A stretch of 64,000 bases of DNA from contig JAKLGJ010000002.1 in assembly GCA_022710715.1 (NCBI GenBank), positions 501,453 to 565,452 on the forward strand, given 5' to 3'. The notes beneath the pieces were generated by a model that was not told the DNA's origin, searched no databases, and saw only the letters and a program-made list of their open reading frames with translations. Source of the DNA: Candidatus Omnitrophota bacterium. GTDB taxonomy: Bacteria; Omnitrophota; Gorgyraeia; Gygaellales; Profunditerraquicolaceae. Of this stretch, positions 1 through 64,000 are shown one piece after another (the stretch's first letter is position 1; each line of letters opens with the position of its first letter). A program made the translations under genes and the position numbers.

Positions 1-51
1 GCGGCTGTCGCCATGCTGCAAGCGGGCAGTGCGACTGCAGAGGAGGTTCGG

Positions 52-573
52 ATGAACGATACGTTAAAGACGATCTTTAACCGCAAGAGCGTGCGCGTAT
101 ATTCTGAAGCGGCGGTTTCCGACGAGCAGCTGTTGATGCTGGTCAAAGCCGGGATGGCCGCGCCGACTGCGGTGGACAGGCGTCCGTGGGAGTTTATCGT
201 CATTACCGACAAGGCGGTGCTGAAAAAGATGGCTGATGCCATGCCGTATGCGAAAATGGCGGCGCAGGCTCCCGCGGCGATCGTTATCTGCGGCGATACC
301 GACAGGCAATTCGGCGGCCGGCAGGCGTCATACTGGCAGATGGATTGCAGCGCGGCCACGGAGAATCTCCTGCTTGCCGCGGAGTCCATGGGGTTGGGCG
401 CGGTCTGGACCTCGGTGTACCCGGAAGAGGACCGCATGGCTGCGATGCGCGCGATCCTGGGTATTCCGCAGCACGTGATCCCGTTGAATCTGGTGCCTGT
501 GGGCATCCCCCGGGGCGCTGAAAAACCCAAAGACAAGTATAACCCGGGACAGATCCATAAGAATAAATGGTGA
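52..573 (+). CDS. nitroreductase-family NAD(P)H oxidoreductase
   Basis: ORF 13-573; GGAGG at 38-42 then ATG at 52; nitroreductase-fold motifs (KSVRVY, RRPWEFIVI); stop overlaps next ATG (ATGGTGA). Confidence 0.75.
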   Translation: MNDTLKTIFNRKSVRVYSEAAVSDEQLLMLVKAGMAAPTAVDRRPWEFIVITDKAVLKKMADAMPYAKMAAQAPAAIVICGDTDRQFGGRQASYWQMDCSAATENLLLAAESMGLGAVWTSVYPEEDRMAAMRAILGIPQHVIPLNLVPVGIPRGAEKPKDKYNPGQIHKNKW

Positions 574-2270
574 TGAGTCTTTCGATCCGGAAATTCAGCT
601 TTACCGCAGTCGTAGGCGCAGCCGCGCTCTGCGCGTTCTTGTTGCTGGTGATCGAGAACGCGGCTTTTTTGAGCCCGTACGCGCATATGGTCGGAGAACT
701 CAATCTGGCCATACTGCTTGTTTTTGCTCTGGATGTGCTCCTGCGGTTGTTCTCCAGCGAAGACAGGAGAGCGCATCTCAAACGTAACTGGTTTGATTGG
801 GTAGTGTTCATCCCGTTGTTCCAGCTGATTGCCGGCGGCGGCGCCGCCCCGTCTTTTGTGATTACCCGCCTGACCGCTATCGCCGCGATACTGATTTCCC
901 ATAGCCGGCACTCAAGCACGTTCATCGATTCTTTAAGCAAACGTCCCGCGCAGCTGATGGTGATTACGTTCGGTTTTGCCATCGGCGTGGGAACGGTGCT
1001 GCTGATGCTGCCCGCGGCTACCCTGTCCGGACAGAGAACTTCTCTGGCGGACGCGTTATTCACCGCCACGTCCGCGACCTGCGTGACGGGTTTGAGCGTT
1101 CAGGATACCGCGCGGTATTTCAGCCTGTTCGGACAAATGGTCATCCTGGCATTGATACAGATCGGCGGTCTGGGTATCATGACGTTCTCCATTTCGCTGG
1201 CATTGCTGCTTAAAAAACGCATGGAGATCCGTCAGGAGATCGCCATGCAGAATATTCTTGACCAGTCGGACCTTTCCACGGTCAGGAAGATGATCCTTTT
1301 TATCGTGAAGATGACTGTCGTAATCGAGGCTCTGGGTGCGCTGGTGCTCGCGTTCGCCTGGCGGGGCAGGGTCGGCGGTTTTCTTCAAACCGTCTTTGCC
1401 GCGTTATTTCATTCCGTGTCCGCGTTCTGCAATGCCGGATTCTCGACCTTCAGCGATAATCTGATGGGATTTCAGCGTGATAGCGTCACCACTCTGACCA
1501 TCGGCTCGCTGATCATCGCGGGAGGGCTGGGGTTCGTGGTGATCAGCGACGTGTTCTTCGTCTGTAAGAACCGATTGCGCCGCGGCAGGGGAAAGCGCGA
1601 GCACTTGAAGGTGCAGTCGCGCGTTGTTCTCTGGGCCAGCCTGATTCTGATTGCGGGCGGAGCTCTGGGATTGTTTATCGCCGAGAAGAACCTGCTGCTG
1701 GCGGGGCAGGGGCTGCGGGGGCGCGTGTTGATCCCGCTCTTTCAGTCCATCACCGCCCGGACCGCAGGATTCAATACCTGCGATATCGGCCGGCTCTGTC
1801 CGTTGTCGCTGTTGCTGATTATTCTGCTCATGTTCATCGGAGGATCGCCCTCTTCCACCGCAGGAGGTGTAAAGACTACCACGGTCACCATTCTCTGGGC
1901 TTTGCTGATGAGCGAACTGCGCGGCAGACAGCACGTTGAGGTTTTCAAGCGCACTATTCCCTCGGAAACCGTGCAGAAAGCGGCGGTGATCCTGGTTTTT
2001 TCGCTGCTGTTGGTTTCCGTTTTTACGGGATTGCTGCTGTTTGTCGAACATAAAGGATTCATCGAAGTCTTTTTCGAAACGGTGAGCGCTTTCGGTACGG
2101 TCGGCCTGTCTACCGGCATTACGCCCGCGCTGACAGTGCCGGGAAAGCTGCTGATCACCGTGCTCATGTTTATCGGCAGGATCGGTCCGTTGACCATCGG
2201 ATACGCGTTATTCGGGTCCCGGCGTCCGGCGCAGTATATGTACGCGCAGGAATCGGTAGGGATCGGATAA
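567..2270 (+). CDS. trkH: TrkH/KtrB-family K+ transporter with about 115-aa N-terminal membrane extension
   Basis: TrkH-like repeats (FTATSATCVTGLSV, GGLGIMTF, GGSPSSTAGGVKTTT); 567 aa, longer than typical TrkH. Confidence 0.8.
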   Translation: MVMSLSIRKFSFTAVVGAAALCAFLLLVIENAAFLSPYAHMVGELNLAILLVFALDVLLRLFSSEDRRAHLKRNWFDWVVFIPLFQLIAGGGAAPSFVITRLTAIAAILISHSRHSSTFIDSLSKRPAQLMVITFGFAIGVGTVLLMLPAATLSGQRTSLADALFTATSATCVTGLSVQDTARYFSLFGQMVILALIQIGGLGIMTFSISLALLLKKRMEIRQEIAMQNILDQSDLSTVRKMILFIVKMTVVIEALGALVLAFAWRGRVGGFLQTVFAALFHSVSAFCNAGFSTFSDNLMGFQRDSVTTLTIGSLIIAGGLGFVVISDVFFVCKNRLRRGRGKREHLKVQSRVVLWASLILIAGGALGLFIAEKNLLLAGQGLRGRVLIPLFQSITARTAGFNTCDIGRLCPLSLLLIILLMFIGGSPSSTAGGVKTTTVTILWALLMSELRGRQHVEVFKRTIPSETVQKAAVILVFSLLLVSVFTGLLLFVEHKGFIEVFFETVSAFGTVGLSTGITPALTVPGKLLITVLMFIGRIGPLTIGYALFGSRRPAQYMYAQESVGIG

Positions 2271-2287
2271 TTCAAGGAGATGAAACT

Positions 2288-2971
2288 ATGCGCCATATAG
2301 CGGTAATCGGTTTGGGAAGATTCGGCAGCACCGTCGCCAGGGAACTGACCGATCGGGGAGCTCACGTGATCGCGATCGACGCGCACAAACAGAGGGTGGA
2401 TGATATCAAGGAGTCCGTTACCTATGCCGTGGTGGCCGACGCGACCGATGAGCAGGCGCTGCGGGGAATAGGGGTGCAGAACGTCGACGTGGCGGTGGTA
2501 TGCGTGGGGGAGAATATCGAGGCCAATCTGTTGACCACGCTGCTGCTTAAAAGAATGGGCATAAAAAAGGTTTGGGCGCGGGCGATCAGCCCTTTGCAGC
2601 AGGAGATCCTCAAGACGATGGATGTCGACAATATCATCAATCTTGAGGAAGAGATGGGCGCTATTGTCGCGAACAGCCTGATCTCTCCGGCTATTTCCAA
2701 AGCTATCCCGTTGACCGCCGACCATATTATCATCGAAATGAAAGTTCCCCGGTCGCTGGTGGGCAAGACTCTGCGCGAGATAAAATTGCGGGAACTGTTT
2801 AAAATCAACCTGATCGCGGTAAAGCAGAAAAAACCGGCGATCAACGATCAGGGAGATCGGGTGTTCGAGGAAATGCTGGTGCATGTGCCTTCTCCGGACG
2901 AACCTTTGAAGGAAGAAGATATCCTGTTAGTGATAGGGGGTAATGATGACATACAAAAGTTCGCCAAATAA
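2288..2971 (+). CDS. TrkA/KtrA-type K+ uptake regulatory subunit (TrkA-N Rossmann + TrkA-C)
   Basis: AAGGAG RBS; IAVIGLGRFG NAD-binding motif; immediately follows trkH. Confidence 0.85.
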   Translation: MRHIAVIGLGRFGSTVARELTDRGAHVIAIDAHKQRVDDIKESVTYAVVADATDEQALRGIGVQNVDVAVVCVGENIEANLLTTLLLKRMGIKKVWARAISPLQQEILKTMDVDNIINLEEEMGAIVANSLISPAISKAIPLTADHIIIEMKVPRSLVGKTLREIKLRELFKINLIAVKQKKPAINDQGDRVFEEMLVHVPSPDEPLKEEDILLVIGGNDDIQKFAK

Positions 2972-3677
2972 ACGCGTTGCGCCAGCGAACGTCCATACCG
3001 TCACCATTCTCTGGGCGGGATTATTCCTTCTCATCGCCCTCGGGTATGCGCTCGCCTTGGGGGCTTACCGGTCGAACCCGTATCTTTTCTATTGCCTGCT
3101 TGTCGCCGGTATTCTTGCCTGCGGTATCGCGGCTTATCTGACGGTCAAAGCGCTGTTGTTCCGCCGGAAGCTGCTCGCGTGTATCCGTCACCTGCTGGCC
3201 AATGAATACCAGACGGGGATGCGCGTTGCGCGGGGGCCGTGTGACGAAATAGTCCGTTTCGAAAAACGGATCAACAGCATGGTGGATCAGTTGCGGGTAT
3301 ACAACAGTCTTCAGATAGAGCGGATCAGCGCTTTGAACAAGTCGATCGATATCGTTTACCGTAATATCGCCGAAGGTATCATTATCGCTTATCCGGACAA
3401 GCGCGAATTTCGCCTGAATCCGGCGGTGCAGCGCATGTTTCAGGTCGAACAGGAGGTTATCACGTTCGACGCCATCGAGAAACAACCGGGCAACCGGCGT
3501 TTTGTCGCGCTGTTCAAGGAAGCGGTGGAAATGCGCAAAGTCATTACCGAAGGTATCGTGACGCTGGAGTTGCCCATCCGTCAGTCCAGTTTGAACGTGA
3601 TGGTGGAGATCATCCCGGTCAAGGACAAGGGGGAATCCGTGGCGCTGGCGATCATCTTCGTGAACAAGGCCGAATGA
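2943..3677 (+). CDS. hypothetical membrane sensor-like protein (2 TM helices + cytoplasmic PAS/HAMP-like region, no output domain)
   Basis: 244-aa ORF; two hydrophobic helices at N-terminus; overlaps trkA end. Confidence 0.5.
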   Translation: MMTYKSSPNKRVAPANVHTVTILWAGLFLLIALGYALALGAYRSNPYLFYCLLVAGILACGIAAYLTVKALLFRRKLLACIRHLLANEYQTGMRVARGPCDEIVRFEKRINSMVDQLRVYNSLQIERISALNKSIDIVYRNIAEGIIIAYPDKREFRLNPAVQRMFQVEQEVITFDAIEKQPGNRRFVALFKEAVEMRKVITEGIVTLELPIRQSSLNVMVEIIPVKDKGESVALAIIFVNKAE

Positions 3678-3743
3678 GAGTCCGCGTAGCGTCGTCCGGT
3701 CGCCGAAATGTATTAAATGTCTCGCCGGGTGTGCAGTTGATGA

Positions 3744-3749
3744 TATAAT
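3744..3749 (+). promoter_or_regulatory. consensus -10 hexamer TATAAT immediately upstream of tolC-like ORF
   Basis: tataat at 3744-3749 directly abuts ATG 3750; suggests short-leader or leaderless start at ATG 3759/3765. Confidence 0.3.
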
Positions 3750-3764
3750 ATGTACAATATGTGT

Positions 3765-5057
3765 ATGCATCGAAGCGTCACGCACATTGTGTTGTTCCTC
3801 TTGTTGCCGGTCTCTGTTTGCTGCGCCCAGGAAGAGAAAAAAGCTCTGACCTGGCTTGAATGTGTCTTTCTCGCCCAGAAAAACCACCCGGATCTGATCT
3901 CCGCGCAGGAGAACGTGAAAGAAGCGCAGGCCAGCCTTGATGTCACAGCCAGCGGTCAGTATCCCCAGGCAAGCGCCACCGCTGGAGTTTCGACTTCGCA
4001 TTCCCGCACTAAAGACGATTCGACCGGTTCCACCAGCACCGCCACGACCAATGCATATTCATACGGCGCAAGCGCCAGCCAGCTTCTTTTTGACGGGTCC
4101 AAAACGTCCAGTAAGGTCAGCGCGGGCAGGGAAAACGTAAACGTCGCACAGCAAGCGTTCCGCTACGCTTCAGTCGATGTGCGTCAGCGCCTGCGCTCGG
4201 CGTTTATCAGCGTGCTCAAAGGGCAGGAATCGGTCAAGATTATGCAGGAGATTTTCGATATACGGCGCAGCAACCTCGAGTTGATCACGCTGCGGTACGA
4301 ATCGGGTACCGAACATCGGGGCGCTCTGTTAAGCGCGCAGGCAAATTCAGCCCAGGCCGCGCATGAATTAGCGCAAGCCCGGCGGGCGCTTGAGTCTGCC
4401 CGCTATCAGCTGATCAAGGAGATGGGGGTTGAGCAGTATCCCGACATTTCCGTTACGGGCGATTTCGAGGTCAGCGTGTCCCTTAAAGACAAACCTGATA
4501 TGCGGGCGATAACCGACAATCATCCATCGGTACAAAAACTCGCCGCCCAGACGCGTGCCGCTTCGTTCGGGATCAAGGTTAACGAGGCTGACTTCTGGCC
4601 GGCGCTGTCGATTACCGCCGGCGCGAATAAAACCGGCGCCCACTGGCCGCCGCACAACAGCGCTTTGACTACCGGTCTTTCCTTATCCTGGCCGTTCCTT
4701 GAAGGCGGGCTGCGTCAGGCGCAGGTTGCCCAGTCCCGGTCGCAGTTGATCCAGGCGCAAGCCGATCAACGCAGCGGACGCTCCGGCGTTTTGTTGACCC
4801 TGGAACAGAAGTGGGCCGCGTTGCAGGACGCGGTTGAGAACGTCGCAGTACAGCGTCGATTCCTTGCGGCAGCCGAAGAGCGTTCCGCTATCGCCGAGGC
4901 GCAGTATTCCATGGGTTTGCTGAAATTCGATAACTGGACGATAATCGAAGATAATCTGGTAAGCGCGAAAAAAACATTTATTGACGCTCAGGCCAATGCG
5001 TTGCTTGCCGAAGCTAACTGGATCATGGCCAAAGGAGAGACGCTTGAGTATAATTAA
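3765..5057 (+). CDS. TolC-family outer membrane efflux protein
   Basis: signal peptide MHRSVTHIVLFLLLPVSVCCAQ; OEP-family repeats; ORF begins 3750 but in-frame ATG 3765 gives a typical signal peptide. Confidence 0.8.
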   Translation: MHRSVTHIVLFLLLPVSVCCAQEEKKALTWLECVFLAQKNHPDLISAQENVKEAQASLDVTASGQYPQASATAGVSTSHSRTKDDSTGSTSTATTNAYSYGASASQLLFDGSKTSSKVSAGRENVNVAQQAFRYASVDVRQRLRSAFISVLKGQESVKIMQEIFDIRRSNLELITLRYESGTEHRGALLSAQANSAQAAHELAQARRALESARYQLIKEMGVEQYPDISVTGDFEVSVSLKDKPDMRAITDNHPSVQKLAAQTRAASFGIKVNEADFWPALSITAGANKTGAHWPPHNSALTTGLSLSWPFLEGGLRQAQVAQSRSQLIQAQADQRSGRSGVLLTLEQKWAALQDAVENVAVQRRFLAAAEERSAIAEAQYSMGLLKFDNWTIIEDNLVSAKKTFIDAQANALLAEANWIMAKGETLEYN

Positions 5058-6057
5058 AAAGAAGAGTTTCTGGGTTATACTGATTGTGGTCCTGGCTGCC
5101 GCGGGCATCGGTCTGGGGATCATGCGGCCGCAGCAGAGTACGCAGGAGATCGTGAAAGAAATAAGCCCGCATACAGGCACGATCCAGACGCTGATCTCTT
5201 CGACGGGTACGGTGTTGCCGAAGAACAGACTGGAGATCATCCCGCCGGTCGCCGGCCGGATCGAGAGTATCGTGGTCAAAGAAGGCGAAAAGGTCAAGAA
5301 AGGCCAGGTCCTGGGATGGTTGAGTTCCACCGACCGCGCGGCGCTGCTTGATGCGGCGCAGGAGCAGGGCGAAGAGAAATATAACTACTGGCAGGAAGTG
5401 TACAAACCCATCGCGTTGATGGCTCCGATTGACGGTGAAGTCATTGTCGCGACCATACAGCCGGGGCAGACAGTGACCGCCAGCAGCGCGGTCCTGGTGC
5501 TCTCCGATCAGCTGATCGCGCGGGCGCAGGTCGACGAAACGGACATCGGCAAGATCAAGGTCGGCCAACAGGCCGTGATCACCCTGGACGCGTATCCGGA
5601 TTCCAGGATCAAGGCGGTGGTGGATCACGTTTATTACGAGTCCTCGACCGTCAACAACGTCACCATCTACAAGGTGGATCTGATCCCTCTTCAAGTCGCG
5701 CCGTTTTTCCGTTCCGGAATGAACGCCACCATCGATTTTATCGTCGAAAGCAAGGATAACGCGTTGCTCCTGGCGCAGGAGGCGGTGAATTCCGATAACG
5801 GGGAGAGTTACGTAGTGGTGCGCGGGCCGGACGCGAAAGAATTCGTCCCGCGGCAGGTGACGCTCGGTCTGACGCAGGGCAAGAACGTCGAGATCCTGAC
5901 GGGGTTATCTGCCGACGACACGGTTATCGTCAGATCGAAGAAGTACACGCTGCCGAGAGCTGATTCTCTCGGAAAAAATCCTTTTCTGCCCAGCAGAAGA
6001 AATCCATCCTCCAACGTCAAGAAAAGCGGTCCGGGCGCAGGCGCGCCGCCGCCGTAA
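5044..6057 (+). CDS. macA: HlyD/MacA-type periplasmic adaptor subunit
   Basis: AAAGGAGAG RBS then TTG 5044; N-terminal TM anchor, biotinyl-lipoyl-like and beta-barrel segments; between TolC-like and MacB-like genes. Confidence 0.75.
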   Translation: MSIIKKKSFWVILIVVLAAAGIGLGIMRPQQSTQEIVKEISPHTGTIQTLISSTGTVLPKNRLEIIPPVAGRIESIVVKEGEKVKKGQVLGWLSSTDRAALLDAAQEQGEEKYNYWQEVYKPIALMAPIDGEVIVATIQPGQTVTASSAVLVLSDQLIARAQVDETDIGKIKVGQQAVITLDAYPDSRIKAVVDHVYYESSTVNNVTIYKVDLIPLQVAPFFRSGMNATIDFIVESKDNALLLAQEAVNSDNGESYVVVRGPDAKEFVPRQVTLGLTQGKNVEILTGLSADDTVIVRSKKYTLPRADSLGKNPFLPSRRNPSSNVKKSGPGAGAPPP

Positions 6058-6068
6058 ATCGTTACGCC

Positions 6069-8039
6069 ATGATCGAGATCAAGAATATTCATAAGACATA
6101 CACCATGGGCAAGGTCGAGGTGAAAGCCCTGGACGGGGTGTCGTTGAAGATAGACGACGGTGAATTTGTCGCCATTATGGGCGCGTCGGGTTCGGGAAAA
6201 TCGACGCTCATGCATATCCTGGGGCTTCTGGATCGGCCGGACGCCGGGCAGTACCTTCTGCGCGGCCAGGACGTTACCGCGTTATCGGATGAGGCATTGG
6301 CGGTGGTCCGCAACGGTTTGATAGGATTCGTCTTCCAGCAGTTCCATCTGTTACCCCGGATGTCCGCGCTTGAAAACGCGGAATTGCCGTTGGTCTACGC
6401 CGGCAAGCGGCATCTGCGCGAAAAAGCGCGGGCAGAACTGGCCGGCGTCGGTCTCCAGGACCGGGTGCTGCACCGGCCCAGCGAATTGTCCGGAGGCCAG
6501 CAGCAGCGGGTCGCGATCGCGCGGTCGCTGGTTAACGATCCGGTGATGCTTTTGGCCGACGAGCCGACGGGAAATCTCGATTCCAGGAGCAAAGCGGAGA
6601 TCATCGCTATCCTGAAACAGTTGAACGCCAGGGGCAAGACGGTGGTTATCGTTACCCATGAACCGGAAGTGGCGCAGCAGACGCGCAGGATCATTACCAT
6701 GCGCGACGGCAAGGTCATCGCCGATGCAAAGAACGTGCCCGCGGGAGGATCCGCTGTTTCGGCCGTTACCCCGGAATCGGGGAGCACGGTCAAGGATCTG
6801 TTAGCCGAACGCCACAGGGTCGCCGGAAAGATTAAATTCCTCGATTATGTCCGCCAGGCGTTGTCCGCTATGATATCCCATAAGATGCGTTCGATATTGT
6901 CGATTCTCGGGATCCTTATCGGTGTTGCCGCGGTTATCGCGATGCTGGCGCTGGGGACGGGCGCCAAGGTGTCCATCGAGCAGCAACTGCAATCGTTGGG
7001 ATCGAATCTTCTCTGGCTTCATCCGGCGCACGGCAGGTCGGGCGCGGTCGCGTTGGAAAGTACCGCGACGCGCTTTACGCAGGTGGATATCGATCTCCTG
7101 GCGCGCTTGCCGCATGTGAAACGCGTGTACGGTTCGGTAACCGCCCGCGCCCAAGTCGTGTACGGCAGCAATAATACCAATACCCAGGTCGAAGGGACGG
7201 GCACGGAATATCCCGCTATGCGCGCGGCAACGCCGGTAGCGGGGAGGTTCTTCACCGAACAGGAGATGCGCGCCAGGGAAAAGGTAGCGCTTCTGGGGAC
7301 GACGGTCCTGACCAATCTGTTCGGCGAAGCCAATCCGGTCGGAGAGACCATTAAGATCAATTTGATCAATTTTAAAGTGATCGGCGTTCTTCCGTCTAAA
7401 GGCTCGGGGGGATTCCGCGATCAGGATGACACGGTGATCGTTCCGCTGACCACCGCGATGTACCGGGTTTTCGGCAAGCAGTACATCGATTCGATTTACG
7501 TCGAAGCGGTGTCCGCCGGGGATATCGACGCGGCGCAGGAAGAGGTGCGCCGGGCATTGAATAAGCAGCATCGTTTAAAGGCCGACGACACGGAGTCGGT
7601 CGATATAAGGAACATGTCCGAGATCAAAAGCACGCTCGAATCGACGATGAAGACGTTGACCATGCTGCTGGGGTCCATCGCCGCCATTTCTCTGCTGGTC
7701 GGCGGCATCGGGATCATGAATATCATGCTTGTTTCGGTCACCGAGCGCACCCGGGAGATCGGGTTGCGCAAGGCGATCGGCGCGAACAACAAGGATATCA
7801 TGATGCAGTTCTTGATTGAAGCGGTGCTGATGTCTTTCATCGGCGGCATCGTCGGCATTGTCCTGGGAGCCGGCGCGTCCGTGGTGATGAAACTCGCGGC
7901 CGGGTGGGCGGTGCAGGTGTCTTTGTTCTCGATCGTGCTTGCGACCGTGTTTTCCCTGATCGTGGGGGTGGTTTTCGGCCTCTGGCCCGCGAGCCAGGCG
8001 GCGAAGTTGAATCCGATCGAAGCGTTGCGGTATGAGTGA
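6069..8039 (+). CDS. macB: MacB-type fused ABC ATPase + FtsX permease
   Basis: Walker A GASGSGKST, ABC signature LSGGQQQR, Walker B LLADEPTGNLD, C-terminal 4-TM FtsX domain. Confidence 0.9.
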   Translation: MIEIKNIHKTYTMGKVEVKALDGVSLKIDDGEFVAIMGASGSGKSTLMHILGLLDRPDAGQYLLRGQDVTALSDEALAVVRNGLIGFVFQQFHLLPRMSALENAELPLVYAGKRHLREKARAELAGVGLQDRVLHRPSELSGGQQQRVAIARSLVNDPVMLLADEPTGNLDSRSKAEIIAILKQLNARGKTVVIVTHEPEVAQQTRRIITMRDGKVIADAKNVPAGGSAVSAVTPESGSTVKDLLAERHRVAGKIKFLDYVRQALSAMISHKMRSILSILGILIGVAAVIAMLALGTGAKVSIEQQLQSLGSNLLWLHPAHGRSGAVALESTATRFTQVDIDLLARLPHVKRVYGSVTARAQVVYGSNNTNTQVEGTGTEYPAMRAATPVAGRFFTEQEMRAREKVALLGTTVLTNLFGEANPVGETIKINLINFKVIGVLPSKGSGGFRDQDDTVIVPLTTAMYRVFGKQYIDSIYVEAVSAGDIDAAQEEVRRALNKQHRLKADDTESVDIRNMSEIKSTLESTMKTLTMLLGSIAAISLLVGGIGIMNIMLVSVTERTREIGLRKAIGANNKDIMMQFLIEAVLMSFIGGIVGIVLGAGASVVMKLAAGWAVQVSLFSIVLATVFSLIVGVVFGLWPASQAAKLNPIEALRYE

Positions 8040-8119
8040 AGAAGCGTTGTATTGCCAAGACCGCGAGCGCGTAGTAGAATAAAACCGGATAGGTGGGTTG
8101 TTCTAACAGGGAGGGCGCC

Positions 8120-8635
8120 ATGCAGGAGGTTCAGGCTATGTGGGATAAGATTTCGGGTTATGTGATCCAGTACGGGTTCGGTTTTTTATCGGCAATCTTG
8201 ATTTTCTTGATTGGAAAATGGCTCGCCAGGTTTGTCTCCGACATGGCGGATAAGGCGATGGTAAAATCCAAGGTGAATCCCACCCTGGCCTCTTTTTCCA
8301 AGACGTTGATGTATTACGGTTTGTTGACGTTTGTCTGTATCGCCGCGTTGAGTAAGCTGGGCGTACAGACGTCTCCGTTCGTCGCGGTGATCGGCGCCGC
8401 CGGACTTGCCGTTGGTCTGGCGCTACAAGGCACACTGGCGAATTTCGCCGCCGGAGTCATGCTGATATTCTTCCAGCCGTTTAAAGTCGGGGAAGACATT
8501 GAAGCGGGCGGAGGTGCCGGGATCGTCAAAGAGATACAGATCTTCAGCACGATTCTGCAGTCCAAAGACAACAAAAAAATCATTATTCCCAATTCCAAGA
8601 TCACCGGTGATAAAATAGTCATCAATCCGAAATAA
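8120..8635 (+). CDS. short MscS-like mechanosensitive channel family protein
   Basis: TM3-like Gly/Ala-rich helix (VIGAAGLAVGLALQGTLANFAAGVMLIFF) followed by beta domain; GGGAGGG RBS. Confidence 0.55.
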   Translation: MQEVQAMWDKISGYVIQYGFGFLSAILIFLIGKWLARFVSDMADKAMVKSKVNPTLASFSKTLMYYGLLTFVCIAALSKLGVQTSPFVAVIGAAGLAVGLALQGTLANFAAGVMLIFFQPFKVGEDIEAGGGAGIVKEIQIFSTILQSKDNKKIIIPNSKITGDKIVINPK

Positions 8636-8642
8636 AGGATGC

Positions 8643-9965
8643 ATGCATAGCGTCAGGGATGTGGGATTGGTGTTGTTGCCGCCTGCCTGGCCCAAAGTGC
8701 CTCCGCTGGGTGTGGGATATCTTCAGGCGTACCTGCGCGCGCAGCATATCGGCGCGGATATCATCGATCTGAATAATCTGTTCTTTAACCGCGCCGACGC
8801 GCGAGAGCATTCGGAATGGCTGGTCGGTTGTAATCCCTCTTTTGAGCATTCCCTTCTTGAACATCTGCGCCGCAACCACGCGGATCATTTCTCACGCATA
8901 GTCGAGGAGCTGTCGGGTTATTCCGTTCTGGGGTTCTCCTGTTTTCGCAGCAACTGGCACAGCACGCTGGCCATGATAGGTTTGTTGAGGGAACGGGGAA
9001 AAAGCCCGCGCGTGCTGCTTGGCGGACCGGAAATCGCGCGCCGCTTCTTCAAGGATGGTAACCGCTTCATCGAGGAGATGTCCGCTCTGGTCGACCATCT
9101 GGTTATCGGCGAAGGGGAACGCGGCATTCATGCGTATCTCGAGGGCAGGACGCGCGGCGCGCCGGCGACGTGTTTCGCGCAGCTCGACGATCTTGGAGCG
9201 CTGCCGTTTCCCCGGTATGAGGGACTGGATCTATCGGATTATCCGCGCGCCGATGCCCGGCCGCTGCTTTTCTCCCGCGGTTGCGTGCGCAGTTGCCGGT
9301 TCTGCGCGGAGCGACTTCTTTTTCAGGGGTTCCGCTGCCGCCGGGCAGATTCCGTGGTCGAAGAAATGGATTTTCATCTCCGGCGGGGAGCGCGTCAGTT
9401 CATTTTTTTCGATTCCTTGCTGAACGGGGATCTCGAAGGTCTGGAAGCGCTGTGCGAGGCTATCCGTCGGCATTTCGGCGCGGTCGCCTGGGAAGCGCAG
9501 ATCGCCGTGCGTTCGGATATGGATCCGTCGCTTCTGCGCGCGATGAAGGAGAGCGGCTGCTATAATCTGTTTATCGGTCTGGAATCGGGCGCCGAAAGCA
9601 CGCTGCGGAGAATGAACAAGGGTTTTAGCGCCGCTGCGGCCGAAGCGTTTTTCCGCCGTCTCAACGACGCGGGGCTGACGTTCGGGATCAGCCTGATCAC
9701 CGGGTATCCCGGCGAGACCGCCGCGGAATTCCAGGAAAGCCTGGATTTTGTAGTCCGCAACCGCGCGCTCATCCCCAAGATCGAGCAGATAAATCCTTTC
9801 AGTTATTACGACGGGACGGCGGCTGATCCGGCGGCGGATTACCGTCTCAACGATGTCGCTCTCGAACGGATGGAAACTTTTGCCGGCACGATCAAACAAT
9901 GCGGGTTCAAATACACCAAAGCCTTTATCGGGAACCTGGTGGAGAGAGCGTCGTATGGATGTTAA
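8643..9965 (+). CDS. B12-binding-domain radical SAM protein
   Basis: N-terminal B12-binding Rossmann-like region; CxxxCxxC (CVRSCRFC) radical SAM motif. Confidence 0.8.
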   Translation: MHSVRDVGLVLLPPAWPKVPPLGVGYLQAYLRAQHIGADIIDLNNLFFNRADAREHSEWLVGCNPSFEHSLLEHLRRNHADHFSRIVEELSGYSVLGFSCFRSNWHSTLAMIGLLRERGKSPRVLLGGPEIARRFFKDGNRFIEEMSALVDHLVIGEGERGIHAYLEGRTRGAPATCFAQLDDLGALPFPRYEGLDLSDYPRADARPLLFSRGCVRSCRFCAERLLFQGFRCRRADSVVEEMDFHLRRGARQFIFFDSLLNGDLEGLEALCEAIRRHFGAVAWEAQIAVRSDMDPSLLRAMKESGCYNLFIGLESGAESTLRRMNKGFSAAAAEAFFRRLNDAGLTFGISLITGYPGETAAEFQESLDFVVRNRALIPKIEQINPFSYYDGTAADPAADYRLNDVALERMETFAGTIKQCGFKYTKAFIGNLVERASYGC

Positions 9966-10812
9966 AGAAGTGCATATTCAACGCATACTCAATCCTACTT
10001 CCATCGATCTGGGAGAGTATGTGATCAATCCCTACCTGGGCTGCGCTTACGGCTGTCTCTACTGTTATGTTCGCTCAAACCGCGTGGTCAGCCGGAAGGC
10101 GATGGAATGGGGAAGCTTTGTGGAAGTGCGGGTGAACGCCTGCCAGCGCCTGGAAAAAGAGCTGTTGCTGCGGCGGCCCGCCACCGTGTTGCTCGGTTCT
10201 ACCACCGAATGCTTTCAGCCTCTGGAAGAGCAGTATCATCTGACGCAACGGATACTCGAGATCCTTAATCGCAACGGGGTCGGCTACGTGATCCTGACGC
10301 GTTCGCCGGCGATCCTGAACAGTCTGGCGTTGCTCAAACAAGGCTGCTGCCGGCGGGTCTATTTTACCGTCAACGATTATCCCCGGGAATTCAAAAACAA
10401 ACTTGAACCGTTCAGTCCTTCATTTGAAGAGCGGCAGCAGGCAGTCAACGCTCTTCTGGATGAAGGCGTGCCGGTTATCCCGTATTTTTCTCCGGTGTTG
10501 CCGGGCATCTCCGAGTATCGGGATGTTTTCCGGCTATTCCTCCGCGCAGAGAGCGTTGAGTTCGAATGCCTGAATTTCAATCTGGGCAACATCGACGATA
10601 TTATGCAGGCTATCGGCGAGGTTGACCCCGGTCTGGCGCAGGAGTATGCTGTTATGCGCGCGAATAAACCCGACTATAGCCGCGCCTGGCAGGCGATACA
10701 GCAGGATATTGCCGACCGGGCCTCTGCGGCGCGCAAGCGTTTCGCCATACACGTGCATCAATTTGGAGGATACTTCCAGAACAGTTATGCTTCCGGCTCG
10801 ACGCGACACTGA
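9955..10812 (+). CDS. radical SAM protein, spore-photoproduct-lyase-like (COG1533) family
   Basis: CAYGCLYC CxxxCxxC motif near N-terminus; overlaps upstream gene by 11 nt. Confidence 0.65.
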   Translation: MDVKEVHIQRILNPTSIDLGEYVINPYLGCAYGCLYCYVRSNRVVSRKAMEWGSFVEVRVNACQRLEKELLLRRPATVLLGSTTECFQPLEEQYHLTQRILEILNRNGVGYVILTRSPAILNSLALLKQGCCRRVYFTVNDYPREFKNKLEPFSPSFEERQQAVNALLDEGVPVIPYFSPVLPGISEYRDVFRLFLRAESVEFECLNFNLGNIDDIMQAIGEVDPGLAQEYAVMRANKPDYSRAWQAIQQDIADRASAARKRFAIHVHQFGGYFQNSYASGSTRH

Positions 10813-12577
10813 AATCAATCCGGCTTTCCGGCGCATCGGTATCTGCGCGTTGCTGTTGTGCGCGGTTTTGTGCGCGTATCTGCCGTCTTTAACCGGTGGT
10901 TTTATCTGGGACGATCAGGCGTTGGTCAGGGATAACCTGCTCATCCGAAGATGGTCCGACGCCGGCAAGCTTTTTTCCGGCGATATCATCGCCGGCGCGG
11001 CCATGGATTCCTGTTTTTACCGGCCGTTACAGATGATCAGCTATCTGGTCGATTATTCATTGTGGCGCCTGCGGCCTGCGGGTTTCCATCTGACCGGTCT
11101 GGTGCTTCATGCTCTGGCCGCCTGCGCGGTATACGCCTTGATCCGGACATTCTGGCGGCGCAGAACCACCGCTCTGCTGGGCAGTTTGTTTTTTGCTTTG
11201 CATCCGGTACAGACCGAAGCCGTGGCGTATATTGCAGGGAGAGCGGACATTCTCTGCGGATTGTTCGTTATCTGCGCATTTATTTTCCATGTCCGTTTCG
11301 ACCGGGAAAAACGCCTGTTCGATCTGGCGGCAAGCGTTGCAGCGTTTGCCTGCGCTCTGTTATCCAAAGAATACGGACTGGTTTTTCTTTTGCTGATACC
11401 GCTTTATCATCTGATTTTTCGCAGGAAGCCCCGGTGGAGCGCGGTGCTCGCGCCGTGTCTGGTTACCGCGGCATATCTGATCGCGCGTTTTCAGGCGGTC
11501 TCCTGCGCGACAGGTGCCGTGCCGTCGTCGGATTTCGGGCAACGGCTGGCCGGATTCTTCGCTGCGCTGGCAACCTATGCGGGGTTGATCGTTGTCCCGG
11601 TCGATCTTCACATGGCTTACGGGCAGCGGATATTTTCCTGGATGCATCCGCAGGTTCTCGCCGGGATAGGTCTCGCCGCAGCGATCGCGGTCGCGTTGAT
11701 CATGCTGATGCGTCGTCAGCGCAGGGCGGAGGCGTTCTTCCTGGCCTGGTTCGCGGGCAGCCTTCTGCCGCAGTCCAATCTTTATCCGATCAACGCTTAT
11801 TGTGCGGAGCACTGGCTGTATCTGCCCCTGGCCGGGGTGTGCGCTCTGGTCGCTCATGCCGCGGCGGCGCTTTTGCGCGTTCGCAGGTTTTCGTGGCTGG
11901 TGCGTCTGTATCTGGCGATAACCCTCATCGTGCTTGCTGCGCTCACCTGGAAGCAGGCGCAAACCTGGCGAACCCCGGTGCCCTTCTTCGAGCGGACCGC
12001 GCGTTTCGCGCCCGAATCGTTTGCGGTGCAGATCGAGCTCGGCCGGGCCTACAGCGAACTGGGCAAGCACGATCTGGCGCTCGCCGCTTTTTCAAAAGCG
12101 CGCGACCTGGCGCCGACGAATCCCCGGGCGTATTCCAATCTTGCCGAAGCATATCAGCGCGCCGGCGATGAAAAACAGGCGGAAGCGCTGTATCTGCGGG
12201 CCATAGAGCTGGCGCCGGCGTACGAGAAAGCGTACATCAACCTTGGCGTACTCTATGAGGGCAGAAAAGCGTATGAGCGGGCCCGGGAAATGTATCTGGC
12301 GGCGGTGCGGATCAATCCGCGCGTGCGCGCGGCGCATTTCAATCTGGGAAATGTTTATCTGGCGCAAGCCCGATTCGATGATGCCGTCGCGTCTTACCGT
12401 CAGGCCGTGACGCTCGATCCGGATCACGGGCCGGCCTGGAATAATCTGGCCATAGCCTTGATCCAGTTAAAAGACTACCGGCAGGCGATATCGGCCTGCG
12501 ACCGCGCCGCGGCGCTGGGCGTGGTTAATCGCAGAGTGCAGGACAGTCTGCGACCTTACCGGAGCGGTCAGAGATGA
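10787..12577 (+). CDS. TMTC-like membrane protein: DUF1736 polytopic (GT-C-like) N-terminal domain + C-terminal TPR repeats
   Basis: FIWDDQALVRDN..YRPL motif typical of DUF1736; many TM helices; 4-5 TPR repeats at C-terminus. Confidence 0.65.
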   Translation: MLPARRDTEINPAFRRIGICALLLCAVLCAYLPSLTGGFIWDDQALVRDNLLIRRWSDAGKLFSGDIIAGAAMDSCFYRPLQMISYLVDYSLWRLRPAGFHLTGLVLHALAACAVYALIRTFWRRRTTALLGSLFFALHPVQTEAVAYIAGRADILCGLFVICAFIFHVRFDREKRLFDLAASVAAFACALLSKEYGLVFLLLIPLYHLIFRRKPRWSAVLAPCLVTAAYLIARFQAVSCATGAVPSSDFGQRLAGFFAALATYAGLIVVPVDLHMAYGQRIFSWMHPQVLAGIGLAAAIAVALIMLMRRQRRAEAFFLAWFAGSLLPQSNLYPINAYCAEHWLYLPLAGVCALVAHAAAALLRVRRFSWLVRLYLAITLIVLAALTWKQAQTWRTPVPFFERTARFAPESFAVQIELGRAYSELGKHDLALAAFSKARDLAPTNPRAYSNLAEAYQRAGDEKQAEALYLRAIELAPAYEKAYINLGVLYEGRKAYERAREMYLAAVRINPRVRAAHFNLGNVYLAQARFDDAVASYRQAVTLDPDHGPAWNNLAIALIQLKDYRQAISACDRAAALGVVNRRVQDSLRPYRSGQR

Positions 12578-13323
12578 GTGTTTTTAAAATTCTTTTCGGC
12601 ATTGAGGAAAAAGAGGTGCGGTCCTGCTGTGTGGTGATGCCGCTGATCGCTCCGGGTATTCTGGAGCAGTGCGGAGTGGGAAAGCTTGCCTGCGGTCGAT
12701 TATATGCTGCCGCCAGTAACAGCCATCTGACCGTGATCGCTGCCCGGGTGGGCGCGGGATTCGTCGGAGACGCCGTGCTCTATCTCAAAGATACCGGCTG
12801 CCGGACGGTTTTCTTATTCGGTTCCTGCGGGCTGGTCAAACAGACCGCGCGGCTGCACATCGGTGCGACGGTCGTTCCCTCGTCCTGTCGCGCCCAGGAA
12901 AGTTTTTCCCGGACGCTCGCAGGAGCGCGTATTCCGGCCGGGACCGTCTCGCCGGATGCGCGGCTCTACGCCGCCTTCAGGCGTTTTGCCGCCCGGAAAG
13001 CCGTGGGCGTCAGGTGCTTGACGGTTGCATCCCTGAAATTGGAAGAGCAGGCGCTGCCGGAATATCTCAAGGCAGGCATTGAAGCGGTGGATATGGAGTG
13101 TTCGGCTTTCTTTGCCGCCGCCGCGCATGCAGGATTGCGGTCGCTGGCGCTGTTTTACGCCGGCGATATCCTTAAAGTCAAACCGTTTTACCGCGAGCAG
13201 CGGGCTGCGGAGAGACATGCGCTGACAAGCGGTATACGCACCACGGCGGATTTATTGATCGGGTTCGCGGCAGAAGCGTCTGCGCACAATTACCAGGTGG
13301 GGGAAGGTCTACCGAAGAAATAG
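12574..13323 (+). CDS. PNP_UDP_1 phosphorylase-superfamily protein (MTA nucleosidase / futalosine hydrolase-like)
   Basis: 249 aa; fold-level resemblance only; ATGA overlap with upstream gene. Confidence 0.45.
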   Translation: MSVFKILFGIEEKEVRSCCVVMPLIAPGILEQCGVGKLACGRLYAAASNSHLTVIAARVGAGFVGDAVLYLKDTGCRTVFLFGSCGLVKQTARLHIGATVVPSSCRAQESFSRTLAGARIPAGTVSPDARLYAAFRRFAARKAVGVRCLTVASLKLEEQALPEYLKAGIEAVDMECSAFFAAAAHAGLRSLALFYAGDILKVKPFYREQRAAERHALTSGIRTTADLLIGFAAEASAHNYQVGEGLPKK

Positions 13324-14429
13324 CCCTGGGCAAATTCCACGCCCAGGGTAAGCAGGCAGGCGTACTCTTCCTGGGTTTCCACGCCTTCGGCGATCAGGCG
13401 GCTGTTAATCTTCCGGGAGAGATCGCAGATGACCTGGATCAGGCTTTGTTTAACGATATCCAGGTGCACGTTCCGGATAAGGCTCATATCGACTTTGATA
13501 AACTGCGGTTTTAATTCCGCAATCGATTTCAGACTGGCGTACCCTTCGCCCAGGTCGTCGATGACGATCATCACGCCCATGGGTTTCAGATCGTTCAAAT
13601 TGCTGGCCAGCCGGGTAAAGTTGGAGATGAAGGTGCGCTCGGTTATCTCCAAACAGATCTGGGAAGCAGGAATGGCGGAACCGGAGAGAAATTCCAGGTT
13701 TTTCACGTAATCCGAATTGATCACCGCCGGGTCGGTATTCAAAAACAACAACGCTTTCTTGACGAATCCGGCGGCGCGTTCTACTGCCAGGGAAAGGCAG
13801 AGCGAATCCAGCTGGAAAGACATGCCGGCTTCTTCCGCCAGCGCGAACAGATTGACCGGGTTTTCCAGGAAGGTGCCTTGCGGGCCTCTGGCCAGCGCTT
13901 CGTAGCCGAACGGTTCCTTGTTCTTCATGATCACGATCGGCTGAAAAAGAGTGCGGATGGATTTCTGTTCGATGATGGTGCGCAGCTGCTGAATTTTCTC
14001 GTTGCGCTCCTGCATGGTGAGGGAACCGGTGATATTCGCCGTCCGTTGCAGGATCGCTTTTATCCTGACCAGTATTTCTTCAAAGGGGAAATGTTTACCG
14101 ATATAATCCGCCACTCCCAGGTTAAAAGCCTCGATCTTGTCCAGGATCTTATCCTGGCAGGTGAGCATGATAATGGGGATATGGGTGGTGTGCAGATTTT
14201 CTTTGAGGGTTTTGCAGACTTCATGGCCGCTCATTCCCGGCATATTCAAATCAAGCAGCACCAGGTCGGGATTGAGCAGCCCGGCTTTTTCGATCCCTTC
14301 TTGAGGCAGGGCGGCGAGGACAACCCGGAATTTTGCGTTCTCCAGAGCGAAACGCATCATTTCGGCGAAATCTCTCTCGTCGTCAATAATCAGGATAAGC
14401 TTTTTGGTTTCCATAAGGGTAATCGCCAC
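13290..14429 (-). CDS. response regulator receiver + EAL domain (c-di-GMP phosphodiesterase)
   Basis: REC (LLDLNMPGMSG..), EAL motifs (EALAR, DDLGEGYAS, EGVET). Confidence 0.9.
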   Translation of the reverse strand: MAITLMETKKLILIIDDERDFAEMMRFALENAKFRVVLAALPQEGIEKAGLLNPDLVLLDLNMPGMSGHEVCKTLKENLHTTHIPIIMLTCQDKILDKIEAFNLGVADYIGKHFPFEEILVRIKAILQRTANITGSLTMQERNEKIQQLRTIIEQKSIRTLFQPIVIMKNKEPFGYEALARGPQGTFLENPVNLFALAEEAGMSFQLDSLCLSLAVERAAGFVKKALLFLNTDPAVINSDYVKNLEFLSGSAIPASQICLEITERTFISNFTRLASNLNDLKPMGVMIVIDDLGEGYASLKSIAELKPQFIKVDMSLIRNVHLDIVKQSLIQVICDLSRKINSRLIAEGVETQEEYACLLTLGVEFAQGYFFGRPSPTW

Positions 14430-14502
14430 CTTTTAGTATACTGGAAATCCGGAAAAAAGAAATAGATTTTTGCAGGGAGATAAAGAAAGCGCAGGTGCAG
14501 CC

Positions 14503-15018
14503 ATGAAAGCGGCGATCGAAGTCAAAAAGGGCGATATTACCCGCGAGCAGGTGGAGGCTATCGTCAATGCCGCAAATACCTCGCTGCTCGGCGGAGGAGG
14601 AGTCGACGGCGCGATACATCGGGCTGCCGGACCGGAATTGCTGAAAGAGTGCCGGACGCTGGGAGGGTGCGAAACCGGTCAAGCCAGGATAACCGGCGGA
14701 TACAACCTGCCCGCGGATTTTGTCATCCATACCGTCGGGCCGGTCTGGCATGGGGGCGACCGGAATGAGGATGCGCTTCTGGCAAACTGTTACCGCAACT
14801 GTCTTCTGCTGGCCGCAGAGCGCGGGATAAAGACCATCGCTTTTCCCGCTATCAGCACCGGCGTGTACCGGTTCCCGCTGGAACGGGCCGCGCGTATCGC
14901 GGTGGCGGTTGTGCGGGAGACGCTTGCCCGCACTCCCGGGATCGAGAAAGTGATATTTGTTTGTTTCAACGAAGAAACGCGCGCTGCGTATGCCGGGCTG
15001 CTGGCGGGCGGCGGATAG
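14503..15018 (+). CDS. macro domain protein (O-acetyl-ADP-ribose deacetylase-like)
   Basis: [30 protein letters not shown] motifs. Confidence 0.9.
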
Positions 15019-15085
15019 ATTTTGTTTTGCCAGTCCGGGGTTTTCTAGTATAATGATGCTCAAGCGGCTTTAACCGGGAGGTCAT

Positions 15086-15244
15086 GTGAAGATCGGCACG
15101 CATCAGGTTCAGACGTTCAAGATCCGGAACAGAAAAGGTTATGCTGCAGTCAGCGACGGTCATCTGACCGAAGGCTCGACGCTGGCTCAAGCGCTGGAGC
15201 GGATGGAGAAAGCTCTGCGCAGAACCCGGACAAAAACGAAATAG
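15086..15244 (+). CDS. small HicB/UPF0150-like protein (orphan, no HicA partner seen)
   Basis: GGGAGG RBS, GTG start; 52 aa; pattern GYAAVSDGHLTEGSTLAQALERMEKAL. Confidence 0.35.
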   Translation: MKIGTHQVQTFKIRNRKGYAAVSDGHLTEGSTLAQALERMEKALRRTRTKTK

Positions 15245-15255
15245 CAAATGGCGAT

Positions 15256-15648
15256 ATGAAGAAAAAAGAAGACCTTAATTTCGAAATTGCATTTTTCGAA
15301 GGCGTGCTTTCCTTTGCGCCGGATTTCACCGAAGCTCTTTTCTGCCTCGGCGATGCCTATTCGAAAAAAGGCCGGTTTGAAGAAGGTCTGATCATTGATC
15401 TGCGTTTGAATAAGCTGCTGCCCGCAGACGAGACTGCCCGCTATAATCTCGCCTGCGATTATTCCCTCCTTAAGCAGCCGGATGCCTGTCTGGCTGCTCT
15501 GCATCAGGCGATCGAACTGGGATACCGGGATTTTTCTTTTATGCACAAGGATCCCGACCTGGCTTTCATCCGCACCGATCCGCGTTACCAGCAGTTGCTC
15601 GCTCGCTGGCTTACCCGAGAACGCGGGGTTAATCAAAAAATCCAGTAA
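15256..15648 (+). CDS. TPR-repeat protein
   Basis: 130 aa, TPR-like helical repeats. Confidence 0.6.
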   Translation: MKKKEDLNFEIAFFEGVLSFAPDFTEALFCLGDAYSKKGRFEEGLIIDLRLNKLLPADETARYNLACDYSLLKQPDACLAALHQAIELGYRDFSFMHKDPDLAFIRTDPRYQQLLARWLTRERGVNQKIQ

Positions 15649-15656
15649 TCGTTATC

Positions 15657-15716
15657 GGGGACGTTCCCCAAGGGGACACCCCTGTTAACAGGGGTGTCCC
15701 CTTGGGGAACGTCCCC
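15657..15716. repeat. perfect 60-nt palindrome (30-bp arms, GTTAAC centre) built of G4/C4 mini-hairpins
   Basis: ggggacgttccccaaggggacacccctgtt|aacaggggtgtccccttggggaacgtcccc is its own reverse complement; lies just after the TPR gene stop. Confidence 0.9.
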
Positions 15717-15759
15717 ATTGAAATTTGCAGAAAATATGTTATCCTTTTAGTGGAAATTG

Positions 15760-16015
15760 ACACTCTGTCAGTTTACCTGCTGATAAAGGCAAACTAGCAG
15801 TAATGCTGGGACGTTCAGGATGCCCTGAAAGGGCAGACTGAACCCCGCAAGTCTTGTTCAAAGCGAGCTTGCGGGGCAAAGCGACAGTCCCACGTGTTCG
15901 TGCAGGCACCCGGCGCAATCGGAAGATGCGCCAGTGCATTGCTCGTGCAGTGGGAGGCTGCGTTGCCAAAGGGGTAAGCCATCATGCAACCCTAAGAGCC
16001 CCTTAGGGTTTTTTA
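15760..16015 (+). ncRNA. candidate structured ncRNA (possibly SRP RNA/ffs-like), unclassified
   Basis: about 420-nt gap with no credible ORF; TTGACA -35-like at 15747; several strong hairpins incl. ccccgcaag..cttgcgggg and GNRA-capped helix gttcag-gatg-ccctGAAAggg-caga-ctgaac; ends in an intrinsic terminator. Confidence 0.35.
15990..16015 (+). terminator. intrinsic terminator (ccctaag-agccc-cttaggg + T6)
   Basis: 7-bp GC stem then tttttt. Confidence 0.7.
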
Positions 16016-16026
16016 TCTCCCTTTGA

Positions 16027-16058
16027 AAACCCGGTGAAAGTTTGCCGGGTTTTTTTTG
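16027..16058 (+). terminator. second intrinsic terminator (acccgg..ccgggt + T8)
   Basis: hairpin then tttttttt; immediately upstream of RBS of next gene. Confidence 0.6.
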
Positions 16059-16069
16059 TGGGAGGGCTG

Positions 16070-16531
16070 ATGGCTCAAAGACTGCTTCTGGCAACGCTCA
16101 TAACCCTGGTTGCGGCGGTTTATCCCGCGTCCCGCGGGTTCGCTCAAGTGAACATCGATTTTCAGGTTATCCAGTCCATCGAATCGGGAGGTAACCCCGC
16201 GGCCTTCAACGATCGTACCCGTTGTTACGGTCTCTATCAGATTTCCGAAATCTGCCTCCAGGATTACAATCAGGTCAACGGCACGCAGTACCTGCCCGGA
16301 GATCTGTTCAATCCCGGTGTGAATGCCAGCATTGCCGGATGGTATTTCGAACGGATCAATTTCATGCTCGATCATTACGCCGTTCCCCGGAACCTGACTA
16401 CGGTTATCGCCTGCTACAACTGGGGCATCGGTAACGTGGTGAAGTGGTATCGCCAGGGAGCTGATTTCGCAGCACTTCCCTGGGAAACCCGCGCGTACAT
16501 TCAAAAATACCTTTCCTTGACCGCCCGATAG
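16070..16531 (+). CDS. lytic transglycosylase (SLT domain) with signal peptide
   Basis: ESGGNPAA..GLYQI SLT family-1 motifs; GGAGGG RBS; listed ORF start 16034 lies inside the terminator. Confidence 0.8.
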   Translation: MAQRLLLATLITLVAAVYPASRGFAQVNIDFQVIQSIESGGNPAAFNDRTRCYGLYQISEICLQDYNQVNGTQYLPGDLFNPGVNASIAGWYFERINFMLDHYAVPRNLTTVIACYNWGIGNVVKWYRQGADFAALPWETRAYIQKYLSLTAR

Positions 16532-16644
16532 TTTCGTTACTTCCTCTCCCCTGATACTTCAAAGCATACCGGCCGATTTTTTTTGTTTATTTGACTCCTG
16601 AAAATGACTATAATGAGAGATACGAGACCTTAACCAGGAGGCGA

Positions 16645-17631
16645 ATGATGAATGAATCCAGCCACAATCATTTAGTATGGAACAAGCCCGTCACCCGGCG
16701 CGGATTGATGCAATTCGGTCTGGGCAGTCTGTTGTCTTTATGCGTCAGTCAGCTGATCCCCCCGGCGGTATTTGCCCAGCTTGCCGGCGTAACCTCGAAT
16801 GGCCGCGTCAAAAAGCAGATCAAGGGTGATCACGACCTGGCGGCAGTTCAGGGGGACGACCCGGCAGTGATTACCCGTAAGGCGGTGGAAGCGATGGGCG
16901 GGATGAGCCGTTTCGTGAAAAAGGACGCGGTGGTGGTGGTCAAGCCGAACATGGCCTGGGACAGAGCTCCGGAATATGCCGCGAATACCAATCCCCAGGT
17001 TGTTGCCACTCTGGTCCAGATGTGTTATGAATGCGGCGCGCGCCGGGTCAATGTTTTTGACAATCCCTGCAACAGCGCCCAACGGGTGTACGAGAATACC
17101 GGTATCATGCGCGCGGCGAAAGAGAAAGGCGCCAGAGTGTACTTCATGGATTCCTGGAATTTTCTCAAGGCCCGGTTCGCCTATGACAGCCCCATGCGCG
17201 ACTGGCCGGTTTTCCGTGACGCCATCGAATGCGATACGTTCATCAACGTGCCGATAGTCAAACATCACGGGCTGACCGGTTTGACGCTTTCGATGAAGAA
17301 TCTCATGGGCGTCTGCGGCGGGACCCGCGGCCTCATACATCTCGATATAGGCAGAAAGCTGGTCGATATCACCGATTTCATCGCTCCGGATTTAACCGTG
17401 GTCGACGCGTTCCGGGTGCTCATGCGTCACGGGCCCAGCGGCGGAAGCCTGGACGATGTAGCGCTCAAGCGGCAGGTATTTGCCGCAACCGATCCCACGC
17501 TTGCCGACGTGTACGCCTGCCGGATAATGGATGTCGATTACAACACCATCCCTTATATTGCGGAAGCGATAGACCGGGGAATGGGCGCTTACGATCTCGG
17601 CGCCGCCGATATCGTCGAACTGAAAGCCTGA
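16645..17631 (+). CDS. Tat-signal DUF362-domain protein (periplasmic)
   Basis: CCAGGAGG RBS; twin-arginine motif TRRGLMQFGLGSL; DUF362 core (VVVKPNMAWDRAPEYAANTNP...). Confidence 0.7.
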   Translation: MMNESSHNHLVWNKPVTRRGLMQFGLGSLLSLCVSQLIPPAVFAQLAGVTSNGRVKKQIKGDHDLAAVQGDDPAVITRKAVEAMGGMSRFVKKDAVVVVKPNMAWDRAPEYAANTNPQVVATLVQMCYECGARRVNVFDNPCNSAQRVYENTGIMRAAKEKGARVYFMDSWNFLKARFAYDSPMRDWPVFRDAIECDTFINVPIVKHHGLTGLTLSMKNLMGVCGGTRGLIHLDIGRKLVDITDFIAPDLTVVDAFRVLMRHGPSGGSLDDVALKRQVFAATDPTLADVYACRIMDVDYNTIPYIAEAIDRGMGAYDLGAADIVELKA

Positions 17632-17638
17632 TGCCGCC

Positions 17639-19225
17639 ATGAAAAAAATGATCGTGCTGCGGCGTTGTTCGCAGGCAGCATCCGTATCGTTGTGCATGTA
17701 TATCCTCTGGTCAACCACGTACCCTCTGCGCGGGAACGTGGCGCCCGCCATTCTTTTTAAACTCGACCCGTTGATCATGATCCTGACTTCCGTCAGCGAG
17801 CGGCTGCTCGTATCCGGGATCGTCCTGGCTTTGTTCATGCTGGCGCTGACTGCGGTCCTGGGAAGGTTTTTCTGCGGCTGGGTGTGCCCTCTGGGCGCCG
17901 TCATTGACGTCGCGGGGGCGCTGCGCCGATCGCGGCAGCCGGATGACCGGAGCAACGAGCGCCGGAGCCGCCCGAAGTTTATCGTGCTGCTGGCGTTGCT
18001 GATCTGCGCAGCCGCGGGGATCCAGCTGGCCTGGGCGGTGGATCCGGAGGTCATCTTCGCCCGGTTCATTTCGCTGAACCTTATTCCCGGGGCGACAGCG
18101 GCGGCAGACGGACTATTTGCCTGGTTGATCCAGACGTTCGGTTTCTACGGTCCGGTCTACGATTTTTACCGCCAGCTTACAATGTCCGTGTTGGGGGTTA
18201 AAGTATATTACTTCGCCCATGCTGTTTTGATCCTGGCGATGTTCGTCGCGGTTGTCGGCATGTCGCTGGTGTTTTCACGTTTCTGGTGCCGGACGCTCTG
18301 CCCTCTGGGGGCGCTCTATGCTCTGTTCGCCCGCCGGACTTTACTGCGCCGGACAGTGCAACCCTGTGCGCAATGCATGCGTTGCCGCACCGATTGCCGC
18401 ATGGGGGCGATCAAAGAAGATCTTTCTTATGCGCCGGGCGAATGCGTTCTCTGCATGGATTGTCTGTACCAGTGCTCGACGAGAGAGATCCGGTTCGGTT
18501 TCAGCCGGGGCGGCGCTGCCCGTCGGCTGCCGGAAGAATCCGGGGGGATTACCCGCAGGCAGTTTTTACTGCTGGGTGCGTTAGCTTTAGGCAGCGCGGG
18601 AGCGGGAGAGTATCCCCAGACGCAGGAAAGCGCGCCGGACAGCGCAGGGGGAGCGCAGGAAATCAAACAGGTTTTTCCGGGCAGGGTTATCCGTCCGCCG
18701 GCAGCTTTGCGGGAGCGGGCATTCCTTAATCGGTGCGTCCGCTGCGGCAATTGCATGAAGGTCTGTATCACCAACGGACTGCAGCCGGCGCTTTTTCAAA
18801 GCGGATATGCCGGGATATGGACGCCGCAACTGGTTTTCGAGATCGGTTACTGCGAGTATCAATGCACGCTGTGCGGTCAGGTCTGTCCTACCGGCGCCAT
18901 CCCGCGGTTGAGCGTGGAAGAAAAGCGAAAGACGCGCCTGGGGCTGGCGCGTATCGATCGCGCGCTCTGTCTGCCCTGGAGAAAGAATAAGCAGTGTATC
19001 GTCTGCGAAGAACATTGCCCGGTATCCAACAAAGCCATCGTTTTCAAAAAAACGCTGATCGACGGAAAGCAGGTATTCCGGCCGTATGTCAACCTGGATC
19101 GGTGTATCGGCTGCGGCATCTGTCAGACGAAATGTCCGGTTCGGCCTGTCCGGGCGATAAAGATATATCCGGTCAGGGAAACCCGCAGCGAAGGCAGTAT
19201 TCAAAGTGCACAAAAGCTGGTATAA
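17639..19225 (+). CDS. NapH/MauN-like membrane polyferredoxin (two CxxxCP TM motifs + multiple 4Fe-4S ferredoxin motifs)
   Basis: FFCGWVCPLGA and FWCRTLCPLGA; six CxxCxxC(x3)C(P)-type clusters at C-terminus. Confidence 0.75.
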   Translation: MKKMIVLRRCSQAASVSLCMYILWSTTYPLRGNVAPAILFKLDPLIMILTSVSERLLVSGIVLALFMLALTAVLGRFFCGWVCPLGAVIDVAGALRRSRQPDDRSNERRSRPKFIVLLALLICAAAGIQLAWAVDPEVIFARFISLNLIPGATAAADGLFAWLIQTFGFYGPVYDFYRQLTMSVLGVKVYYFAHAVLILAMFVAVVGMSLVFSRFWCRTLCPLGALYALFARRTLLRRTVQPCAQCMRCRTDCRMGAIKEDLSYAPGECVLCMDCLYQCSTREIRFGFSRGGAARRLPEESGGITRRQFLLLGALALGSAGAGEYPQTQESAPDSAGGAQEIKQVFPGRVIRPPAALRERAFLNRCVRCGNCMKVCITNGLQPALFQSGYAGIWTPQLVFEIGYCEYQCTLCGQVCPTGAIPRLSVEEKRKTRLGLARIDRALCLPWRKNKQCIVCEEHCPVSNKAIVFKKTLIDGKQVFRPYVNLDRCIGCGICQTKCPVRPVRAIKIYPVRETRSEGSIQSAQKLV

Positions 19226-19268
19226 TAGCCTGGAGAGCGATAAGGGAAAATCCTCCGGGTACAACACA

Positions 19269-20349
19269 TATGAAAAAAAGTCCGGTCTATACCGTTTCAG
19301 TCAACGAATCAGACAGCCAGGAGGACGTCGCCGGCAAGTTAGAACGTCTTCTGCAGGCGGGTCGCCTGTTGCAGTGGGTCGCGCCCGGGGACCGGACTGC
19401 GGTGAAAATGCATTTCGGAGAGCAGGGCAATACCGGTTTTGTCCGGCCGGCATATATCCGGGTAATCTGTGAAGCGATCGGCCGGCAGCAGGGAGTACCG
19501 TTCCTTGCCGATACCAACACGCTCTATAAAGGCCGGCGGACCACGTCCGCGGAGCATCTCAAGCTTGCGGCTGAACACGGTTTCGTCCCCGCGCAGGTAG
19601 CGGCAGAAGTGATCATTCCCGACGATACCCGAAAGGAAGAGGTGCGGGAAGTGCCGGTGAACGGCGCGTATGTCAAAACCGCGAAAATTGCCGCTGTGTT
19701 CCGGGAAGCGGACGGGCTGGTCGATGTGGCGCATTTCAAGGGGCACCTGATGACAGGTTTCGGCGGTGTGCTCAAGAACGCGGGCATGGGCTGCGCCACC
19801 CGCGAGGGAAAGCTTTTTCAGCACTCGGATGTGGCGCCGTTCGTGATCACGCGCAAATGCACCGGTTGCTCATCCTGTTCGGGGGTGTGCCCGGTTCAGG
19901 CGATCGTTCTGCGCGAGGGTAAAGCTGCGGTCGATCCCGCCCGGTGCATCGGTTGCGCGAGTTGCATTGCCGCCTGCGCGTATGCGGCCATCGATGTTAA
20001 ATGGGAATCCGGCGGCAACGTCATGCAGGAAAAAATGGCCGAATACGCCTGGGCCGTGCTGCAGAATAAAAAAGGAAAATCGGTTTTCATCAATTTCGCC
20101 CTCAAGATAACCCGGGAGTGCGATTGTCTGGCCAAGGACGATCCCCGCGTCGTCGCTGACATCGGGATATTCGCTTCGTTCGACCCGGTGGCCTGCGACA
20201 AGGCCTGTTTTGACGCGGTGTGCGCCAGAGCGGGGAAGGATATTTTCCGCGAATTGCATCCTCAACGAGACGGTATGAAACAACTGCGCCATGCCGCGGC
20301 TATGGGGCTGGGGGCGCTGGACTATGAACTGATCAGGGCGGGTGAGTAA
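19269..20349 (+). CDS. cytoplasmic DUF362 domain + 2x[4Fe-4S] ferredoxin fusion (COG2768-like)
   Basis: DUF362-like N-region; CTGCSSCSGVCP and CIGCASCIAACA ferredoxin motifs. Confidence 0.65.
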
Positions 20350-20363
20350 CGAGAAAGGCAGCA

Positions 20364-20978
20364 ATGGGATCATTCAAGCACGCAGTGTGTTATACCATCG
20401 GGCATTCCAATCATACCCGTGAGCGCTTTCTGGCTCTGGTGCAGGCATACGGGATTTCGTCGGTAGTTGATGTGCGCAGCCAGCCGCACAGCGCTTTTGT
20501 GCCCCACTTCAACAAACCGGCGATCGAAGAGTTCCTGGTGGCCGCCGGCATAGGGTATACGTATATGGGTTCGCGTCTGGGCGGCCGCTATACGGACCCG
20601 GCAGTACTCTTTCCGGACGGCAGGGTTAATTTCGCCCTGGTCCGGCAAAGCCGCAGGTTTTTAGACGGGATGACCGAGTTGATCGAATGTCTCCGGCGGG
20701 AAACGCGCGTAGCGTTACTGTGCGCCGAGAAAGATCCGTTTGATTGCCATCGCTTTGTCCTGCTCGGACGCAGTCTGGAAGAGCGGTGTTTCACCGTGAC
20801 GCACATCATTGATGAAGAGAACGTCGTTACCAATAAACAGCTGGAAGAAAAGCTGCTTAAAGCGTACGAAAAAAGGAATTACCAGTATTCATTCCTGGAG
20901 CCGGCGAAAACGCCGCAAGAACTGCTTGCCGAGGCGTATGAATTAAGGAATAAAGATATAATCGCCGCCAGAAGATAG
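20364..20978 (+). CDS. DUF488-family protein
   Basis: TIGHSNHTRERF.. motif typical of DUF488. Confidence 0.6.
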   Translation: MGSFKHAVCYTIGHSNHTRERFLALVQAYGISSVVDVRSQPHSAFVPHFNKPAIEEFLVAAGIGYTYMGSRLGGRYTDPAVLFPDGRVNFALVRQSRRFLDGMTELIECLRRETRVALLCAEKDPFDCHRFVLLGRSLEERCFTVTHIIDEENVVTNKQLEEKLLKAYEKRNYQYSFLEPAKTPQELLAEAYELRNKDIIAARR

Positions 20979-21001
20979 CGGTCTAACCATCGAGGTGACG
21001 T

Positions 21002-21403
21002 ATGCGCAGAAGAATAGGCGTTGGGCTGGTGACCATCTGTGTGGCGGTGTCCGTGCTGCTGGGCGCGACGTATGACCGTAATGAAGAGGCTGTCCCGAGG
21101 GCGCCGCGGGAATTTTCCGGCAAGATCGTTGCATTCGGCGATACATTCGTTTCGGTACAGCGGGAAACTTCGCGTACCGCCGCCGTACGCCATCGCTTCA
21201 AGATCATCAAAGAGACGATTATCACCGGAACGCTGTCAGTCGGTGCGCAGGTCAGGGTGCTTTACAAAGTGGTGCGGTTTTCCCGTAAGAAGAGCGTGCG
21301 CAGGGCATTGCTGATCGAAGTTATCCCTGAAGTCAAACCGCAGGATGCCGAAGCCGAAGCGCTTCCTCCTTCAGCGATCGAAGAGAATGATGAGGAATAC
21401 TAA
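21002..21403 (+). CDS. hypothetical secreted/membrane-anchored protein
   Basis: 133 aa; N-terminal hydrophobic segment; acidic C-tail. Confidence 0.4.
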   Translation: MRRRIGVGLVTICVAVSVLLGATYDRNEEAVPRAPREFSGKIVAFGDTFVSVQRETSRTAAVRHRFKIIKETIITGTLSVGAQVRVLYKVVRFSRKKSVRRALLIEVIPEVKPQDAEAEALPPSAIEENDEEY

Positions 21404-21411
21404 CCGGGGGA

Positions 21412-21909
21412 GTGCTTCGCATGCAGGCAGGCTGGTATAGCAGGATTGCGATCGCGTGCATGCTCCTGGGGGCAGCCTGTCCGCCGGCGCGTGCCGCCGC
21501 TGCCCAGACAGGCAGGCTGGAGCAGGCCAGGGAATTCGTGGTCGCGTCGGCTTTAAAAACAGCGGCAAAAGGTTTTATTGCTACCGGCGGGCTGGCCAAG
21601 GTCAAAGCGAAAATAGAAACGCTGGATGACAGAGCGTTTGCCCGCGACTATGCCCAGACCTATGCATATCTGAAGGATTACCCGGCGCTGGTGAAGCAGG
21701 AATCGTTGCGTCCGAACATGTCTCGGAAAGAAGTGCTGCGGATCATAGGGACGTGGGATAATGCGAAAGTGTTCAGGATGATCGATGGTTTACCTAACCA
21801 TACCGTAGCCGCGCATTTCCAGCATTACGTCGGGGTAACGACGGATGAAGTGGATTCCATAGACGTACGCCGGGCAGCGCGGGATATTTTTGAACGGTTG
21901 AGCAAATAG
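21412..21909 (+). CDS. hypothetical secreted protein
   Basis: 165 aa; signal-peptide-like N-terminus. Confidence 0.4.
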   Translation: MLRMQAGWYSRIAIACMLLGAACPPARAAAAQTGRLEQAREFVVASALKTAAKGFIATGGLAKVKAKIETLDDRAFARDYAQTYAYLKDYPALVKQESLRPNMSRKEVLRIIGTWDNAKVFRMIDGLPNHTVAAHFQHYVGVTTDEVDSIDVRRAARDIFERLSK

Positions 21910-21917
21910 GGGGTTGC

Positions 21918-22331
21918 ATGATCAGGAAAGCCAGTCTCGGGAAAGAGATCATTGTCAATGTGGTGAATAAGATCGGGATACTCTCGGATATCGCGGTTAT
22001 CCTGGCCGATCACGGGATCAATATCGAAGGCATCGCCGGTTACGCCAAGGAGATCAACAAAGAAGCGGAGATCCTGCTGGTGACCAGCGATAATCAGCGT
22101 GCGGCCGACGCATTGCGCAAGAAAGGTTACGGGATCCCGGGTGAGCGTGAAATCGTCATACTGGAGCTGGAAAATAAAACCGGGGTACTCAAGAATGTCG
22201 TCCTGCGGCTGGCTGACGTGGAAGTGGATATCCGGCATATTTACGGCAGCTGTTGTTCTCAAGGCTGTCCGGCAAAAGTATTTGTTTATACCAGCAATAA
22301 CGAGAAGGCCATCGTGGCTTTCAATAAATAG
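21918..22331 (+). CDS. ACT-domain protein
   Basis: two ACT-like beta-alpha-beta-beta-alpha-beta units (VVNKIGILSDIAVILADHGINIEGI). Confidence 0.6.
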   Translation: MIRKASLGKEIIVNVVNKIGILSDIAVILADHGINIEGIAGYAKEINKEAEILLVTSDNQRAADALRKKGYGIPGEREIVILELENKTGVLKNVVLRLADVEVDIRHIYGSCCSQGCPAKVFVYTSNNEKAIVAFNK

Positions 22332-22359
22332 CACCTGTGTTTGTGCGAAAGGAGACGGG

Positions 22360-22818
22360 ATGAACAAGACAATGGTTACAGTGGTGAGCGTGAGTTTGCT
22401 GGTTTCCGCCGCGGGTTGCCAGAGTTCGCCTAACCGCGCCGGCGAAGGGGCGTTGATCGGCGGGTTGATCGGCGCAGGAGCCGGAGCGATTATCGGACAT
22501 CAGAGCGGCGAGCGGGATAAAGGGGCATTGATCGGAGGGGTCACCGGCGCGCTGGCCGGAACGCTGGTCGGCAGCCAGGTGCAGAAGCAGCCCGCCGGAG
22601 GACAACAGGCTGCAGGGGCCCAGGGGCAATCGTCCAATCCCAATCAAATGAGCGTCCCGCAGATCATCGATATGACCCGGCAAGGCGTGCATGAAGACGT
22701 GATCGTGGACAGGATCCGCTTGAGTAATTCGCGGTTCGTGCTTTCTGCCGAAGACGTGGCTTACCTGCAGCAGAACGGGGTGAGCCAGAAAGTCATAGCC
22801 GCCATGCAGGGTTATTGA
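22360..22818 (+). CDS. lipoprotein with glycine-zipper (YMGG/17-kDa-antigen-like) domain
   Basis: AGGAGACGGG RBS; lipobox-like SAAGC; GALIGGLIGAGAGAIIG repeats. Confidence 0.6.
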   Translation: MNKTMVTVVSVSLLVSAAGCQSSPNRAGEGALIGGLIGAGAGAIIGHQSGERDKGALIGGVTGALAGTLVGSQVQKQPAGGQQAAGAQGQSSNPNQMSVPQIIDMTRQGVHEDVIVDRIRLSNSRFVLSAEDVAYLQQNGVSQKVIAAMQGY

Positions 22819-22833
22819 TAAACGGCTGACAGA

Positions 22834-23256
22834 ATGGCTGAATTCGGGGTCGGATTAGATAAAGAAAAAGCGCTGACGGATAAGATGCTCGAGCTGGGTG
22901 TGCGCAGCGGGGACATCCAGGAGCATTTTGTGCGCTCCAGCGGTCCGGGCGGACAGAACGTCAACAAAACGTCCACCTGCGTATATCTCAAACATATCCC
23001 CACCGGTATAGAAGTCAAATGTCAGCAGGAGCGTTCGCAGGCGTTAAACCGGTATCGCGGGCGCCAGTTATTGCTGCAGAAGATCGAAACGCTGATCCTG
23101 GGAAAACGCTCGGCCGAACAGCAGCGTATCGAGAAGATCCGCAGGCAGAAGCGCCGCAGATCCAGAAGGGCGAAGCTGAAAATGCTCGAGGCGAAACGCC
23201 GGCATTCCGAGAAGAAATTGTTGCGCTCTTCCGGTCGGCAGTTATCCGATATCTGA
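22834..23256 (+). CDS. arfB: alternative ribosome-rescue factor ArfB (GGQ-motif peptidyl-tRNA hydrolase)
   Basis: SGPGGQNVNK motif; basic C-terminal tail; 140 aa. Confidence 0.9.
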   Translation: MAEFGVGLDKEKALTDKMLELGVRSGDIQEHFVRSSGPGGQNVNKTSTCVYLKHIPTGIEVKCQQERSQALNRYRGRQLLLQKIETLILGKRSAEQQRIEKIRRQKRRRSRRAKLKMLEAKRRHSEKKLLRSSGRQLSDI

Positions 23257-23456
23257 GCTGAAAGCGTTTTCAAAAAAAAACGTTTTACCCCTTGAAACGC
23301 TGCGGTTATGAGTGTATCTTTATGGTGGAACCATAAGGTTTAGTAACGAGCGCATCATGAGTATGGGCCACGGAGAGGAAATGACCGATAACATTTTCCC
23401 AACCGTGGCTTTTTTATTGGCAGCGTTGCGCCGCGGGATCAGAAAAGGGGGCACCG

Positions 23457-23804
23457 ATGGCTGTCTGGAACTTTGTGGAGCGAAGGAAGTTCGTGCGGTA
23501 CGAGGTGAAATTCCCTTTACGCAACCTTGACCTCTACGCGAAGGTCAGCAAATTCTGCGCGACTAACGATATCAGCGCCAAAGGCATCGGCTGCATCTCT
23601 TCCGACGAAATGGCGGTGGGAACCCGCCTGCAGCTATCCCTGGATACGCCGGACAGCTCGGAACATGTCCTGATCAACGGTACGGTGGTCTGGTCGGTTC
23701 AGGTCGGTCCGAACCGGTATCGCGCGGGAATCGCGCTGGAAGACGGCAGTAACATCAAAGCCGTGCCGCTGGTATTGAAAGCGATCCAGACGCGGTATTA
23801 TTGA
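23457..23804 (+). CDS. PilZ-domain protein (c-di-GMP receptor type)
   Basis: RRKFVR ... DISAKGIG motifs. Confidence 0.7.
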   Translation: MAVWNFVERRKFVRYEVKFPLRNLDLYAKVSKFCATNDISAKGIGCISSDEMAVGTRLQLSLDTPDSSEHVLINGTVVWSVQVGPNRYRAGIALEDGSNIKAVPLVLKAIQTRYY

Positions 23805-23846
23805 TACGCGTTTGCCGCTGCGCAGCCAAGAAAGAGGCACATACAA

Positions 23847-24233
23847 GTGATTCTGGAAAGAGGTTCCGACCGCCGGCGTTTTCAGAGGTTAAAGCTGCAC
23901 ATGAGCGTGTATTTCCGCGTCGACGCGCCCATCTATGCCCGGGTATGGTTCGGCGACCAGGAAATGGAAGCGGACATGGTCGACATCAGCGAACAGGGCA
24001 TGGGTATTCGTACCCGCCACGATATCCCGTTATTAACCACGCTGCGTATCCGTTTTTCTCTTTTTAAATTGAACCGGCAGGGCGCGGTCGATTTCTCCGC
24101 TCCGTTTGAGATGGAAGGGGAGGTGCGTTCGAACATCTCCGGCGACGAGAAGGACCGCCGCTTAGGTATTTGTTTTATTCATCAGCAGGAGAGATTGGCT
24201 GCGGCAATCGGAGATTTTGCCAGCGCCGCGTAG
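23847..24233 (+). CDS. PilZ-domain protein, second tandem copy
   Basis: AAGAGG RBS, GTG start; DRRRFQR ... DISEQGMGI motifs. Confidence 0.65.
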   Translation: MILERGSDRRRFQRLKLHMSVYFRVDAPIYARVWFGDQEMEADMVDISEQGMGIRTRHDIPLLTTLRIRFSLFKLNRQGAVDFSAPFEMEGEVRSNISGDEKDRRLGICFIHQQERLAAAIGDFASAA

Positions 24234-24247
24234 CAGCCCGCGCATAA

Positions 24248-24871
24248 TTACGCGCGGAAAGCATAGAGAGCAAAGCCCGCCCCGAACACCAGCAACAGAG
24301 CTGCGCAAACCCCCAGGATCATTTTGTAGACAGACAAAGAGATACACCGGCGGCTTTTGCTGATCGAAAAGGAAACAAAACTATACCAGCCGAGATCCGC
24401 CAGTATGTGCCCGCAGAAGAACACCGCGATTCCCGTCCAGCCGGCTTTCTGTGCGCCGAGCACCAGGCCGGCCCCGATGCTTAACCACCACACCGCCCAG
24501 TAAGGATTCAACAGACTCAAGGTGATGCCCATCCAGGCCAGATTGTTAGCTCCGGCAGAGGTTTCCAGCGCCGCCAGCGATACCGTTTTCAGGGAAAAAA
24601 GCAACCGCACGCCGAAGTACGCCAGCATCGCTGCGCCGGAAAATGATATGATTTTCAGCACGAGAGGCTGGTTCAGTATCCGGGCCAGGCCCAGCGCGAT
24701 GCAGGCGACCATGAACAACTCCACCAGCGCATGGCCCAGGGTGACCAGCGGTCCGGTTTTCGCGCCGCTGCGCGCGCTTTCGGCGATCACCGCGGTCAAC
24801 AGCGGCCCCGGCGCCAGCGCGCCGGACAAAGCGATAGTGAAAGAAAGCAAAAACAGCGATAAATAATGCAT
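24248..24871 (-). CDS. LysE/RhtB-family amino-acid exporter
   Basis: 207 aa, 6 TM; N-terminal LysE-type motif (ALAPGP). Confidence 0.7.
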   Translation of the reverse strand: MHYLSLFLLSFTIALSGALAPGPLLTAVIAESARSGAKTGPLVTLGHALVELFMVACIALGLARILNQPLVLKIISFSGAAMLAYFGVRLLFSLKTVSLAALETSAGANNLAWMGITLSLLNPYWAVWWLSIGAGLVLGAQKAGWTGIAVFFCGHILADLGWYSFVSFSISKSRRCISLSVYKMILGVCAALLLVFGAGFALYAFRA

Positions 24872-24927
24872 AGGGGTATTCTACAACAATTTTTCCCAAA
24901 CGGCAAAGAGTCTGTTATAATAAGGCC

Positions 24928-26151
24928 ATGGAACGGGTTAAACGCATCTTGATTATCTCGAGCGATAAGACGTTGCGCGACGTGCTGATGTTCTGTTTCG
25001 ACGGCTGGGGATATGAAGTGTTCCTGCAGGACGTCCCGGGGAACGACGTTAATCAGATCAAACGGATTTCTCCGGACGTGATCGTGGTTGACGTGCAAAC
25101 CGCGCGCAAGCCGCAGCTGGAGATCTGCCAGTTGCTCAAAGACGATTTTCTCACCGCGTTCATCCCCATCATTACCATTATCAATAAACGGCAGCTGCGC
25201 CAGCAATTGCTCGACATCCGCCAGGGCGTCGACGATTATCTGATCAAGCCGCCGGATCCGCTGGATCTGCGCATCCGCATCGAAATGGCTTTGAAGCGCT
25301 CCCAGTACAGCTATCACACCAACACGCTCACCGGGTTGCCCGGCGCGCGGATCATCGAAGAATGCGTCCGGGACAAGATCCACCAGGGTAAGCCGTTTTC
25401 CTTCGGTTACGTCGACATCGACAATTTTAAATTCTTCAACGACGCCTACGGGTATCACAAAGGCGATAAAGCGATCATGCAGGTCGCCTATATGCTTTAC
25501 ACGGTGATCAAAGAAGCCGGCAACCCGGAGGATTTTATCGGGCATATCGGCGGCGACGATTTTGTTTTTGTCACCACGCCGGAGAAATACGCGGCGATCT
25601 GCCGCAGCTTCATCGAGCAGTTCGACACGCTTATGCCGTTTCATTATTCGGCGGAAGATCGTGATCAGGGATTCGTGATGGCCCGGGACCGCACGCATAA
25701 GGTGCGCAAGCTTCCGTTGATGAGTTTATCCATTGCCGTGGTCAACTGCAGCGAGTCCCAGCCGTTCAAGAGCCTGGTAGAGGTCAGCGACAGAGTGGCG
25801 GAGATCAAGGGATATTTGAAAGCCCAGCCGGGCAGCAAATTCATGGCGGATCGCAGAAGCGGCGATGCCGTTAACGGCGCAGAGCCGCAATCTGCCGGTC
25901 CGGCGCCTGCGGAAAAGCGCTCCCGGACGCATAGGCCGCTGGGACAGATTCTTATCGAGCGCAAATGTATTACTGTCGAGCAGCTGGACGAGGCGTTGCG
26001 CGTCAACTGGCATCGCGGGGTAGCCCTGGGCGAGATACTCAAGGAATGCGGATATATCAAAGATCCGGATCTGCAAAGCGCTCTGGAAGCGCAAAAAGCA
26101 CTTTCTGCGCCGGGTGGCGAAATCGTCCCGCGGCCGCAGATGCTTAATTAA
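24928..26151 (+). CDS. REC + GGDEF-like (GGDDF variant) + C-terminal tandem MshEN-like motif protein
   Basis: REC domain; GGDEF fold with HIGGDDF in place of GGDEF/GGEEF; C-terminal LGQILIERKCITVEQLDEAL and LGEILKECGYIKDPDLQSAL repeats. Confidence 0.75.
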   Translation: MERVKRILIISSDKTLRDVLMFCFDGWGYEVFLQDVPGNDVNQIKRISPDVIVVDVQTARKPQLEICQLLKDDFLTAFIPIITIINKRQLRQQLLDIRQGVDDYLIKPPDPLDLRIRIEMALKRSQYSYHTNTLTGLPGARIIEECVRDKIHQGKPFSFGYVDIDNFKFFNDAYGYHKGDKAIMQVAYMLYTVIKEAGNPEDFIGHIGGDDFVFVTTPEKYAAICRSFIEQFDTLMPFHYSAEDRDQGFVMARDRTHKVRKLPLMSLSIAVVNCSESQPFKSLVEVSDRVAEIKGYLKAQPGSKFMADRRSGDAVNGAEPQSAGPAPAEKRSRTHRPLGQILIERKCITVEQLDEALRVNWHRGVALGEILKECGYIKDPDLQSALEAQKALSAPGGEIVPRPQMLN

Positions 26152-26160
26152 AGGAAGATA

Positions 26161-26334
26161 TGGCTAAAAAATGCAGTAAATGCGGTGTTCCTCTGGAAGG
26201 ATTCGGGTATACCTGGATCGCTTCGAAATTATTCGGCGTCAGCCCTTCGCAGAAAGATCCGCAGTTATGCAACAAATGCGACGGCGAAAAACCAAAAGAA
26301 AAGCGCGGTTGCTGCGCTTGCGGCGGAAAATAGT
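26161..26334 (+). CDS. small Cys-rich zinc-ribbon protein (57 aa)
   Basis: AAGGAAG RBS; CSKCG..CNKCDG..CCACGG. Confidence 0.45.
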
Positions 26335-26336
26335 CT

Positions 26337-26819
26337 ATGTGCCCGAGCAATCTGTTGCATCTACTGGCGATACCGGCGGTGTTTATCGCCGTGATCCATT
26401 CCTATAAGCGGCAGCGGGACAATGCCGGGGCCAACGCGCGCATACTTTCCGGATTGCTGCAGGCGCCGGCCGAGATAAACGGTTTTTGGAACATCAATTT
26501 TACCCTGGAGGGGCTTTACCGCAATCGCAAGGTCGGTTACGCTTACGTCCTTTCTTCCCACGCGCGCAGCCCCTATTGCAGCCTTTTCATCGAACCGCGA
26601 TTCTCCGCGCAGAATCAAAAAACGCCGGTTTTTCAGTGGAGCTATCCCCGTCCGACCCGCAATACGGTATTGAGGGGCGGGAAAATTCACTATTCCCGGG
26701 AAGATATTGTTGAGGGTTTTGTCTGGGGCGGTCTGGCGGTTATGGATAAGTTTGAAGCGCAGAAGGTTCTTGAAGAATTGAGCCAGGCCGCGGAAATAGT
26801 GGAAAAAAAGCAGCAATAG
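26337..26819 (+). CDS. hypothetical membrane-anchored protein
   Basis: 160 aa; N-terminal TM. Confidence 0.4.
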   Translation: MCPSNLLHLLAIPAVFIAVIHSYKRQRDNAGANARILSGLLQAPAEINGFWNINFTLEGLYRNRKVGYAYVLSSHARSPYCSLFIEPRFSAQNQKTPVFQWSYPRPTRNTVLRGGKIHYSREDIVEGFVWGGLAVMDKFEAQKVLEELSQAAEIVEKKQQ

Positions 26820-26821
26820 AC

Positions 26822-26850
26822 TTGACAATTTCTGCAGCCTATGCTATACT
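26822..26850 (+). promoter_or_regulatory. sigma70-type promoter TTGACA-17-TATACT
   Basis: ttgaca 26822-26827, 17-nt spacer, tatact 26845-26850; in an AT-rich gap upstream of giant gene A. Confidence 0.55.
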
Positions 26851-26917
26851 TTGACAAATAAGCATAAGACCTTTGTTTTGAGAAGGTTTTGCGTCTGAAC
26901 TAAATCAAGAATAACGC

Positions 26918-26967
26918 CACGGTTCTTGATAAGAGCAGGTTCTTATCAACGGATCGTGGTTTTTTTA
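26918..26967 (+). promoter_or_regulatory. terminator/attenuator-like hairpin + T7 within the 5' leader of giant gene A
   Basis: ccacg / ttgataag paired with cttatcaa / cgtgg, then ttttttt; located between the predicted promoter and the RBS. Confidence 0.4.
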
Positions 26968-27025
26968 TTGGCATGTAAAATACTTTAGTAAAGATTTAAT
27001 GAATTAACCAATAAAGGAGAGGCAG

Positions 27026-30000
27026 ATGAAGATGATGCGCAGAGTTATGGCAGTGGTGGTGGGATTTTGTTTACTCCTGGAGCAGACCGGATTCGCTCAA
27101 GTCGCTCCGCAATTCAATGTCCCGGCATACCTCAACGGTTATGTGGCTGCGGATAAATTCCGTCCGGTTCAATTGCGTTCGATCTCTCTGGGCCAGGATG
27201 CCCAGGATCTGAACCTCTATCTCGACGCCGGAGACGCCAGGAATATCTCTTCCCGTCAGGCCAAGGAATCCGCGCGCCAGCTTCTGGAATATTTCCGCGT
27301 CGGCCTCGCTTTGCCCAACCAGTCTTTCTGGGTGAATCTGCGCCCGGATGCGCAAGACAAGATCCTGGACATGTCGCTGGAAAGAACCGACATGGGAAAA
27401 ATTCTGCTGGAAGCCGATCTGCAACTTAAGAAAGATCTGGCTGCCTTCACTTCTCCGGATACCCGCGAGGGCAAGCAGTACTGGAACCGGCTTTACGCCA
27501 GAGCCGAGCAGATCTTCGGACCGGACAATATCACCATTCCTACGATTACCCGGCCCTGGATCGTTCCGGGCGAGATCATCCTGCGCCAGAGCCAGGAGAG
27601 CGCCTACATTTATAAGGCTACCCTGAAAGTGATGCTCGAGCAGGATTGGTTCGCGCAGCCGGATGCCGCGCTGGGCATCAGCGCCGCAGTCATGGCTGAC
27701 AAGCGGGTTCAGGAACTTAACGCTTATTCATCCGAATTGATCCGCACGCATATCCTTCCTAAATTAACCGCGGAAGTCAACTCTTCGCGCAAGTACGCCG
27801 CTTTGCGCCAGGTCTATTATTCGCTCATTCTGGCGCAATGGTACAAGCGGCAATTTCAGGGCAAAGACAACGCCTATGCGAGGCGCATCGACAGCCGCGA
27901 TCTGTCCGGCCTGGAATCGCGACACGCGTGGTCAAAAACCACCGCTTTTAATGCTTACAAGAAATCATTTTCCGAGGGTGAATATAAGAAAGAGGAAATG
28001 GTACGCAGCGGCAAAAATGTGATCGTGCACCGGTATTTCAGCGGCGGCGTGAGCGTGGTGAACACCATGGCCGCGCAGAACAGCGTGAGTAACCAGGTAT
28101 TCACCAGCAACAACGCGGCATTGACCGAACCGTTGATCGCTTATTCCGCCCAGACCGACGAGGTCACTCCCGCGCAGCAGAGCGAGGTCGCGGTCAAGGA
28201 TACTGAAACCCAGGAAGAACCGGCGGGCCGCCTGGAAAAAGGCTGGGTCATTGCCAACCATATCCTGGTTTCTTTCCACGTGGCGTTCATCGTTTCTCTG
28301 TTGAGCCTGCCTGTAGCCGAGATGTTCAGCAAATGGGATGTCCTGCAATACGTGTTTGCCAGCGCGGAAACTCCTTTGAGCGCGTTGTTGTGGTATATCG
28401 GCTGGCACAGCGGCATCGCCCTGCACGAAATGGGCCATTACCTCAAGGCGGTGAAGACGTCCGCTTTGAGAGCCGAACTGCTCCCGGCAGCAGAGGCAAA
28501 GATGCGCCAGGGTTTTCTGGGTAGAATGAAGTGGTACGCAGAGATGTTCGTGAAAATTCCCTGGGGTAAATTCGAAGGGGTGAAGAAAGTAGGCAGAGGC
28601 ATTGCCGCTAATTATTATCCGGATGCGCCATTCAACGCAGCAGTTGCCGCAGAAGGACCCCGTTTCAGCGGGAAAGTAGCCAAGCTTACCCTGCCTGCAG
28701 GCATAGGGTTACTGGCGGCTGGTCTCTTTGCCCAGACTGTGCCGGCTTTTGCCGGTATAGGCGATGCTCTGGTTTTCCTGGGCAGAATGTTTTTCGGTAT
28801 CGGCGCGATCTCTTTTCTCGATTACAAAATGGCTGATCCCGGTAAGCTTGCCGAGTTTGACGAGCGCGAGCGCAAAGCCGCGGAAAAAGCCAAGGCTGTT
28901 ACCGCAGAAACAGTGCAGGCCGAGCAAATCTCCTGGAAGGATCAGATGGGCGACGTTAAGAAGAAAATGCTCCGGCAGCGCATTCAGGAAGCGGAAACCC
29001 GCTGGGGCGTATCTATTCGCGCTCCCTGGGGTTGGCGCAACTCCGGTATGGGCGGACGCCATACCGAGAAAGAATACCCGCAGAGCAACATTTCCATGCA
29101 GGAAGCCATGTTCATTCCTTTAAGCGCTAAAACCTACGAAGACGCGCAGCGCATGGTCGTAGAGCTGCAAACCCGGTTGCATCAAATCATCAATAAAGTC
29201 GAAGGCGCCCGCGTTGAAGGTATCGGTCTGGAAGGCGGTCTGGCTACGTATATTGAAAAGGATCCCAGCGATCTGGTTCCTGAACAGCGCTTATGGCGCT
29301 TGATGGTGCAGGCAATCAAAGAGTCGGGTTTTAAACCCGGCGAGGATGTGGTTCTGGCATTCGACCCGGCGGCAAGCGAGTTGGAAATCGCCTATCGCGA
29401 AAAGTACGAACAGCCTGATGCGGTAGGTATGTATCTGTTCTGGCGCGACGCCAACCAGGTAGTGATGAGCCGCGATCAGTTGATGGATCTGTATGATTGG
29501 GCGATCGAGAACAATATTCCTTTGATCTCCGGCGAGGATTTATTCGCGGAGGACGATTATGAAGGATGGAAGCTGGCCATGGCCAAGTATGGCGATGTGA
29601 TGTTCATCATCGGAGACGATGTGGCTACTACTAATGCCCACACCGTAGAATTCCTCGCGGACGAAAAGCTGATAAATACCCTGTTGGTCAAAGCCAATCA
29701 GATCGGCTCATTAGCCGAGACATTGCTGGCTATGTTGACCGGCCTGGGCAAGGGGTTGGAAATGGTGGTTTCCCACCGTTCCAAGTCTCCCAATGACGAT
29801 ATGGAAGCGCAGGTAGCATTGTCGGTTAACGCCGTAGGGTTAAAAGCCGGCGGCGGCGCCAATACCGAGAGATTGGTCAAGTACGGCGCTATTATCAAGA
29901 TGATGAAAGAAGCCATCCTGGATGCGGCCATGAAAGACAGCAGGGGAGTGACCAACAAGGAGCTGGAGCAGCAGGTGACCGCGGTTATTGATCAGCTGCA

Positions 30001-31270
30001 GATCACCAGGATCGTCGCGTACGAGGAATCGACCAATGCGGGTATCCCGACCGCAGGTGCGACGGTGAGCTTCGGCATTCCCGGGAGCTTGAGGTACGAG
30101 AGTCTTTTCAAGATGTCGGGTTCCACTCCGCTGGGCACCAGCGCCGGCACCGGAGAAGCGATCCATCTGATCGATTCTAACTTTGCCCCGAATGAACTGA
30201 CCGCGCAGTATCCCGACCTGTTCGACAAAAGCGCCACCGGAACGTATTCGTTCAAAAAGTCGGTTGACGATAATCAGATTATCGCCAAAGACGATGCCGT
30301 CCTTACGGAGTTTTATAAGAGGGCGAACCGTTACAGCGGCAAAGGCGTATTGAACGCGGTTTCCAACGTGGAAAAGATACTGGCGGAGAAGTTTGTCGGC
30401 AAAAAGTTATCGGAGTTGGGCGGCATTGAGAATATAGATAAGGTTTTGCTGGAAGCGGAATTCGAATTAGGCGTGGCGCGCGGTTTGATCAGTCGCGATG
30501 CGCCGATGGATGAAAAGATCAAGTTCATGCAGCGCAAAGGTAATATCGGCATGAATGCGCTTCTTTCCACATCCCTGGCCTTGGGCCGCATGGTTACGGC
30601 AATGCAGGGTAAGGAATTGTGGCAGACTTTGCGCGAGACGATGGCGACGACCATCGCCCGCACTATCGCCGAAAGCGAAGGCGTCAGCGCGCAGGAGCTG
30701 GAGCAGAACTATACCTTCGAACAGCTGGTCGAAAAGTTGCAGAAGTTCGAACAGGCGCGCAAGGAGCGCAAAGACGAACGTCCGTTGTATGCGTATCTGG
30801 AAGCGGCGTTGCCGGTATACGGCGAGGCTGACGGCGGGTCGCAGGTGCAGGACGGCGGATTGAAGACCGATGCGCAGGAAGTCGTCGAGCAGCAGACCGT
30901 GGCGGTTGAGCAGCAGGCTGCTGCGGCGAATCAGGCTCCGGAAGAGCTCGGCGGCGTGGATCTGCGCGCTTTGCCGGTGTCGGTCAAGCCGGTCGATGCA
31001 TCGCGGGTCGTTCCGGTTAATTCCGCGCTGCTGAAAATGTCCCTCCAGGACCTGGATAAGACCTGGACGGATTTGCGCGGCAAAGTGGAAGGGCAAGCGG
31101 TCCCGTACCAGCAGCTCAAAGAATACGTGGCTGCCTGCAAGTCCCGCGCTGATGCCGCAAAGCAGCTGGCGCAGGTGCGCCGTTACATCGGCGAACTGCT
31201 CAAGCTCGAGGAAGAGAGGGCTATCGCATCCTCTTCCGAGATGCATGAGATTGTCGGTATTATCGGCTAA
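27026..31270 (+). CDS. giant secreted/membrane protein A: signal peptide + conserved N-domain + 4-TM region with HEMGH motif + circularly permuted enolase-like domain + Q/E/A-rich tail
   Basis: AAAGGAGAGG RBS; 1414 aa; enolase barrel motifs (AFDPAASE, IGDDVATTN, LLVKANQIGSL, VVSHRS, LVKYG) precede enolase N-domain motifs (ITRIVAYEESTNAGIPT.., PLGTSAGTGEAIHL, RYSGKGVLNAV). Confidence 0.85.
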   Translation: MKMMRRVMAVVVGFCLLLEQTGFAQVAPQFNVPAYLNGYVAADKFRPVQLRSISLGQDAQDLNLYLDAGDARNISSRQAKESARQLLEYFRVGLALPNQSFWVNLRPDAQDKILDMSLERTDMGKILLEADLQLKKDLAAFTSPDTREGKQYWNRLYARAEQIFGPDNITIPTITRPWIVPGEIILRQSQESAYIYKATLKVMLEQDWFAQPDAALGISAAVMADKRVQELNAYSSELIRTHILPKLTAEVNSSRKYAALRQVYYSLILAQWYKRQFQGKDNAYARRIDSRDLSGLESRHAWSKTTAFNAYKKSFSEGEYKKEEMVRSGKNVIVHRYFSGGVSVVNTMAAQNSVSNQVFTSNNAALTEPLIAYSAQTDEVTPAQQSEVAVKDTETQEEPAGRLEKGWVIANHILVSFHVAFIVSLLSLPVAEMFSKWDVLQYVFASAETPLSALLWYIGWHSGIALHEMGHYLKAVKTSALRAELLPAAEAKMRQGFLGRMKWYAEMFVKIPWGKFEGVKKVGRGIAANYYPDAPFNAAVAAEGPRFSGKVAKLTLPAGIGLLAAGLFAQTVPAFAGIGDALVFLGRMFFGIGAISFLDYKMADPGKLAEFDERERKAAEKAKAVTAETVQAEQISWKDQMGDVKKKMLRQRIQEAETRWGVSIRAPWGWRNSGMGGRHTEKEYPQSNISMQEAMFIPLSAKTYEDAQRMVVELQTRLHQIINKVEGARVEGIGLEGGLATYIEKDPSDLVPEQRLWRLMVQAIKESGFKPGEDVVLAFDPAASELEIAYREKYEQPDAVGMYLFWRDANQVVMSRDQLMDLYDWAIENNIPLISGEDLFAEDDYEGWKLAMAKYGDVMFIIGDDVATTNAHTVEFLADEKLINTLLVKANQIGSLAETLLAMLTGLGKGLEMVVSHRSKSPNDDMEAQVALSVNAVGLKAGGGANTERLVKYGAIIKMMKEAILDAAMKDSRGVTNKELEQQVTAVIDQLQITRIVAYEESTNAGIPTAGATVSFGIPGSLRYESLFKMSGSTPLGTSAGTGEAIHLIDSNFAPNELTAQYPDLFDKSATGTYSFKKSVDDNQIIAKDDAVLTEFYKRANRYSGKGVLNAVSNVEKILAEKFVGKKLSELGGIENIDKVLLEAEFELGVARGLISRDAPMDEKIKFMQRKGNIGMNALLSTSLALGRMVTAMQGKELWQTLRETMATTIARTIAESEGVSAQELEQNYTFEQLVEKLQKFEQARKERKDERPLYAYLEAALPVYGEADGGSQVQDGGLKTDAQEVVEQQTVAVEQQAAAANQAPEELGGVDLRALPVSVKPVDASRVVPVNSALLKMSLQDLDKTWTDLRGKVEGQAVPYQQLKEYVAACKSRADAAKQLAQVRRYIGELLKLEEERAIASSSEMHEIVGIIG

Positions 31271-31368
31271 ACGGCCGGTAGATCAATGATGTTCAAGGAA
31301 GCCACGGTTCTGGATTGAGCGATCAGTCGAGCACCGTGGCTTTCTGCTCTGTGGAGAGGCGTGTGATC

Positions 31369-34300
31369 ATGCATAGAGGCATCGGATCCATCCGAAAAAC
31401 AGTCTCCATTCTAACCAGCCTGGTTCTGCTGCTGCAGACGGCAGGCTTCGCTCAAGTTTTTTCTCCGTCCGCGGTCAATGCGGATGTTCCCGCATCACGC
31501 CTGTCCGGCTGCTGCCGGCCCATGCATCTGCGCTGGCTGGCAGTGGATCCGGATAACCGGTCATTCAACGTCATTCTGGACACCGGAGACGCAACCGGTA
31601 TTTCCCCCCGACGCCTGCGCGAAGAATCTCAAAAACTCATCGAATATTTCCTCATCGGTCTGGTCCTGCCCAACAGCTCGTTCTGGGTAAATCTACGCCC
31701 CGACGCGCCTTTGCGCGTTATTGATCCTTTGCTGGAGCGCACCGACGTCGGCAGGATACTGCTGGAAGCCGATGTGCGTTTGAAAAAAGATCTGGCCGCA
31801 TATACGTCTCCCGCCACCGCGCAAGGGCGGCGTTACTGGGATGCGTTGTATAAACGGGCTGCAGAGCTGTTTGGTCCGGCGCAGATAACCGTTTCCACCG
31901 CTTCCCGTCCCTGGATCGTGCCCGGCGAGATCATCATCGGCGAAGGCGAACAGGGAGCGTATGTGTATAAGGCGACTCTGGACGTGCGCTTGGAAGACGA
32001 TTGGATCGGCCGTTCGGATCCTGTGTTGAAACAGCTCAACGCGTACGGCGCGCAATTGCTCAAGCGGGAAATCCTGCCCGGGCTGATCAAAGAAGTGAAT
32101 ACCTCGGAGAAATACGCTGCTCTGCGCCAGGTGTACTATTCGCTGATCCTGGCGCAATGGTTCAAACTGCATCCGGCTCAGGCCGGCGCTTCCCTGTCCG
32201 CGATCGTCGACGCAGCAGATCCCGTCGGACTGGCTTCGAGCATTCCCTGGTCCAAGAATACATTTACTGCCGAATATCGCCGGTCCCTGCAGGCGGGCGA
32301 ATACAACCAGAAAGAATACGTGCCGACTTCCGCGGGCTTGAGTCTGCGTCAGTACGCCAGCGGAGGCGCGCTTTTCAACGGCAGCAGCCGGGTTCTTTCG
32401 GTGTCGCCGGGATTGGGCCGGGCAGTTCTGCATGCGCCGGCGCCGTACCGGCAGGCGCTCGAAGTTCCTTTTCCGCAGGCGGTGCGCGTTGTGCTTTCCC
32501 GTCGGTCAAACGTTGACACGCATGCGGATGAGCCGGATGGCGGTACCCAGGCGCAGGAAGAGATACGCATTATGGCATTGTACGGCGGTTTGCAGCGGTT
32601 GACGAATTTTGTGCTGAAAGAATCCCGCCCGTCGGCAGCGCGATTGCTGCCGGATATCGCCAGGTCGGGGCACGCGCAGATGGTCGCCGCGGTAGTGCCC
32701 GAACTGATGCGCGCCGCGGCTTCCAGTAACCGGCCCGATATCCGGGCGGCTGCCAATGAATGCCTTGCCGCGGTCCGGTCCCCGGCTCAGACGGCTGCAC
32801 TCGAGCCGGTTGCGCCGGAGTCGTCTCTGCAGCCGGCTGCCGTTTCCGCGGTAGACCGGGAAAACCTCGCCGGTTTTCTCCACGCGATGGGCGGCCGGGA
32901 TATCAACGCAGCCATTGCCGCATGTGCGGCCATGCGCGCATTGTTCAAAGAGAAGCCGGGTTTGTGGGCAGACCGGCAGGTCGTTGAAGCTGTCGGGCCT
33001 GTTCTGAAAAGCAGTTTTCCGAGAGCGCGATTGGCGCTGATGGAAGCCGTTGAACAAAGTATCAGCGCTCCGGTCAGCGATGAGCTTCTTTTCCTGGTTT
33101 TAAAAGGAATGAATGATCGCGACGACCAGGTGAGCGAAAGAGCGCTTTTCGCGTTCGCGCGCATACTCGCCGCGGAGCCGCGCCCGGGTCATACCGGTGA
33201 GGCGCTTGCCCGGATCATGGATGAGCCGGAATCTTTCGCTATTGCCGGGTTGGTATTCGACCTTATCGCCAGAAAGGGCGCCGGCGAGCTTGAACCGCTC
33301 TGGCAGTTGCACGCCGGAAACCGGGCGCACTTGCGCCGGGCGCTGGAGCAGAATCTCGCCGATGCCGCTTTTCCGGGATTGTATACGCTAAACGACGTTT
33401 CCTGGCGCGGGCTGGCCGAACAACTGATTGAATACAACCGTCTTACCGCCGATGCGGACGCGCCGCTGCGTTCGGTGATCGTCAAGATGCTCCTGGCCCG
33501 CGAAGGCGCGGTGTCTTTCGGCCGGATGAAATGGCTGGTGGCTGAATCGCTTTCGTATTTCCACGTCAATCTCGCGCATGCGCTGGAAAAAACGCGTTCG
33601 GTCGCCCTGCGCCGGCAGCTGATCAAGGCTTCCGGCGTGAGTACCGCGGACAGCATCGAAGTGTTGCGCACCCGGGCCATCCGGTTCGCGGCCATCGCGG
33701 ACAACGATACGAGTTTCGATTCTTCCAGAGGCGTGGCCGGACGTATTCGCAGCGATATCCATCTGCGTCTTTCTCCCCAGGACTTGCGCGCGGTCAGAGC
33801 CTACCGCACATTCCTCGACGGAGACGCTTCCGAACTGACCGCTCTGGGGTATACGATCAGTGAATCCGACCGCGTCCCGCCGGAACGCAAGGCGCGGGTG
33901 GCCGCGGCCGCCGAAGATCTGCTGGACGCGCTGGAGGAGATATTCGGCGAAGAGAGCGGGAAAGGGGTGAGGGCGTATTTCGCTCTGGCGAAAAAGATGT
34001 TCCGGGACCATCCGGTTCTCGCGAATGAGATCCAGGAAATTCTTGATTTTTCCGGAAAGAAAGATCTGGCGTATCTGGAGCGGATCAATGCGGCCAGGAG
34101 CCTTCTGGCGGAGGTCGGCCGAACCATGCGCTCGACGGAACTGATGATGAGTATCGGGCTGGATAACGCGCTGGAGAACCTGTATTACGGGGGCGTTGCC
34201 GCTTTCGAACCGTCGGTGGATTACGCCGATGATCTGCAGACGCTGAAGGTTGTGCGCAGCCTGATGGAAGCGGTGCGGTTGAACGGTTACTGTCGGGAAG

Positions 34301-36342
34301 AGATCGCGATGATTGTTTTGCAGGTCGAAGCGGTGCTGGCGAGAGGGATACGCAATCAGGAAGACCGGCTGGAGATCTATGCGCTGTACCGCCGGCTGGA
34401 GCGGATGATCAAAGGTATTTCCCAGGAGACGATCAACGATTATCAGGAGATCGCGCAGCGCCTGGGCGCTGCCGCGGGCAAAGCCGATGCTCCCTGGGTC
34501 GGCGAATTCTCCGCTCAACTGATGCGCCGGGACGTGGTGTACTGGCTGGCCAGCGTGACGGAGAAAGCGATGCAGTCGGCCATGTCTTCCGCGGGGATCA
34601 GCGGCTGGCAGGTGATCCAGGAAGGCGTCGCGCGGGGAAGGATCAAAGTGATCGTCGATAATGAGGATTTCGCCGGCCTCAAGGATGATGAAATAGCGGT
34701 CGCCGCGCAGCTTCCCGACGACAGCCGGTTTCTTATTCATGCCAGAGGGATCATTACCACCGGGGTGGAATGTTTGCTGTCTCATCCCGCAGTCCGGGCG
34801 CGGCAGCAGAAAACGGTTTTCGTCTCCGCTCCATCTCTGGATGAGGCAAAAAAATACGCCGGGCAATGGGTAGAGCTGTCAGCGCAGGGAGAGCAGGTGA
34901 TCATCCGGCCTCAAGCTGAAGCCGAGGCGCAGCGGGAAGCTTCGATCGTGCCGAAGAAAAAGCCGGCCGGGGCGATTGCACCGGTGGAGCCTGACCGCGC
35001 CTGGAGTGCGGCAGTGGTTCTCCCGTCGGATTATACGCCGCAGCGGGTAGGTAATAAAGCGTATACCTTGAGCCGGATACCGGATAATCTTATCGCCGGG
35101 CAGAGAACGGCCCGTCATTTCAGTTTGAGCTTCGCTTTTTTCGATGCGGTGTTGGCGCTTGAGATTAATCGCGCCCGCAAACAGGAGTTGCAGGTTTTGC
35201 AGCAACGGGTGATCCAGGCAGCCCGGGATCAGGATGTGCGTGAGGATTTACGGCGTATGCGGGCTTTGGTGGAAGAGCTCGAGCTGCCGCAGCAAACGCT
35301 GGGAGAAATCGTCGCCACCGCGACGGAGTTGTTTGGCCGGGAAACGCCGCTTTTCCTGCGCTCCAGCACCAATGCCGAAGACCTGGCGGATTATTCGGGC
35401 GCAGGGGTGTATGATTCTTTCGGCGCGGTAACGCTTTCTCCGCCGGACATCGCCCGCCATGTCAAAAAGGTATGGGCTTCAGTCTGGAATGAGAAAGCGT
35501 TTTTCGACCGCCAGGCGAATGCTATCGATCACGCCGCGGTGCGGCCGGCAGTCTTGATCCAGGAGATGCTGAATCCGGAGTATTCCTTTGTCATCCATAC
35601 CCGGTCGCCGGTCAACGGCAATGACGGGGCGGTGCTCATCGAAGCGGTGCAGGGATTCGGGGAAACGCTGGTCAGCGGCCTGGACGCTTACGCCGGGCAG
35701 GCGTATCGTTTCAGCGTGGATAAGTCTACCGGCGAGCTCAAGTTGATCTCGTTCGCGAATAAGAGCCGCAAGATCGTTGTGCGCGCCGGCCGTTTCAACG
35801 ATGCCGCCGCGGATTATCACGATGACTGGCTGGTGACGCCTGAAGGACGGCAACTTCTGCAGCGCATAGGCATGGCCGCGATCAAACTCGCGGACGCCGC
35901 AGGCGCCGCCCAGGATATCGAGGGCGTGATCGTCAATGACCGGGACGGGCGCACAGTCGGATTCGTCCAGACGCGCGCGCAGGTTATGCTGAATGCGGAC
36001 GGCGGCAATCTTCTGGGCGGAGTGGATCTGCGCCTGTTATCCGCCGACAATGCCGCCGCGGCCGGCGCGCAGATCCCGCGGGCGCGCGGGATATTCCTGG
36101 AGCGGTCCGCCGCCGAATGCGACGGGATCTGTCGCGCTCTGCTTGCCGGATTGGAACGTGACCCGTCGTCGCTGGAAGGATTGCGGGAATACGTGGTGGA
36201 GATGGGCGTCCGGGCGGACGCAGAGCAGCGGTTGAAAGACGTGTCCATCTGGTTGATGAACCGGCTGCGCATGGAAGAGGCGGCTGTGATGAAAACTCCC
36301 GCGCCGCTGCGGGAAGCGCTTGTCTGCCTCGGCGCGAGGTAA
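31369..36342 (+). CDS. giant secreted protein B (paralog of A): signal peptide + conserved N-domain + HEAT/ARM-like helical repeats + C-terminal PEP-utilizing-enzyme ATP-grasp (PPDK_N-like) domain
   Basis: GGAGAGG RBS then ATG 31369 (ORF opens 31315); N-domain clearly homologous to A (e.g. SFWVNLRPDA, RPWIVPGEII, KYAALRQVYYSLILAQW identical); C-terminus has LRSSTNAEDLADYSGAG and VLIQEMLNPEYSFVIHTRSPVNGNDGAVLIEAVQGFGETLVSG. Confidence 0.85.
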   Translation: MHRGIGSIRKTVSILTSLVLLLQTAGFAQVFSPSAVNADVPASRLSGCCRPMHLRWLAVDPDNRSFNVILDTGDATGISPRRLREESQKLIEYFLIGLVLPNSSFWVNLRPDAPLRVIDPLLERTDVGRILLEADVRLKKDLAAYTSPATAQGRRYWDALYKRAAELFGPAQITVSTASRPWIVPGEIIIGEGEQGAYVYKATLDVRLEDDWIGRSDPVLKQLNAYGAQLLKREILPGLIKEVNTSEKYAALRQVYYSLILAQWFKLHPAQAGASLSAIVDAADPVGLASSIPWSKNTFTAEYRRSLQAGEYNQKEYVPTSAGLSLRQYASGGALFNGSSRVLSVSPGLGRAVLHAPAPYRQALEVPFPQAVRVVLSRRSNVDTHADEPDGGTQAQEEIRIMALYGGLQRLTNFVLKESRPSAARLLPDIARSGHAQMVAAVVPELMRAAASSNRPDIRAAANECLAAVRSPAQTAALEPVAPESSLQPAAVSAVDRENLAGFLHAMGGRDINAAIAACAAMRALFKEKPGLWADRQVVEAVGPVLKSSFPRARLALMEAVEQSISAPVSDELLFLVLKGMNDRDDQVSERALFAFARILAAEPRPGHTGEALARIMDEPESFAIAGLVFDLIARKGAGELEPLWQLHAGNRAHLRRALEQNLADAAFPGLYTLNDVSWRGLAEQLIEYNRLTADADAPLRSVIVKMLLAREGAVSFGRMKWLVAESLSYFHVNLAHALEKTRSVALRRQLIKASGVSTADSIEVLRTRAIRFAAIADNDTSFDSSRGVAGRIRSDIHLRLSPQDLRAVRAYRTFLDGDASELTALGYTISESDRVPPERKARVAAAAEDLLDALEEIFGEESGKGVRAYFALAKKMFRDHPVLANEIQEILDFSGKKDLAYLERINAARSLLAEVGRTMRSTELMMSIGLDNALENLYYGGVAAFEPSVDYADDLQTLKVVRSLMEAVRLNGYCREEIAMIVLQVEAVLARGIRNQEDRLEIYALYRRLERMIKGISQETINDYQEIAQRLGAAAGKADAPWVGEFSAQLMRRDVVYWLASVTEKAMQSAMSSAGISGWQVIQEGVARGRIKVIVDNEDFAGLKDDEIAVAAQLPDDSRFLIHARGIITTGVECLLSHPAVRARQQKTVFVSAPSLDEAKKYAGQWVELSAQGEQVIIRPQAEAEAQREASIVPKKKPAGAIAPVEPDRAWSAAVVLPSDYTPQRVGNKAYTLSRIPDNLIAGQRTARHFSLSFAFFDAVLALEINRARKQELQVLQQRVIQAARDQDVREDLRRMRALVEELELPQQTLGEIVATATELFGRETPLFLRSSTNAEDLADYSGAGVYDSFGAVTLSPPDIARHVKKVWASVWNEKAFFDRQANAIDHAAVRPAVLIQEMLNPEYSFVIHTRSPVNGNDGAVLIEAVQGFGETLVSGLDAYAGQAYRFSVDKSTGELKLISFANKSRKIVVRAGRFNDAAADYHDDWLVTPEGRQLLQRIGMAAIKLADAAGAAQDIEGVIVNDRDGRTVGFVQTRAQVMLNADGGNLLGGVDLRLLSADNAAAAGAQIPRARGIFLERSAAECDGICRALLAGLERDPSSLEGLREYVVEMGVRADAEQRLKDVSIWLMNRLRMEEAAVMKTPAPLREALVCLGAR

Positions 36343-36358
36343 TCACCCGGCGTATGTC

Positions 36359-36386
36359 TTGCATAATCGCGGATTTGTGCTATACT
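36359..36386 (+). promoter_or_regulatory. promoter TTGCAT-16-TATACT upstream of hydrogenase maturation operon
   Basis: ttgcat 36359-36364; tatact 36381-36386. Confidence 0.45.
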
Positions 36387-36440
36387 AATATATACCTGCG
36401 GTAAGGAGCTTATCTGAAGCCAAGGGCGCGTAGTATGATG

Positions 36441-36467
36441 ACCTATCCTTATCGGGTAGGTTTTTTT
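36441..36467 (+). promoter_or_regulatory. terminator-like hairpin + T7 in leader, followed by two further hairpins (36487-36512, 36505-36525)
   Basis: acctatcc-ttatc-gggtaggt then ttttttt; cttgcgca..tgcgcaag and ttgccc..gggcaa stems. Confidence 0.4.
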
Positions 36468-36531
36468 GTTATTGGCACCTTGCGCAGATCGGAATTGCGC
36501 AAGTGTTGCCCCTGTGGGCAAGGAGGGCGGA

Positions 36532-36783
36532 ATGAAAAAGCACAGCGTGGGAGTGGTGGCGATCCTGGTGAAACGGCGCGCGCAGACCGCGCCGCACGTC
36601 AACGATATCCTTACCCAGTACGGGGAGATTGTGATAGGCCGCATGGGTTTGCCGCATCATAAACAGGATATGAACATCATTACCCTGATCGTCGACGCGG
36701 ATACGGATCAGATCGGCGAGTTGACCGGCAAGCTGGGTATGCTCAAGGATGTTACGGTCAAGTCTACCCTGGCTAAAGTCTGA
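36532..36783 (+). CDS. TM1266-like putative [FeFe]-hydrogenase system regulator (small ACT-like protein)
   Basis: GGAGGG RBS; 83 aa; pattern VVAILV..R....VNDIL..YG..I.GRMG.P.......II.L.VDA..D.I..L.GKLG; adjacent to hydG/hydF. Confidence 0.5.
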   Translation: MKKHSVGVVAILVKRRAQTAPHVNDILTQYGEIVIGRMGLPHHKQDMNIITLIVDADTDQIGELTGKLGMLKDVTVKSTLAKV

Positions 36784-36821
36784 TCTCGCGGGCGCCGTCG
36801 AGGCGTAAGAAAGCGGAAAGC

Positions 36822-38297
36822 ATGATGGAGACGATCAAGAGAGAAGAAGTGGAGCGTTATCTGGAGCGGGGCAGGGATTTTATCGACGATGCCCTGATCG
36901 AACGCCTGCTGGAAGAGAATAAACAGCCCGATGCGCGGGCTGTGCGGGAGATCATTGCCCGGGCCCTGGAGATCAAGACGCTGGAGCCTGCGCAAACCGC
37001 GGCGTTATTGCAGGTGCAGGATGATGCGCTCTGGGAAGAGATTTTCCAGGCCGCCGCGAAGATCAAGACCAAAGTGTATGATAACCGGGTGGTGACGTTT
37101 GCGCCTTTGTACGCCGCGAATAAGTGCGTGAATAATTGTTCTTACTGCGGGTTCAGGCGGGAGAATCCGGCGATCCAGCGCCGGGTGCTGGATTTCGACG
37201 CGATCCGGGAAGAAACGCGCGTGCTTGCCGGCAAGCTTGGCCACAAACGCCTGATTTTCGTGTGCGGCGAACATCCGGAGTCCGGGGCGGATTATATCGC
37301 CGAGAGCATGCGCACCATTTACAGCGTGAAAGAAAAAGTGCGCAACGGACGCGGAGAGATCCGCAGGGTCAATGTCAATGCCGCGCCGATGAGCGTGGGC
37401 GATCTGATCAAGATCAAAGACGCCGGCATCGGCACCTTTCAGGTTTTTCAGGAAACCTATCATCACGCCACCTATGCCCGGGTGCATCCCGCCGGAACGG
37501 TCAAATCGGATTTCGGCTGGCGGCTGTACGCGTTGCACCGGGCGATGGAAGCCGGTATCGACGACGTGGCGATCGGCGCTCTGTTCGGTTTGTACGACTG
37601 GAAATTCGAGGTTATGGGCATGCTCTTCCACGCCCGGGACCTGGAAAAGCGTTTCGGCATCGGTCCGCACACGGTTTCCATGCCCCGGATCGAGCCGGCA
37701 GCCAACACGCCGTTTTGCGACCACGCGCCCCACCGGGTTAGCGACCGCGATTTCAAACGCCTGATCGCGGTGCTGCGTCTGTCTATTCCGTATGCCGGGA
37801 TGATCATTACCTGCCGGGAGCGCCCGGGGTTTATTCGGGATGTTATCCCGATGTGCACGCAGCGGGACGCTTCCAGCCGCATCGGCGTGGGCGCGTATAC
37901 TGGCCAGCAGCAAGAGCAGCAGCAGGATATCCAGCAATTCATCCTGGGAGATACGCGTTCCCTGGATGAAGTTATCCGCGAGCTGGCCTCTCTGGGGTAT
38001 ATCACTTCATTCTGCACCGCAGGGTACCGCTGCGGCCGCACCGGCAAGAACATCATGACCCTGCTGCGCACCGGGAAAGAAGGCTGTTTCTGCAAATTGA
38101 ACGCCATCCTGACCTTCCAGGAATGGCTGGAAGATTTTGCCAGCCGGGAAACCAGGGAGATCGGCGAGCGGATCATCGCTCAAGAGATCGCGCAGGTTAC
38201 CGAGCGGGTGCCCGCGTACTTTACGCCGGAGCTGCTGGAGAAAATGCTGGAATTTCACCGCCGGATCAAATCCGGAGAACGGGATCTGTGTTTTTAG
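36822..38297 (+). CDS. hydG: [FeFe]-hydrogenase maturase HydG (radical SAM tyrosine lyase)
   Basis: 491 aa; CVNNCSYC radical SAM motif; ThiH/HydG-like length and C-terminal Cys cluster. Confidence 0.8.
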   Translation: MMETIKREEVERYLERGRDFIDDALIERLLEENKQPDARAVREIIARALEIKTLEPAQTAALLQVQDDALWEEIFQAAAKIKTKVYDNRVVTFAPLYAANKCVNNCSYCGFRRENPAIQRRVLDFDAIREETRVLAGKLGHKRLIFVCGEHPESGADYIAESMRTIYSVKEKVRNGRGEIRRVNVNAAPMSVGDLIKIKDAGIGTFQVFQETYHHATYARVHPAGTVKSDFGWRLYALHRAMEAGIDDVAIGALFGLYDWKFEVMGMLFHARDLEKRFGIGPHTVSMPRIEPAANTPFCDHAPHRVSDRDFKRLIAVLRLSIPYAGMIITCRERPGFIRDVIPMCTQRDASSRIGVGAYTGQQQEQQQDIQQFILGDTRSLDEVIRELASLGYITSFCTAGYRCGRTGKNIMTLLRTGKEGCFCKLNAILTFQEWLEDFASRETREIGERIIAQEIAQVTERVPAYFTPELLEKMLEFHRRIKSGERDLCF

Positions 38298-38312
38298 GAA
38301 GGATTGGTATTC

Positions 38313-39572
38313 ATGGAAAAAGCGCCTAAATCGCTGCGTTTGCATATCGGGATATTCGGGCGGACCAATGTGGGCAAGTCCAGTTTTTTGAACCTGGTGG
38401 CCGGACAGGATGTGGCGATCGTGTCCGAAGTGCCCGGCACGACAACCGACGTGGTCGAGAAAACCATGGAGTTGCTTCCTCTGGGGCCGGTGGTATTCCT
38501 GGATACGGCCGGCATGGACGATACCTCCGAACTGGGATCTTTGCGGCTGAAGAAGACCCGCAAAATTTTCGACCGGTCGGATGTGGTCCTGCTGCTGCTG
38601 GAACCGGATATCTGGACGGAATATGAGGATGGTATTATTGAGGAAGCCCGGTCCAGAGCGATCCCGGTGATCCTGGTGGTGAACAAGATCGATCAGAAGC
38701 AACCTTCTTCGGCATACCTGGAACGGCTCGAAAAGGTAACCGAGCGAATAGTCCTGTGTTCCAGCCTTGACGGTAAAAAACGCGATACCTATCTTAATCC
38801 TTTGAAGCAGAAGCTGATCGAAACCTGTCCGGAAGAGTTTTTGAACCCGCCGCCATTGATCGCGGATTTGATCCCGGCCGGCGGGCTGGCAGTGCTCATC
38901 GTTCCCATCGATCTGGAAGCGCCCAAGGGAAGATTGATCCTGCCGCAGGTGCAGACTTTGCGCGATTGCCTGGATAATGGCAGCATGGCGCTGGTAGTCA
39001 AAGAGAGTGAGTATGCCGTCGCGTTGCGCCAGCTTACAAATCCTCCGGATCTGGTAGTCTGCGATTCGCAGGTGGTCTTGAAGATGGTCGAGGATACGCC
39101 GGAAACTTTGAGGTGCACTACTTTTTCCATGCTCTTCGCCCGCAATAAAGGCGATCTGGTCGAGGCGGCGCGGGGCGCGGCAATGCTGGAATCGTTGCAG
39201 CCGGGCGATAAAGTGCTGATCGCCGAAGCCTGTAGCCATCATCCTATCCAGGATGATATCGGCCGGGTGAAGATCCCCCGCTGGCTGCGGCAGTTCGTAG
39301 GCGGCGACCTGCAGATCGATGTTTCTTCCGGAAGAGATTATCCGGAAGACCTGGCGCAGTATAAGCTGATCATCCATTGCGGCGGGTGCATGCTTACCCG
39401 GCGGGAGATGCTCTTCCGGATCGAAAAAGCCCAAGAAGCAGGCGTGCCGATCACCAACTACGGCGTGGCCATATCCGTTCTGCAGGGCGTGGCGCAGCGC
39501 ACCCTGGCGCCTTTTCCCGCGGCCTGGGAAGCTTTCCGCGCGGCGCAGGGGGAGAGGGCGAAAAAAGCTTGA
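38313..39572 (+). CDS. hydF: [FeFe]-hydrogenase maturation GTPase HydF
   Basis: AGGAAGGA RBS; G1 GRTNVGKSS; C-terminal CSHH...HCGGC FeS motif. Confidence 0.85.
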   Translation: MEKAPKSLRLHIGIFGRTNVGKSSFLNLVAGQDVAIVSEVPGTTTDVVEKTMELLPLGPVVFLDTAGMDDTSELGSLRLKKTRKIFDRSDVVLLLLEPDIWTEYEDGIIEEARSRAIPVILVVNKIDQKQPSSAYLERLEKVTERIVLCSSLDGKKRDTYLNPLKQKLIETCPEEFLNPPPLIADLIPAGGLAVLIVPIDLEAPKGRLILPQVQTLRDCLDNGSMALVVKESEYAVALRQLTNPPDLVVCDSQVVLKMVEDTPETLRCTTFSMLFARNKGDLVEAARGAAMLESLQPGDKVLIAEACSHHPIQDDIGRVKIPRWLRQFVGGDLQIDVSSGRDYPEDLAQYKLIIHCGGCMLTRREMLFRIEKAQEAGVPITNYGVAISVLQGVAQRTLAPFPAAWEAFRAAQGERAKKA

Positions 39573-39693
39573 TTTTTTCGGAAAATGTGATATATTTTAA
39601 ATCTCTACTGCAAAAAGTGAAGGACTCCTTCCTGATTGCTTAGTCTCAAATTCATCCCTTTACAGTGAACGGAAAGACGAGAGAAGGTCGGCA

Positions 39694-40164
39694 ATGGAAC
39701 AGAAGATTTCTATTGAAATCAAAAATTTGGTAGATAAGTGGAAGAGCAAAGAGGGCAACCTGATCATGATCCTCCACGAGATCCAGAATCATCACGGGTA
39801 TGTCCCGCGCGAGCTTTCTCTGGAGCTTTCCCAGATGCTCGACGTTCCTCTGGCGCGCATCTACGAAGTGATCACCTTCTATAATTTCTTCAAACTCACT
39901 CCCCCGGGCAAACACAAGATCGCCGTTTGCATGGGCACGGCCTGTTATCTCAAGGGCGGCCAGGACCTGATCAACGAAGTCAAGAACATTCTGCATATCG
40001 AACCCGGACAGACCACCAAAGACGGACAATACTATCTGGATATGGTGCGTTGCCTGGGATGTTGCGGTCTGGCGCCGGTAATGATGATAGACGAGAAAGT
40101 ATACGGAAAAGTCAAGAAGAGCGAAATAATGGATATTCTCTCCAAGCACGGGAGCACAGATTAA
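39694..40164 (+). CDS. NuoE/HndA-like thioredoxin-fold [2Fe-2S] subunit
   Basis: CMGTACYLKG...CLGCCGLAP. Confidence 0.85.
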   Translation: MEQKISIEIKNLVDKWKSKEGNLIMILHEIQNHHGYVPRELSLELSQMLDVPLARIYEVITFYNFFKLTPPGKHKIAVCMGTACYLKGGQDLINEVKNILHIEPGQTTKDGQYYLDMVRCLGCCGLAPVMMIDEKVYGKVKKSEIMDILSKHGSTD

Positions 40165-40167
40165 ACC

Positions 40168-40518
40168 ATGGATAAACTGACCCCAGAGGCAATCGACAGG
40201 ATATTCAAACAGAACCGGCAGCAGTCCGCCAACTGGATCAAGGTCGGGATGAGCACCTGCGGCATTGCCGCCGGCGCGGATGAAGTGTATGCCACCCTGG
40301 TCGAAGAAATAAAGAAACGCAATATACAGGTTACGGTCAAGAAATGCGGTTGCCTGGGTATGTGCCACGCCGAACCCCTGGTGGAAGTCTGCGTGGACGG
40401 CATGCCCACCGTGATCTACGGCCGGGTGAACAAGGAAATCGCGGTAAAGATACTGGATAAACACGTTAATTCCAAAGCATTGTTAAACGATTATATTTTC
40501 GATCTCGAGACCAAATAA
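40168..40518 (+). CDS. HndB-like small [2Fe-2S] ferredoxin-domain subunit
   Basis: STCGIAAGA...CGCLGMCHAEP. Confidence 0.7.
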   Translation: MDKLTPEAIDRIFKQNRQQSANWIKVGMSTCGIAAGADEVYATLVEEIKKRNIQVTVKKCGCLGMCHAEPLVEVCVDGMPTVIYGRVNKEIAVKILDKHVNSKALLNDYIFDLETK

Positions 40519-40520
40519 TC

Positions 40521-42260
40521 ATGTTCAAGAAAACCATTCTTTTAAAAGATACCAGTTTCAGCCCGGAAGATAAGACCAGGGATGTATTCACCCGCTGCCT
40601 GGATTATTTGAGGGAAAAACAGCTGGAACAGGATATCCAGGTGGTCAGGGTTGCGGACAGCGGGGTGTACGGTCAGGGGCTGGTAATGAAAGTCCTGCCG
40701 GATGCGACGCTATATGTCAATTTGAAAGATGAGGATGTCACCAGGGTCATCGATGCCGCGGCGCAGAATAAGACGATCGAAGGGTTGGCGCTGAAGAAAG
40801 CGCCCAAGCAGATCCGCATCGTGTTGCGTAATTGCGGAAAGATCGACCCGGAATCCCTCGAAGAATACATCGCTACCGGCGGGTATGTCGGTTTGAAGAA
40901 AGCTTTGCTGGAGCTCACCCCGGATAAAGTGATCGAGGAGATGAAGAAAGCGGGTTTGCGCGGCCGCGGCGGCGCTGGATACCCCACCTGGATGAAATGG
41001 AAATTTGCCCGCCAGGTCGTTGCAGACCAGAAATTCGTCATCTGCAATGCCGATGAAGGCGACCCGGGCGCGTATATGGACAGAAGCGTGCTGGAAGGCG
41101 ATCCGCACTCGGTGATCGAAGGTTTGATCATTGCCGCGTACGCGGTGGGAGCGTCCAAAGGCTATTTCTATATCCGCGCCGAATATCCTCTGGCGGTGGA
41201 GAGGATTCAGAAAGCTATCGACCAGGCCAATGCAGCGGGCTTGCTGGGCAAGAACATTTTAGGCAGCGCGTTCAGCCTCGATCTGGAGATCCGTCTGGGC
41301 GCCGGGGCGTTTGTCTGCGGCGAAGAGACGGCATTGATCGCTTCGATCGAAGGCCGGCGCGGCACGCCGCGTCCCCGTCCGCCGTATCCTTCGGTAAAAG
41401 GTCTCTGGGATAAGCCCACGGTGATCAATAACGTGGAGACTTTGTCCAATGTTTCGTTTATCCTTTTGAAGGGCAGCGAGCAGTTCGCGAGCATCGGGAC
41501 GGAAAAATCCAAAGGCACCAAGGTTTTTGCCGTGACCGGGAAAGTCAAGAATTCGGGGCTGGTGGAAGTGCCCATGGGCATTACCTTGAGAGAGATAGTC
41601 TATGATATCGGCGGCGGCACGATTTCCGGCAAAGCGGTCAAAGCCGTGCAGACCGGCGGCCCTTCCGGCGGAGTGATCCCGGTAGACGCGCTGGATACCC
41701 AGGTGGATTACGAAAACCTGCAGAAACTGGGATCGATCATGGGGTCCGGCGGCATGATCGTCATGGATGAAGAGGATTGCATGGTGGATATCGCCAAATT
41801 CTACCTGGGTTTTTGCGTGGACGAATCCTGCGGTAAATGCGCGCCCTGCCGTATCGGCGGCTACCAGATGCTGGAAGTGTTGAAGCGCGTGGCCAACGGT
41901 CAGGCCAAGCTCGAAGATATGACCGTGCTGCGGCGGATCTCCCAGGCGATGCAGAAAGCGTCTCTCTGCGGATTGGGTCAGACCGCGGCCAACCCGGTGC
42001 TTTCCACGATGAAATATTTCGAAAGCGAATACAAACAGCATATCGAGAACAAGAAATGCCCCGCGGGCAAATGCTCGGCGCTGTCCAACTACGCGATCAT
42101 TCAGGAAAAGTGCAAACGCTGCTCGCTCTGCCAGAAGAATTGCCCGGTGGAAGCTATCCCGGGGAGCAGGGAAGACGGATTTACCATTGTCCAGGAAAAA
42201 TGTATAAAATGCGGACGCTGTCTTGAAGTCTGTAAATTCAAGGCCGTATCCAAAACATAA
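40521..42260 (+). CDS. NuoF/HndC-like flavoprotein subunit (FMN/NAD(P)H binding, FeS clusters)
   Basis: GLRGRGGAGYPT motif; C-terminal ferredoxin CxxCxxCxxxCP motifs. Confidence 0.9.
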   Translation: MFKKTILLKDTSFSPEDKTRDVFTRCLDYLREKQLEQDIQVVRVADSGVYGQGLVMKVLPDATLYVNLKDEDVTRVIDAAAQNKTIEGLALKKAPKQIRIVLRNCGKIDPESLEEYIATGGYVGLKKALLELTPDKVIEEMKKAGLRGRGGAGYPTWMKWKFARQVVADQKFVICNADEGDPGAYMDRSVLEGDPHSVIEGLIIAAYAVGASKGYFYIRAEYPLAVERIQKAIDQANAAGLLGKNILGSAFSLDLEIRLGAGAFVCGEETALIASIEGRRGTPRPRPPYPSVKGLWDKPTVINNVETLSNVSFILLKGSEQFASIGTEKSKGTKVFAVTGKVKNSGLVEVPMGITLREIVYDIGGGTISGKAVKAVQTGGPSGGVIPVDALDTQVDYENLQKLGSIMGSGGMIVMDEEDCMVDIAKFYLGFCVDESCGKCAPCRIGGYQMLEVLKRVANGQAKLEDMTVLRRISQAMQKASLCGLGQTAANPVLSTMKYFESEYKQHIENKKCPAGKCSALSNYAIIQEKCKRCSLCQKNCPVEAIPGSREDGFTIVQEKCIKCGRCLEVCKFKAVSKT

Positions 42261-42263
42261 CCT

Positions 42264-44018
42264 ATGCCTAAAGTCATCAAAGCTAAAATTAACGGGATCC
42301 TTTTGAGAGTGCCCGAGGGGACCACGATCCTGGAAGCCGCGGAAAAAGTCCAGGTGAAGATCCCGACGTTATGCAAGCATCCCGATCTGACCGCGTCCGC
42401 CGGGTGCGGCATCTGTATCGTCAGGATCAAGGGCACCGCGAAAATGCTGCGCGCCTGCAGCACTCCGATCGAAGAAGGCATGGAGATCATTACCCATGAC
42501 CCGGAGATCGTGGAGATACGCAGAACGGTGATCGAGCTGATCCTCTCCAACCATCCCAATGATTGCTTGAAATGCGGGCGCAACAATAATTGCGAACTGC
42601 AGAAACTGACCGCCGACTTCGGCATCCGCCAGGAGTCGTTCCCGCAGTTTCTGAAAAATCTGCCCACGGATAATTCGACCAATACCATTACCCTGGAACC
42701 GCCGAAATGCATACTCTGCGGCCGCTGCGTTGAAGTCTGCCAGAACGGGCAGGACGTCTGGGCGTTGTCTTTTTTGGAACGGGGGATCAAGACCAGGATC
42801 TCTCCGGCCGGCGAAATCCAGCTGGCGGATTCTCCGTGCGTGCGCTGCGGGCAATGCTCGAATCACTGCCCCACCGGCGCGATCGTCGAGAAAGACCACA
42901 CCGGAAAAGTCTGGGAGGCGTTGCTTGACCCGGACAAGTTCTGCGTGGTCCAGATCGCTCCGGCCGTGCGCGTGGCCATCGGCGAGGCATTCGGATTTCC
43001 CGTGGGGACCAATCTGACCAGAAAGATGTACGCGGTGCTGCGCCGTCTGGGATTCAAGGCGGTATTCGACACTTCTTTTGCCGCGGATGTTACCATCATG
43101 GAAGAGGCCAGCGAATTCGAAGAGCGGTTTATCAACAACAAAAAGCCGCTTCCTCTCATTACCAGCTGCTGCCCTTCCTGGGTCGATTTTATGGAGAAAT
43201 TCCACGGGGACATGATCGAGCATTTCTCTTCCTGCAAGTCCCCGCACGAAATCCTGGGAGTACTCTCCAAGACCTATTATGCCAGGAAGAACAATATCGA
43301 TCCCGCGAAGATATTTATGGTTTCGATCATGCCCTGCACGTCCAAAAAATACGAGATCAGCAGGAGCGATGAGATGTTCGCTTCCGGATATCAGGATATC
43401 GATGTGGCTTTGACCACCCGGGAGTTGTCCCGGATGATCAAACAGTCCGGCCTGGATTTTAACCACCTCCCCGAAGAAGAGTGCGACAGCATCCTGGGCG
43501 AATATGCCGGCGCGGGGGTTATCTTCGGAGCCACCGGCGGCGTGATGGAAGCGGCGTTGAGAACCGCGAATTACTTCATTACCGGCAATGAGCTGGAGAG
43601 AGTCGATTTCGACGCGGTGCGTGGTCTCAAAGGCGTCAAGGAAGCGGAGATCGAGATCGCCGGCAAGAAAGTCAAGATCGCTATCGCTCACGGCCTGGGC
43701 AATGTGGAGTATGTGATCAACAAAGTCCGGGAAGCCAAAAAGAATAATAAGGAAATGCCCTGGCATTTCATCGAGGTTATGGCTTGCCCCGGCGGCTGCG
43801 TCGGCGGCGGCGGGCAACCGTATAACGTCACCGATGAGCTGCGCATCAAAAGAGCCGAAGGTTTATATAAGGAAGATAAGACCAAGGAGATCCGCTGTTC
43901 GCATCAGAATCCGTATATCAAGAGGATCTACGAGGAATTCCTGGAAAAACCTTTAAGCGAAAAATCCGAGAAACTTTTACACACCGCCTACAAATCCCGT
44001 CCCACCTACCGCAAATAG
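42264..44018 (+). CDS. hydA: [FeFe]-hydrogenase catalytic subunit (HydA/HndD-type, NuoG-like N-terminus)
   Basis: H-cluster motifs TSCCPSW, MPCTSKKYE, EVMACPGGCVGGGGQP; N-terminal 2Fe-2S + 4Fe-4S domains. Confidence 0.95.
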   Translation: MPKVIKAKINGILLRVPEGTTILEAAEKVQVKIPTLCKHPDLTASAGCGICIVRIKGTAKMLRACSTPIEEGMEIITHDPEIVEIRRTVIELILSNHPNDCLKCGRNNNCELQKLTADFGIRQESFPQFLKNLPTDNSTNTITLEPPKCILCGRCVEVCQNGQDVWALSFLERGIKTRISPAGEIQLADSPCVRCGQCSNHCPTGAIVEKDHTGKVWEALLDPDKFCVVQIAPAVRVAIGEAFGFPVGTNLTRKMYAVLRRLGFKAVFDTSFAADVTIMEEASEFEERFINNKKPLPLITSCCPSWVDFMEKFHGDMIEHFSSCKSPHEILGVLSKTYYARKNNIDPAKIFMVSIMPCTSKKYEISRSDEMFASGYQDIDVALTTRELSRMIKQSGLDFNHLPEEECDSILGEYAGAGVIFGATGGVMEAALRTANYFITGNELERVDFDAVRGLKGVKEAEIEIAGKKVKIAIAHGLGNVEYVINKVREAKKNNKEMPWHFIEVMACPGGCVGGGGQPYNVTDELRIKRAEGLYKEDKTKEIRCSHQNPYIKRIYEEFLEKPLSEKSEKLLHTAYKSRPTYRK

Positions 44019-44088
44019 CAGACGCTTTCCCCATCCATAAGGGGTGCAGCGATTTGCAAAGATATTGTATGGTTCGAAAAAGGGAGTT

Positions 44089-44130
44089 CTGGAAAAATCC
44101 AGGCTCCCTTTTTAGTTTTTTGAGGTATAA
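44089..44130 (+). terminator. intrinsic terminator after hydA
   Basis: aaaagggag-ttctgg-aaaaat-ccagg-ctccc then ttttt. Confidence 0.55.
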
Positions 44131-44163
44131 TGGAAACGGTTTGTAATCACAAGGGAGCTTGAG

Positions 44164-45117
44164 ATGCGTATTCTGGTTACCGGCGCCACCGGTTTCATCG
44201 GCAGCCGCCTGGTCGATGCGTTGCTGGCTCAAGGCCATGCGGTTACCGCTCTGGTGCGCGAGACCAGCGACACGACGTTTCTTCGAGCCGGAAACGTCAA
44301 CCTGCTCACGGGAGACCTTCGCGATGCGCGCAGCATAGAAGCGTTGCCGGCGCAGCCCTGGGACGCGGTGTTCCATTGCGCGGCGATGGTCGCGGACAGC
44401 GATCCCCGGGCCCTTTTTAAATCCAATGTGATCGGCACCGGGAATATCTGCGAGCTCGCTCAACGCTCGCACGCCGGCAGGTTCATTTATCTAAGTTCCG
44501 TTGCCGTGATCAGCGGGAATCCCCGGTCGCCTCTTACCGATGATCTTCCTTACCGCGCTACCAATCTCTATGGCCATTCCAAGATCGAAGCGGAAAAAAT
44601 AGTTCTCTCTTTCAGGCAACAGGGATTGCCGGTAGCAATCCTGCGCCCGAGCATGGTGTATGGAGAAGGCGAGCCGCATATGCAGCAGGTTTTGCTGCGG
44701 CTGCTGCAATGGCGGCTGCTTGCGCTTCCGGCGCGCGGCCGTCCGAAAATGCATCTGGCGTATGTGGGCACGGTCGTGCGCGCGCTGCTTTTGGCATTGC
44801 AGAGCGACGTTTTGCTCGAAGGGACTTTCCTGGTGGCGGATGAAGACGTCTTGAGCATGCGGGAGATATTCACCGCTTTCAGCGCAGGGCTGGATGCGCC
44901 TGCGCCGTGGCTCCTGCCCTGCGGCATGACGCCGCTGTTGCGCCGGCTTCCCTGGCTGGGCAGGCGGCTGGATGCTCTGCTCAAGGATCGGGTCTACGAT
45001 ATCAGCCGGCTGAAAGCCGCGGGTTTCCCGGCAGGAGAGTATTCGACCAGAGCGTTACTTGTGCGCACGGCAAGGGAGTGGAAGAGCGGACAGTCGGCAG
45101 GTCAGATTTTCCTGTAG
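44164..45117 (+). CDS. NAD-dependent epimerase/dehydratase (SDR) family protein
   Basis: ILVTGATGFIGSRL Rossmann motif; YxxxK. Confidence 0.8.
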   Translation: MRILVTGATGFIGSRLVDALLAQGHAVTALVRETSDTTFLRAGNVNLLTGDLRDARSIEALPAQPWDAVFHCAAMVADSDPRALFKSNVIGTGNICELAQRSHAGRFIYLSSVAVISGNPRSPLTDDLPYRATNLYGHSKIEAEKIVLSFRQQGLPVAILRPSMVYGEGEPHMQQVLLRLLQWRLLALPARGRPKMHLAYVGTVVRALLLALQSDVLLEGTFLVADEDVLSMREIFTAFSAGLDAPAPWLLPCGMTPLLRRLPWLGRRLDALLKDRVYDISRLKAAGFPAGEYSTRALLVRTAREWKSGQSAGQIFL

Positions 45118-46187
45118 ATGCGGGCGTTGGAATCGGTATCCTCGAAATAATTCTTCATCTCATACACCATATTCTCGGATTTCCCCAGTACGATATATCC
45201 GTTCAGACGCAGCGATTCATGAAATTGCTTGAGGATCTGATGCTGGAGTTCTTTGTTGAAATAGATGAAGACATTCCGGCACAGCAGTATATCGATGTCC
45301 TTGAGGTATTCCTGCGAAGTCAGATCGAGGTAATTGAACGCAACCATGCTCTTTACGGATTCCAGAACGCGGTAATTGTCCCCGCTGACCGCGAAATATT
45401 TCGATACCAGTTCGGGCTCGGTGTTGATCAGCCGGTCCTTGGGGTACTCGGCTTTTTGCGCGGTATTCAGGCAGGCTTTATCCACATCGGTAGCGAAGAG
45501 TTCCACTTTAAAATGCAGGAGGGTGGTTTTAAGCACTTCCCGCAACAGTATCGCCATGCTGTACATTTCTTCTCCGCAGGCGCAGCCGGCCGACCAGATG
45601 CGCAGCGACGTGTCGTTGTTGCGCATTTTTTCCCTGGCCAGCGTTTCGATCAGATATCTGATGGTGATCCAGACCGGCTTGTCGCGAAAGAACTCCGAGA
45701 CATTGATACAGAGGGTTTCGAAAAGTTTCTCGTATTCCTGCGGCTGCCGGGCGAGCAGGTTCATGTATTCGGTATAGGAAGACAGGTTGTTGAGTTTGAT
45801 GCGCAGCGCGAAACGCCGTTTGAGCAGGTCGATGTGATAATTGCGGAAATCCAGCCCGCGGTCCTGCAGGATGCGTTCGAGCAGCCGCCGGAAAGCTTTC
45901 TTCCGGTCTTCGAGAGGCGGATGTCCGGGGTTGGCGTCGATGGTGTCGATGGCTTTGAGCACGACGTGGTTGATCTCCCGCTGGTGTTCCTCTCTCGCTT
46001 GTTGCACCGCGGCGTCAAGTTCTTCCCGGGTTACGCTGACCGTCTTCGGGGCGACCTGGGCAAGCACCTCTTTGAGCATGTCTTTTCTGCATTTGGCGCA
46101 GGTGCAAATGTCGTAACGCATGTTCAGGCTGCGCTCGAGGGTTTCCAGGGCGATGATTTCAATGAGATTGTAGTTTTGAACGCTCAT
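45102..46187 (-). CDS. ComFB-like N-domain fused to CheR-type SAM methyltransferase
   Basis: N-term YDICTCAKCRKDML..PKTV (ComFB 4-Cys pattern); CheR motifs (INVSEFFRD, IWSAGCACGEE, LLCRNVFIYF). Confidence 0.7.
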   Translation of the reverse strand: MSVQNYNLIEIIALETLERSLNMRYDICTCAKCRKDMLKEVLAQVAPKTVSVTREELDAAVQQAREEHQREINHVVLKAIDTIDANPGHPPLEDRKKAFRRLLERILQDRGLDFRNYHIDLLKRRFALRIKLNNLSSYTEYMNLLARQPQEYEKLFETLCINVSEFFRDKPVWITIRYLIETLAREKMRNNDTSLRIWSAGCACGEEMYSMAILLREVLKTTLLHFKVELFATDVDKACLNTAQKAEYPKDRLINTEPELVSKYFAVSGDNYRVLESVKSMVAFNYLDLTSQEYLKDIDILLCRNVFIYFNKELQHQILKQFHESLRLNGYIVLGKSENMVYEMKNYFEDTDSNARIYRKI

Positions 46188-46212
46188 GACCCTATTATAT
46201 CACCGGCAGGGA

Positions 46213-47307
46213 TTAAGGGGAGGGGATTTTTTTGTAGAGGCGCGAATCGAAGTCGATCTCCTGAAAAATGCTTTTGACGTCACGGATCATGCTTTCCGAT
46301 TTTCCCATCACCAGATAGCCTTCCGGCTTGAGGGATTGATAGAATTTCATGAGGATCTGTTCCTGGAGGTTGCGGTCGAAGTAGATAAAGACATTGCGGC
46401 AGAAAACAATATCGGCGTTTTCGATCAGTTCGGTCGAGGTTAAATCGAGATAGGCGACGGTTATCAGGTTGTGTATCTCCGCGCTGACCGTCCAGCTTCC
46501 GTCTTTGCCGGCGAAGTATTTCTCCAGCAATTTTTTGTCCACGTTCTTGAGGCTCTCTTTGCCGTAAACGCCTTTCCCCGCGGCATCCATAACCTTCTTG
46601 TCCACGTCAGTGGCATGGATCTGTATCTGGAAATCGGACATGCCCGGTCCGAGCAGCTCGCGCAGGATGATGGCGATGGTGTGCGCTTCTTCGCCGCTGG
46701 CGCAGCCGGCGGACCAGATCTTCAGGCTATGGGAGTTTTCTTTTTTTTTAGCCCGGATCATTTCCTCCAGAACCCGCTTGACCGCTACCCAGACTTCCGG
46801 ATCCCGGAAGAATTCAGAAACGTTGATGCAGAGAACTTCGAAGAGTTTGTCGTATTCTTCGGGATGGTTGATCAGATACCGCAGATAGTCGGCGTAGGTG
46901 GCGAGCTTGAGGGTGCGTATGCGCACGGCTACTCTGCGCCGCAGCAAATCCTGATGATAGTGCCGGAAATCAAGACTGCGGTCCTCGCGTATTTTGTCCA
47001 GCAGCAACGCAAAAGTTTTGTTTTTGTCTTCTTTGATCTGATGCCGCGGATTGTTGCCGACCAGCTCGATCGCTTGAAGAATGGCTCTGGCTATCTGGGC
47101 CTGATGTTCCACCCGGGTTTGCTGAATAATTGTGTGCATCGCGCCTTCCTGCGTGGTCACGTATTTTGCCGGCACATGGGAGAGGATATAGGCGAGCATG
47201 TCATTTTTACAGACTGCACAGGTGCAAATATCATAGCGCAGAGTAAGCGCGCTTTGCAGGTAATCCTGGGCAATGTCTTCAATGATATTTCTAAGTTTTT
47301 CAGACAT
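46213..47307 (-). CDS. ComFB-like N-domain fused to CheR-type methyltransferase, tandem paralog
   Basis: YDICTCAVCKNDML..PAKYV; INVSEFFRD, IWSAGCASGEE, VFCRNVFIYF. Confidence 0.7.
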   Translation of the reverse strand: MSEKLRNIIEDIAQDYLQSALTLRYDICTCAVCKNDMLAYILSHVPAKYVTTQEGAMHTIIQQTRVEHQAQIARAILQAIELVGNNPRHQIKEDKNKTFALLLDKIREDRSLDFRHYHQDLLRRRVAVRIRTLKLATYADYLRYLINHPEEYDKLFEVLCINVSEFFRDPEVWVAVKRVLEEMIRAKKKENSHSLKIWSAGCASGEEAHTIAIILRELLGPGMSDFQIQIHATDVDKKVMDAAGKGVYGKESLKNVDKKLLEKYFAGKDGSWTVSAEIHNLITVAYLDLTSTELIENADIVFCRNVFIYFDRNLQEQILMKFYQSLKPEGYLVMGKSESMIRDVKSIFQEIDFDSRLYKKIPSP

Positions 47308-47464
47308 ATTAGTTTATGATGGATTTCCTTCGTCCGGGAACAAAAAACCCACCCGCTATGTTTATTTTTCACAACAATCATTTAAATATACCATTTACCG
47401 GAGTGCTTGTCAAGGTCTTCCTAAATATTGCGCAAATCAATAATTTAAAATAATAATATTTTTC

Positions 47465-47492
47465 TTGCATAATCTATCAAATATGATAAAAT
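47465..47492 (+). promoter_or_regulatory. promoter-like TTGCAT-16-TAAAAT in AT-rich divergent intergenic region
   Basis: 220-nt region of about 30% GC between divergent cheR-like and pilin genes. Confidence 0.3.
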
Positions 47493-47529
47493 ATGACAAA
47501 TATTATTAAGGTATATCAGGAGCTTCCAG

Positions 47530-48183
47530 GTGAGAGTTTATAGAGTCAATGAAGTCGCCGAGAAACTGGGTATTTCCAAGCAGACCCTGCTGCGTTACGA
47601 GAAGAAGGGCGTGTTTCCTAAATCGCAGCGTAATCGTATTAATAGCTGGCGTGAATATACGGAGGATGATGTTCGTAAACTCCAGTCGATTATCGGTCGG
47701 GCATTTACGCTGATCGAGTTGATCATGGTGATGGTGATCATCGCTGTTCTGGCGGTATTCACCATCCCGACTTTCGACGTTTTTTCCAGCATGAAACTCA
47801 ATGCGGCAGCGCACAGGACCATGTCCGATATCCGCTATGTCCAGGGATTGGCGACGACGACGCACAGCCGTTACCGGATCACGTTCAATGCTGCAGCCAA
47901 TACGTATGAGGTGCGTAACAGTTCGACTAACGCGTTGATCCGGCATCCTTTTACCCGTCAGAACTTCACCGTCAGCCTGAACGCCGATCCGCAATTTACC
48001 GGCGTGGATATCGGTAGCGTCAACTTCGACGGAGGACAGGTGCTGCAGTTTAACTGGAAAGGCGAGCCTGAAACCGGCGCAGGCGCGTTGCTTGCCGCGC
48101 AGGGAAGCGTGAGGCTGGCTTATCAGGAAGAGAATATGAGTGTAACCGTCAGCCCGGGTACGGGATTTGTCAAGGTGCAGTGA
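47530..48183 (+). CDS. MerR-type HTH domain fused in frame to a GspH/FimT-like type IV pseudopilin
   Basis: AGGAG RBS, GTG start; aa 1-55 HTH (AEKLGISKQTLLRYEKKGVFP); aa 56-75 prepilin signature GRAFTLIELIMVMVIIAVLA; C-terminal GspH/FimT-like domain. Confidence 0.7.
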   Translation: MRVYRVNEVAEKLGISKQTLLRYEKKGVFPKSQRNRINSWREYTEDDVRKLQSIIGRAFTLIELIMVMVIIAVLAVFTIPTFDVFSSMKLNAAAHRTMSDIRYVQGLATTTHSRYRITFNAAANTYEVRNSSTNALIRHPFTRQNFTVSLNADPQFTGVDIGSVNFDGGQVLQFNWKGEPETGAGALLAAQGSVRLAYQEENMSVTVSPGTGFVKVQ

Positions 48184-48184
48184 A

Positions 48185-48661
48185 ATGCGCAAGAGCGGGT
48201 TTACCTTAATCGAACTGGTGGTGATTATCGTGGTGGTAGCTATCGCCATCCCGGCATTGTTGAATACCTGGGCGGGCATTTCCTGGCGTTCCATGAATTC
48301 GGAATTTATTGCCGATGCCGATATATACCTGCGGGAGTTGATGGAAGAGATCAAGGTCAAACGTTTCGACGAAGTCACGTCCCGGCCATGGACTGCGTCG
48401 AGCCTTTTCGCCTCCGGGCGCAGCGATGAAACCGAAGAGATCAATAACCGGACAAAGTTTGACGATATCGACGATTACAACGGATACGTCGATTCCACGG
48501 GCGGTTTTAACCGCAGCGTCGGCGTCAGCTATGTCAATCTGACCGGTTCAAACTGGCAGGATGTGGCCGGTCCGACGGATTTTAAGCGCGTCCGGGTATC
48601 TGTTGACCGCGCGCGAAATGCGATCAGCGTTTCCACGGCTACTATTATAAGCGGGTATTAG
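48185..48661 (+). CDS. type IV pseudopilin (GspI/PilV-like)
   Basis: canonical class III leader MRKSG|FTLIEL. Confidence 0.75.
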   Translation: MRKSGFTLIELVVIIVVVAIAIPALLNTWAGISWRSMNSEFIADADIYLRELMEEIKVKRFDEVTSRPWTASSLFASGRSDETEEINNRTKFDDIDDYNGYVDSTGGFNRSVGVSYVNLTGSNWQDVAGPTDFKRVRVSVDRARNAISVSTATIISGY

Positions 48662-48662
48662 C

Positions 48663-49163
48663 ATGCAGAAGCATTCAACGCGCCGCAGAGGCGTTACGTT
48701 AATCGAGCTGGTAGTCGTTATCGTGCTGGTGGGGATTCTGACCGGCCTGGGCAGCCTGTATTTAAAAGAGGTGATCGACCTGTGGAATTTTGTTTCTTTC
48801 CGCAGCGAAGCGGTGAGCACCACGCGGGTTGCGGTGACGCGGATGCTGCGTCAAATGCGCCAGGTGCGTAACGACACGTCCGTTACGTTCGCCAACGCCA
48901 CCCGGTTTCAGTTCACGGACAGGAGCGGCGCCGTGGTGAATTTCAATCTTTCCGGGACAACCTTGTTATGCAATAACAATATCCTGGCCGAAGGGGTCAG
49001 GAATCTTTCCTTTACGTACATGGATAACAGCGGTACATTGTTGCTCAATCCGGCAGTCAGTCCGCTGGCAACGAATATTCGGCTCATTCGTATCGGGCTT
49101 ACGGTGCAGGCCGGCACGCAAAGCAAAACGATCAGCGTGCAGGTTGCTCCGCGAAATCTGTGA
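48663..49163 (+). CDS. type IV pseudopilin (GspJ/PilW-like)
   Basis: MQKHSTRRRG|VTLIEL. Confidence 0.7.
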   Translation: MQKHSTRRRGVTLIELVVVIVLVGILTGLGSLYLKEVIDLWNFVSFRSEAVSTTRVAVTRMLRQMRQVRNDTSVTFANATRFQFTDRSGAVVNFNLSGTTLLCNNNILAEGVRNLSFTYMDNSGTLLLNPAVSPLATNIRLIRIGLTVQAGTQSKTISVQVAPRNL

Positions 49164-49176
49164 GGCAGGAGGTGGC

Positions 49177-50814
49177 GTGCGCATAAACCGGTGGAAAGAA
49201 ACATTGCGCAGTGAGCGCGGCGTTAGCCTGATCGTGGTTATTTTCGTGATCATGCTCCTGGGGGTTATGGGGTGGGCTTTGATGTCCATGCAGAGCGTGG
49301 ATTTCGAGATGAGCTGGCGTAATCTCGATTCCGAGCGGGCGCTGGATGTGGCGGAATCCGGATTGCAGGAAGCGCTTAACCGCATCTCCACCGGTTCCGC
49401 TGAATTCAATAACGATACCAAAGTGCTCAATCGCACCCTGGAGAGCGGCCAGTATGTCGTCACCCGTACTACCGTCAATTCCAACATCAGCGTGCTTTCC
49501 ACCGGTTATGTGCCGGCGCAGGCGAATTACCGTGCGATGCGTCAGCTGGGCATGTTGATTACCAGCGCCAGACTGGATAAAGTCGTTCAGGCGCATAATC
49601 GTTTCAATTGGACCGACATTTCCGGTTCCTCGAGTTTCAACGGCACCATCCAGGCGGCCTGGTATAACGGTGACGACGTGCTTCCGGATAATCAACAATC
49701 CTCGGATATCACCCCCATTCCCCGCACCGGCAGTTCGCCGGCGCCGGTAATCGGGGCTACTCCGTATCCGCGCATCGATATGGCCGGGTATCAGCAGGAA
49801 GCCGCGAGCAGCGGCACGGTCTGGACTCCGCCGCGCACCGGGGTGATCAGCTCTAAAACGGATCTGGGGACAGGGAAAACCCAGCTTGTGTTCACTCCGG
49901 CGGATATGTTTAAAAGCCCGCACGCTCAATTTGAAGGCCAGGCGCTGCGCAATATCTCCCGCGGCCATTGGGATGCTTCATATGCCGCTTTGGCCCCGGT
50001 GACCAGCAATGTCGGGAATCAGAGGGCGGACGTGGATACCATCAGGGTAAACGGTTGGCAGGTCGGCGACAGGGTCATGCTTATTCCGGCGATAGCTCCG
50101 GCGGGAGGCAGCGGTCATCAGACCTTGACCCATAATAATACGCAGAAAACCATCGCTTTTCACCTGGATTGCGAATATGATAATCTGGCGGTAGGGGACG
50201 CGGTGCGTAACCTGGACCGGGCAAATGACAGCTGGTCGTATGATCAATGGGGGACAGTGACTTTCGTCGAAGTCAAGAACAGGCTGACCAACATCACGGT
50301 GAGAGTGGATAGTTCGGTCAATCTTACCCTCGCCGCAAACCAGTGGCAGGTCGGAGATCTGATCTGCGCGGCGAAGTTGTATGATGATACGTGGACCGTC
50401 GATCAGAATATTGTCTACGTGCAGGCGGATACGGTATTCAATGTGGCGAGCTTCATCAATGCTTTTTCCGGCACCAGTATTATCAGCGAGGGTGATATCG
50501 GTATTAAAGGTACGGGGATGATGCTTTTTTCCCAACGGCCGGATCCGTACCCTGCGCTGGCCACCAAGAACGGCAACATTTCTTCCCCGGATCTGCCTAA
50601 CTGGATTTTGCGCTTATTGGGGCTGGGCAGGGTGTTCGATACCCTGATCTATTCGGAAACCGGGGATATTTTCTTTACTTTTCTCTACGGCACTGCGGTA
50701 GTCGGCAACAATGTCACCCTGGTCGATAAATCCGTGGTGAGATACAACGCGGTTATCGCGCAAGCGCCGCATTTTATCATGGATATGATAGCGCAGGACT
50801 GGCAGGATGAATAA
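49177..50814 (+). CDS. GspK/PilX-like large minor pseudopilin
   Basis: GGCAGGAGGTGG RBS, GTG start; ERGVSLIVVIFVIMLLGVMG GspK-like N-terminus; 545 aa. Confidence 0.6.
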   Translation: MRINRWKETLRSERGVSLIVVIFVIMLLGVMGWALMSMQSVDFEMSWRNLDSERALDVAESGLQEALNRISTGSAEFNNDTKVLNRTLESGQYVVTRTTVNSNISVLSTGYVPAQANYRAMRQLGMLITSARLDKVVQAHNRFNWTDISGSSSFNGTIQAAWYNGDDVLPDNQQSSDITPIPRTGSSPAPVIGATPYPRIDMAGYQQEAASSGTVWTPPRTGVISSKTDLGTGKTQLVFTPADMFKSPHAQFEGQALRNISRGHWDASYAALAPVTSNVGNQRADVDTIRVNGWQVGDRVMLIPAIAPAGGSGHQTLTHNNTQKTIAFHLDCEYDNLAVGDAVRNLDRANDSWSYDQWGTVTFVEVKNRLTNITVRVDSSVNLTLAANQWQVGDLICAAKLYDDTWTVDQNIVYVQADTVFNVASFINAFSGTSIISEGDIGIKGTGMMLFSQRPDPYPALATKNGNISSPDLPNWILRLLGLGRVFDTLIYSETGDIFFTFLYGTAVVGNNVTLVDKSVVRYNAVIAQAPHFIMDMIAQDWQDE

Positions 50815-50839
50815 ACGTCGTTTATGCATGGGGGGAGCA

Positions 50840-51109
50840 ATGAATAAAAAACTGATCGTGGGATTTCTTCTCGCTCTGGGTATAGTGGGCATGGCGGGAT
50901 TCCGGCTCTATGCCCAGCGTCTACCCAGCCAGGATGCGGCTGCGGCGATGCAGAGTCTGGGAGGATTGGAGGGCTCTTTTTCTTCGCTCCGGAGCAGCCT
51001 GGATAAGAGCACAAAAGAGCTTTCCCAGAAACTGGACCAGGTGCTTGCGAATCAACAGGCGATTTTGAAAGAACTGGAAGTCGTAAAAGTAAGAGCGTCA
51101 AGGAAATAG
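50840..51109 (+). CDS. small membrane-anchored coiled-coil protein
   Basis: GGGGGAG RBS; 89 aa; start uncertain (alternatives 50807/50828). Confidence 0.35.
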   Translation: MNKKLIVGFLLALGIVGMAGFRLYAQRLPSQDAAAAMQSLGGLEGSFSSLRSSLDKSTKELSQKLDQVLANQQAILKELEVVKVRASRK

Positions 51110-51134
51110 CGTTTACCGGGGGAGACGAATTCCC

Positions 51135-51162
51135 TTGACAGTTAAGCATACATCGGTAGAAT
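51135..51162 (+). promoter_or_regulatory. internal promoter TTGACA-16-TAGAAT upstream of pilM-like gene
   Basis: ttgaca 51135-51140; tagaat 51157-51162. Confidence 0.4.
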
Positions 51163-51169
51163 TGAGACA

Positions 51170-52963
51170 ATGGTCAATCCTGCGGTGACAGAAAAAAACA
51201 AAGTTCCGGCAAAAGCTCCAGCGGCGGCTTCCGGTCCATCGCCGTTTGCCGGCATCGGCTCTATTCTCTACCGCTTTTTCACCGCGGACCAGCATCTCAT
51301 CGGCCTCGATATCGGCTCCAGCTACCTCAAACTGCTCCAGTTGCATCAGGTCAAGGACGGTTATCAGATCAAGCATTATATTGCCCGGGCAATCCCGCCG
51401 AACATCAGGGACAATGCCGCCGAAAAACGCAAATTTATCGGAGAGTTCATCAAAGAGTTCTTGAGCGAAGCCCGGGTAAAACGCTGCCATGGCCGGCTTT
51501 CTTTGTCCGGCAAGGGAGTGTTCGTTTTCTTTCTGAACGTGCCGAATCTCAATAAGAAGGATCTGCGCGGAGCCGTGGGGATCGAATTAAAGAAACGGCT
51601 TCCTTTCCAGCTCGATATCAATAATGTCAGTTTTGATTATTACATCAACGGCCAGGCCAAAGACGAAAAAACCGTCAGCCTTCAGGTGACCTGTATCGCC
51701 GTGGATCGATTTACCATAGACGACCAGGTTCAATTCCTCAAAGATATCGGGATTCAACCGGCGGCGATCAACGCGGTATCCGACGTGCTGGGTAATCTGA
51801 TGGCGTGTTGTTTCAGCGCTCCGGCGGATAAAACGCTGGCATTGCTCGATATCGGGGCAAGTACGGCGTTATTGAATTTTTACAAAGGCAAAAACCTGAT
51901 TTTTTCGCGGGAGATCCCTATCGGGGGCGATCATCTGACGCACGCGCTGGCAAAAGCCATTACCACTTCCGCCGGGCCGGTAACTATCGGCGTGGAGGAT
52001 GCCGAAAAGATAAAGCGCAATTGCGGCATTCCCATGGCCGAAGACGCGCATTCGGAATTCCTGACGGACTTCGGGCCATTGCCCGCAGAACAATTACTGG
52101 CGTTGCTGCGTCCGTTGCTGGAGAGGCTGGTGTTGGAGATCTCGCGCACGCTGACTTATTACGCCAAGACCTATAAAACCCCGGCGATCGAGGAGCTGTA
52201 TATCACCGGCGGGACATCCCGGTTGAAGAATCTGGACAAATTCCTGCAGTTCAATCTGGAAGGCGTCAAGCGGGTAGAACATTTGAATATTCTCAAAATC
52301 GTCAAAGGCTGGGCGGACAAAGGCATCCTGAAGCAGGAATTGATGATGGAACAGGCGGCGCCGCATCTGGCGGTGGCGTTCGGGCTCTGCCTGGGAGCCG
52401 CCGGCAAGGTGAATCTCATTCCGCCGAAAGAACGCCTGGAGCAGAAACTCGCGCTGATCGTTACGCTGCTGCGGGTCGCCTTTCCGCTGATCCTGGTGAT
52501 CAGTATCGGTTTCTATATATCCACCTACGCCAATGCATTGAAAATGAAGGTTGCGGTGAGCAGGGTGGCGGGCGAGATCAACAGCATGGAAGGCACCGCT
52601 TCCCAGGTCCGTCAGTATATGGAATTGAAGGGGAAGCTCGATCAGGGCAAGGGGTTGCTCAACCAGGCTAAAGGCAGGCAGCCGCTATGGCAGGGAGTGC
52701 TCAAGGAATTGAGCGCGCTCACTCCCCAGGAGATCGTGCTGACGAAAGTATTCGTCGAGCAAACCAAGGACGGCAAGGATCTGCATCTGATCGGGCGGGC
52801 TTCCAGCAGGTATACCATCGTGGATCTGGTTATGACCCAGTACATCGACGCTCTGGAGGAATCGCCGTTTTTCAGCGACGTGCGGGAGCTCTCCCGGAAA
52901 AAAGACATGTACGATCCGGTGCCGTCGGCGGATTTCGAACTGGTCTGCAGAATGGATTATTGA
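51170..52963 (+). CDS. pilM: PilM (actin-like ATPase) fused to PilN-like TM/periplasmic domain
   Basis: LIGLDIGSSYLKL PilM N-terminus; about aa 400 TM helix then PilN-like coiled region; 597 aa. Confidence 0.7.
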   Translation: MVNPAVTEKNKVPAKAPAAASGPSPFAGIGSILYRFFTADQHLIGLDIGSSYLKLLQLHQVKDGYQIKHYIARAIPPNIRDNAAEKRKFIGEFIKEFLSEARVKRCHGRLSLSGKGVFVFFLNVPNLNKKDLRGAVGIELKKRLPFQLDINNVSFDYYINGQAKDEKTVSLQVTCIAVDRFTIDDQVQFLKDIGIQPAAINAVSDVLGNLMACCFSAPADKTLALLDIGASTALLNFYKGKNLIFSREIPIGGDHLTHALAKAITTSAGPVTIGVEDAEKIKRNCGIPMAEDAHSEFLTDFGPLPAEQLLALLRPLLERLVLEISRTLTYYAKTYKTPAIEELYITGGTSRLKNLDKFLQFNLEGVKRVEHLNILKIVKGWADKGILKQELMMEQAAPHLAVAFGLCLGAAGKVNLIPPKERLEQKLALIVTLLRVAFPLILVISIGFYISTYANALKMKVAVSRVAGEINSMEGTASQVRQYMELKGKLDQGKGLLNQAKGRQPLWQGVLKELSALTPQEIVLTKVFVEQTKDGKDLHLIGRASSRYTIVDLVMTQYIDALEESPFFSDVRELSRKKDMYDPVPSADFELVCRMDY

Positions 52964-52964
52964 T

Positions 52965-53567
52965 ATGCCCAGGAAATTCAGCAACGTAACCTATATCTTC
53001 GTCTACACCGTATCCGGGATCGCGGTCCTGACGGCGGCGTTCCTGCTCGTCGGCCGGCCGAGCCTGCAGTATCTCAAACGGCAGAAGGCGGATTTCGATG
53101 CCCAGCAGCAGTTGTTGTCCCATTCGGAGCAGCTTATCCGCAGCGTGCCGAATCCGCAGAAGGAGATCGTCGACATACAGCAGAAAATCGAAGAATTCCG
53201 CAAAACGGGAGTGGGCGGCAAGCAACTGCCCCGGATTATTCAACTCTTGAGCCAGTCGGCTGCCGGCAGGGATATCGTGATTATCAGCATCGGCCCCCGG
53301 GAAGATATGCGGGCCTCGCAGGAGAATCTTCCCGCCGGAGTGAATAAAGTCTATATCGAGATGATCTTTACCTGTTCGTTCAAAACGCTGGGGGAATATA
53401 TCAAGGCTTTGACCGAGCTGCCCGGCGTTTTCAGCATCGAAAGCATCGCCGTGGAAAAGGTGCCCTTGCAGCTGTTGTCCCAGAAAGACGCTGCGCGGGT
53501 CGCCGCATCGTCACGCGATCTACAGGTTGATCTGATCATCAGCACGTTCACTATCTATGAGCTGTAA
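52965..53567 (+). CDS. pilO: PilO-like pilus assembly protein
   Basis: single N-terminal TM, coiled coil, gene order after PilM/N. Confidence 0.55.
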   Translation: MPRKFSNVTYIFVYTVSGIAVLTAAFLLVGRPSLQYLKRQKADFDAQQQLLSHSEQLIRSVPNPQKEIVDIQQKIEEFRKTGVGGKQLPRIIQLLSQSAAGRDIVIISIGPREDMRASQENLPAGVNKVYIEMIFTCSFKTLGEYIKALTELPGVFSIESIAVEKVPLQLLSQKDAARVAASSRDLQVDLIISTFTIYEL

Positions 53568-54074
53568 ATGACCAAAAAAGAACAAACCCAGTTAATGATT
53601 ATCGGCGGCGGCGTGTTGATCCTGGCGCTGATTCTGCCGGGAAGCCTCAAGAAGTCGCTGCGCGGCGGCCGTCCGCCCGCTCCCGCCGCGGTTTCAGAAC
53701 CCCTGGCGGTGGATACTGCGCCGGCCGCACCGTTCTTTACCGACGCTGCCCCGGGCAGCGAACAGATCATCGGCGAGCAGCTGAAACGCATTGAAATGCC
53801 CTGGAGCAGGGATCCGTTTACCGTTACCTACGATGCGCGCGACGGATTGCGGGAATTCCAGCTGAAGGGTATTTCATTCGGGACCGATAAAAGCGGTTTC
53901 GCTTACATCAACGAACAGATTGTGAAGAAGGGGGATCTCCTCGGCGACTACGAGGTGGTCGAGATCGAAAAAAACAGAGTATTATTGAAGAGGGGGCAGC
54001 AAAGCTTCTACCTGACCTTTCCCGATGATGGAATAAATAGCGCGTCCGGTAACCCGGCTGCGAAGACGAGGTGA
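53568..54074 (+). CDS. pilP: PilP-like protein
   Basis: TM anchor, Pro/Ala linker, C-terminal beta domain; precedes secretin. Confidence 0.5.
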   Translation: MTKKEQTQLMIIGGGVLILALILPGSLKKSLRGGRPPAPAAVSEPLAVDTAPAAPFFTDAAPGSEQIIGEQLKRIEMPWSRDPFTVTYDARDGLREFQLKGISFGTDKSGFAYINEQIVKKGDLLGDYEVVEIEKNRVLLKRGQQSFYLTFPDDGINSASGNPAAKTR

Positions 54075-54077
54075 CGA

Positions 54078-55481
54078 ATGAAAGTCCGCATGGCGATTCT
54101 ACTGATGATGGCAGGGATGTGGGCGTTGCTTTCTCCGGCGGCGACCGTGTCCGCCCAGGAGCAGCCCAAGAGCGAGATAATCGAATACCTGGAGTTCCGG
54201 GAAGTGGATATCAAGGATGTTCTGCGCCAGTTGTCCAAACAGTATAACCTGAATATCGTTTTCTCGGAGTCGGTCCGGGGACTGGTCACCGTGCAGTTGA
54301 ACAAGGTCAGCGTTGAGCAGGCGCTGGATTCGATCATCACGGTGAACGGATTCGCCTATACCAAAAAAGACAATGTGTTCAAGATCACCACCCAGGAAGA
54401 GGCGGCGCGCGAGGGCAAGCAGACCAAGTTGTTCCGATTGCGCAATGCGGACGCGGCTAAACTCAAAGACACCCTGTCCAAGGTCTTGAGCCCCGACGGG
54501 TCGATCGAAGCGGATGCCCGGTCGAATTCTATCGTGGTCACGGATTCGCTGACGGTGATCAATAAGATCGAGCGGATGATCCCCTCGCTGGATGAGGTGA
54601 CGTCCCAGGTGCTCATCGAAGCGAAATTGATCGAAACCTCGCTGACCAATACCGAAAAACTGGGCATCGATTGGCAGACGACGATACGCGCTTCCGGTTC
54701 AAAACGGCCGACCACGCTGCCGTTCTTGAGCGGGAAAAGCAGTGTGAACGAAAAACTCCTCTCCGAAAACGATACGACGGACTTTCCCACCGCGCATGGA
54801 TTCCCGTATTCGGCCGCCGATGATTTTACCCTGGGCACGCTGGATTTTACCGGATTGAGCGTGGTGCTGGATTTTCTGAAGTCGCGCACCAACACCAAGC
54901 TGGTGGCTTCGCCGCGCATTGTGACGTTGAATAACCAGCAGGCGACGATCAATGTCGGCAAAGTGGTGCCCCTGGCGCTCTATGAACGCAATGAGACCAC
55001 CGGCGCCTGGGAAGTTACCGGGTGGGAGGAGATGAACGTGGGGGTCAATCTGCAGGTCACCCCGCAGATCAGCCCGGACGGTCATATCAAATTGAAACTC
55101 AAGCCCGAGGTGAGCAATATTATCGATTATATCGGCGAAGACGTTAACCGCCGGCCGATCACCTCTACCCGTACCGCGGAGACCGAAGTGATCATCAATG
55201 ACGGAATGACCGTGGTTATCGCCGGGCTGGTTAAGGAAAAGGACTCTTTGACCACGAACAAGATACCGATACTCGGCGATATCCCGTTTATCGGTGCGTT
55301 CTTCACCCGCAAGGAAACCGGCACCGATGAGGAGCCCAAAGAGCGCACGGATCTGTTGATTTTTGTCACCGCCAGAATACTCAAGGATAATCAGGACGTT
55401 GGCGTCGCCGCGGATACCGCAGGGACGAGCGCCTATGCGCGTCCTTTCAAAACGGAGATCAGGGAGAAAAATGCGCAATGA
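54078..55481 (+). CDS. pilQ: secretin (PilQ/GspD family)
   Basis: signal peptide; N0/N1-like domains; C-terminal secretin motif VIINDGMTVVIAGL...IPILGDIPFIGAFF. Confidence 0.9.
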   Translation: MKVRMAILLMMAGMWALLSPAATVSAQEQPKSEIIEYLEFREVDIKDVLRQLSKQYNLNIVFSESVRGLVTVQLNKVSVEQALDSIITVNGFAYTKKDNVFKITTQEEAAREGKQTKLFRLRNADAAKLKDTLSKVLSPDGSIEADARSNSIVVTDSLTVINKIERMIPSLDEVTSQVLIEAKLIETSLTNTEKLGIDWQTTIRASGSKRPTTLPFLSGKSSVNEKLLSENDTTDFPTAHGFPYSAADDFTLGTLDFTGLSVVLDFLKSRTNTKLVASPRIVTLNNQQATINVGKVVPLALYERNETTGAWEVTGWEEMNVGVNLQVTPQISPDGHIKLKLKPEVSNIIDYIGEDVNRRPITSTRTAETEVIINDGMTVVIAGLVKEKDSLTTNKIPILGDIPFIGAFFTRKETGTDEEPKERTDLLIFVTARILKDNQDVGVAADTAGTSAYARPFKTEIREKNAQ

Positions 55482-56622
55482 AAAAATCGGGATAGTGCTG
55501 ATCAGCATCGCTATCGTCGGAATAGTGACGATTTATTACCAGGCTTCGTTGCGCAAGATGCAGCGGGTTACCGTTACGCAGAGCGCTTCTCAAGAGCGCG
55601 CGATCGCGGACTTGCAGAGCGAAATGGCCGCGTTCGCTCAAGCGCAGGCGGAACTGAAAAAGGCGTTATCCACGGCTGAAGGGGCGCTGCAGCAGGAGCG
55701 CACGACAACGTTCGATCTGCAGCAGAAACTGGCCCGGAGCATCGGGGAGAATAAACTGTTGAGTCGTAAGATCGCCGCCGCGGTGAAAGACACCGCCAGG
55801 ATTCCCGGTCTCGAGCAGCAGATCGAAAACGCGGCCCGGGGCGCAGAAACGCTGAAGCAGGAAGTGGATACGGTCCGGCATAATTTCGAACTGGTGCAGT
55901 CCGTACGGGCGCGTATCAGCGAGATCGAGCGCAGCCTCGCCGACCTGCGTTTAAAGCCCGGCAAGGAGGAAGTGATCAAGGTCCGTCTTGAGGGTATGAC
56001 TGCGGAATTAGGCAAGATGAACCAGTATCTGGCCGGTTTGCGCGAAGCCAGATCTCCCGTAACGGCGGCGCCTTCCGTTCAGTCGCCGGCGCCGGTCAAT
56101 CTGGAACGGGAAAAGGTCAGCCTTAACGACGAGCTGAAGTTCCGCGAGGAGATACAGTATTTGAAGAATCAGTCGGAAACGGTCGCTAAAGACAACGCCG
56201 TTCTCAAAGAGAAATACCGCCTGGCCCAGGATCTGCTCAATCAGAACAAAGCCGATCTGTCCGGCAAGGAGGAAAGGATATTCTCTTTACAGTCGCGCCT
56301 GATCGAAATGGAGAGCCATGTCAACGAGCTGCAGCGCCGCTATGAGCAGCTGGAAAAGGATGCGGTTTCCCTTAAAGAAAAATACATCGCCAGCGAGCTG
56401 GAAAAGGAAGACGTGCGCAGCAGGCTCGCCCAGACTACCGCGGAGTTGAACGAAGTGCGCAAGAAATTCGTGGATATGCTGGGAAAGATCTCCAGTGTTT
56501 TTAAAGGGACGGAAGAGGCGCAGCACAACGGCGCTGCCGTTTCCCCGCCGGGTAATGCCACCGGAGGACAGGGCAAGGTGGCGGTCGAATTGATCCCGCA
56601 GCAACCCCGGAGCGCTCCATGA
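55471..56622 (+). CDS. membrane-anchored long coiled-coil protein
   Basis: AGGGAG RBS; N-terminal TM then about 340 aa of heptad-rich sequence. Confidence 0.5.
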   Translation: MRNEKIGIVLISIAIVGIVTIYYQASLRKMQRVTVTQSASQERAIADLQSEMAAFAQAQAELKKALSTAEGALQQERTTTFDLQQKLARSIGENKLLSRKIAAAVKDTARIPGLEQQIENAARGAETLKQEVDTVRHNFELVQSVRARISEIERSLADLRLKPGKEEVIKVRLEGMTAELGKMNQYLAGLREARSPVTAAPSVQSPAPVNLEREKVSLNDELKFREEIQYLKNQSETVAKDNAVLKEKYRLAQDLLNQNKADLSGKEERIFSLQSRLIEMESHVNELQRRYEQLEKDAVSLKEKYIASELEKEDVRSRLAQTTAELNEVRKKFVDMLGKISSVFKGTEEAQHNGAAVSPPGNATGGQGKVAVELIPQQPRSAP

Positions 56623-57215
56623 GCACGATAGTTTCCGGTACGATGATTCTGCTGTGTGTCTTGTACGCGCTGGCTGTGCCGCGCGCATCTTTTGCCGGGC
56701 GGAGCCCGGTCGCCGAGCAGGTCGATGCGTCGTCGGTCCGGCAGGAGAAGATCAAAAAAGCCAGAGAATTCTATGCCCAGGGGCAGAAATTCCTGCGGGA
56801 AGGCAATTATTCTGCAGCCAACGAGGCCTTCGGCAAAGCCGAGCTGGTGCTGGGGCGCGAAGCGCCCGCGCAACTTTATGAAGCGCCGCCGGCGCCGGCC
56901 GATGCCGCTGCGGCGGAGCGGATAATCCCGCTGCCGGTTCAGGACCCGTCTTTTTATTACAATGCGGGAGTGGAGGCTTTGAAGAAAGGCGCATATAAAC
57001 AGGCGGAGGAAGCTTTCAGGAAATCGTTGAGTTTCGATCCGCAGGATAAAGACGCCTGTTATAATCTTGCCGTGCTGTATGAGAATTATCTGGGCAACAA
57101 GCGCGAAGCGCTCAAATATTACCTGCGTTACGTAAACCTGGCGCCTGAAGCTCCGGACGCGGCGCAGGTCAGGTCATGGATCGATCAGCTCAATACCGAG
57201 GTGTCCGCGGAATGA
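56619..57215 (+). CDS. secreted TPR-repeat protein
   Basis: signal peptide; TPR repeats. Confidence 0.6.
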   Translation: MSTIVSGTMILLCVLYALAVPRASFAGRSPVAEQVDASSVRQEKIKKAREFYAQGQKFLREGNYSAANEAFGKAELVLGREAPAQLYEAPPAPADAAAAERIIPLPVQDPSFYYNAGVEALKKGAYKQAEEAFRKSLSFDPQDKDACYNLAVLYENYLGNKREALKYYLRYVNLAPEAPDAAQVRSWIDQLNTEVSAE

Positions 57216-59020
57216 ACGATTACGATCTCGAACAGCTGTTGTTGAACGAAGATCTGATTACGCCGGAGCAGCTGGAGAAGGCTAAAGAGGAGATGCAGCG
57301 GATGAAACGGCCGCTGGAGCAGGTGCTGGTCGACGCCAAGATCATGCCGCGCGCCGTGCTCTACGGAGCGATCGCCAAAAGCCAGGGGTTCAATTACGCG
57401 AATCTCTCCGGTCTCAAAGCCAACGATGAACTGACCAAGCTTATTCCCGAAGAGCTGGCGCATAAAACCCAGTCGGTGCCTTTCAAGATCGAGAATGACA
57501 CGCTGCATATCGCCCTGGTCGATCCGGCGGACCTGTCGGCCATAGACCAGCTGCAGATGCAGGCCGGTATGTCCCTGGAACTGTACCTTTCGTCTCCCAA
57601 GGAGATCGACGAGGCGCGCGGGGCGATCTACGCCAAGCAGCAGAGCGCCGAAAGTCTTTTGTCCGAGTTGAGCGCCGAGCCGCGTTCGGATACCAAGCCG
57701 GTTTCCGAAGGCGCCAACATCATCAAAATCGTGGATCTGATCATTACCCAGGCAGTGCGCGACCGGGCTTCCGATATCCATATCGAGCCGGAGCAGGAAT
57801 TGTTGCGCATCCGCTTCCGGATCGACGGGATACTCCACGAAATTCCTTCTCCGCCGAAAGAATGGGAGTCGCCGATCATTTCCCGCGTCAAAGTGCTTGC
57901 CGGCATGGATATCGCGGAAAGCCGCGTCCCGCAGGACGGTCATTTTCAGTCCAAGATCGAAGATAAAGTGATCGATTTCCGCGTCTCCACGCTGCCGACC
58001 ATTTACGGCGAGAACGTGGTTATGCGTTTGCTGGATACCGCTTCAGTGATGATCGGGCTGGAGAAACTTGGTTTCGCTCACGATGACCTGGTCAGATATG
58101 AAGAGCTTATTTCCCGACCGTACGGTATTATCCTCTCTACCGGCCCTACGGGAAGCGGCAAGACCACCACGCTGTACTCGGCTTTGATGCGCATCAATAC
58201 CATCGATCGCAACATTATTACCATCGAAGACCCGGTGGAATATCGACTGGGCCTGATCCGTCAGATCCAGGTCAATCCCAAAGCCGGCATTACCTTTGCG
58301 GGAGGGTTACGGGCTATCCTGCGCCAGGATCCGGATGTGATCATGGTCGGAGAGATCAGAGACATGGAGACGGGGATTACCGCCATTCAGTCGGCTCTGA
58401 CCGGCCATCTGGTATTTTCCACCCTGCACACCAACGACGCGCCGTCTTCGGTCACCCGTCTGGCGAACATGGGCGTGGAGCCGTTTTTGATCTCCGCGGC
58501 GTTGATCGGGGTTATGGCGCAGCGCCTGGTCAGGACGATCTGTCCGAATTGCCGCGAGCCGTACGAGCCTACCAAAGGAGTGATGAAAAAGTGGGGGTTG
58601 GAAGGCCGTAAGGATGTAGCGCTTTATCGAGGGAAAGGCTGCGATTTCTGCAAGGGCACAGGTTTCCGCGGCCGCACCGGATTATATGAATTGATGATCT
58701 GCGACGATGAGATCCGGGAGATGATTCTGACCAATACCTCGCAGGTGGTCCTGCGACAGAAAGCCCGCGAAAAAGGCATGAAAACCTTGAGTGACGACGG
58801 AGTGGTTAAAGCGCTGCAGGGGATTACGACGCTGGAAGAAGTTGCGCGCGTCTGCGAGGAACATATCGAACTCAAAGCCGTTCCTGCCGCGGAGTTGAAA
58901 CCGGTGGCTCCGGCTGCGCAGCCGCTGCCCCGCGCTGCTGCCCCGAAGGTGCAGGTTAATACGGCGCAGATGGAAGAATATCAGAAACGTATCGGAAACT
59001 GGCTGGGAGGTAAACAATAA
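57212..59020 (+). CDS. pilB: PilB/GspE-type assembly ATPase with N-terminal MshEN/T2SSE_N domain
   Basis: Walker A GPTGSGKTT, Asp box, His box, tetracysteine CPNC..CDFC; ATGA overlap with upstream gene. Confidence 0.9.
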   Translation: MNDYDLEQLLLNEDLITPEQLEKAKEEMQRMKRPLEQVLVDAKIMPRAVLYGAIAKSQGFNYANLSGLKANDELTKLIPEELAHKTQSVPFKIENDTLHIALVDPADLSAIDQLQMQAGMSLELYLSSPKEIDEARGAIYAKQQSAESLLSELSAEPRSDTKPVSEGANIIKIVDLIITQAVRDRASDIHIEPEQELLRIRFRIDGILHEIPSPPKEWESPIISRVKVLAGMDIAESRVPQDGHFQSKIEDKVIDFRVSTLPTIYGENVVMRLLDTASVMIGLEKLGFAHDDLVRYEELISRPYGIILSTGPTGSGKTTTLYSALMRINTIDRNIITIEDPVEYRLGLIRQIQVNPKAGITFAGGLRAILRQDPDVIMVGEIRDMETGITAIQSALTGHLVFSTLHTNDAPSSVTRLANMGVEPFLISAALIGVMAQRLVRTICPNCREPYEPTKGVMKKWGLEGRKDVALYRGKGCDFCKGTGFRGRTGLYELMICDDEIREMILTNTSQVVLRQKAREKGMKTLSDDGVVKALQGITTLEEVARVCEEHIELKAVPAAELKPVAPAAQPLPRAAAPKVQVNTAQMEEYQKRIGNWLGGKQ

Positions 59021-59026
59021 TTCATT

Positions 59027-60295
59027 ATGCCGGTATATGCCTATAAAGCAGTAGACAATAAAGGACAGGCGGTCAAAGGCGAGATGCAGGCGGATAACGA
59101 GATCGCGCTTACTACCGAACTGGCAAAGCTGGGGTATTTGCCGATCGGCATCGAAATGCTGGCCGAGAAAAAAGAAAGCGGTAATTCTTTAACCCGGATA
59201 TTTTCCGGCGGCAATAAGGTTAATTTCCAGGAACTGGTTATTTTTACCCGGCAGTTTTCCACCATCATCAAAGCTGCGGTCCCGATCATCGAAGGCTTGC
59301 GGGTTCTGGCTACGCAGTCGGAAGACCCGGTCCTGAAAGACGCGTTGTTCAAGATCATCCATGATGTCGAATCCGGCATCAGTTTGTCCAAAGCGATGAC
59401 CAAGCATCCCAATGTTTTTTCCGAACTCTATGTCAATACCGTGATCGCCGGAGAAAGCGCGGGGATCCTGGATAAGGTGTTGATCAAGCTTTCCCAGATG
59501 CTGGAAGAGGATCAGGAGACCCGGCAGAATATTATGACCGCTCTGCGTTATCCCATCATGGTGGTTATCGCTTTGATAGCGGCAGTGGTGGTGCTTTCAG
59601 TGGCGGTCATCCCGCAGTTCGCCAAGATCTACTCGGATGCGAAAGTGGCACTGCCGCTTCCCACCCAGGTGATGATCGTGATCAGCAATATCATCCTGGG
59701 CCCGTGGGCCAAGAGCCCCATCCTCGGGCTGAAAATCCTCTGGTTTGTGCTGCTGGCCGGCGGAGCCGGCGGTTTGTATTTTTTATTTCAGTTCGCGATT
59801 AACACCAAACAGGGCAGGTGGTACTGGGACGGTTTGAAGTTCCGTTTACCGGTGGTGAGCAAAGTATATATCAAGATCACCATGCTGCGTTTCGTCTCCA
59901 TGCTCAACGTTTTGTATCAATCCGGGCTGCCGGTGCTGCATACGCTGGATATCGTCAGCTCGACTATCGGCAATGTAGTGCTGGCCAGAGAGATCGATAA
60001 GATAAAGCGCGATGTGGCCGACGGCAAAGGTATATCCGGAGGCATACTCAACAGCCCGCTGTTTCCCCGCCTGGTCGGGTATATGGTTTCGATCGGCGAG
60101 AAATCCGGCGCATTGACCATAATGCTGGATTCGTTGTACGATTTTTATTATCTGGAAGTCAAGACTACGGTGAAGAATCTGACCACCATGATCGAACCGA
60201 TCATGACTTCGGTCCTGGGCGGAGTGGTCATGGGAATGGCGCTGGCGATCTTCCTGCCCATGTGGAAGATGATACAGGTAATCAAGCAGAGTTGA
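59027..60295 (+). CDS. pilC: PilC/GspF-type inner-membrane platform protein
   Basis: 422 aa, duplicated T2SSF domains. Confidence 0.85.
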   Translation: MPVYAYKAVDNKGQAVKGEMQADNEIALTTELAKLGYLPIGIEMLAEKKESGNSLTRIFSGGNKVNFQELVIFTRQFSTIIKAAVPIIEGLRVLATQSEDPVLKDALFKIIHDVESGISLSKAMTKHPNVFSELYVNTVIAGESAGILDKVLIKLSQMLEEDQETRQNIMTALRYPIMVVIALIAAVVVLSVAVIPQFAKIYSDAKVALPLPTQVMIVISNIILGPWAKSPILGLKILWFVLLAGGAGGLYFLFQFAINTKQGRWYWDGLKFRLPVVSKVYIKITMLRFVSMLNVLYQSGLPVLHTLDIVSSTIGNVVLAREIDKIKRDVADGKGISGGILNSPLFPRLVGYMVSIGEKSGALTIMLDSLYDFYYLEVKTTVKNLTTMIEPIMTSVLGGVVMGMALAIFLPMWKMIQVIKQS

Positions 60296-60296
60296 T

Positions 60297-61142
60297 ATGG
60301 ACGATATAGAGAAGCTCCTGGTCGAACGGGGATTGATCAACCCGGAAACGCTTGATCTGGCGCGACTGGAAGCCGCGAAGAACGGATATTCTGTATGGCT
60401 GTCTTTAGTCAAACTGGGGTATCTTACGGAAACGCAATTAATGGTTTTCTTCGCCCAGGAGAGCGGCATCGCCTATATCAACCTTTCCGATTACCGGATT
60501 GCGCCGGAGGTTCTTCATCTCCTGGACGAGCATTTTTGCCGTCAGAATACGGTCATTCCTGTATGCAAGATCAATGACCTGTTGTATCTTGCCTGCAGCA
60601 ATCCGCTGGATCCCGCGCTTGTTGACGCTGCCGGTAAACATTGCGGATTGAGCGTGGAACCGCTTTTTGCGACCACCGCCGCGATCACTGCGGCGCTTGA
60701 TTATTACTGGAGACTCAACGAGAGGAATTTTTCCGCCGGACAGTTCATTTCCCGGAAGAATCCCCTGAAAGGGGTGGGGTTCTGGAGGGAGTCCGAACGG
60801 TTATTCCTTTCTTTGCCGGTTACCGTGGCGGTCCGCGACCAGGGTATCGCTCTGGCTCCGGCGCAGCAACTTAAGGCGCAAGCCCAGGATATTTCGCAGA
60901 ACGCTAAGGCAATCGGCATTGCCTGTCCGGTATTCTTGCCCAGGGGGGTAAGTCTTTTCATGGAATTTGACGGTTTGAAAAGACCCGGGGCCAGGCAAGA
61001 GGAATTTTGCGCAACCGGAGAAATAATTCGTTGTTTTATGCTCAAAGAACGGGATTATTTTCTGGGTGTGACCCTGGGCGAGCTTGATCCCGTTCTAAGG
61101 CAACGTCTTTTGGAAAAAGCCTTTACGCGAAATACGGCTTGA
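60297..61142 (+). CDS. stand-alone MshEN/T2SSE_N-like domain protein with unknown C-terminal domain
   Basis: N-terminal LVERGLINPETLDLARLEA..LVKLGYLTETQL resembles GspE N-domain. Confidence 0.5.
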   Translation: MDDIEKLLVERGLINPETLDLARLEAAKNGYSVWLSLVKLGYLTETQLMVFFAQESGIAYINLSDYRIAPEVLHLLDEHFCRQNTVIPVCKINDLLYLACSNPLDPALVDAAGKHCGLSVEPLFATTAAITAALDYYWRLNERNFSAGQFISRKNPLKGVGFWRESERLFLSLPVTVAVRDQGIALAPAQQLKAQAQDISQNAKAIGIACPVFLPRGVSLFMEFDGLKRPGARQEEFCATGEIIRCFMLKERDYFLGVTLGELDPVLRQRLLEKAFTRNTA

Positions 61143-61167
61143 CAATTACTATCAGGTATCATAGAAT
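61139..61167 (+). promoter_or_regulatory. sigma70-type promoter TTGACA-17-TAGAAT
   Basis: ttgaca 61139-61144 overlaps upstream stop; tagaat 61162-61167; AT-rich. Confidence 0.5.
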
Positions 61168-61236
61168 ATCATCAAATAGTATTAAGCGTATTTAGGATAA
61201 CTTTTACCAACCCAACTCAAGGCGGTGTGGAAAGAC

Positions 61237-61428
61237 ATGAGCCTCAAAATTTTTACAGCTCAAGAAGTTGCGCAGATGTTGGGGATCTCGAAGCAGACGC
61301 TTTTTCGGTATGAAAAGAAAGGCATTTTCCCTAAGGCTAAGCGCCATCTGATTAACCAGTGGCGCCAATATACCGAAGAAGATATTAAGAAGCTGAAGAG
61401 TATCCTGGGGATAGGTGTTATTCGTTAG
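61237..61428 (+). CDS. stand-alone MerR-type HTH protein, paralog of the HTH fused to the pseudopilin at 47530
   Basis: MSLKIFTAQEVAQMLGISKQTLFRYEKKGIFPKAKRHLINQWRQYTEEDIKKLKSILG, about 65% identical to aa 1-55 of the 47530 protein; ORF may start at GTG 61225. Confidence 0.65.
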   Translation: MSLKIFTAQEVAQMLGISKQTLFRYEKKGIFPKAKRHLINQWRQYTEEDIKKLKSILGIGVIR

Positions 61429-61452
61429 ATCCCTTTCCAACAGAACAGGTGA

Positions 61453-62082
61453 ATGAAGATGAAGAAAGACGTAGATATCAAACAAATGCTTATCATTATC
61501 GGCGGTATTGCGCTCACCATCGCCTGTATAGCTTATGCGGCCTGGCCTTTTATACGGGACCGCATGGAGAGCAGTAAAATGGCTCAAGCTAACCGGGAGT
61601 GGGAGGCAAAAGAGAAGGCCGCAGGCAGGTCCGGACTGGGTGGGTTGCAGGTAGTCATTCCCGGTTCGTCCGCAGTTGTTCCTGCACCGGTAGATCCTGC
61701 CGCCCCAACGCCGGCAGAGCCGCCGGGCGTTGAGCCGTCCGCCGCGTCACAATCTCCGGCGCAACCTGTGCAGGAAGCGAAACCCGTTCCGGAAACCGCT
61801 CCGCTGGTGCCGGAAGCACCCAATCCTTTTTTGACTAAAGAAGAGCGGGAGATCATCAAAAAGCGGGGTATACTGCCGGTACTGGATTATTTGACGGTAA
61901 ACGCGATTATTGTCTCGCCGTCCGGAAGTCAGGCGGTTATTGACGGCCGGATCCTGCGCGAGGGAGATATTATAGACGGCAAGCAGATAGTCCGGATCGA
62001 ACCGGAGCAGGTCATCTGCAAGGATTCGTTCAGGGAATATATGATCAGGATCGGGAACGTAGTGAAAGAACCGGAAGAATGA
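61453..62082 (+). CDS. PilP/GspC-like protein (TM anchor, Pro-rich linker, C-terminal beta domain)
   Basis: AIIVSPSGSQAVIDGRILREGDIIDGKQIVRIEPEQVIC C-terminal domain. Confidence 0.45.
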   Translation: MKMKKDVDIKQMLIIIGGIALTIACIAYAAWPFIRDRMESSKMAQANREWEAKEKAAGRSGLGGLQVVIPGSSAVVPAPVDPAAPTPAEPPGVEPSAASQSPAQPVQEAKPVPETAPLVPEAPNPFLTKEEREIIKKRGILPVLDYLTVNAIIVSPSGSQAVIDGRILREGDIIDGKQIVRIEPEQVICKDSFREYMIRIGNVVKEPEE

Positions 62083-64000
62083 CGCGAATACCGTGGCAGG
62101 ATAGAAGTGGGGTCCGGCTGGCAGGCGCGCTGGTTTGCCTGTTGTTATTGACCGGATGGGAAAGAGTCGATCTCGGCGAGTTTCTGGCGCAGCAGAAAGC
62201 GCAGCAGGCTGCGCCTGGCGGGCAGGCGGAGACAGCGGAGAATCTGACGCCCTATCGGATTTTAGAGAAGATGACCTATGCCTACTCTTCCCTGGAATCG
62301 GTCGACGTCAATCTGGAAGTCTGGATAGAGAATCCCCTCTTGCATATGAAAATAGATTCGATTAATTATATTCATAACGTGGACGATTATAAGAGTGATG
62401 GAAAAGTAAGCGTGTCATTGTTGCTTCCCTACAGCGCGTCTACGTCCCGGTGGGTGCAGACCTATAACTGGAAAGGTATTCCGTTTACCTGGGATTGGGA
62501 AGAACGGGAGTGGAAAACCGAAGAGCTGGAAATTTCCGACAAGCAGCTTAATCGCGCGCTGGCTTACGGGCTTTTTCACAGCCTTTTTACGGTTAAAACG
62601 GACAATGTGGATCTGGAAACGATACGTTTTCTGGGGATCGAGAAGCGGCGGAATAAGGATTGTTATGTCTTGCAGTATGACCAGGATCCCAGGATGTTCA
62701 AACGCTGGGAAACGGTGGGTTCGATCAACACAAAGTTATGGATAGATAAGGAAACGTTCCTGCCGGTGATCATGCGCGCCGAGGGTTCGATCAGCGACGT
62801 GTACTTGCTGCAGCAGGTGGAGTATTCGCATTATAACGCTTCGCCGGAATTGGTCCTGCCTCTGGCGGTGGTGGAAAAAGTGAAACAGGAGCGGGCGATC
62901 CTGGAGAAGAAAGCGTTGCGGTTCCCTGCAGAGATCGGCGCTATCCGCGGTTGGCAGGCGCCGGATACCATCCCGTTTACCTATCTGGACCGGGTGCAGG
63001 TGAAAAAAGATATGGAACGGCTCTTTGACCAGGAATATACGCCGGAAAAGCTGCAGCAGGAGGAATTCATTTTTAAATGGCTGGGACTGTTGCACAAGGA
63101 CGCTGATTACAGGATAAGCGCGATCAATTCCGAGATCGACGGGATAGCGGCATATTACGATCCTGCCGGCAAGCGTATCGTGATGGGGGATTGGCTGCAT
63201 CCCATGTTCGCAGAGGCGGTGCTGGTGCATGAGATGACGCATTATCTGCAGGACGCTTTATTCGATACGGAAAACTACCGCAAGAAAGCTGAACTCAAGA
63301 ACAATGAGGACGCGATGATGGCTTACCGCGCCGTCCTGGAAGGCGAAGCGACTGCGGTGATGCTGGAATATTTGCTCAAGAAAGACAAGAAGGATTTTAA
63401 ATCCCTGCCCGACGTTGCCGGCCAGATCGAAAAAGACCTTTTGCGCGAGGAAGCGTTCACCCGCGATAATGTTTATTATAATCTGTACACGTACGGGACG
63501 GCTTTTATGCAGGCGTGCCTGCGGTCGCATGACTGGAAGTGGCTCGACGAGCTGTATAAGGCCCCGCCGCTTTCCATGAGGCAGATTTTGCACGCGTCGG
63601 ATTATATCGACGCGGAACGGCTGCCGACGACTGCCGCTGCGCTGCGGGTACCGGTGTTGCCGCCGGGATGGCAGACGATCTATTCCAACCGTCTGGGAGA
63701 ATTCCTGATCGACCAGTCTTTGCGTCAGTTTTTGAGCCGCGATCGGGCGGAAGATTGCGCCCAGGGGTGGAAGGACGATACGCTCTGCGCGCACGTGAAT
63801 GCCGCAGGAGCTCGGTGCGTCACTTTCTGGACGAAATGGGACAGCCAGGAGGACGCCGAAGAATTTTTCAAGGGATACGCCGATTGGTTGCGTAAAAAAT
63901 TCGCCGCAGCGCAATTCGAGGATAAGCCCGGATATGTCTGCGCGGCGCTCGAAGACAATGAGTTCTTTTTTTGCAGCCGGGATGCGGATGTAGTGTGCAT
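62079..64000 (+). CDS. HExxH-motif (HEMTH) putative metallopeptidase-like protein, 3'-truncated by window end
   Basis: read manually: ATG 62079 (ATGA overlap), no in-frame stop to 64000 (over 640 aa); absent from ORF track because no stop; N-terminal TM; LVHEMTHYLQD at about 63220. Confidence 0.55.
   Translation, partial: MTRIPWQDRSGVRLAGALVCLLLLTGWERVDLGEFLAQQKAQQAAPGGQAETAENLTPYRILEKMTYAYSSLESVDVNLEVWIENPLLHMKIDSINYIHNVDDYKSDGKVSVSLLLPYSASTSRWVQTYNWKGIPFTWDWEEREWKTEELEISDKQLNRALAYGLFHSLFTVKTDNVDLETIRFLGIEKRRNKDCYVLQYDQDPRMFKRWETVGSINTKLWIDKETFLPVIMRAEGSISDVYLLQQVEYSHYNASPELVLPLAVVEKVKQERAILEKKALRFPAEIGAIRGWQAPDTIPFTYLDRVQVKKDMERLFDQEYTPEKLQQEEFIFKWLGLLHKDADYRISAINSEIDGIAAYYDPAGKRIVMGDWLHPMFAEAVLVHEMTHYLQDALFDTENYRKKAELKNNEDAMMAYRAVLEGEATAVMLEYLLKKDKKDFKSLPDVAGQIEKDLLREEAFTRDNVYYNLYTYGTAFMQACLRSHDWKWLDELYKAPPLSMRQILHASDYIDAERLPTTAAALRVPVLPPGWQTIYSNRLGEFLIDQSLRQFLSRDRAEDCAQGWKDDTLCAHVNAAGARCVTFWTKWDSQEDAEEFFKGYADWLRKKFAAAQFEDKPGYVCAALEDNEFFFCSRDADVVC

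Follow-up and report, generated by a model that had tools for sequence, protein, structure and literature searches.

A 64-kb stretch of DNA from an uncultured Omnitrophota bacterium (here called the window) contains two related genes that encode a small MerR-type helix-turn-helix (HTH) domain, one as a free protein (61237-61428, + strand) and the other as the leader of a minor prepilin (47530-48183, + strand). Each gene is preceded by a promoter that bears an array of tandem 10-bp direct repeats. The homology of the two domains, their fold, the distribution of the family, its synteny, and the repeats and their position are demonstrated by the comparisons described below. On balance, we think it probable that these parts belong to one system, in which a BldC-like MerR domain would occupy the repeats and repress its own operon, and in which the fused form would be a leader released by prepilin peptidase. 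The Omnitrophota are uncultured, mostly ultra-small bacteria that are believed to attach to hosts or prey by means of type IV pili (PMC10066038). The family provides a testable candidate regulator-operator pair for at least three kinds of pilus/secretion cluster in this phylum.

The free HTH gene and its product

The open reading frame at 61237-61428 begins with ATG, a start that is also chosen in the public gene calls on an identical contig, and it has 64 codons including the stop; the 64-aa protein of the earlier note is real as a reading frame, but its length is 63 aa. When this protein is aligned by BLASTP with the N-terminus of the product of 47530-48183, 34 of the 56 aligned residues are identical (61%) and 88% are positive, with 0 gaps and an E value of 1e-26. 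Judged by this pairwise alignment, the similarity of the free and fused HTH far exceeds chance, so the homology previously claimed is firm, but the identity is 61% rather than 65%.

At the level of the HTH domain, both proteins belong to the MerR family, as each scores above the curated cut-offs of the Pfam models. For the free protein, the matches are to MerR_1 (E 6e-10, 39.5 bits with a cut-off of 21.6) and to MerR (33.6 bits with a cut-off of 28.2); for the fused protein, they are 40.7 bits (E 2.6e-10) and 29.9 bits, respectively. The excisionase-type model HTH_17 is also matched by the free protein (32.1 bits versus a cut-off of 27), and its gathering score is exceeded by the free copy only, not by the fused copy. 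The AlphaFold model of the free protein is confident (pLDDT 84.5). In this model the chain stops past the third helix (residues 47-57), and the protein is therefore predicted to lack both a dimerisation helix and an effector domain; the full architecture of a MerR regulator, with its coiled-coil dimerisation helix and C-terminal effector-binding region, is not present. The C-terminus reads ...SILGIGVIR, parallel to the ...ILGRG end of the fused leader, and the family alignment of the small HTH proteins covers 61 profile positions. In Foldseek, the modelled fold resembles MerR N-terminal domains, and the best matches among chains of similar size are BldC (TM 0.70-0.75, rmsd ~2 A), RacA, and the RdfS excisionase, each of which has been solved as a DNA complex or oligomerises on DNA. 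Together, sequence and model identify the product of 61237-61428 as a minimal MerR-type winged HTH that consists of the DNA-binding domain only.

The fused HTH-prepilin

The gene at 47530-48183 encodes a protein of 217 aa, in which a MerR winged HTH (residues 1-57, 47530-47700) is followed by a minor pilin of the GspH/FimU type. A prepilin N_methyl motif lies at residues 57-78 and is matched by TIGR02532. The predicted prepilin-peptidase site, ...GRA/FTLIE (the slash marks the cut), falls between 47703 and 47704, with Glu+5 at 47716-47718, and the junction as a whole reads GRA/FTLIELIMVMVII. The AlphaFold model of this protein is likewise confident (pLDDT 88.4). The partner has the features of a class III signal peptide (PMC10191384), namely, a leader ending in Gly/Ala, a hydrophobic stretch of ~20 residues, and Glu at +5; the leader itself is not short and hydrophilic, being a 57-58-residue MerR winged HTH that is predicted to be folded. 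Foldseek matches the mature part with FimU (4ipu), EpsH (2qv8/4dq9), XcpH (9a1f), and GspH (2knq), and its fold is of the GspH/FimU type (TM to target of 0.63-0.73 for FimU 4IPU, EpsH 2QV8, and XcpH 9A1F). There are also weak matches of the pilin part to TIGR01708 (GspH-like) and ComGD, and PF12019 is precomputed for many homologues of the fused protein. No ATG, GTG, or TTG was found close to the HTH/pilin junction. An internal start that would give a normal, short-leader pilin was rejected on this ground, and the pilin would therefore be obtainable only with its HTH leader.

Distribution of the family and age of the fusion

A homologue scan that used one genome per species returned 10 fused and about 60 free members, nearly all of them labelled Omnitrophota. 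The free homologues, from about 60 Omnitrophota species, are 58-75 aa long, and in many the chain ends precisely with ...ILGR[G/I/V/L], which corresponds to the cleavage point. The HTH-prepilin fusion is found in about 50 protein clusters (41-97% identity, full-length coverage, conserved synteny). An independent contig that is 97% identical has the same junction as the fused gene of the window, including Ala(-1). Since the frame is kept in about 50 independent clusters and this contig has a matching junction, the idea that the fusion is an assembly or frameshift artefact was rejected. Of 24 sequences of the fused family, 23 have Gly at position -1 and the other has Ala, and all 24 have Glu at +5; Ala replaces Gly at -1 in the window's copy and two relatives. 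Pairwise identity within the fused family is 0.66 for the HTH, 0.64 for the signal peptide plus membrane helix, and 0.45 for the pilin head; by this measure, the HTH is conserved as well as or better than the pilin.

It had been proposed earlier that the two copies reflect a recent fusion. A recent duplication followed by a recent fusion inside this genome would account for two paralogues that have similar promoters, are 61% identical, and are separated by 13.7 kb, but we consider it extremely improbable. The breadth of the fusion argues against it, as the fusion is conserved in these clusters and in ten species representatives that share its synteny. On three further contigs (L003/L052, L006/L011, and L001/L057), a fused and a free copy again occur together, separated by about 14 kb. 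In addition, the free HTH of the window is nearer to its same-position orthologues in other species (72-81% identity) than to its own fused paralogue. A phylogeny, which the earlier note had suggested as a check, was obtained as a neighbour-joining tree (no bootstrap); in it the fused HTHs form one clade, which also argues against a recent fusion. By these sequence comparisons, the fused copy is an old sister of the free copy.

In P0185, which is represented by a sole contig of 1.2 kb, a second, unrelated HTH_17-type domain is fused to the same kind of prepilin, and this hints that the HTH-prepilin arrangement arose more than once. A further candidate, P0152, was rejected because its upstream reading frame is not an HTH. 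Two orthologous loci (L077 and L078) are without the HTH.

Gene neighbourhood

Two tandem ComFB-CheR_N-CheR methyltransferase genes (45102-47307, - strand) are divergent from the fused gene, an arrangement that is conserved. Downstream of the fused gene lies the remainder of the first type IV pilus operon (48167-60295, + strand), as judged from domain matches and from synteny in L001-L010. It encodes two more minor pilins, a 556-aa PilX-like protein, PilM-PilN, PilO, a PilP-like protein, a secretin, a coiled-coil protein, a TPR protein, a PilB-type ATPase, and a PilC-type platform protein. The last gene of this operon (60297-61142, + strand) encodes an MshEN-domain protein of 281 aa, and in many species the free HTH gene comes after such a gene. 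A search of the larger reading frames of the window found no gene for a prepilin peptidase or a major pilin.

The first structural gene past the free HTH (61453-62082, + strand) encodes a GspC/PilP-like membrane protein (CdsD_C, 6.5e-7; weak T2SSB and GspC_delta), and this gene order is repeated in L011, L013, L028, L052, and L059. It is followed by a gene for a DUF8575 protein with an HEMTH (HExxH) motif (62079-64000, + strand), which is cut by the end of the window and encodes 667 aa on the identical contig; both the PilP/GspC-like gene and the large HExxH protein had been recognised correctly in the earlier note. That note had treated the pilus locus as having two parts, the second of them headed by the free HTH. 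On the public contig with identical sequence (ENA ERZ27257456, k141_570614; 914 kb), a split secretin, a second MshEN+T2SSE ATPase, and a PilW_C-type pilin follow the DUF8575 gene, so that the free gene instead heads a separate machine whose own secretin, ATPase, and pilin lie just outside the window.

In 54 of the 56 informative loci across the family, the free gene shares its strand with a group of type IV filament or T2SS-like genes and stands at the 5' end of that group. (The flanks of related loci were compared solely with the pilus proteins of the window, and it is these pilus neighbours that are conserved.) The previous suggestion of a regulator family dedicated to pilus operons is well supported by this position and by the operator-like array that the two promoters share.

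Promoters and 10-bp repeats

The free gene has a σ70-type promoter (61139-61167, + strand) that consists of TTGACA (61139-61144), a 17-nt spacer, and TAGAAT (61162-61167). This promoter, already described in the earlier note, matches the consensus at 11 of 12 positions, and in orthologous free-HTH loci TTGACA and a -10 box are kept at the equivalent place. (The TGA stop codon of the preceding MshEN-domain gene, at 61140-61142, falls in the -35 hexamer of this promoter.) As the promoter is near consensus and has the optimal spacer length, it should need no activator. Five tandem 10-bp direct repeats (ACTATCAGGT, ATCATAGAAT, ATCATCAAAT, AGTATTAAGC, and GTATTTAGGA; 61148-61197, + strand) form an operator-like array that takes in the spacer and the -10 box as well as the region in which transcription probably begins. 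This is the second-best four-unit array of the window, with a score of 15.9 versus 8.1 for the next best.

The promoter of the fused gene (47465-47492, + strand) has TTGCAT (47465-47470), a 16-nt spacer, and an extended -10 element, TGaTAAAAT (47484-47492). It was not listed by a simple promoter scan because its -35 element matches the consensus at only 3 of 6 positions; in nine orthologous fused-gene promoters, the cTTG and TAAAAT columns are invariant. Its operator-like array (47473-47521, + strand; TCTATCAAAT, TATGATAAAA, TATGACAAAT, ATTATTAAGG, and TATATCAGGA) is the top-scoring array of the window (16.4) and ranks 1 of 638 bins in the split-half test described below, and ACAAATA..TATTAAG.TATATCAGG is nearly invariant among the promoters of fused orthologues. 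The last unit overlaps the AGGAG ribosome-binding site (47518-47522), which could account for part of the conservation of this unit.

Upstream regions of family genes contain tandem direct repeats of exactly 10 bp with the unit ~wrTATCArrn, three to five to an array. When 52 such regions are compared with themselves, a shift of 10 bp yields 138 exact 5-mer matches where 13.4 would be expected (z = 26), and the signal recurs at shifts of 20 bp (z = 5.4) and of 30 bp (z = 7.4). The motif is strand-specific and has a TATCA core, rather than being a matter of A-tracts only. When these 52 cases were put to a split-half test, the bin formed by the 200 bp before the HTH gene scored highest in its whole locus in 34 and was among the top three in 39; the array score was unremarkable in 13. 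The two best arrays of the window coincide with the two HTH promoters, and one of 20 whole-window shuffles matched the real array score. The position weight matrix was seeded on TATCA, and several of the window's units depart from this core (TATTA, TGACA, CATAG). (A MAFFT alignment of the two window promoters was mis-registered and was set aside for the periodicity and matrix analyses.) In the fused and the free orthologue sets, the array is conserved immediately past the -10 box, where above-threshold units often begin at 0, +10, and +20. It is their co-occurrence with the HTH protein that makes the repeats its candidate sites.

A proposed model for autorepression and for a released leader

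In the proposed mechanism, several monomers would lie side by side, head-to-tail, on three to five direct repeats spaced one helical turn apart. Because the repeats coincide with the spacer and the -10 box of a promoter close to consensus, and with its start region, binding would repress the operon that begins with the free gene, which comprises the HTH, the GspC-like gene, the DUF8575/HExxH gene, the secretin, the ATPase, and the pilin. An array of the same type lies at the promoter of the first pilus operon (47465-47521), and for this reason each paralogue probably recognises both arrays. We infer that the HTH protein binds DNA, that it acts as a repressor and not as an activator, and that the fused form is cut and sets its HTH free.

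Classically, proteins of the MerR family activate transcription, so the case for repression here is only a positional one. A protein that bound the repeats and remodelled or recruited RNA polymerase in the MerR manner, turning the pilus operons on, would be in keeping with a MerR-family DNA-binding domain, with the array units that lie within the -35/-10 spacer of the free promoter (61148-61161), where MerR proteins bind, and with the weak -35 element of the fused promoter. MerR activation, however, corrects spacers of 19-20 nt, and the free promoter is near consensus with a spacer of optimal length. Furthermore, instead of a palindrome within a 19-20 nt spacer there are direct, strand-specific repeats with a period of 10 bp, and across species these are conserved right past the -10 box, over the likely start region; we regard activation as unlikely. 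Considerably less likely still is the idea that the AT-rich repeats are intrinsic to the promoter (phased bending or UP-like) or are an RNA element of the 5' UTR, with the HTHs acting elsewhere or as architectural or recombination (Xis/RDF-like) factors. Bent DNA typically shows 10-bp phasing, the repeats fall within the predicted 5' UTR in several species, and the free protein, which exceeds the HTH_17 threshold, has a fold like that of the RdfS excisionase and RacA. Yet the core is specific and strand-oriented, and within loci of up to about 20 kb the arrays follow the HTH genes specifically. An RNA element was rejected, as a search of Rfam gave no matches and the UTRs fold no better than shuffled sequences (z +0.86 and +0.75). 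The reading as a mobile element or excisionase was rejected for want of an integrase context, there being no match to integrase or mobile-element families among the gene products examined in the window and the identical contig.

In the first operon, the HTH is translated as a 58-residue cytoplasmic leader of the GspH/FimU-like minor prepilin, and the DNA-binding domain would be kept at the membrane until prepilin peptidase cleaves after Ala/Gly(-1), yielding a fragment of nearly the same extent as the free proteins. Cleavage is plausible because there is no alternative start, the leader ends in Gly/Ala, and free homologues stop at the point equivalent to the cut. The HTH might instead never be released, in which case the uncleaved precursor would be a ToxR/CadC-like, membrane-anchored regulator with a periplasmic pilin-fold sensor. 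The predicted topology, in which a single membrane helix separates a winged HTH in the cytoplasm from a domain in the periplasm, fits such a regulator exactly, and the window's copy and two relatives have Ala rather than Gly at -1. In addition, we know of no precedent for a folded leader of 58 residues and of no prepilin peptidase that accepts a leader of such size, or a folded one. Nevertheless, the -1 Gly/Ala and +5 Glu are kept in 24 of 24 family members, and free homologues end where the cut would fall. The pilin part also retains the GspH/FimU fold and the first place in the minor-pilin set, which suggest that it is assembled; since assembly requires cleavage, this argues against an uncleaved precursor, which we judge to be rather improbable.

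For the released leader, the general behaviour of prepilins is relevant: their leaders end in Gly or Ala, are cytoplasmic, and are cut there (PMC10191384). A more tentative proposal, possible in our view but short of probable, is that a transcription factor is made as a pilin leader, is held at the membrane, and is freed to the cytoplasm only upon processing by the peptidase, so that each processed priming pilin would send one repressor to the operators of both operons. Pilin maturation would thereby feed back on transcription directly and stoichiometrically. Should the fused form be cleaved as predicted, the prepilin leader, usually deemed to be discarded, would gain a regulatory function, and prepilin peptidase would become a signalling protease. 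Either outcome would be relevant to the fields of type IV filaments and of membrane-tethered transcription factors.

Comparison with known systems

Xis, RdfS, and AlpA (HTH_17) are small winged HTHs that share this superfold and form multimers on direct repeats, and RdfS (8DGL) matches the free HTH with a TM of 0.62. Excisionases and recombination directionality factors accompany an integrase on a mobile element, which was not seen among the gene products examined in the window and the identical contig; unlike them, the free HTH gene holds a conserved chromosomal place within pilus loci in about 60 species.

The minor (pseudo)pilins GspH, FimU, EpsH, and XcpH share with the fused partner a class III signal peptide marked by Gly/Ala(-1) and Glu(+5), and the fused partner, like pilins of this type, opens a minor-pilin set. 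Their leader is short and hydrophilic, whereas that of the fused partner is a folded, 57-58-residue DNA-binding domain. A search of the open-access literature found no HTH-prepilin fusion, no prepilin with a BldC-type domain, and no regulator made as a pilin leader.

ToxR and CadC are membrane-anchored one-component regulators, and other factors are released by membrane proteolysis. An uncleaved fused precursor would resemble ToxR and CadC in having a winged HTH on the cytoplasmic side of one membrane helix and a further domain in the periplasm, but its HTH is of the MerR type rather than the OmpR type. Release by a membrane protease would resemble that of tethered factors under regulated proteolysis. 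In contrast to both groups, the protease would be the housekeeping prepilin peptidase, and the extracytoplasmic part would be a structural pilin, not a sensor.

Classical MerR regulators (MerR, CueR, BmrR, HiNmlR) have a homologous N-terminal DNA-binding domain (profile matches in the PDB at E 6e-7 to 1e-5), together with a dimerisation helix and a sensor domain, both of which are absent from the small HTH family. Their sites are palindromes with a spacer of 19-20 nt; here there are direct repeats and a spacer of 17 nt.

The closest parallel is BldC of Streptomyces (PDB 6AMA, 6AMK), which is only a MerR-like winged HTH and binds as monomers, head-to-tail, on variable numbers of direct repeats (PMC5859096). 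BldC has 68 aa and the free HTH has 63, and both are without a coiled-coil and an effector domain. The free HTH has the BldC fold (6ama/6amk, TM to target 0.70-0.75, rmsd 1.9-2.2 A, 27-29% identity). When a 46-member family profile was run against PDB sequences with E up to 1, it returned MerR N-domains, CarA/CarH, and RacA and did not return BldC; membership in the BldC family by sequence was rejected, and the likeness claimed is one of fold and architecture only. The promoters of the HTH family likewise bear tandem direct repeats in variable number, which the HTH protein would occupy, but the unit differs, being AATTxxxx(C), of about 9 bp as read from PMC5859096, for BldC and the 10-bp wrTATCArrn here. 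BldC is a global developmental regulator, whereas the HTH family heads type IV filament operons and is probably autoregulatory. The family would carry the BldC mode of binding, in which domain-only MerR proteins multimerise on direct repeats, to a distant phylum, with a new function and a different repeat.

The free HTH protein and its promoter

The ORF at 61237-61428 (+) encodes 63 residues, and the first 58 of these align without gaps to the first 56 of the fused HTH-pilin encoded at 47530-48183 (+), with 34/56 residues identical, 88% similar and an E value of 1e-26. The paralogy proposed in an earlier note is thus significant. Both proteins lie above the curated Pfam cut-offs for MerR_1 and MerR; the cut-off for HTH_17 is passed by the free copy only. 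The free HTH has an identical 63-aa counterpart among the public records for Candidatus Omnitrophota.

The promoter described for the free gene is also present, and as a sequence feature it is real: TTGACA (61139-61144) and TAGAAT (61162-61167), separated by a 17-nt spacer, match at 11/12 positions. The MshEN-domain gene upstream ends within the -35 hexamer, its TGA stop codon lying at 61140-61142. Because there is no terminator-like site between that gene and the HTH gene, the latter may also receive read-through transcription from the first pilus operon.

Two filament machines

The free HTH gene had been said to head a second sub-cluster of the same pilus locus, followed by a PilP/GspC-like gene and a large HExxH protein. 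Both followers are there: a GspC/PilP-like gene at 61453-62082 and an ORF containing HEMTH that extends past the window end. A 914-kb ENA contig, identical to the window at 12,764/12,764 overlapping bases, gives the order as free HTH, GspC-like protein, DUF8575 (667 aa, the HExxH protein), a secretin in two ORFs of 311 aa (N-terminal domains) and 430 aa (secretin domain), a second MshEN+T2SSE ATPase (556 aa) and a PilW_C-type pilin. By this gene order, the free HTH stands at the head of a second type IV filament or T2SS-like machine that is separate from the first and has its own secretin, ATPase and pilin, and not at the head of a sub-cluster. The two secretin ORFs lie on the same contig just past the window end (comparison locus L072:12848-15082). 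PilQ gives the same double tblastn match in many related loci, so the secretin may truly be split.

The first machine (47530-61142) begins with the HTH-pilin, two more minor pilins, a large PilX-like protein, PilM-N and PilO, and continues with a PilP-like protein, a secretin, a coiled-coil protein, a TPR protein, PilB, PilC and an MshEN-domain protein. Divergent from the HTH-pilin gene are two tandem ComFB-CheR_N-CheR fusion genes (45102-46187 and 46213-47307, both (-)), and a ComFB-CheR pair adjoining the fused gene is conserved in loci L001, L002, L007, L008 and L010. The window also holds response regulators with an EAL or GGDEF domain (13290-14429 (-) and 24928-26151 (+)), and the protein that closes the pilus operon (60297-61142 (+)) is a stand-alone MshEN-domain protein, MshEN being, by its NCBIfam name, a c-di-GMP-binding domain. 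These EAL, GGDEF and MshEN genes suggest that the pili are under second-messenger control alongside the HTH. Elsewhere in the window are two adjacent ORFs far bigger than normal enzymes: 27026-31270 (+), 1414 aa, matches the enolase C- and N-domains, whose order and position are unusual, and 31315-36342 (+), 1675 aa, has PPDK_N and an alpha-glucan-water-dikinase phosphohistidine-like domain.

A regulator family of pilus operons

When one genome per species was scanned, the HTH turned up fused at 10 loci and free, as a protein of 58-75 aa, at about 60. Almost all of these loci bear the label Omnitrophota, and some bins are labelled otherwise. When neighbouring genes were identified using the window proteins as tblastn probes, type IV filament genes were found within 5 kb downstream on the same strand in 54/56 free-HTH loci with enough downstream sequence. 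The gene order takes three recurrent forms: HTH, GspC-like, (HExxH), secretin and ATPase, as in the window; HTH and PilM-like, with two secretins further on; and HTH, PilB and PilC, with a secretin further on. Tandem duplicates of the free gene (60-64 aa each) are seen in five loci (L012, L016, L025, L032, L035), back to back in front of GspC-like > secretin > ATPase gene clusters, and the two copies in L032 are identical. The closest relatives of the window's free HTH in a neighbour-joining tree, L045:2516-2704 and L057:9971-10168, are exceptions to the rule that the gene heads an operon. Both follow an MshEN gene, and neither a promoter nor a repeat array could be recognised for the HTH gene itself; in L045 no recognisable pilus gene is present in the 10 kb downstream.

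The fused protein

The 47530 gene starts with GTG, seven bases 3' of an AGGAG ribosome-binding site. Beyond the HTH, its product has a prepilin N-methylation motif at residues 57-78 and weak matches to GspH, ComGD and GspG models. Its AlphaFold model (pLDDT 88.4) has three parts: a winged HTH (residues 1-44), an unbroken helix that starts at residue 45, spans the cleavage site and extends into the membrane segment, and a pilin head matching FimU, EpsH and XcpH. The junction consensus, ...ILGR-G/FTLIELVMV (cut before FTLIE), is a canonical prepilin-peptidase site; among 24 fused sequences, 23 have Gly and one has Ala at position -1, and 24/24 have Glu at +5. Such leaders end in Gly or Ala (PMC10191384). 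The window copy has Ala at -1, and a sequencing error was ruled out because the same Ala recurs in an independent 97%-identical contig and in a 62%-identical relative. As the window copy has no alternative start codon near the junction, the pilin can be made only with its HTH leader.

In the alignment of 24 fused proteins all invariant columns fall in the HTH (L13, I15-T19, R22-K25, G27, P30, R34, I37, N38, W40, R41, Y43, D47), and mean pairwise identity is 0.66 for the HTH, 0.64 for the signal peptide/membrane helix and 0.45 for the pilin head. In two fused homologues, P0036 and P0047, an insert of 13-17 residues repeats the cleavage motif (...ILRKGFTPLEK...SSLTGFTILEM...), so that two candidate peptidase sites lie one after the other, of which the first lacks the hydrophobic stretch; the insert may preserve a trace of the fusion's origin.

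Age, gain and loss of the fusion

The 217-aa query returned 53 clusters, about 50 of them full-length (208-230 aa, 41-97% identity) and carrying the Pfam domain MerR together with N_methyl, GspH or both; the named ones are called Omnitrophota/Omnitrophica. Three other contigs (L003/L052, L006/L011, L001/L057) likewise have a fused gene followed, about 14 kb downstream, by a free one. Many free homologues share 72-81% identity with the window's free HTH, versus only 61% for its fused paralogue. In the neighbour-joining tree, built without bootstrap, the fused HTHs form one clade whose sister is the free HTHs at the MshEN > HTH > GspC position. Taken together, these observations argue that duplication and fusion are both ancient. 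Consequently, of the earlier interpretation, the dedicated regulator family for pilus operons holds, as the 54/56 loci indicate, and the recent fusion event does not.

Outside the fused group, a search of 1.84 billion cluster representatives found the close relatives of the pilin part to be mostly ordinary unfused GspH-like pilins. The HTH has decayed in P0151 and is absent from loci L077 and L078, which keep the CheR/pilin synteny; in these two a 121-aa PF05635 (23S_rRNA_IVP) gene directly follows the GspH-like pilin gene (L077:4614-4979, L078:2779-3144), a gene absent at that place in the window. P0185 (L075:513-1157, on a contig of only 1.2 kb) has a different, excisionase-type HTH_17 domain ahead of a GspH-like prepilin (...RRDKG/LTLIEV, cut before LTLIEV), and is apparently an independent fusion of the same design.

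An operator-like 10-bp repeat array at both promoters

Upstream of 52 HTH genes, TAGTAT, CAAATA, GTATCA and TCAAAT are enriched on one strand only. Exact 5-mer self-matches peak at a shift of 10 bp (138 observed versus 13.4 expected, z = 26), with z = 5.4 at 20 bp and 7.4 at 30 bp, and the repeat unit is approximately wrTATCArrn. When both strands of the 64-kb window were scored for four-unit arrays, the top two were 47492-47531 (16.4) and 61148-61187 (15.9), followed by a third at 8.1; 1/20 whole-window shuffles reached a score of 17.5. In a split-half test, in which a matrix trained on half the loci was applied to the other half in 200-bp bins, the bin just upstream of the HTH gene ranked first in its locus in 34/52 cases and among the top three in 39/52; most loci comprise 100-200 bins, so chance alone would put that bin first in well below one case. 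Orthologous promoters of fused and free genes have a common layout, with a -35 cTTGaca, a -10 TAAAAT and, directly after it, conserved repeats ([A/T]CAAATA-gTATTAAg-nTATATCAgg); units above threshold frequently begin at 0, +10 and +20 past the -10 box. The 5' UTRs had no Rfam match and folded no better than shuffled sequence.

Proposed mechanism

The free HTH model (pLDDT 84.5) consists of strand, helix, helix, wing, strand and helix, with nothing further. It superposes on MerR N-terminal domains, and its structural matches among chains of the same size are BldC (TM 0.70-0.75), RacA and the RdfS excisionase. BldC, a MerR relative of 68 residues, consists of the DNA-binding domain alone; it is monomeric and binds direct repeats of variable number head-to-tail (PMC5859096). 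Given this fold match and binding mode, we infer a mechanism, from DNA binding and the sign of regulation to cleavage and release, in which free and fused HTH proteins would bind the 10-bp repeats as head-to-tail multimers on one helix face. Because the repeats cover the -10 box and start region of a near-consensus promoter with an optimal spacer, the most economical reading is that the bound protein autorepresses. It is possible that it activates instead; it is promoter strength and repeat position that point to autorepression. The same type of array at both promoters, together with DNA-contacting positions that are invariant across free and fused copies, makes cross-regulation of the two machines likely.

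The fused leader is basic (14 Lys/Arg versus 7 Asp/Glu) and so should stay in the cytoplasm, and the peptidase cut is made at the cytoplasmic face (PMC10191384). Cleavage would then set free a fragment of the same extent as the free HTH proteins. Many of these end in ...ILGR[G/I/V/L], coinciding with the predicted cut position of the fused leader; the window's free HTH ends in ...ILGIGVIR.

Comparison with known systems

In the papers that could be searched, neither an HTH-prepilin fusion nor a pilin leader with a regulatory role is described. An Omnitrophota survey names type IVa pili as a common trait and goes no further (PMC10066038), and public annotation labels read "MerR family transcriptional regulator" or "prepilin-type cleavage/methylation domain protein". 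At the domain level the free HTH belongs to the MerR family, but it is without the dimerisation helix, effector domain, palindrome and long spacer of full MerR regulators. It has the fold and make-up of BldC and, by analogy, would work like it. Since the family profile did not find BldC by sequence, and since the BldC repeat unit differs from the 10-bp unit, the protein is BldC-like rather than a BldC family member. The free gene is thus an ordinary-looking small regulator with an unusual putative operator, and its fused sister is the surprising part: the fusion partner is a genuine GspH/FimU-type prepilin in everything but its leader.
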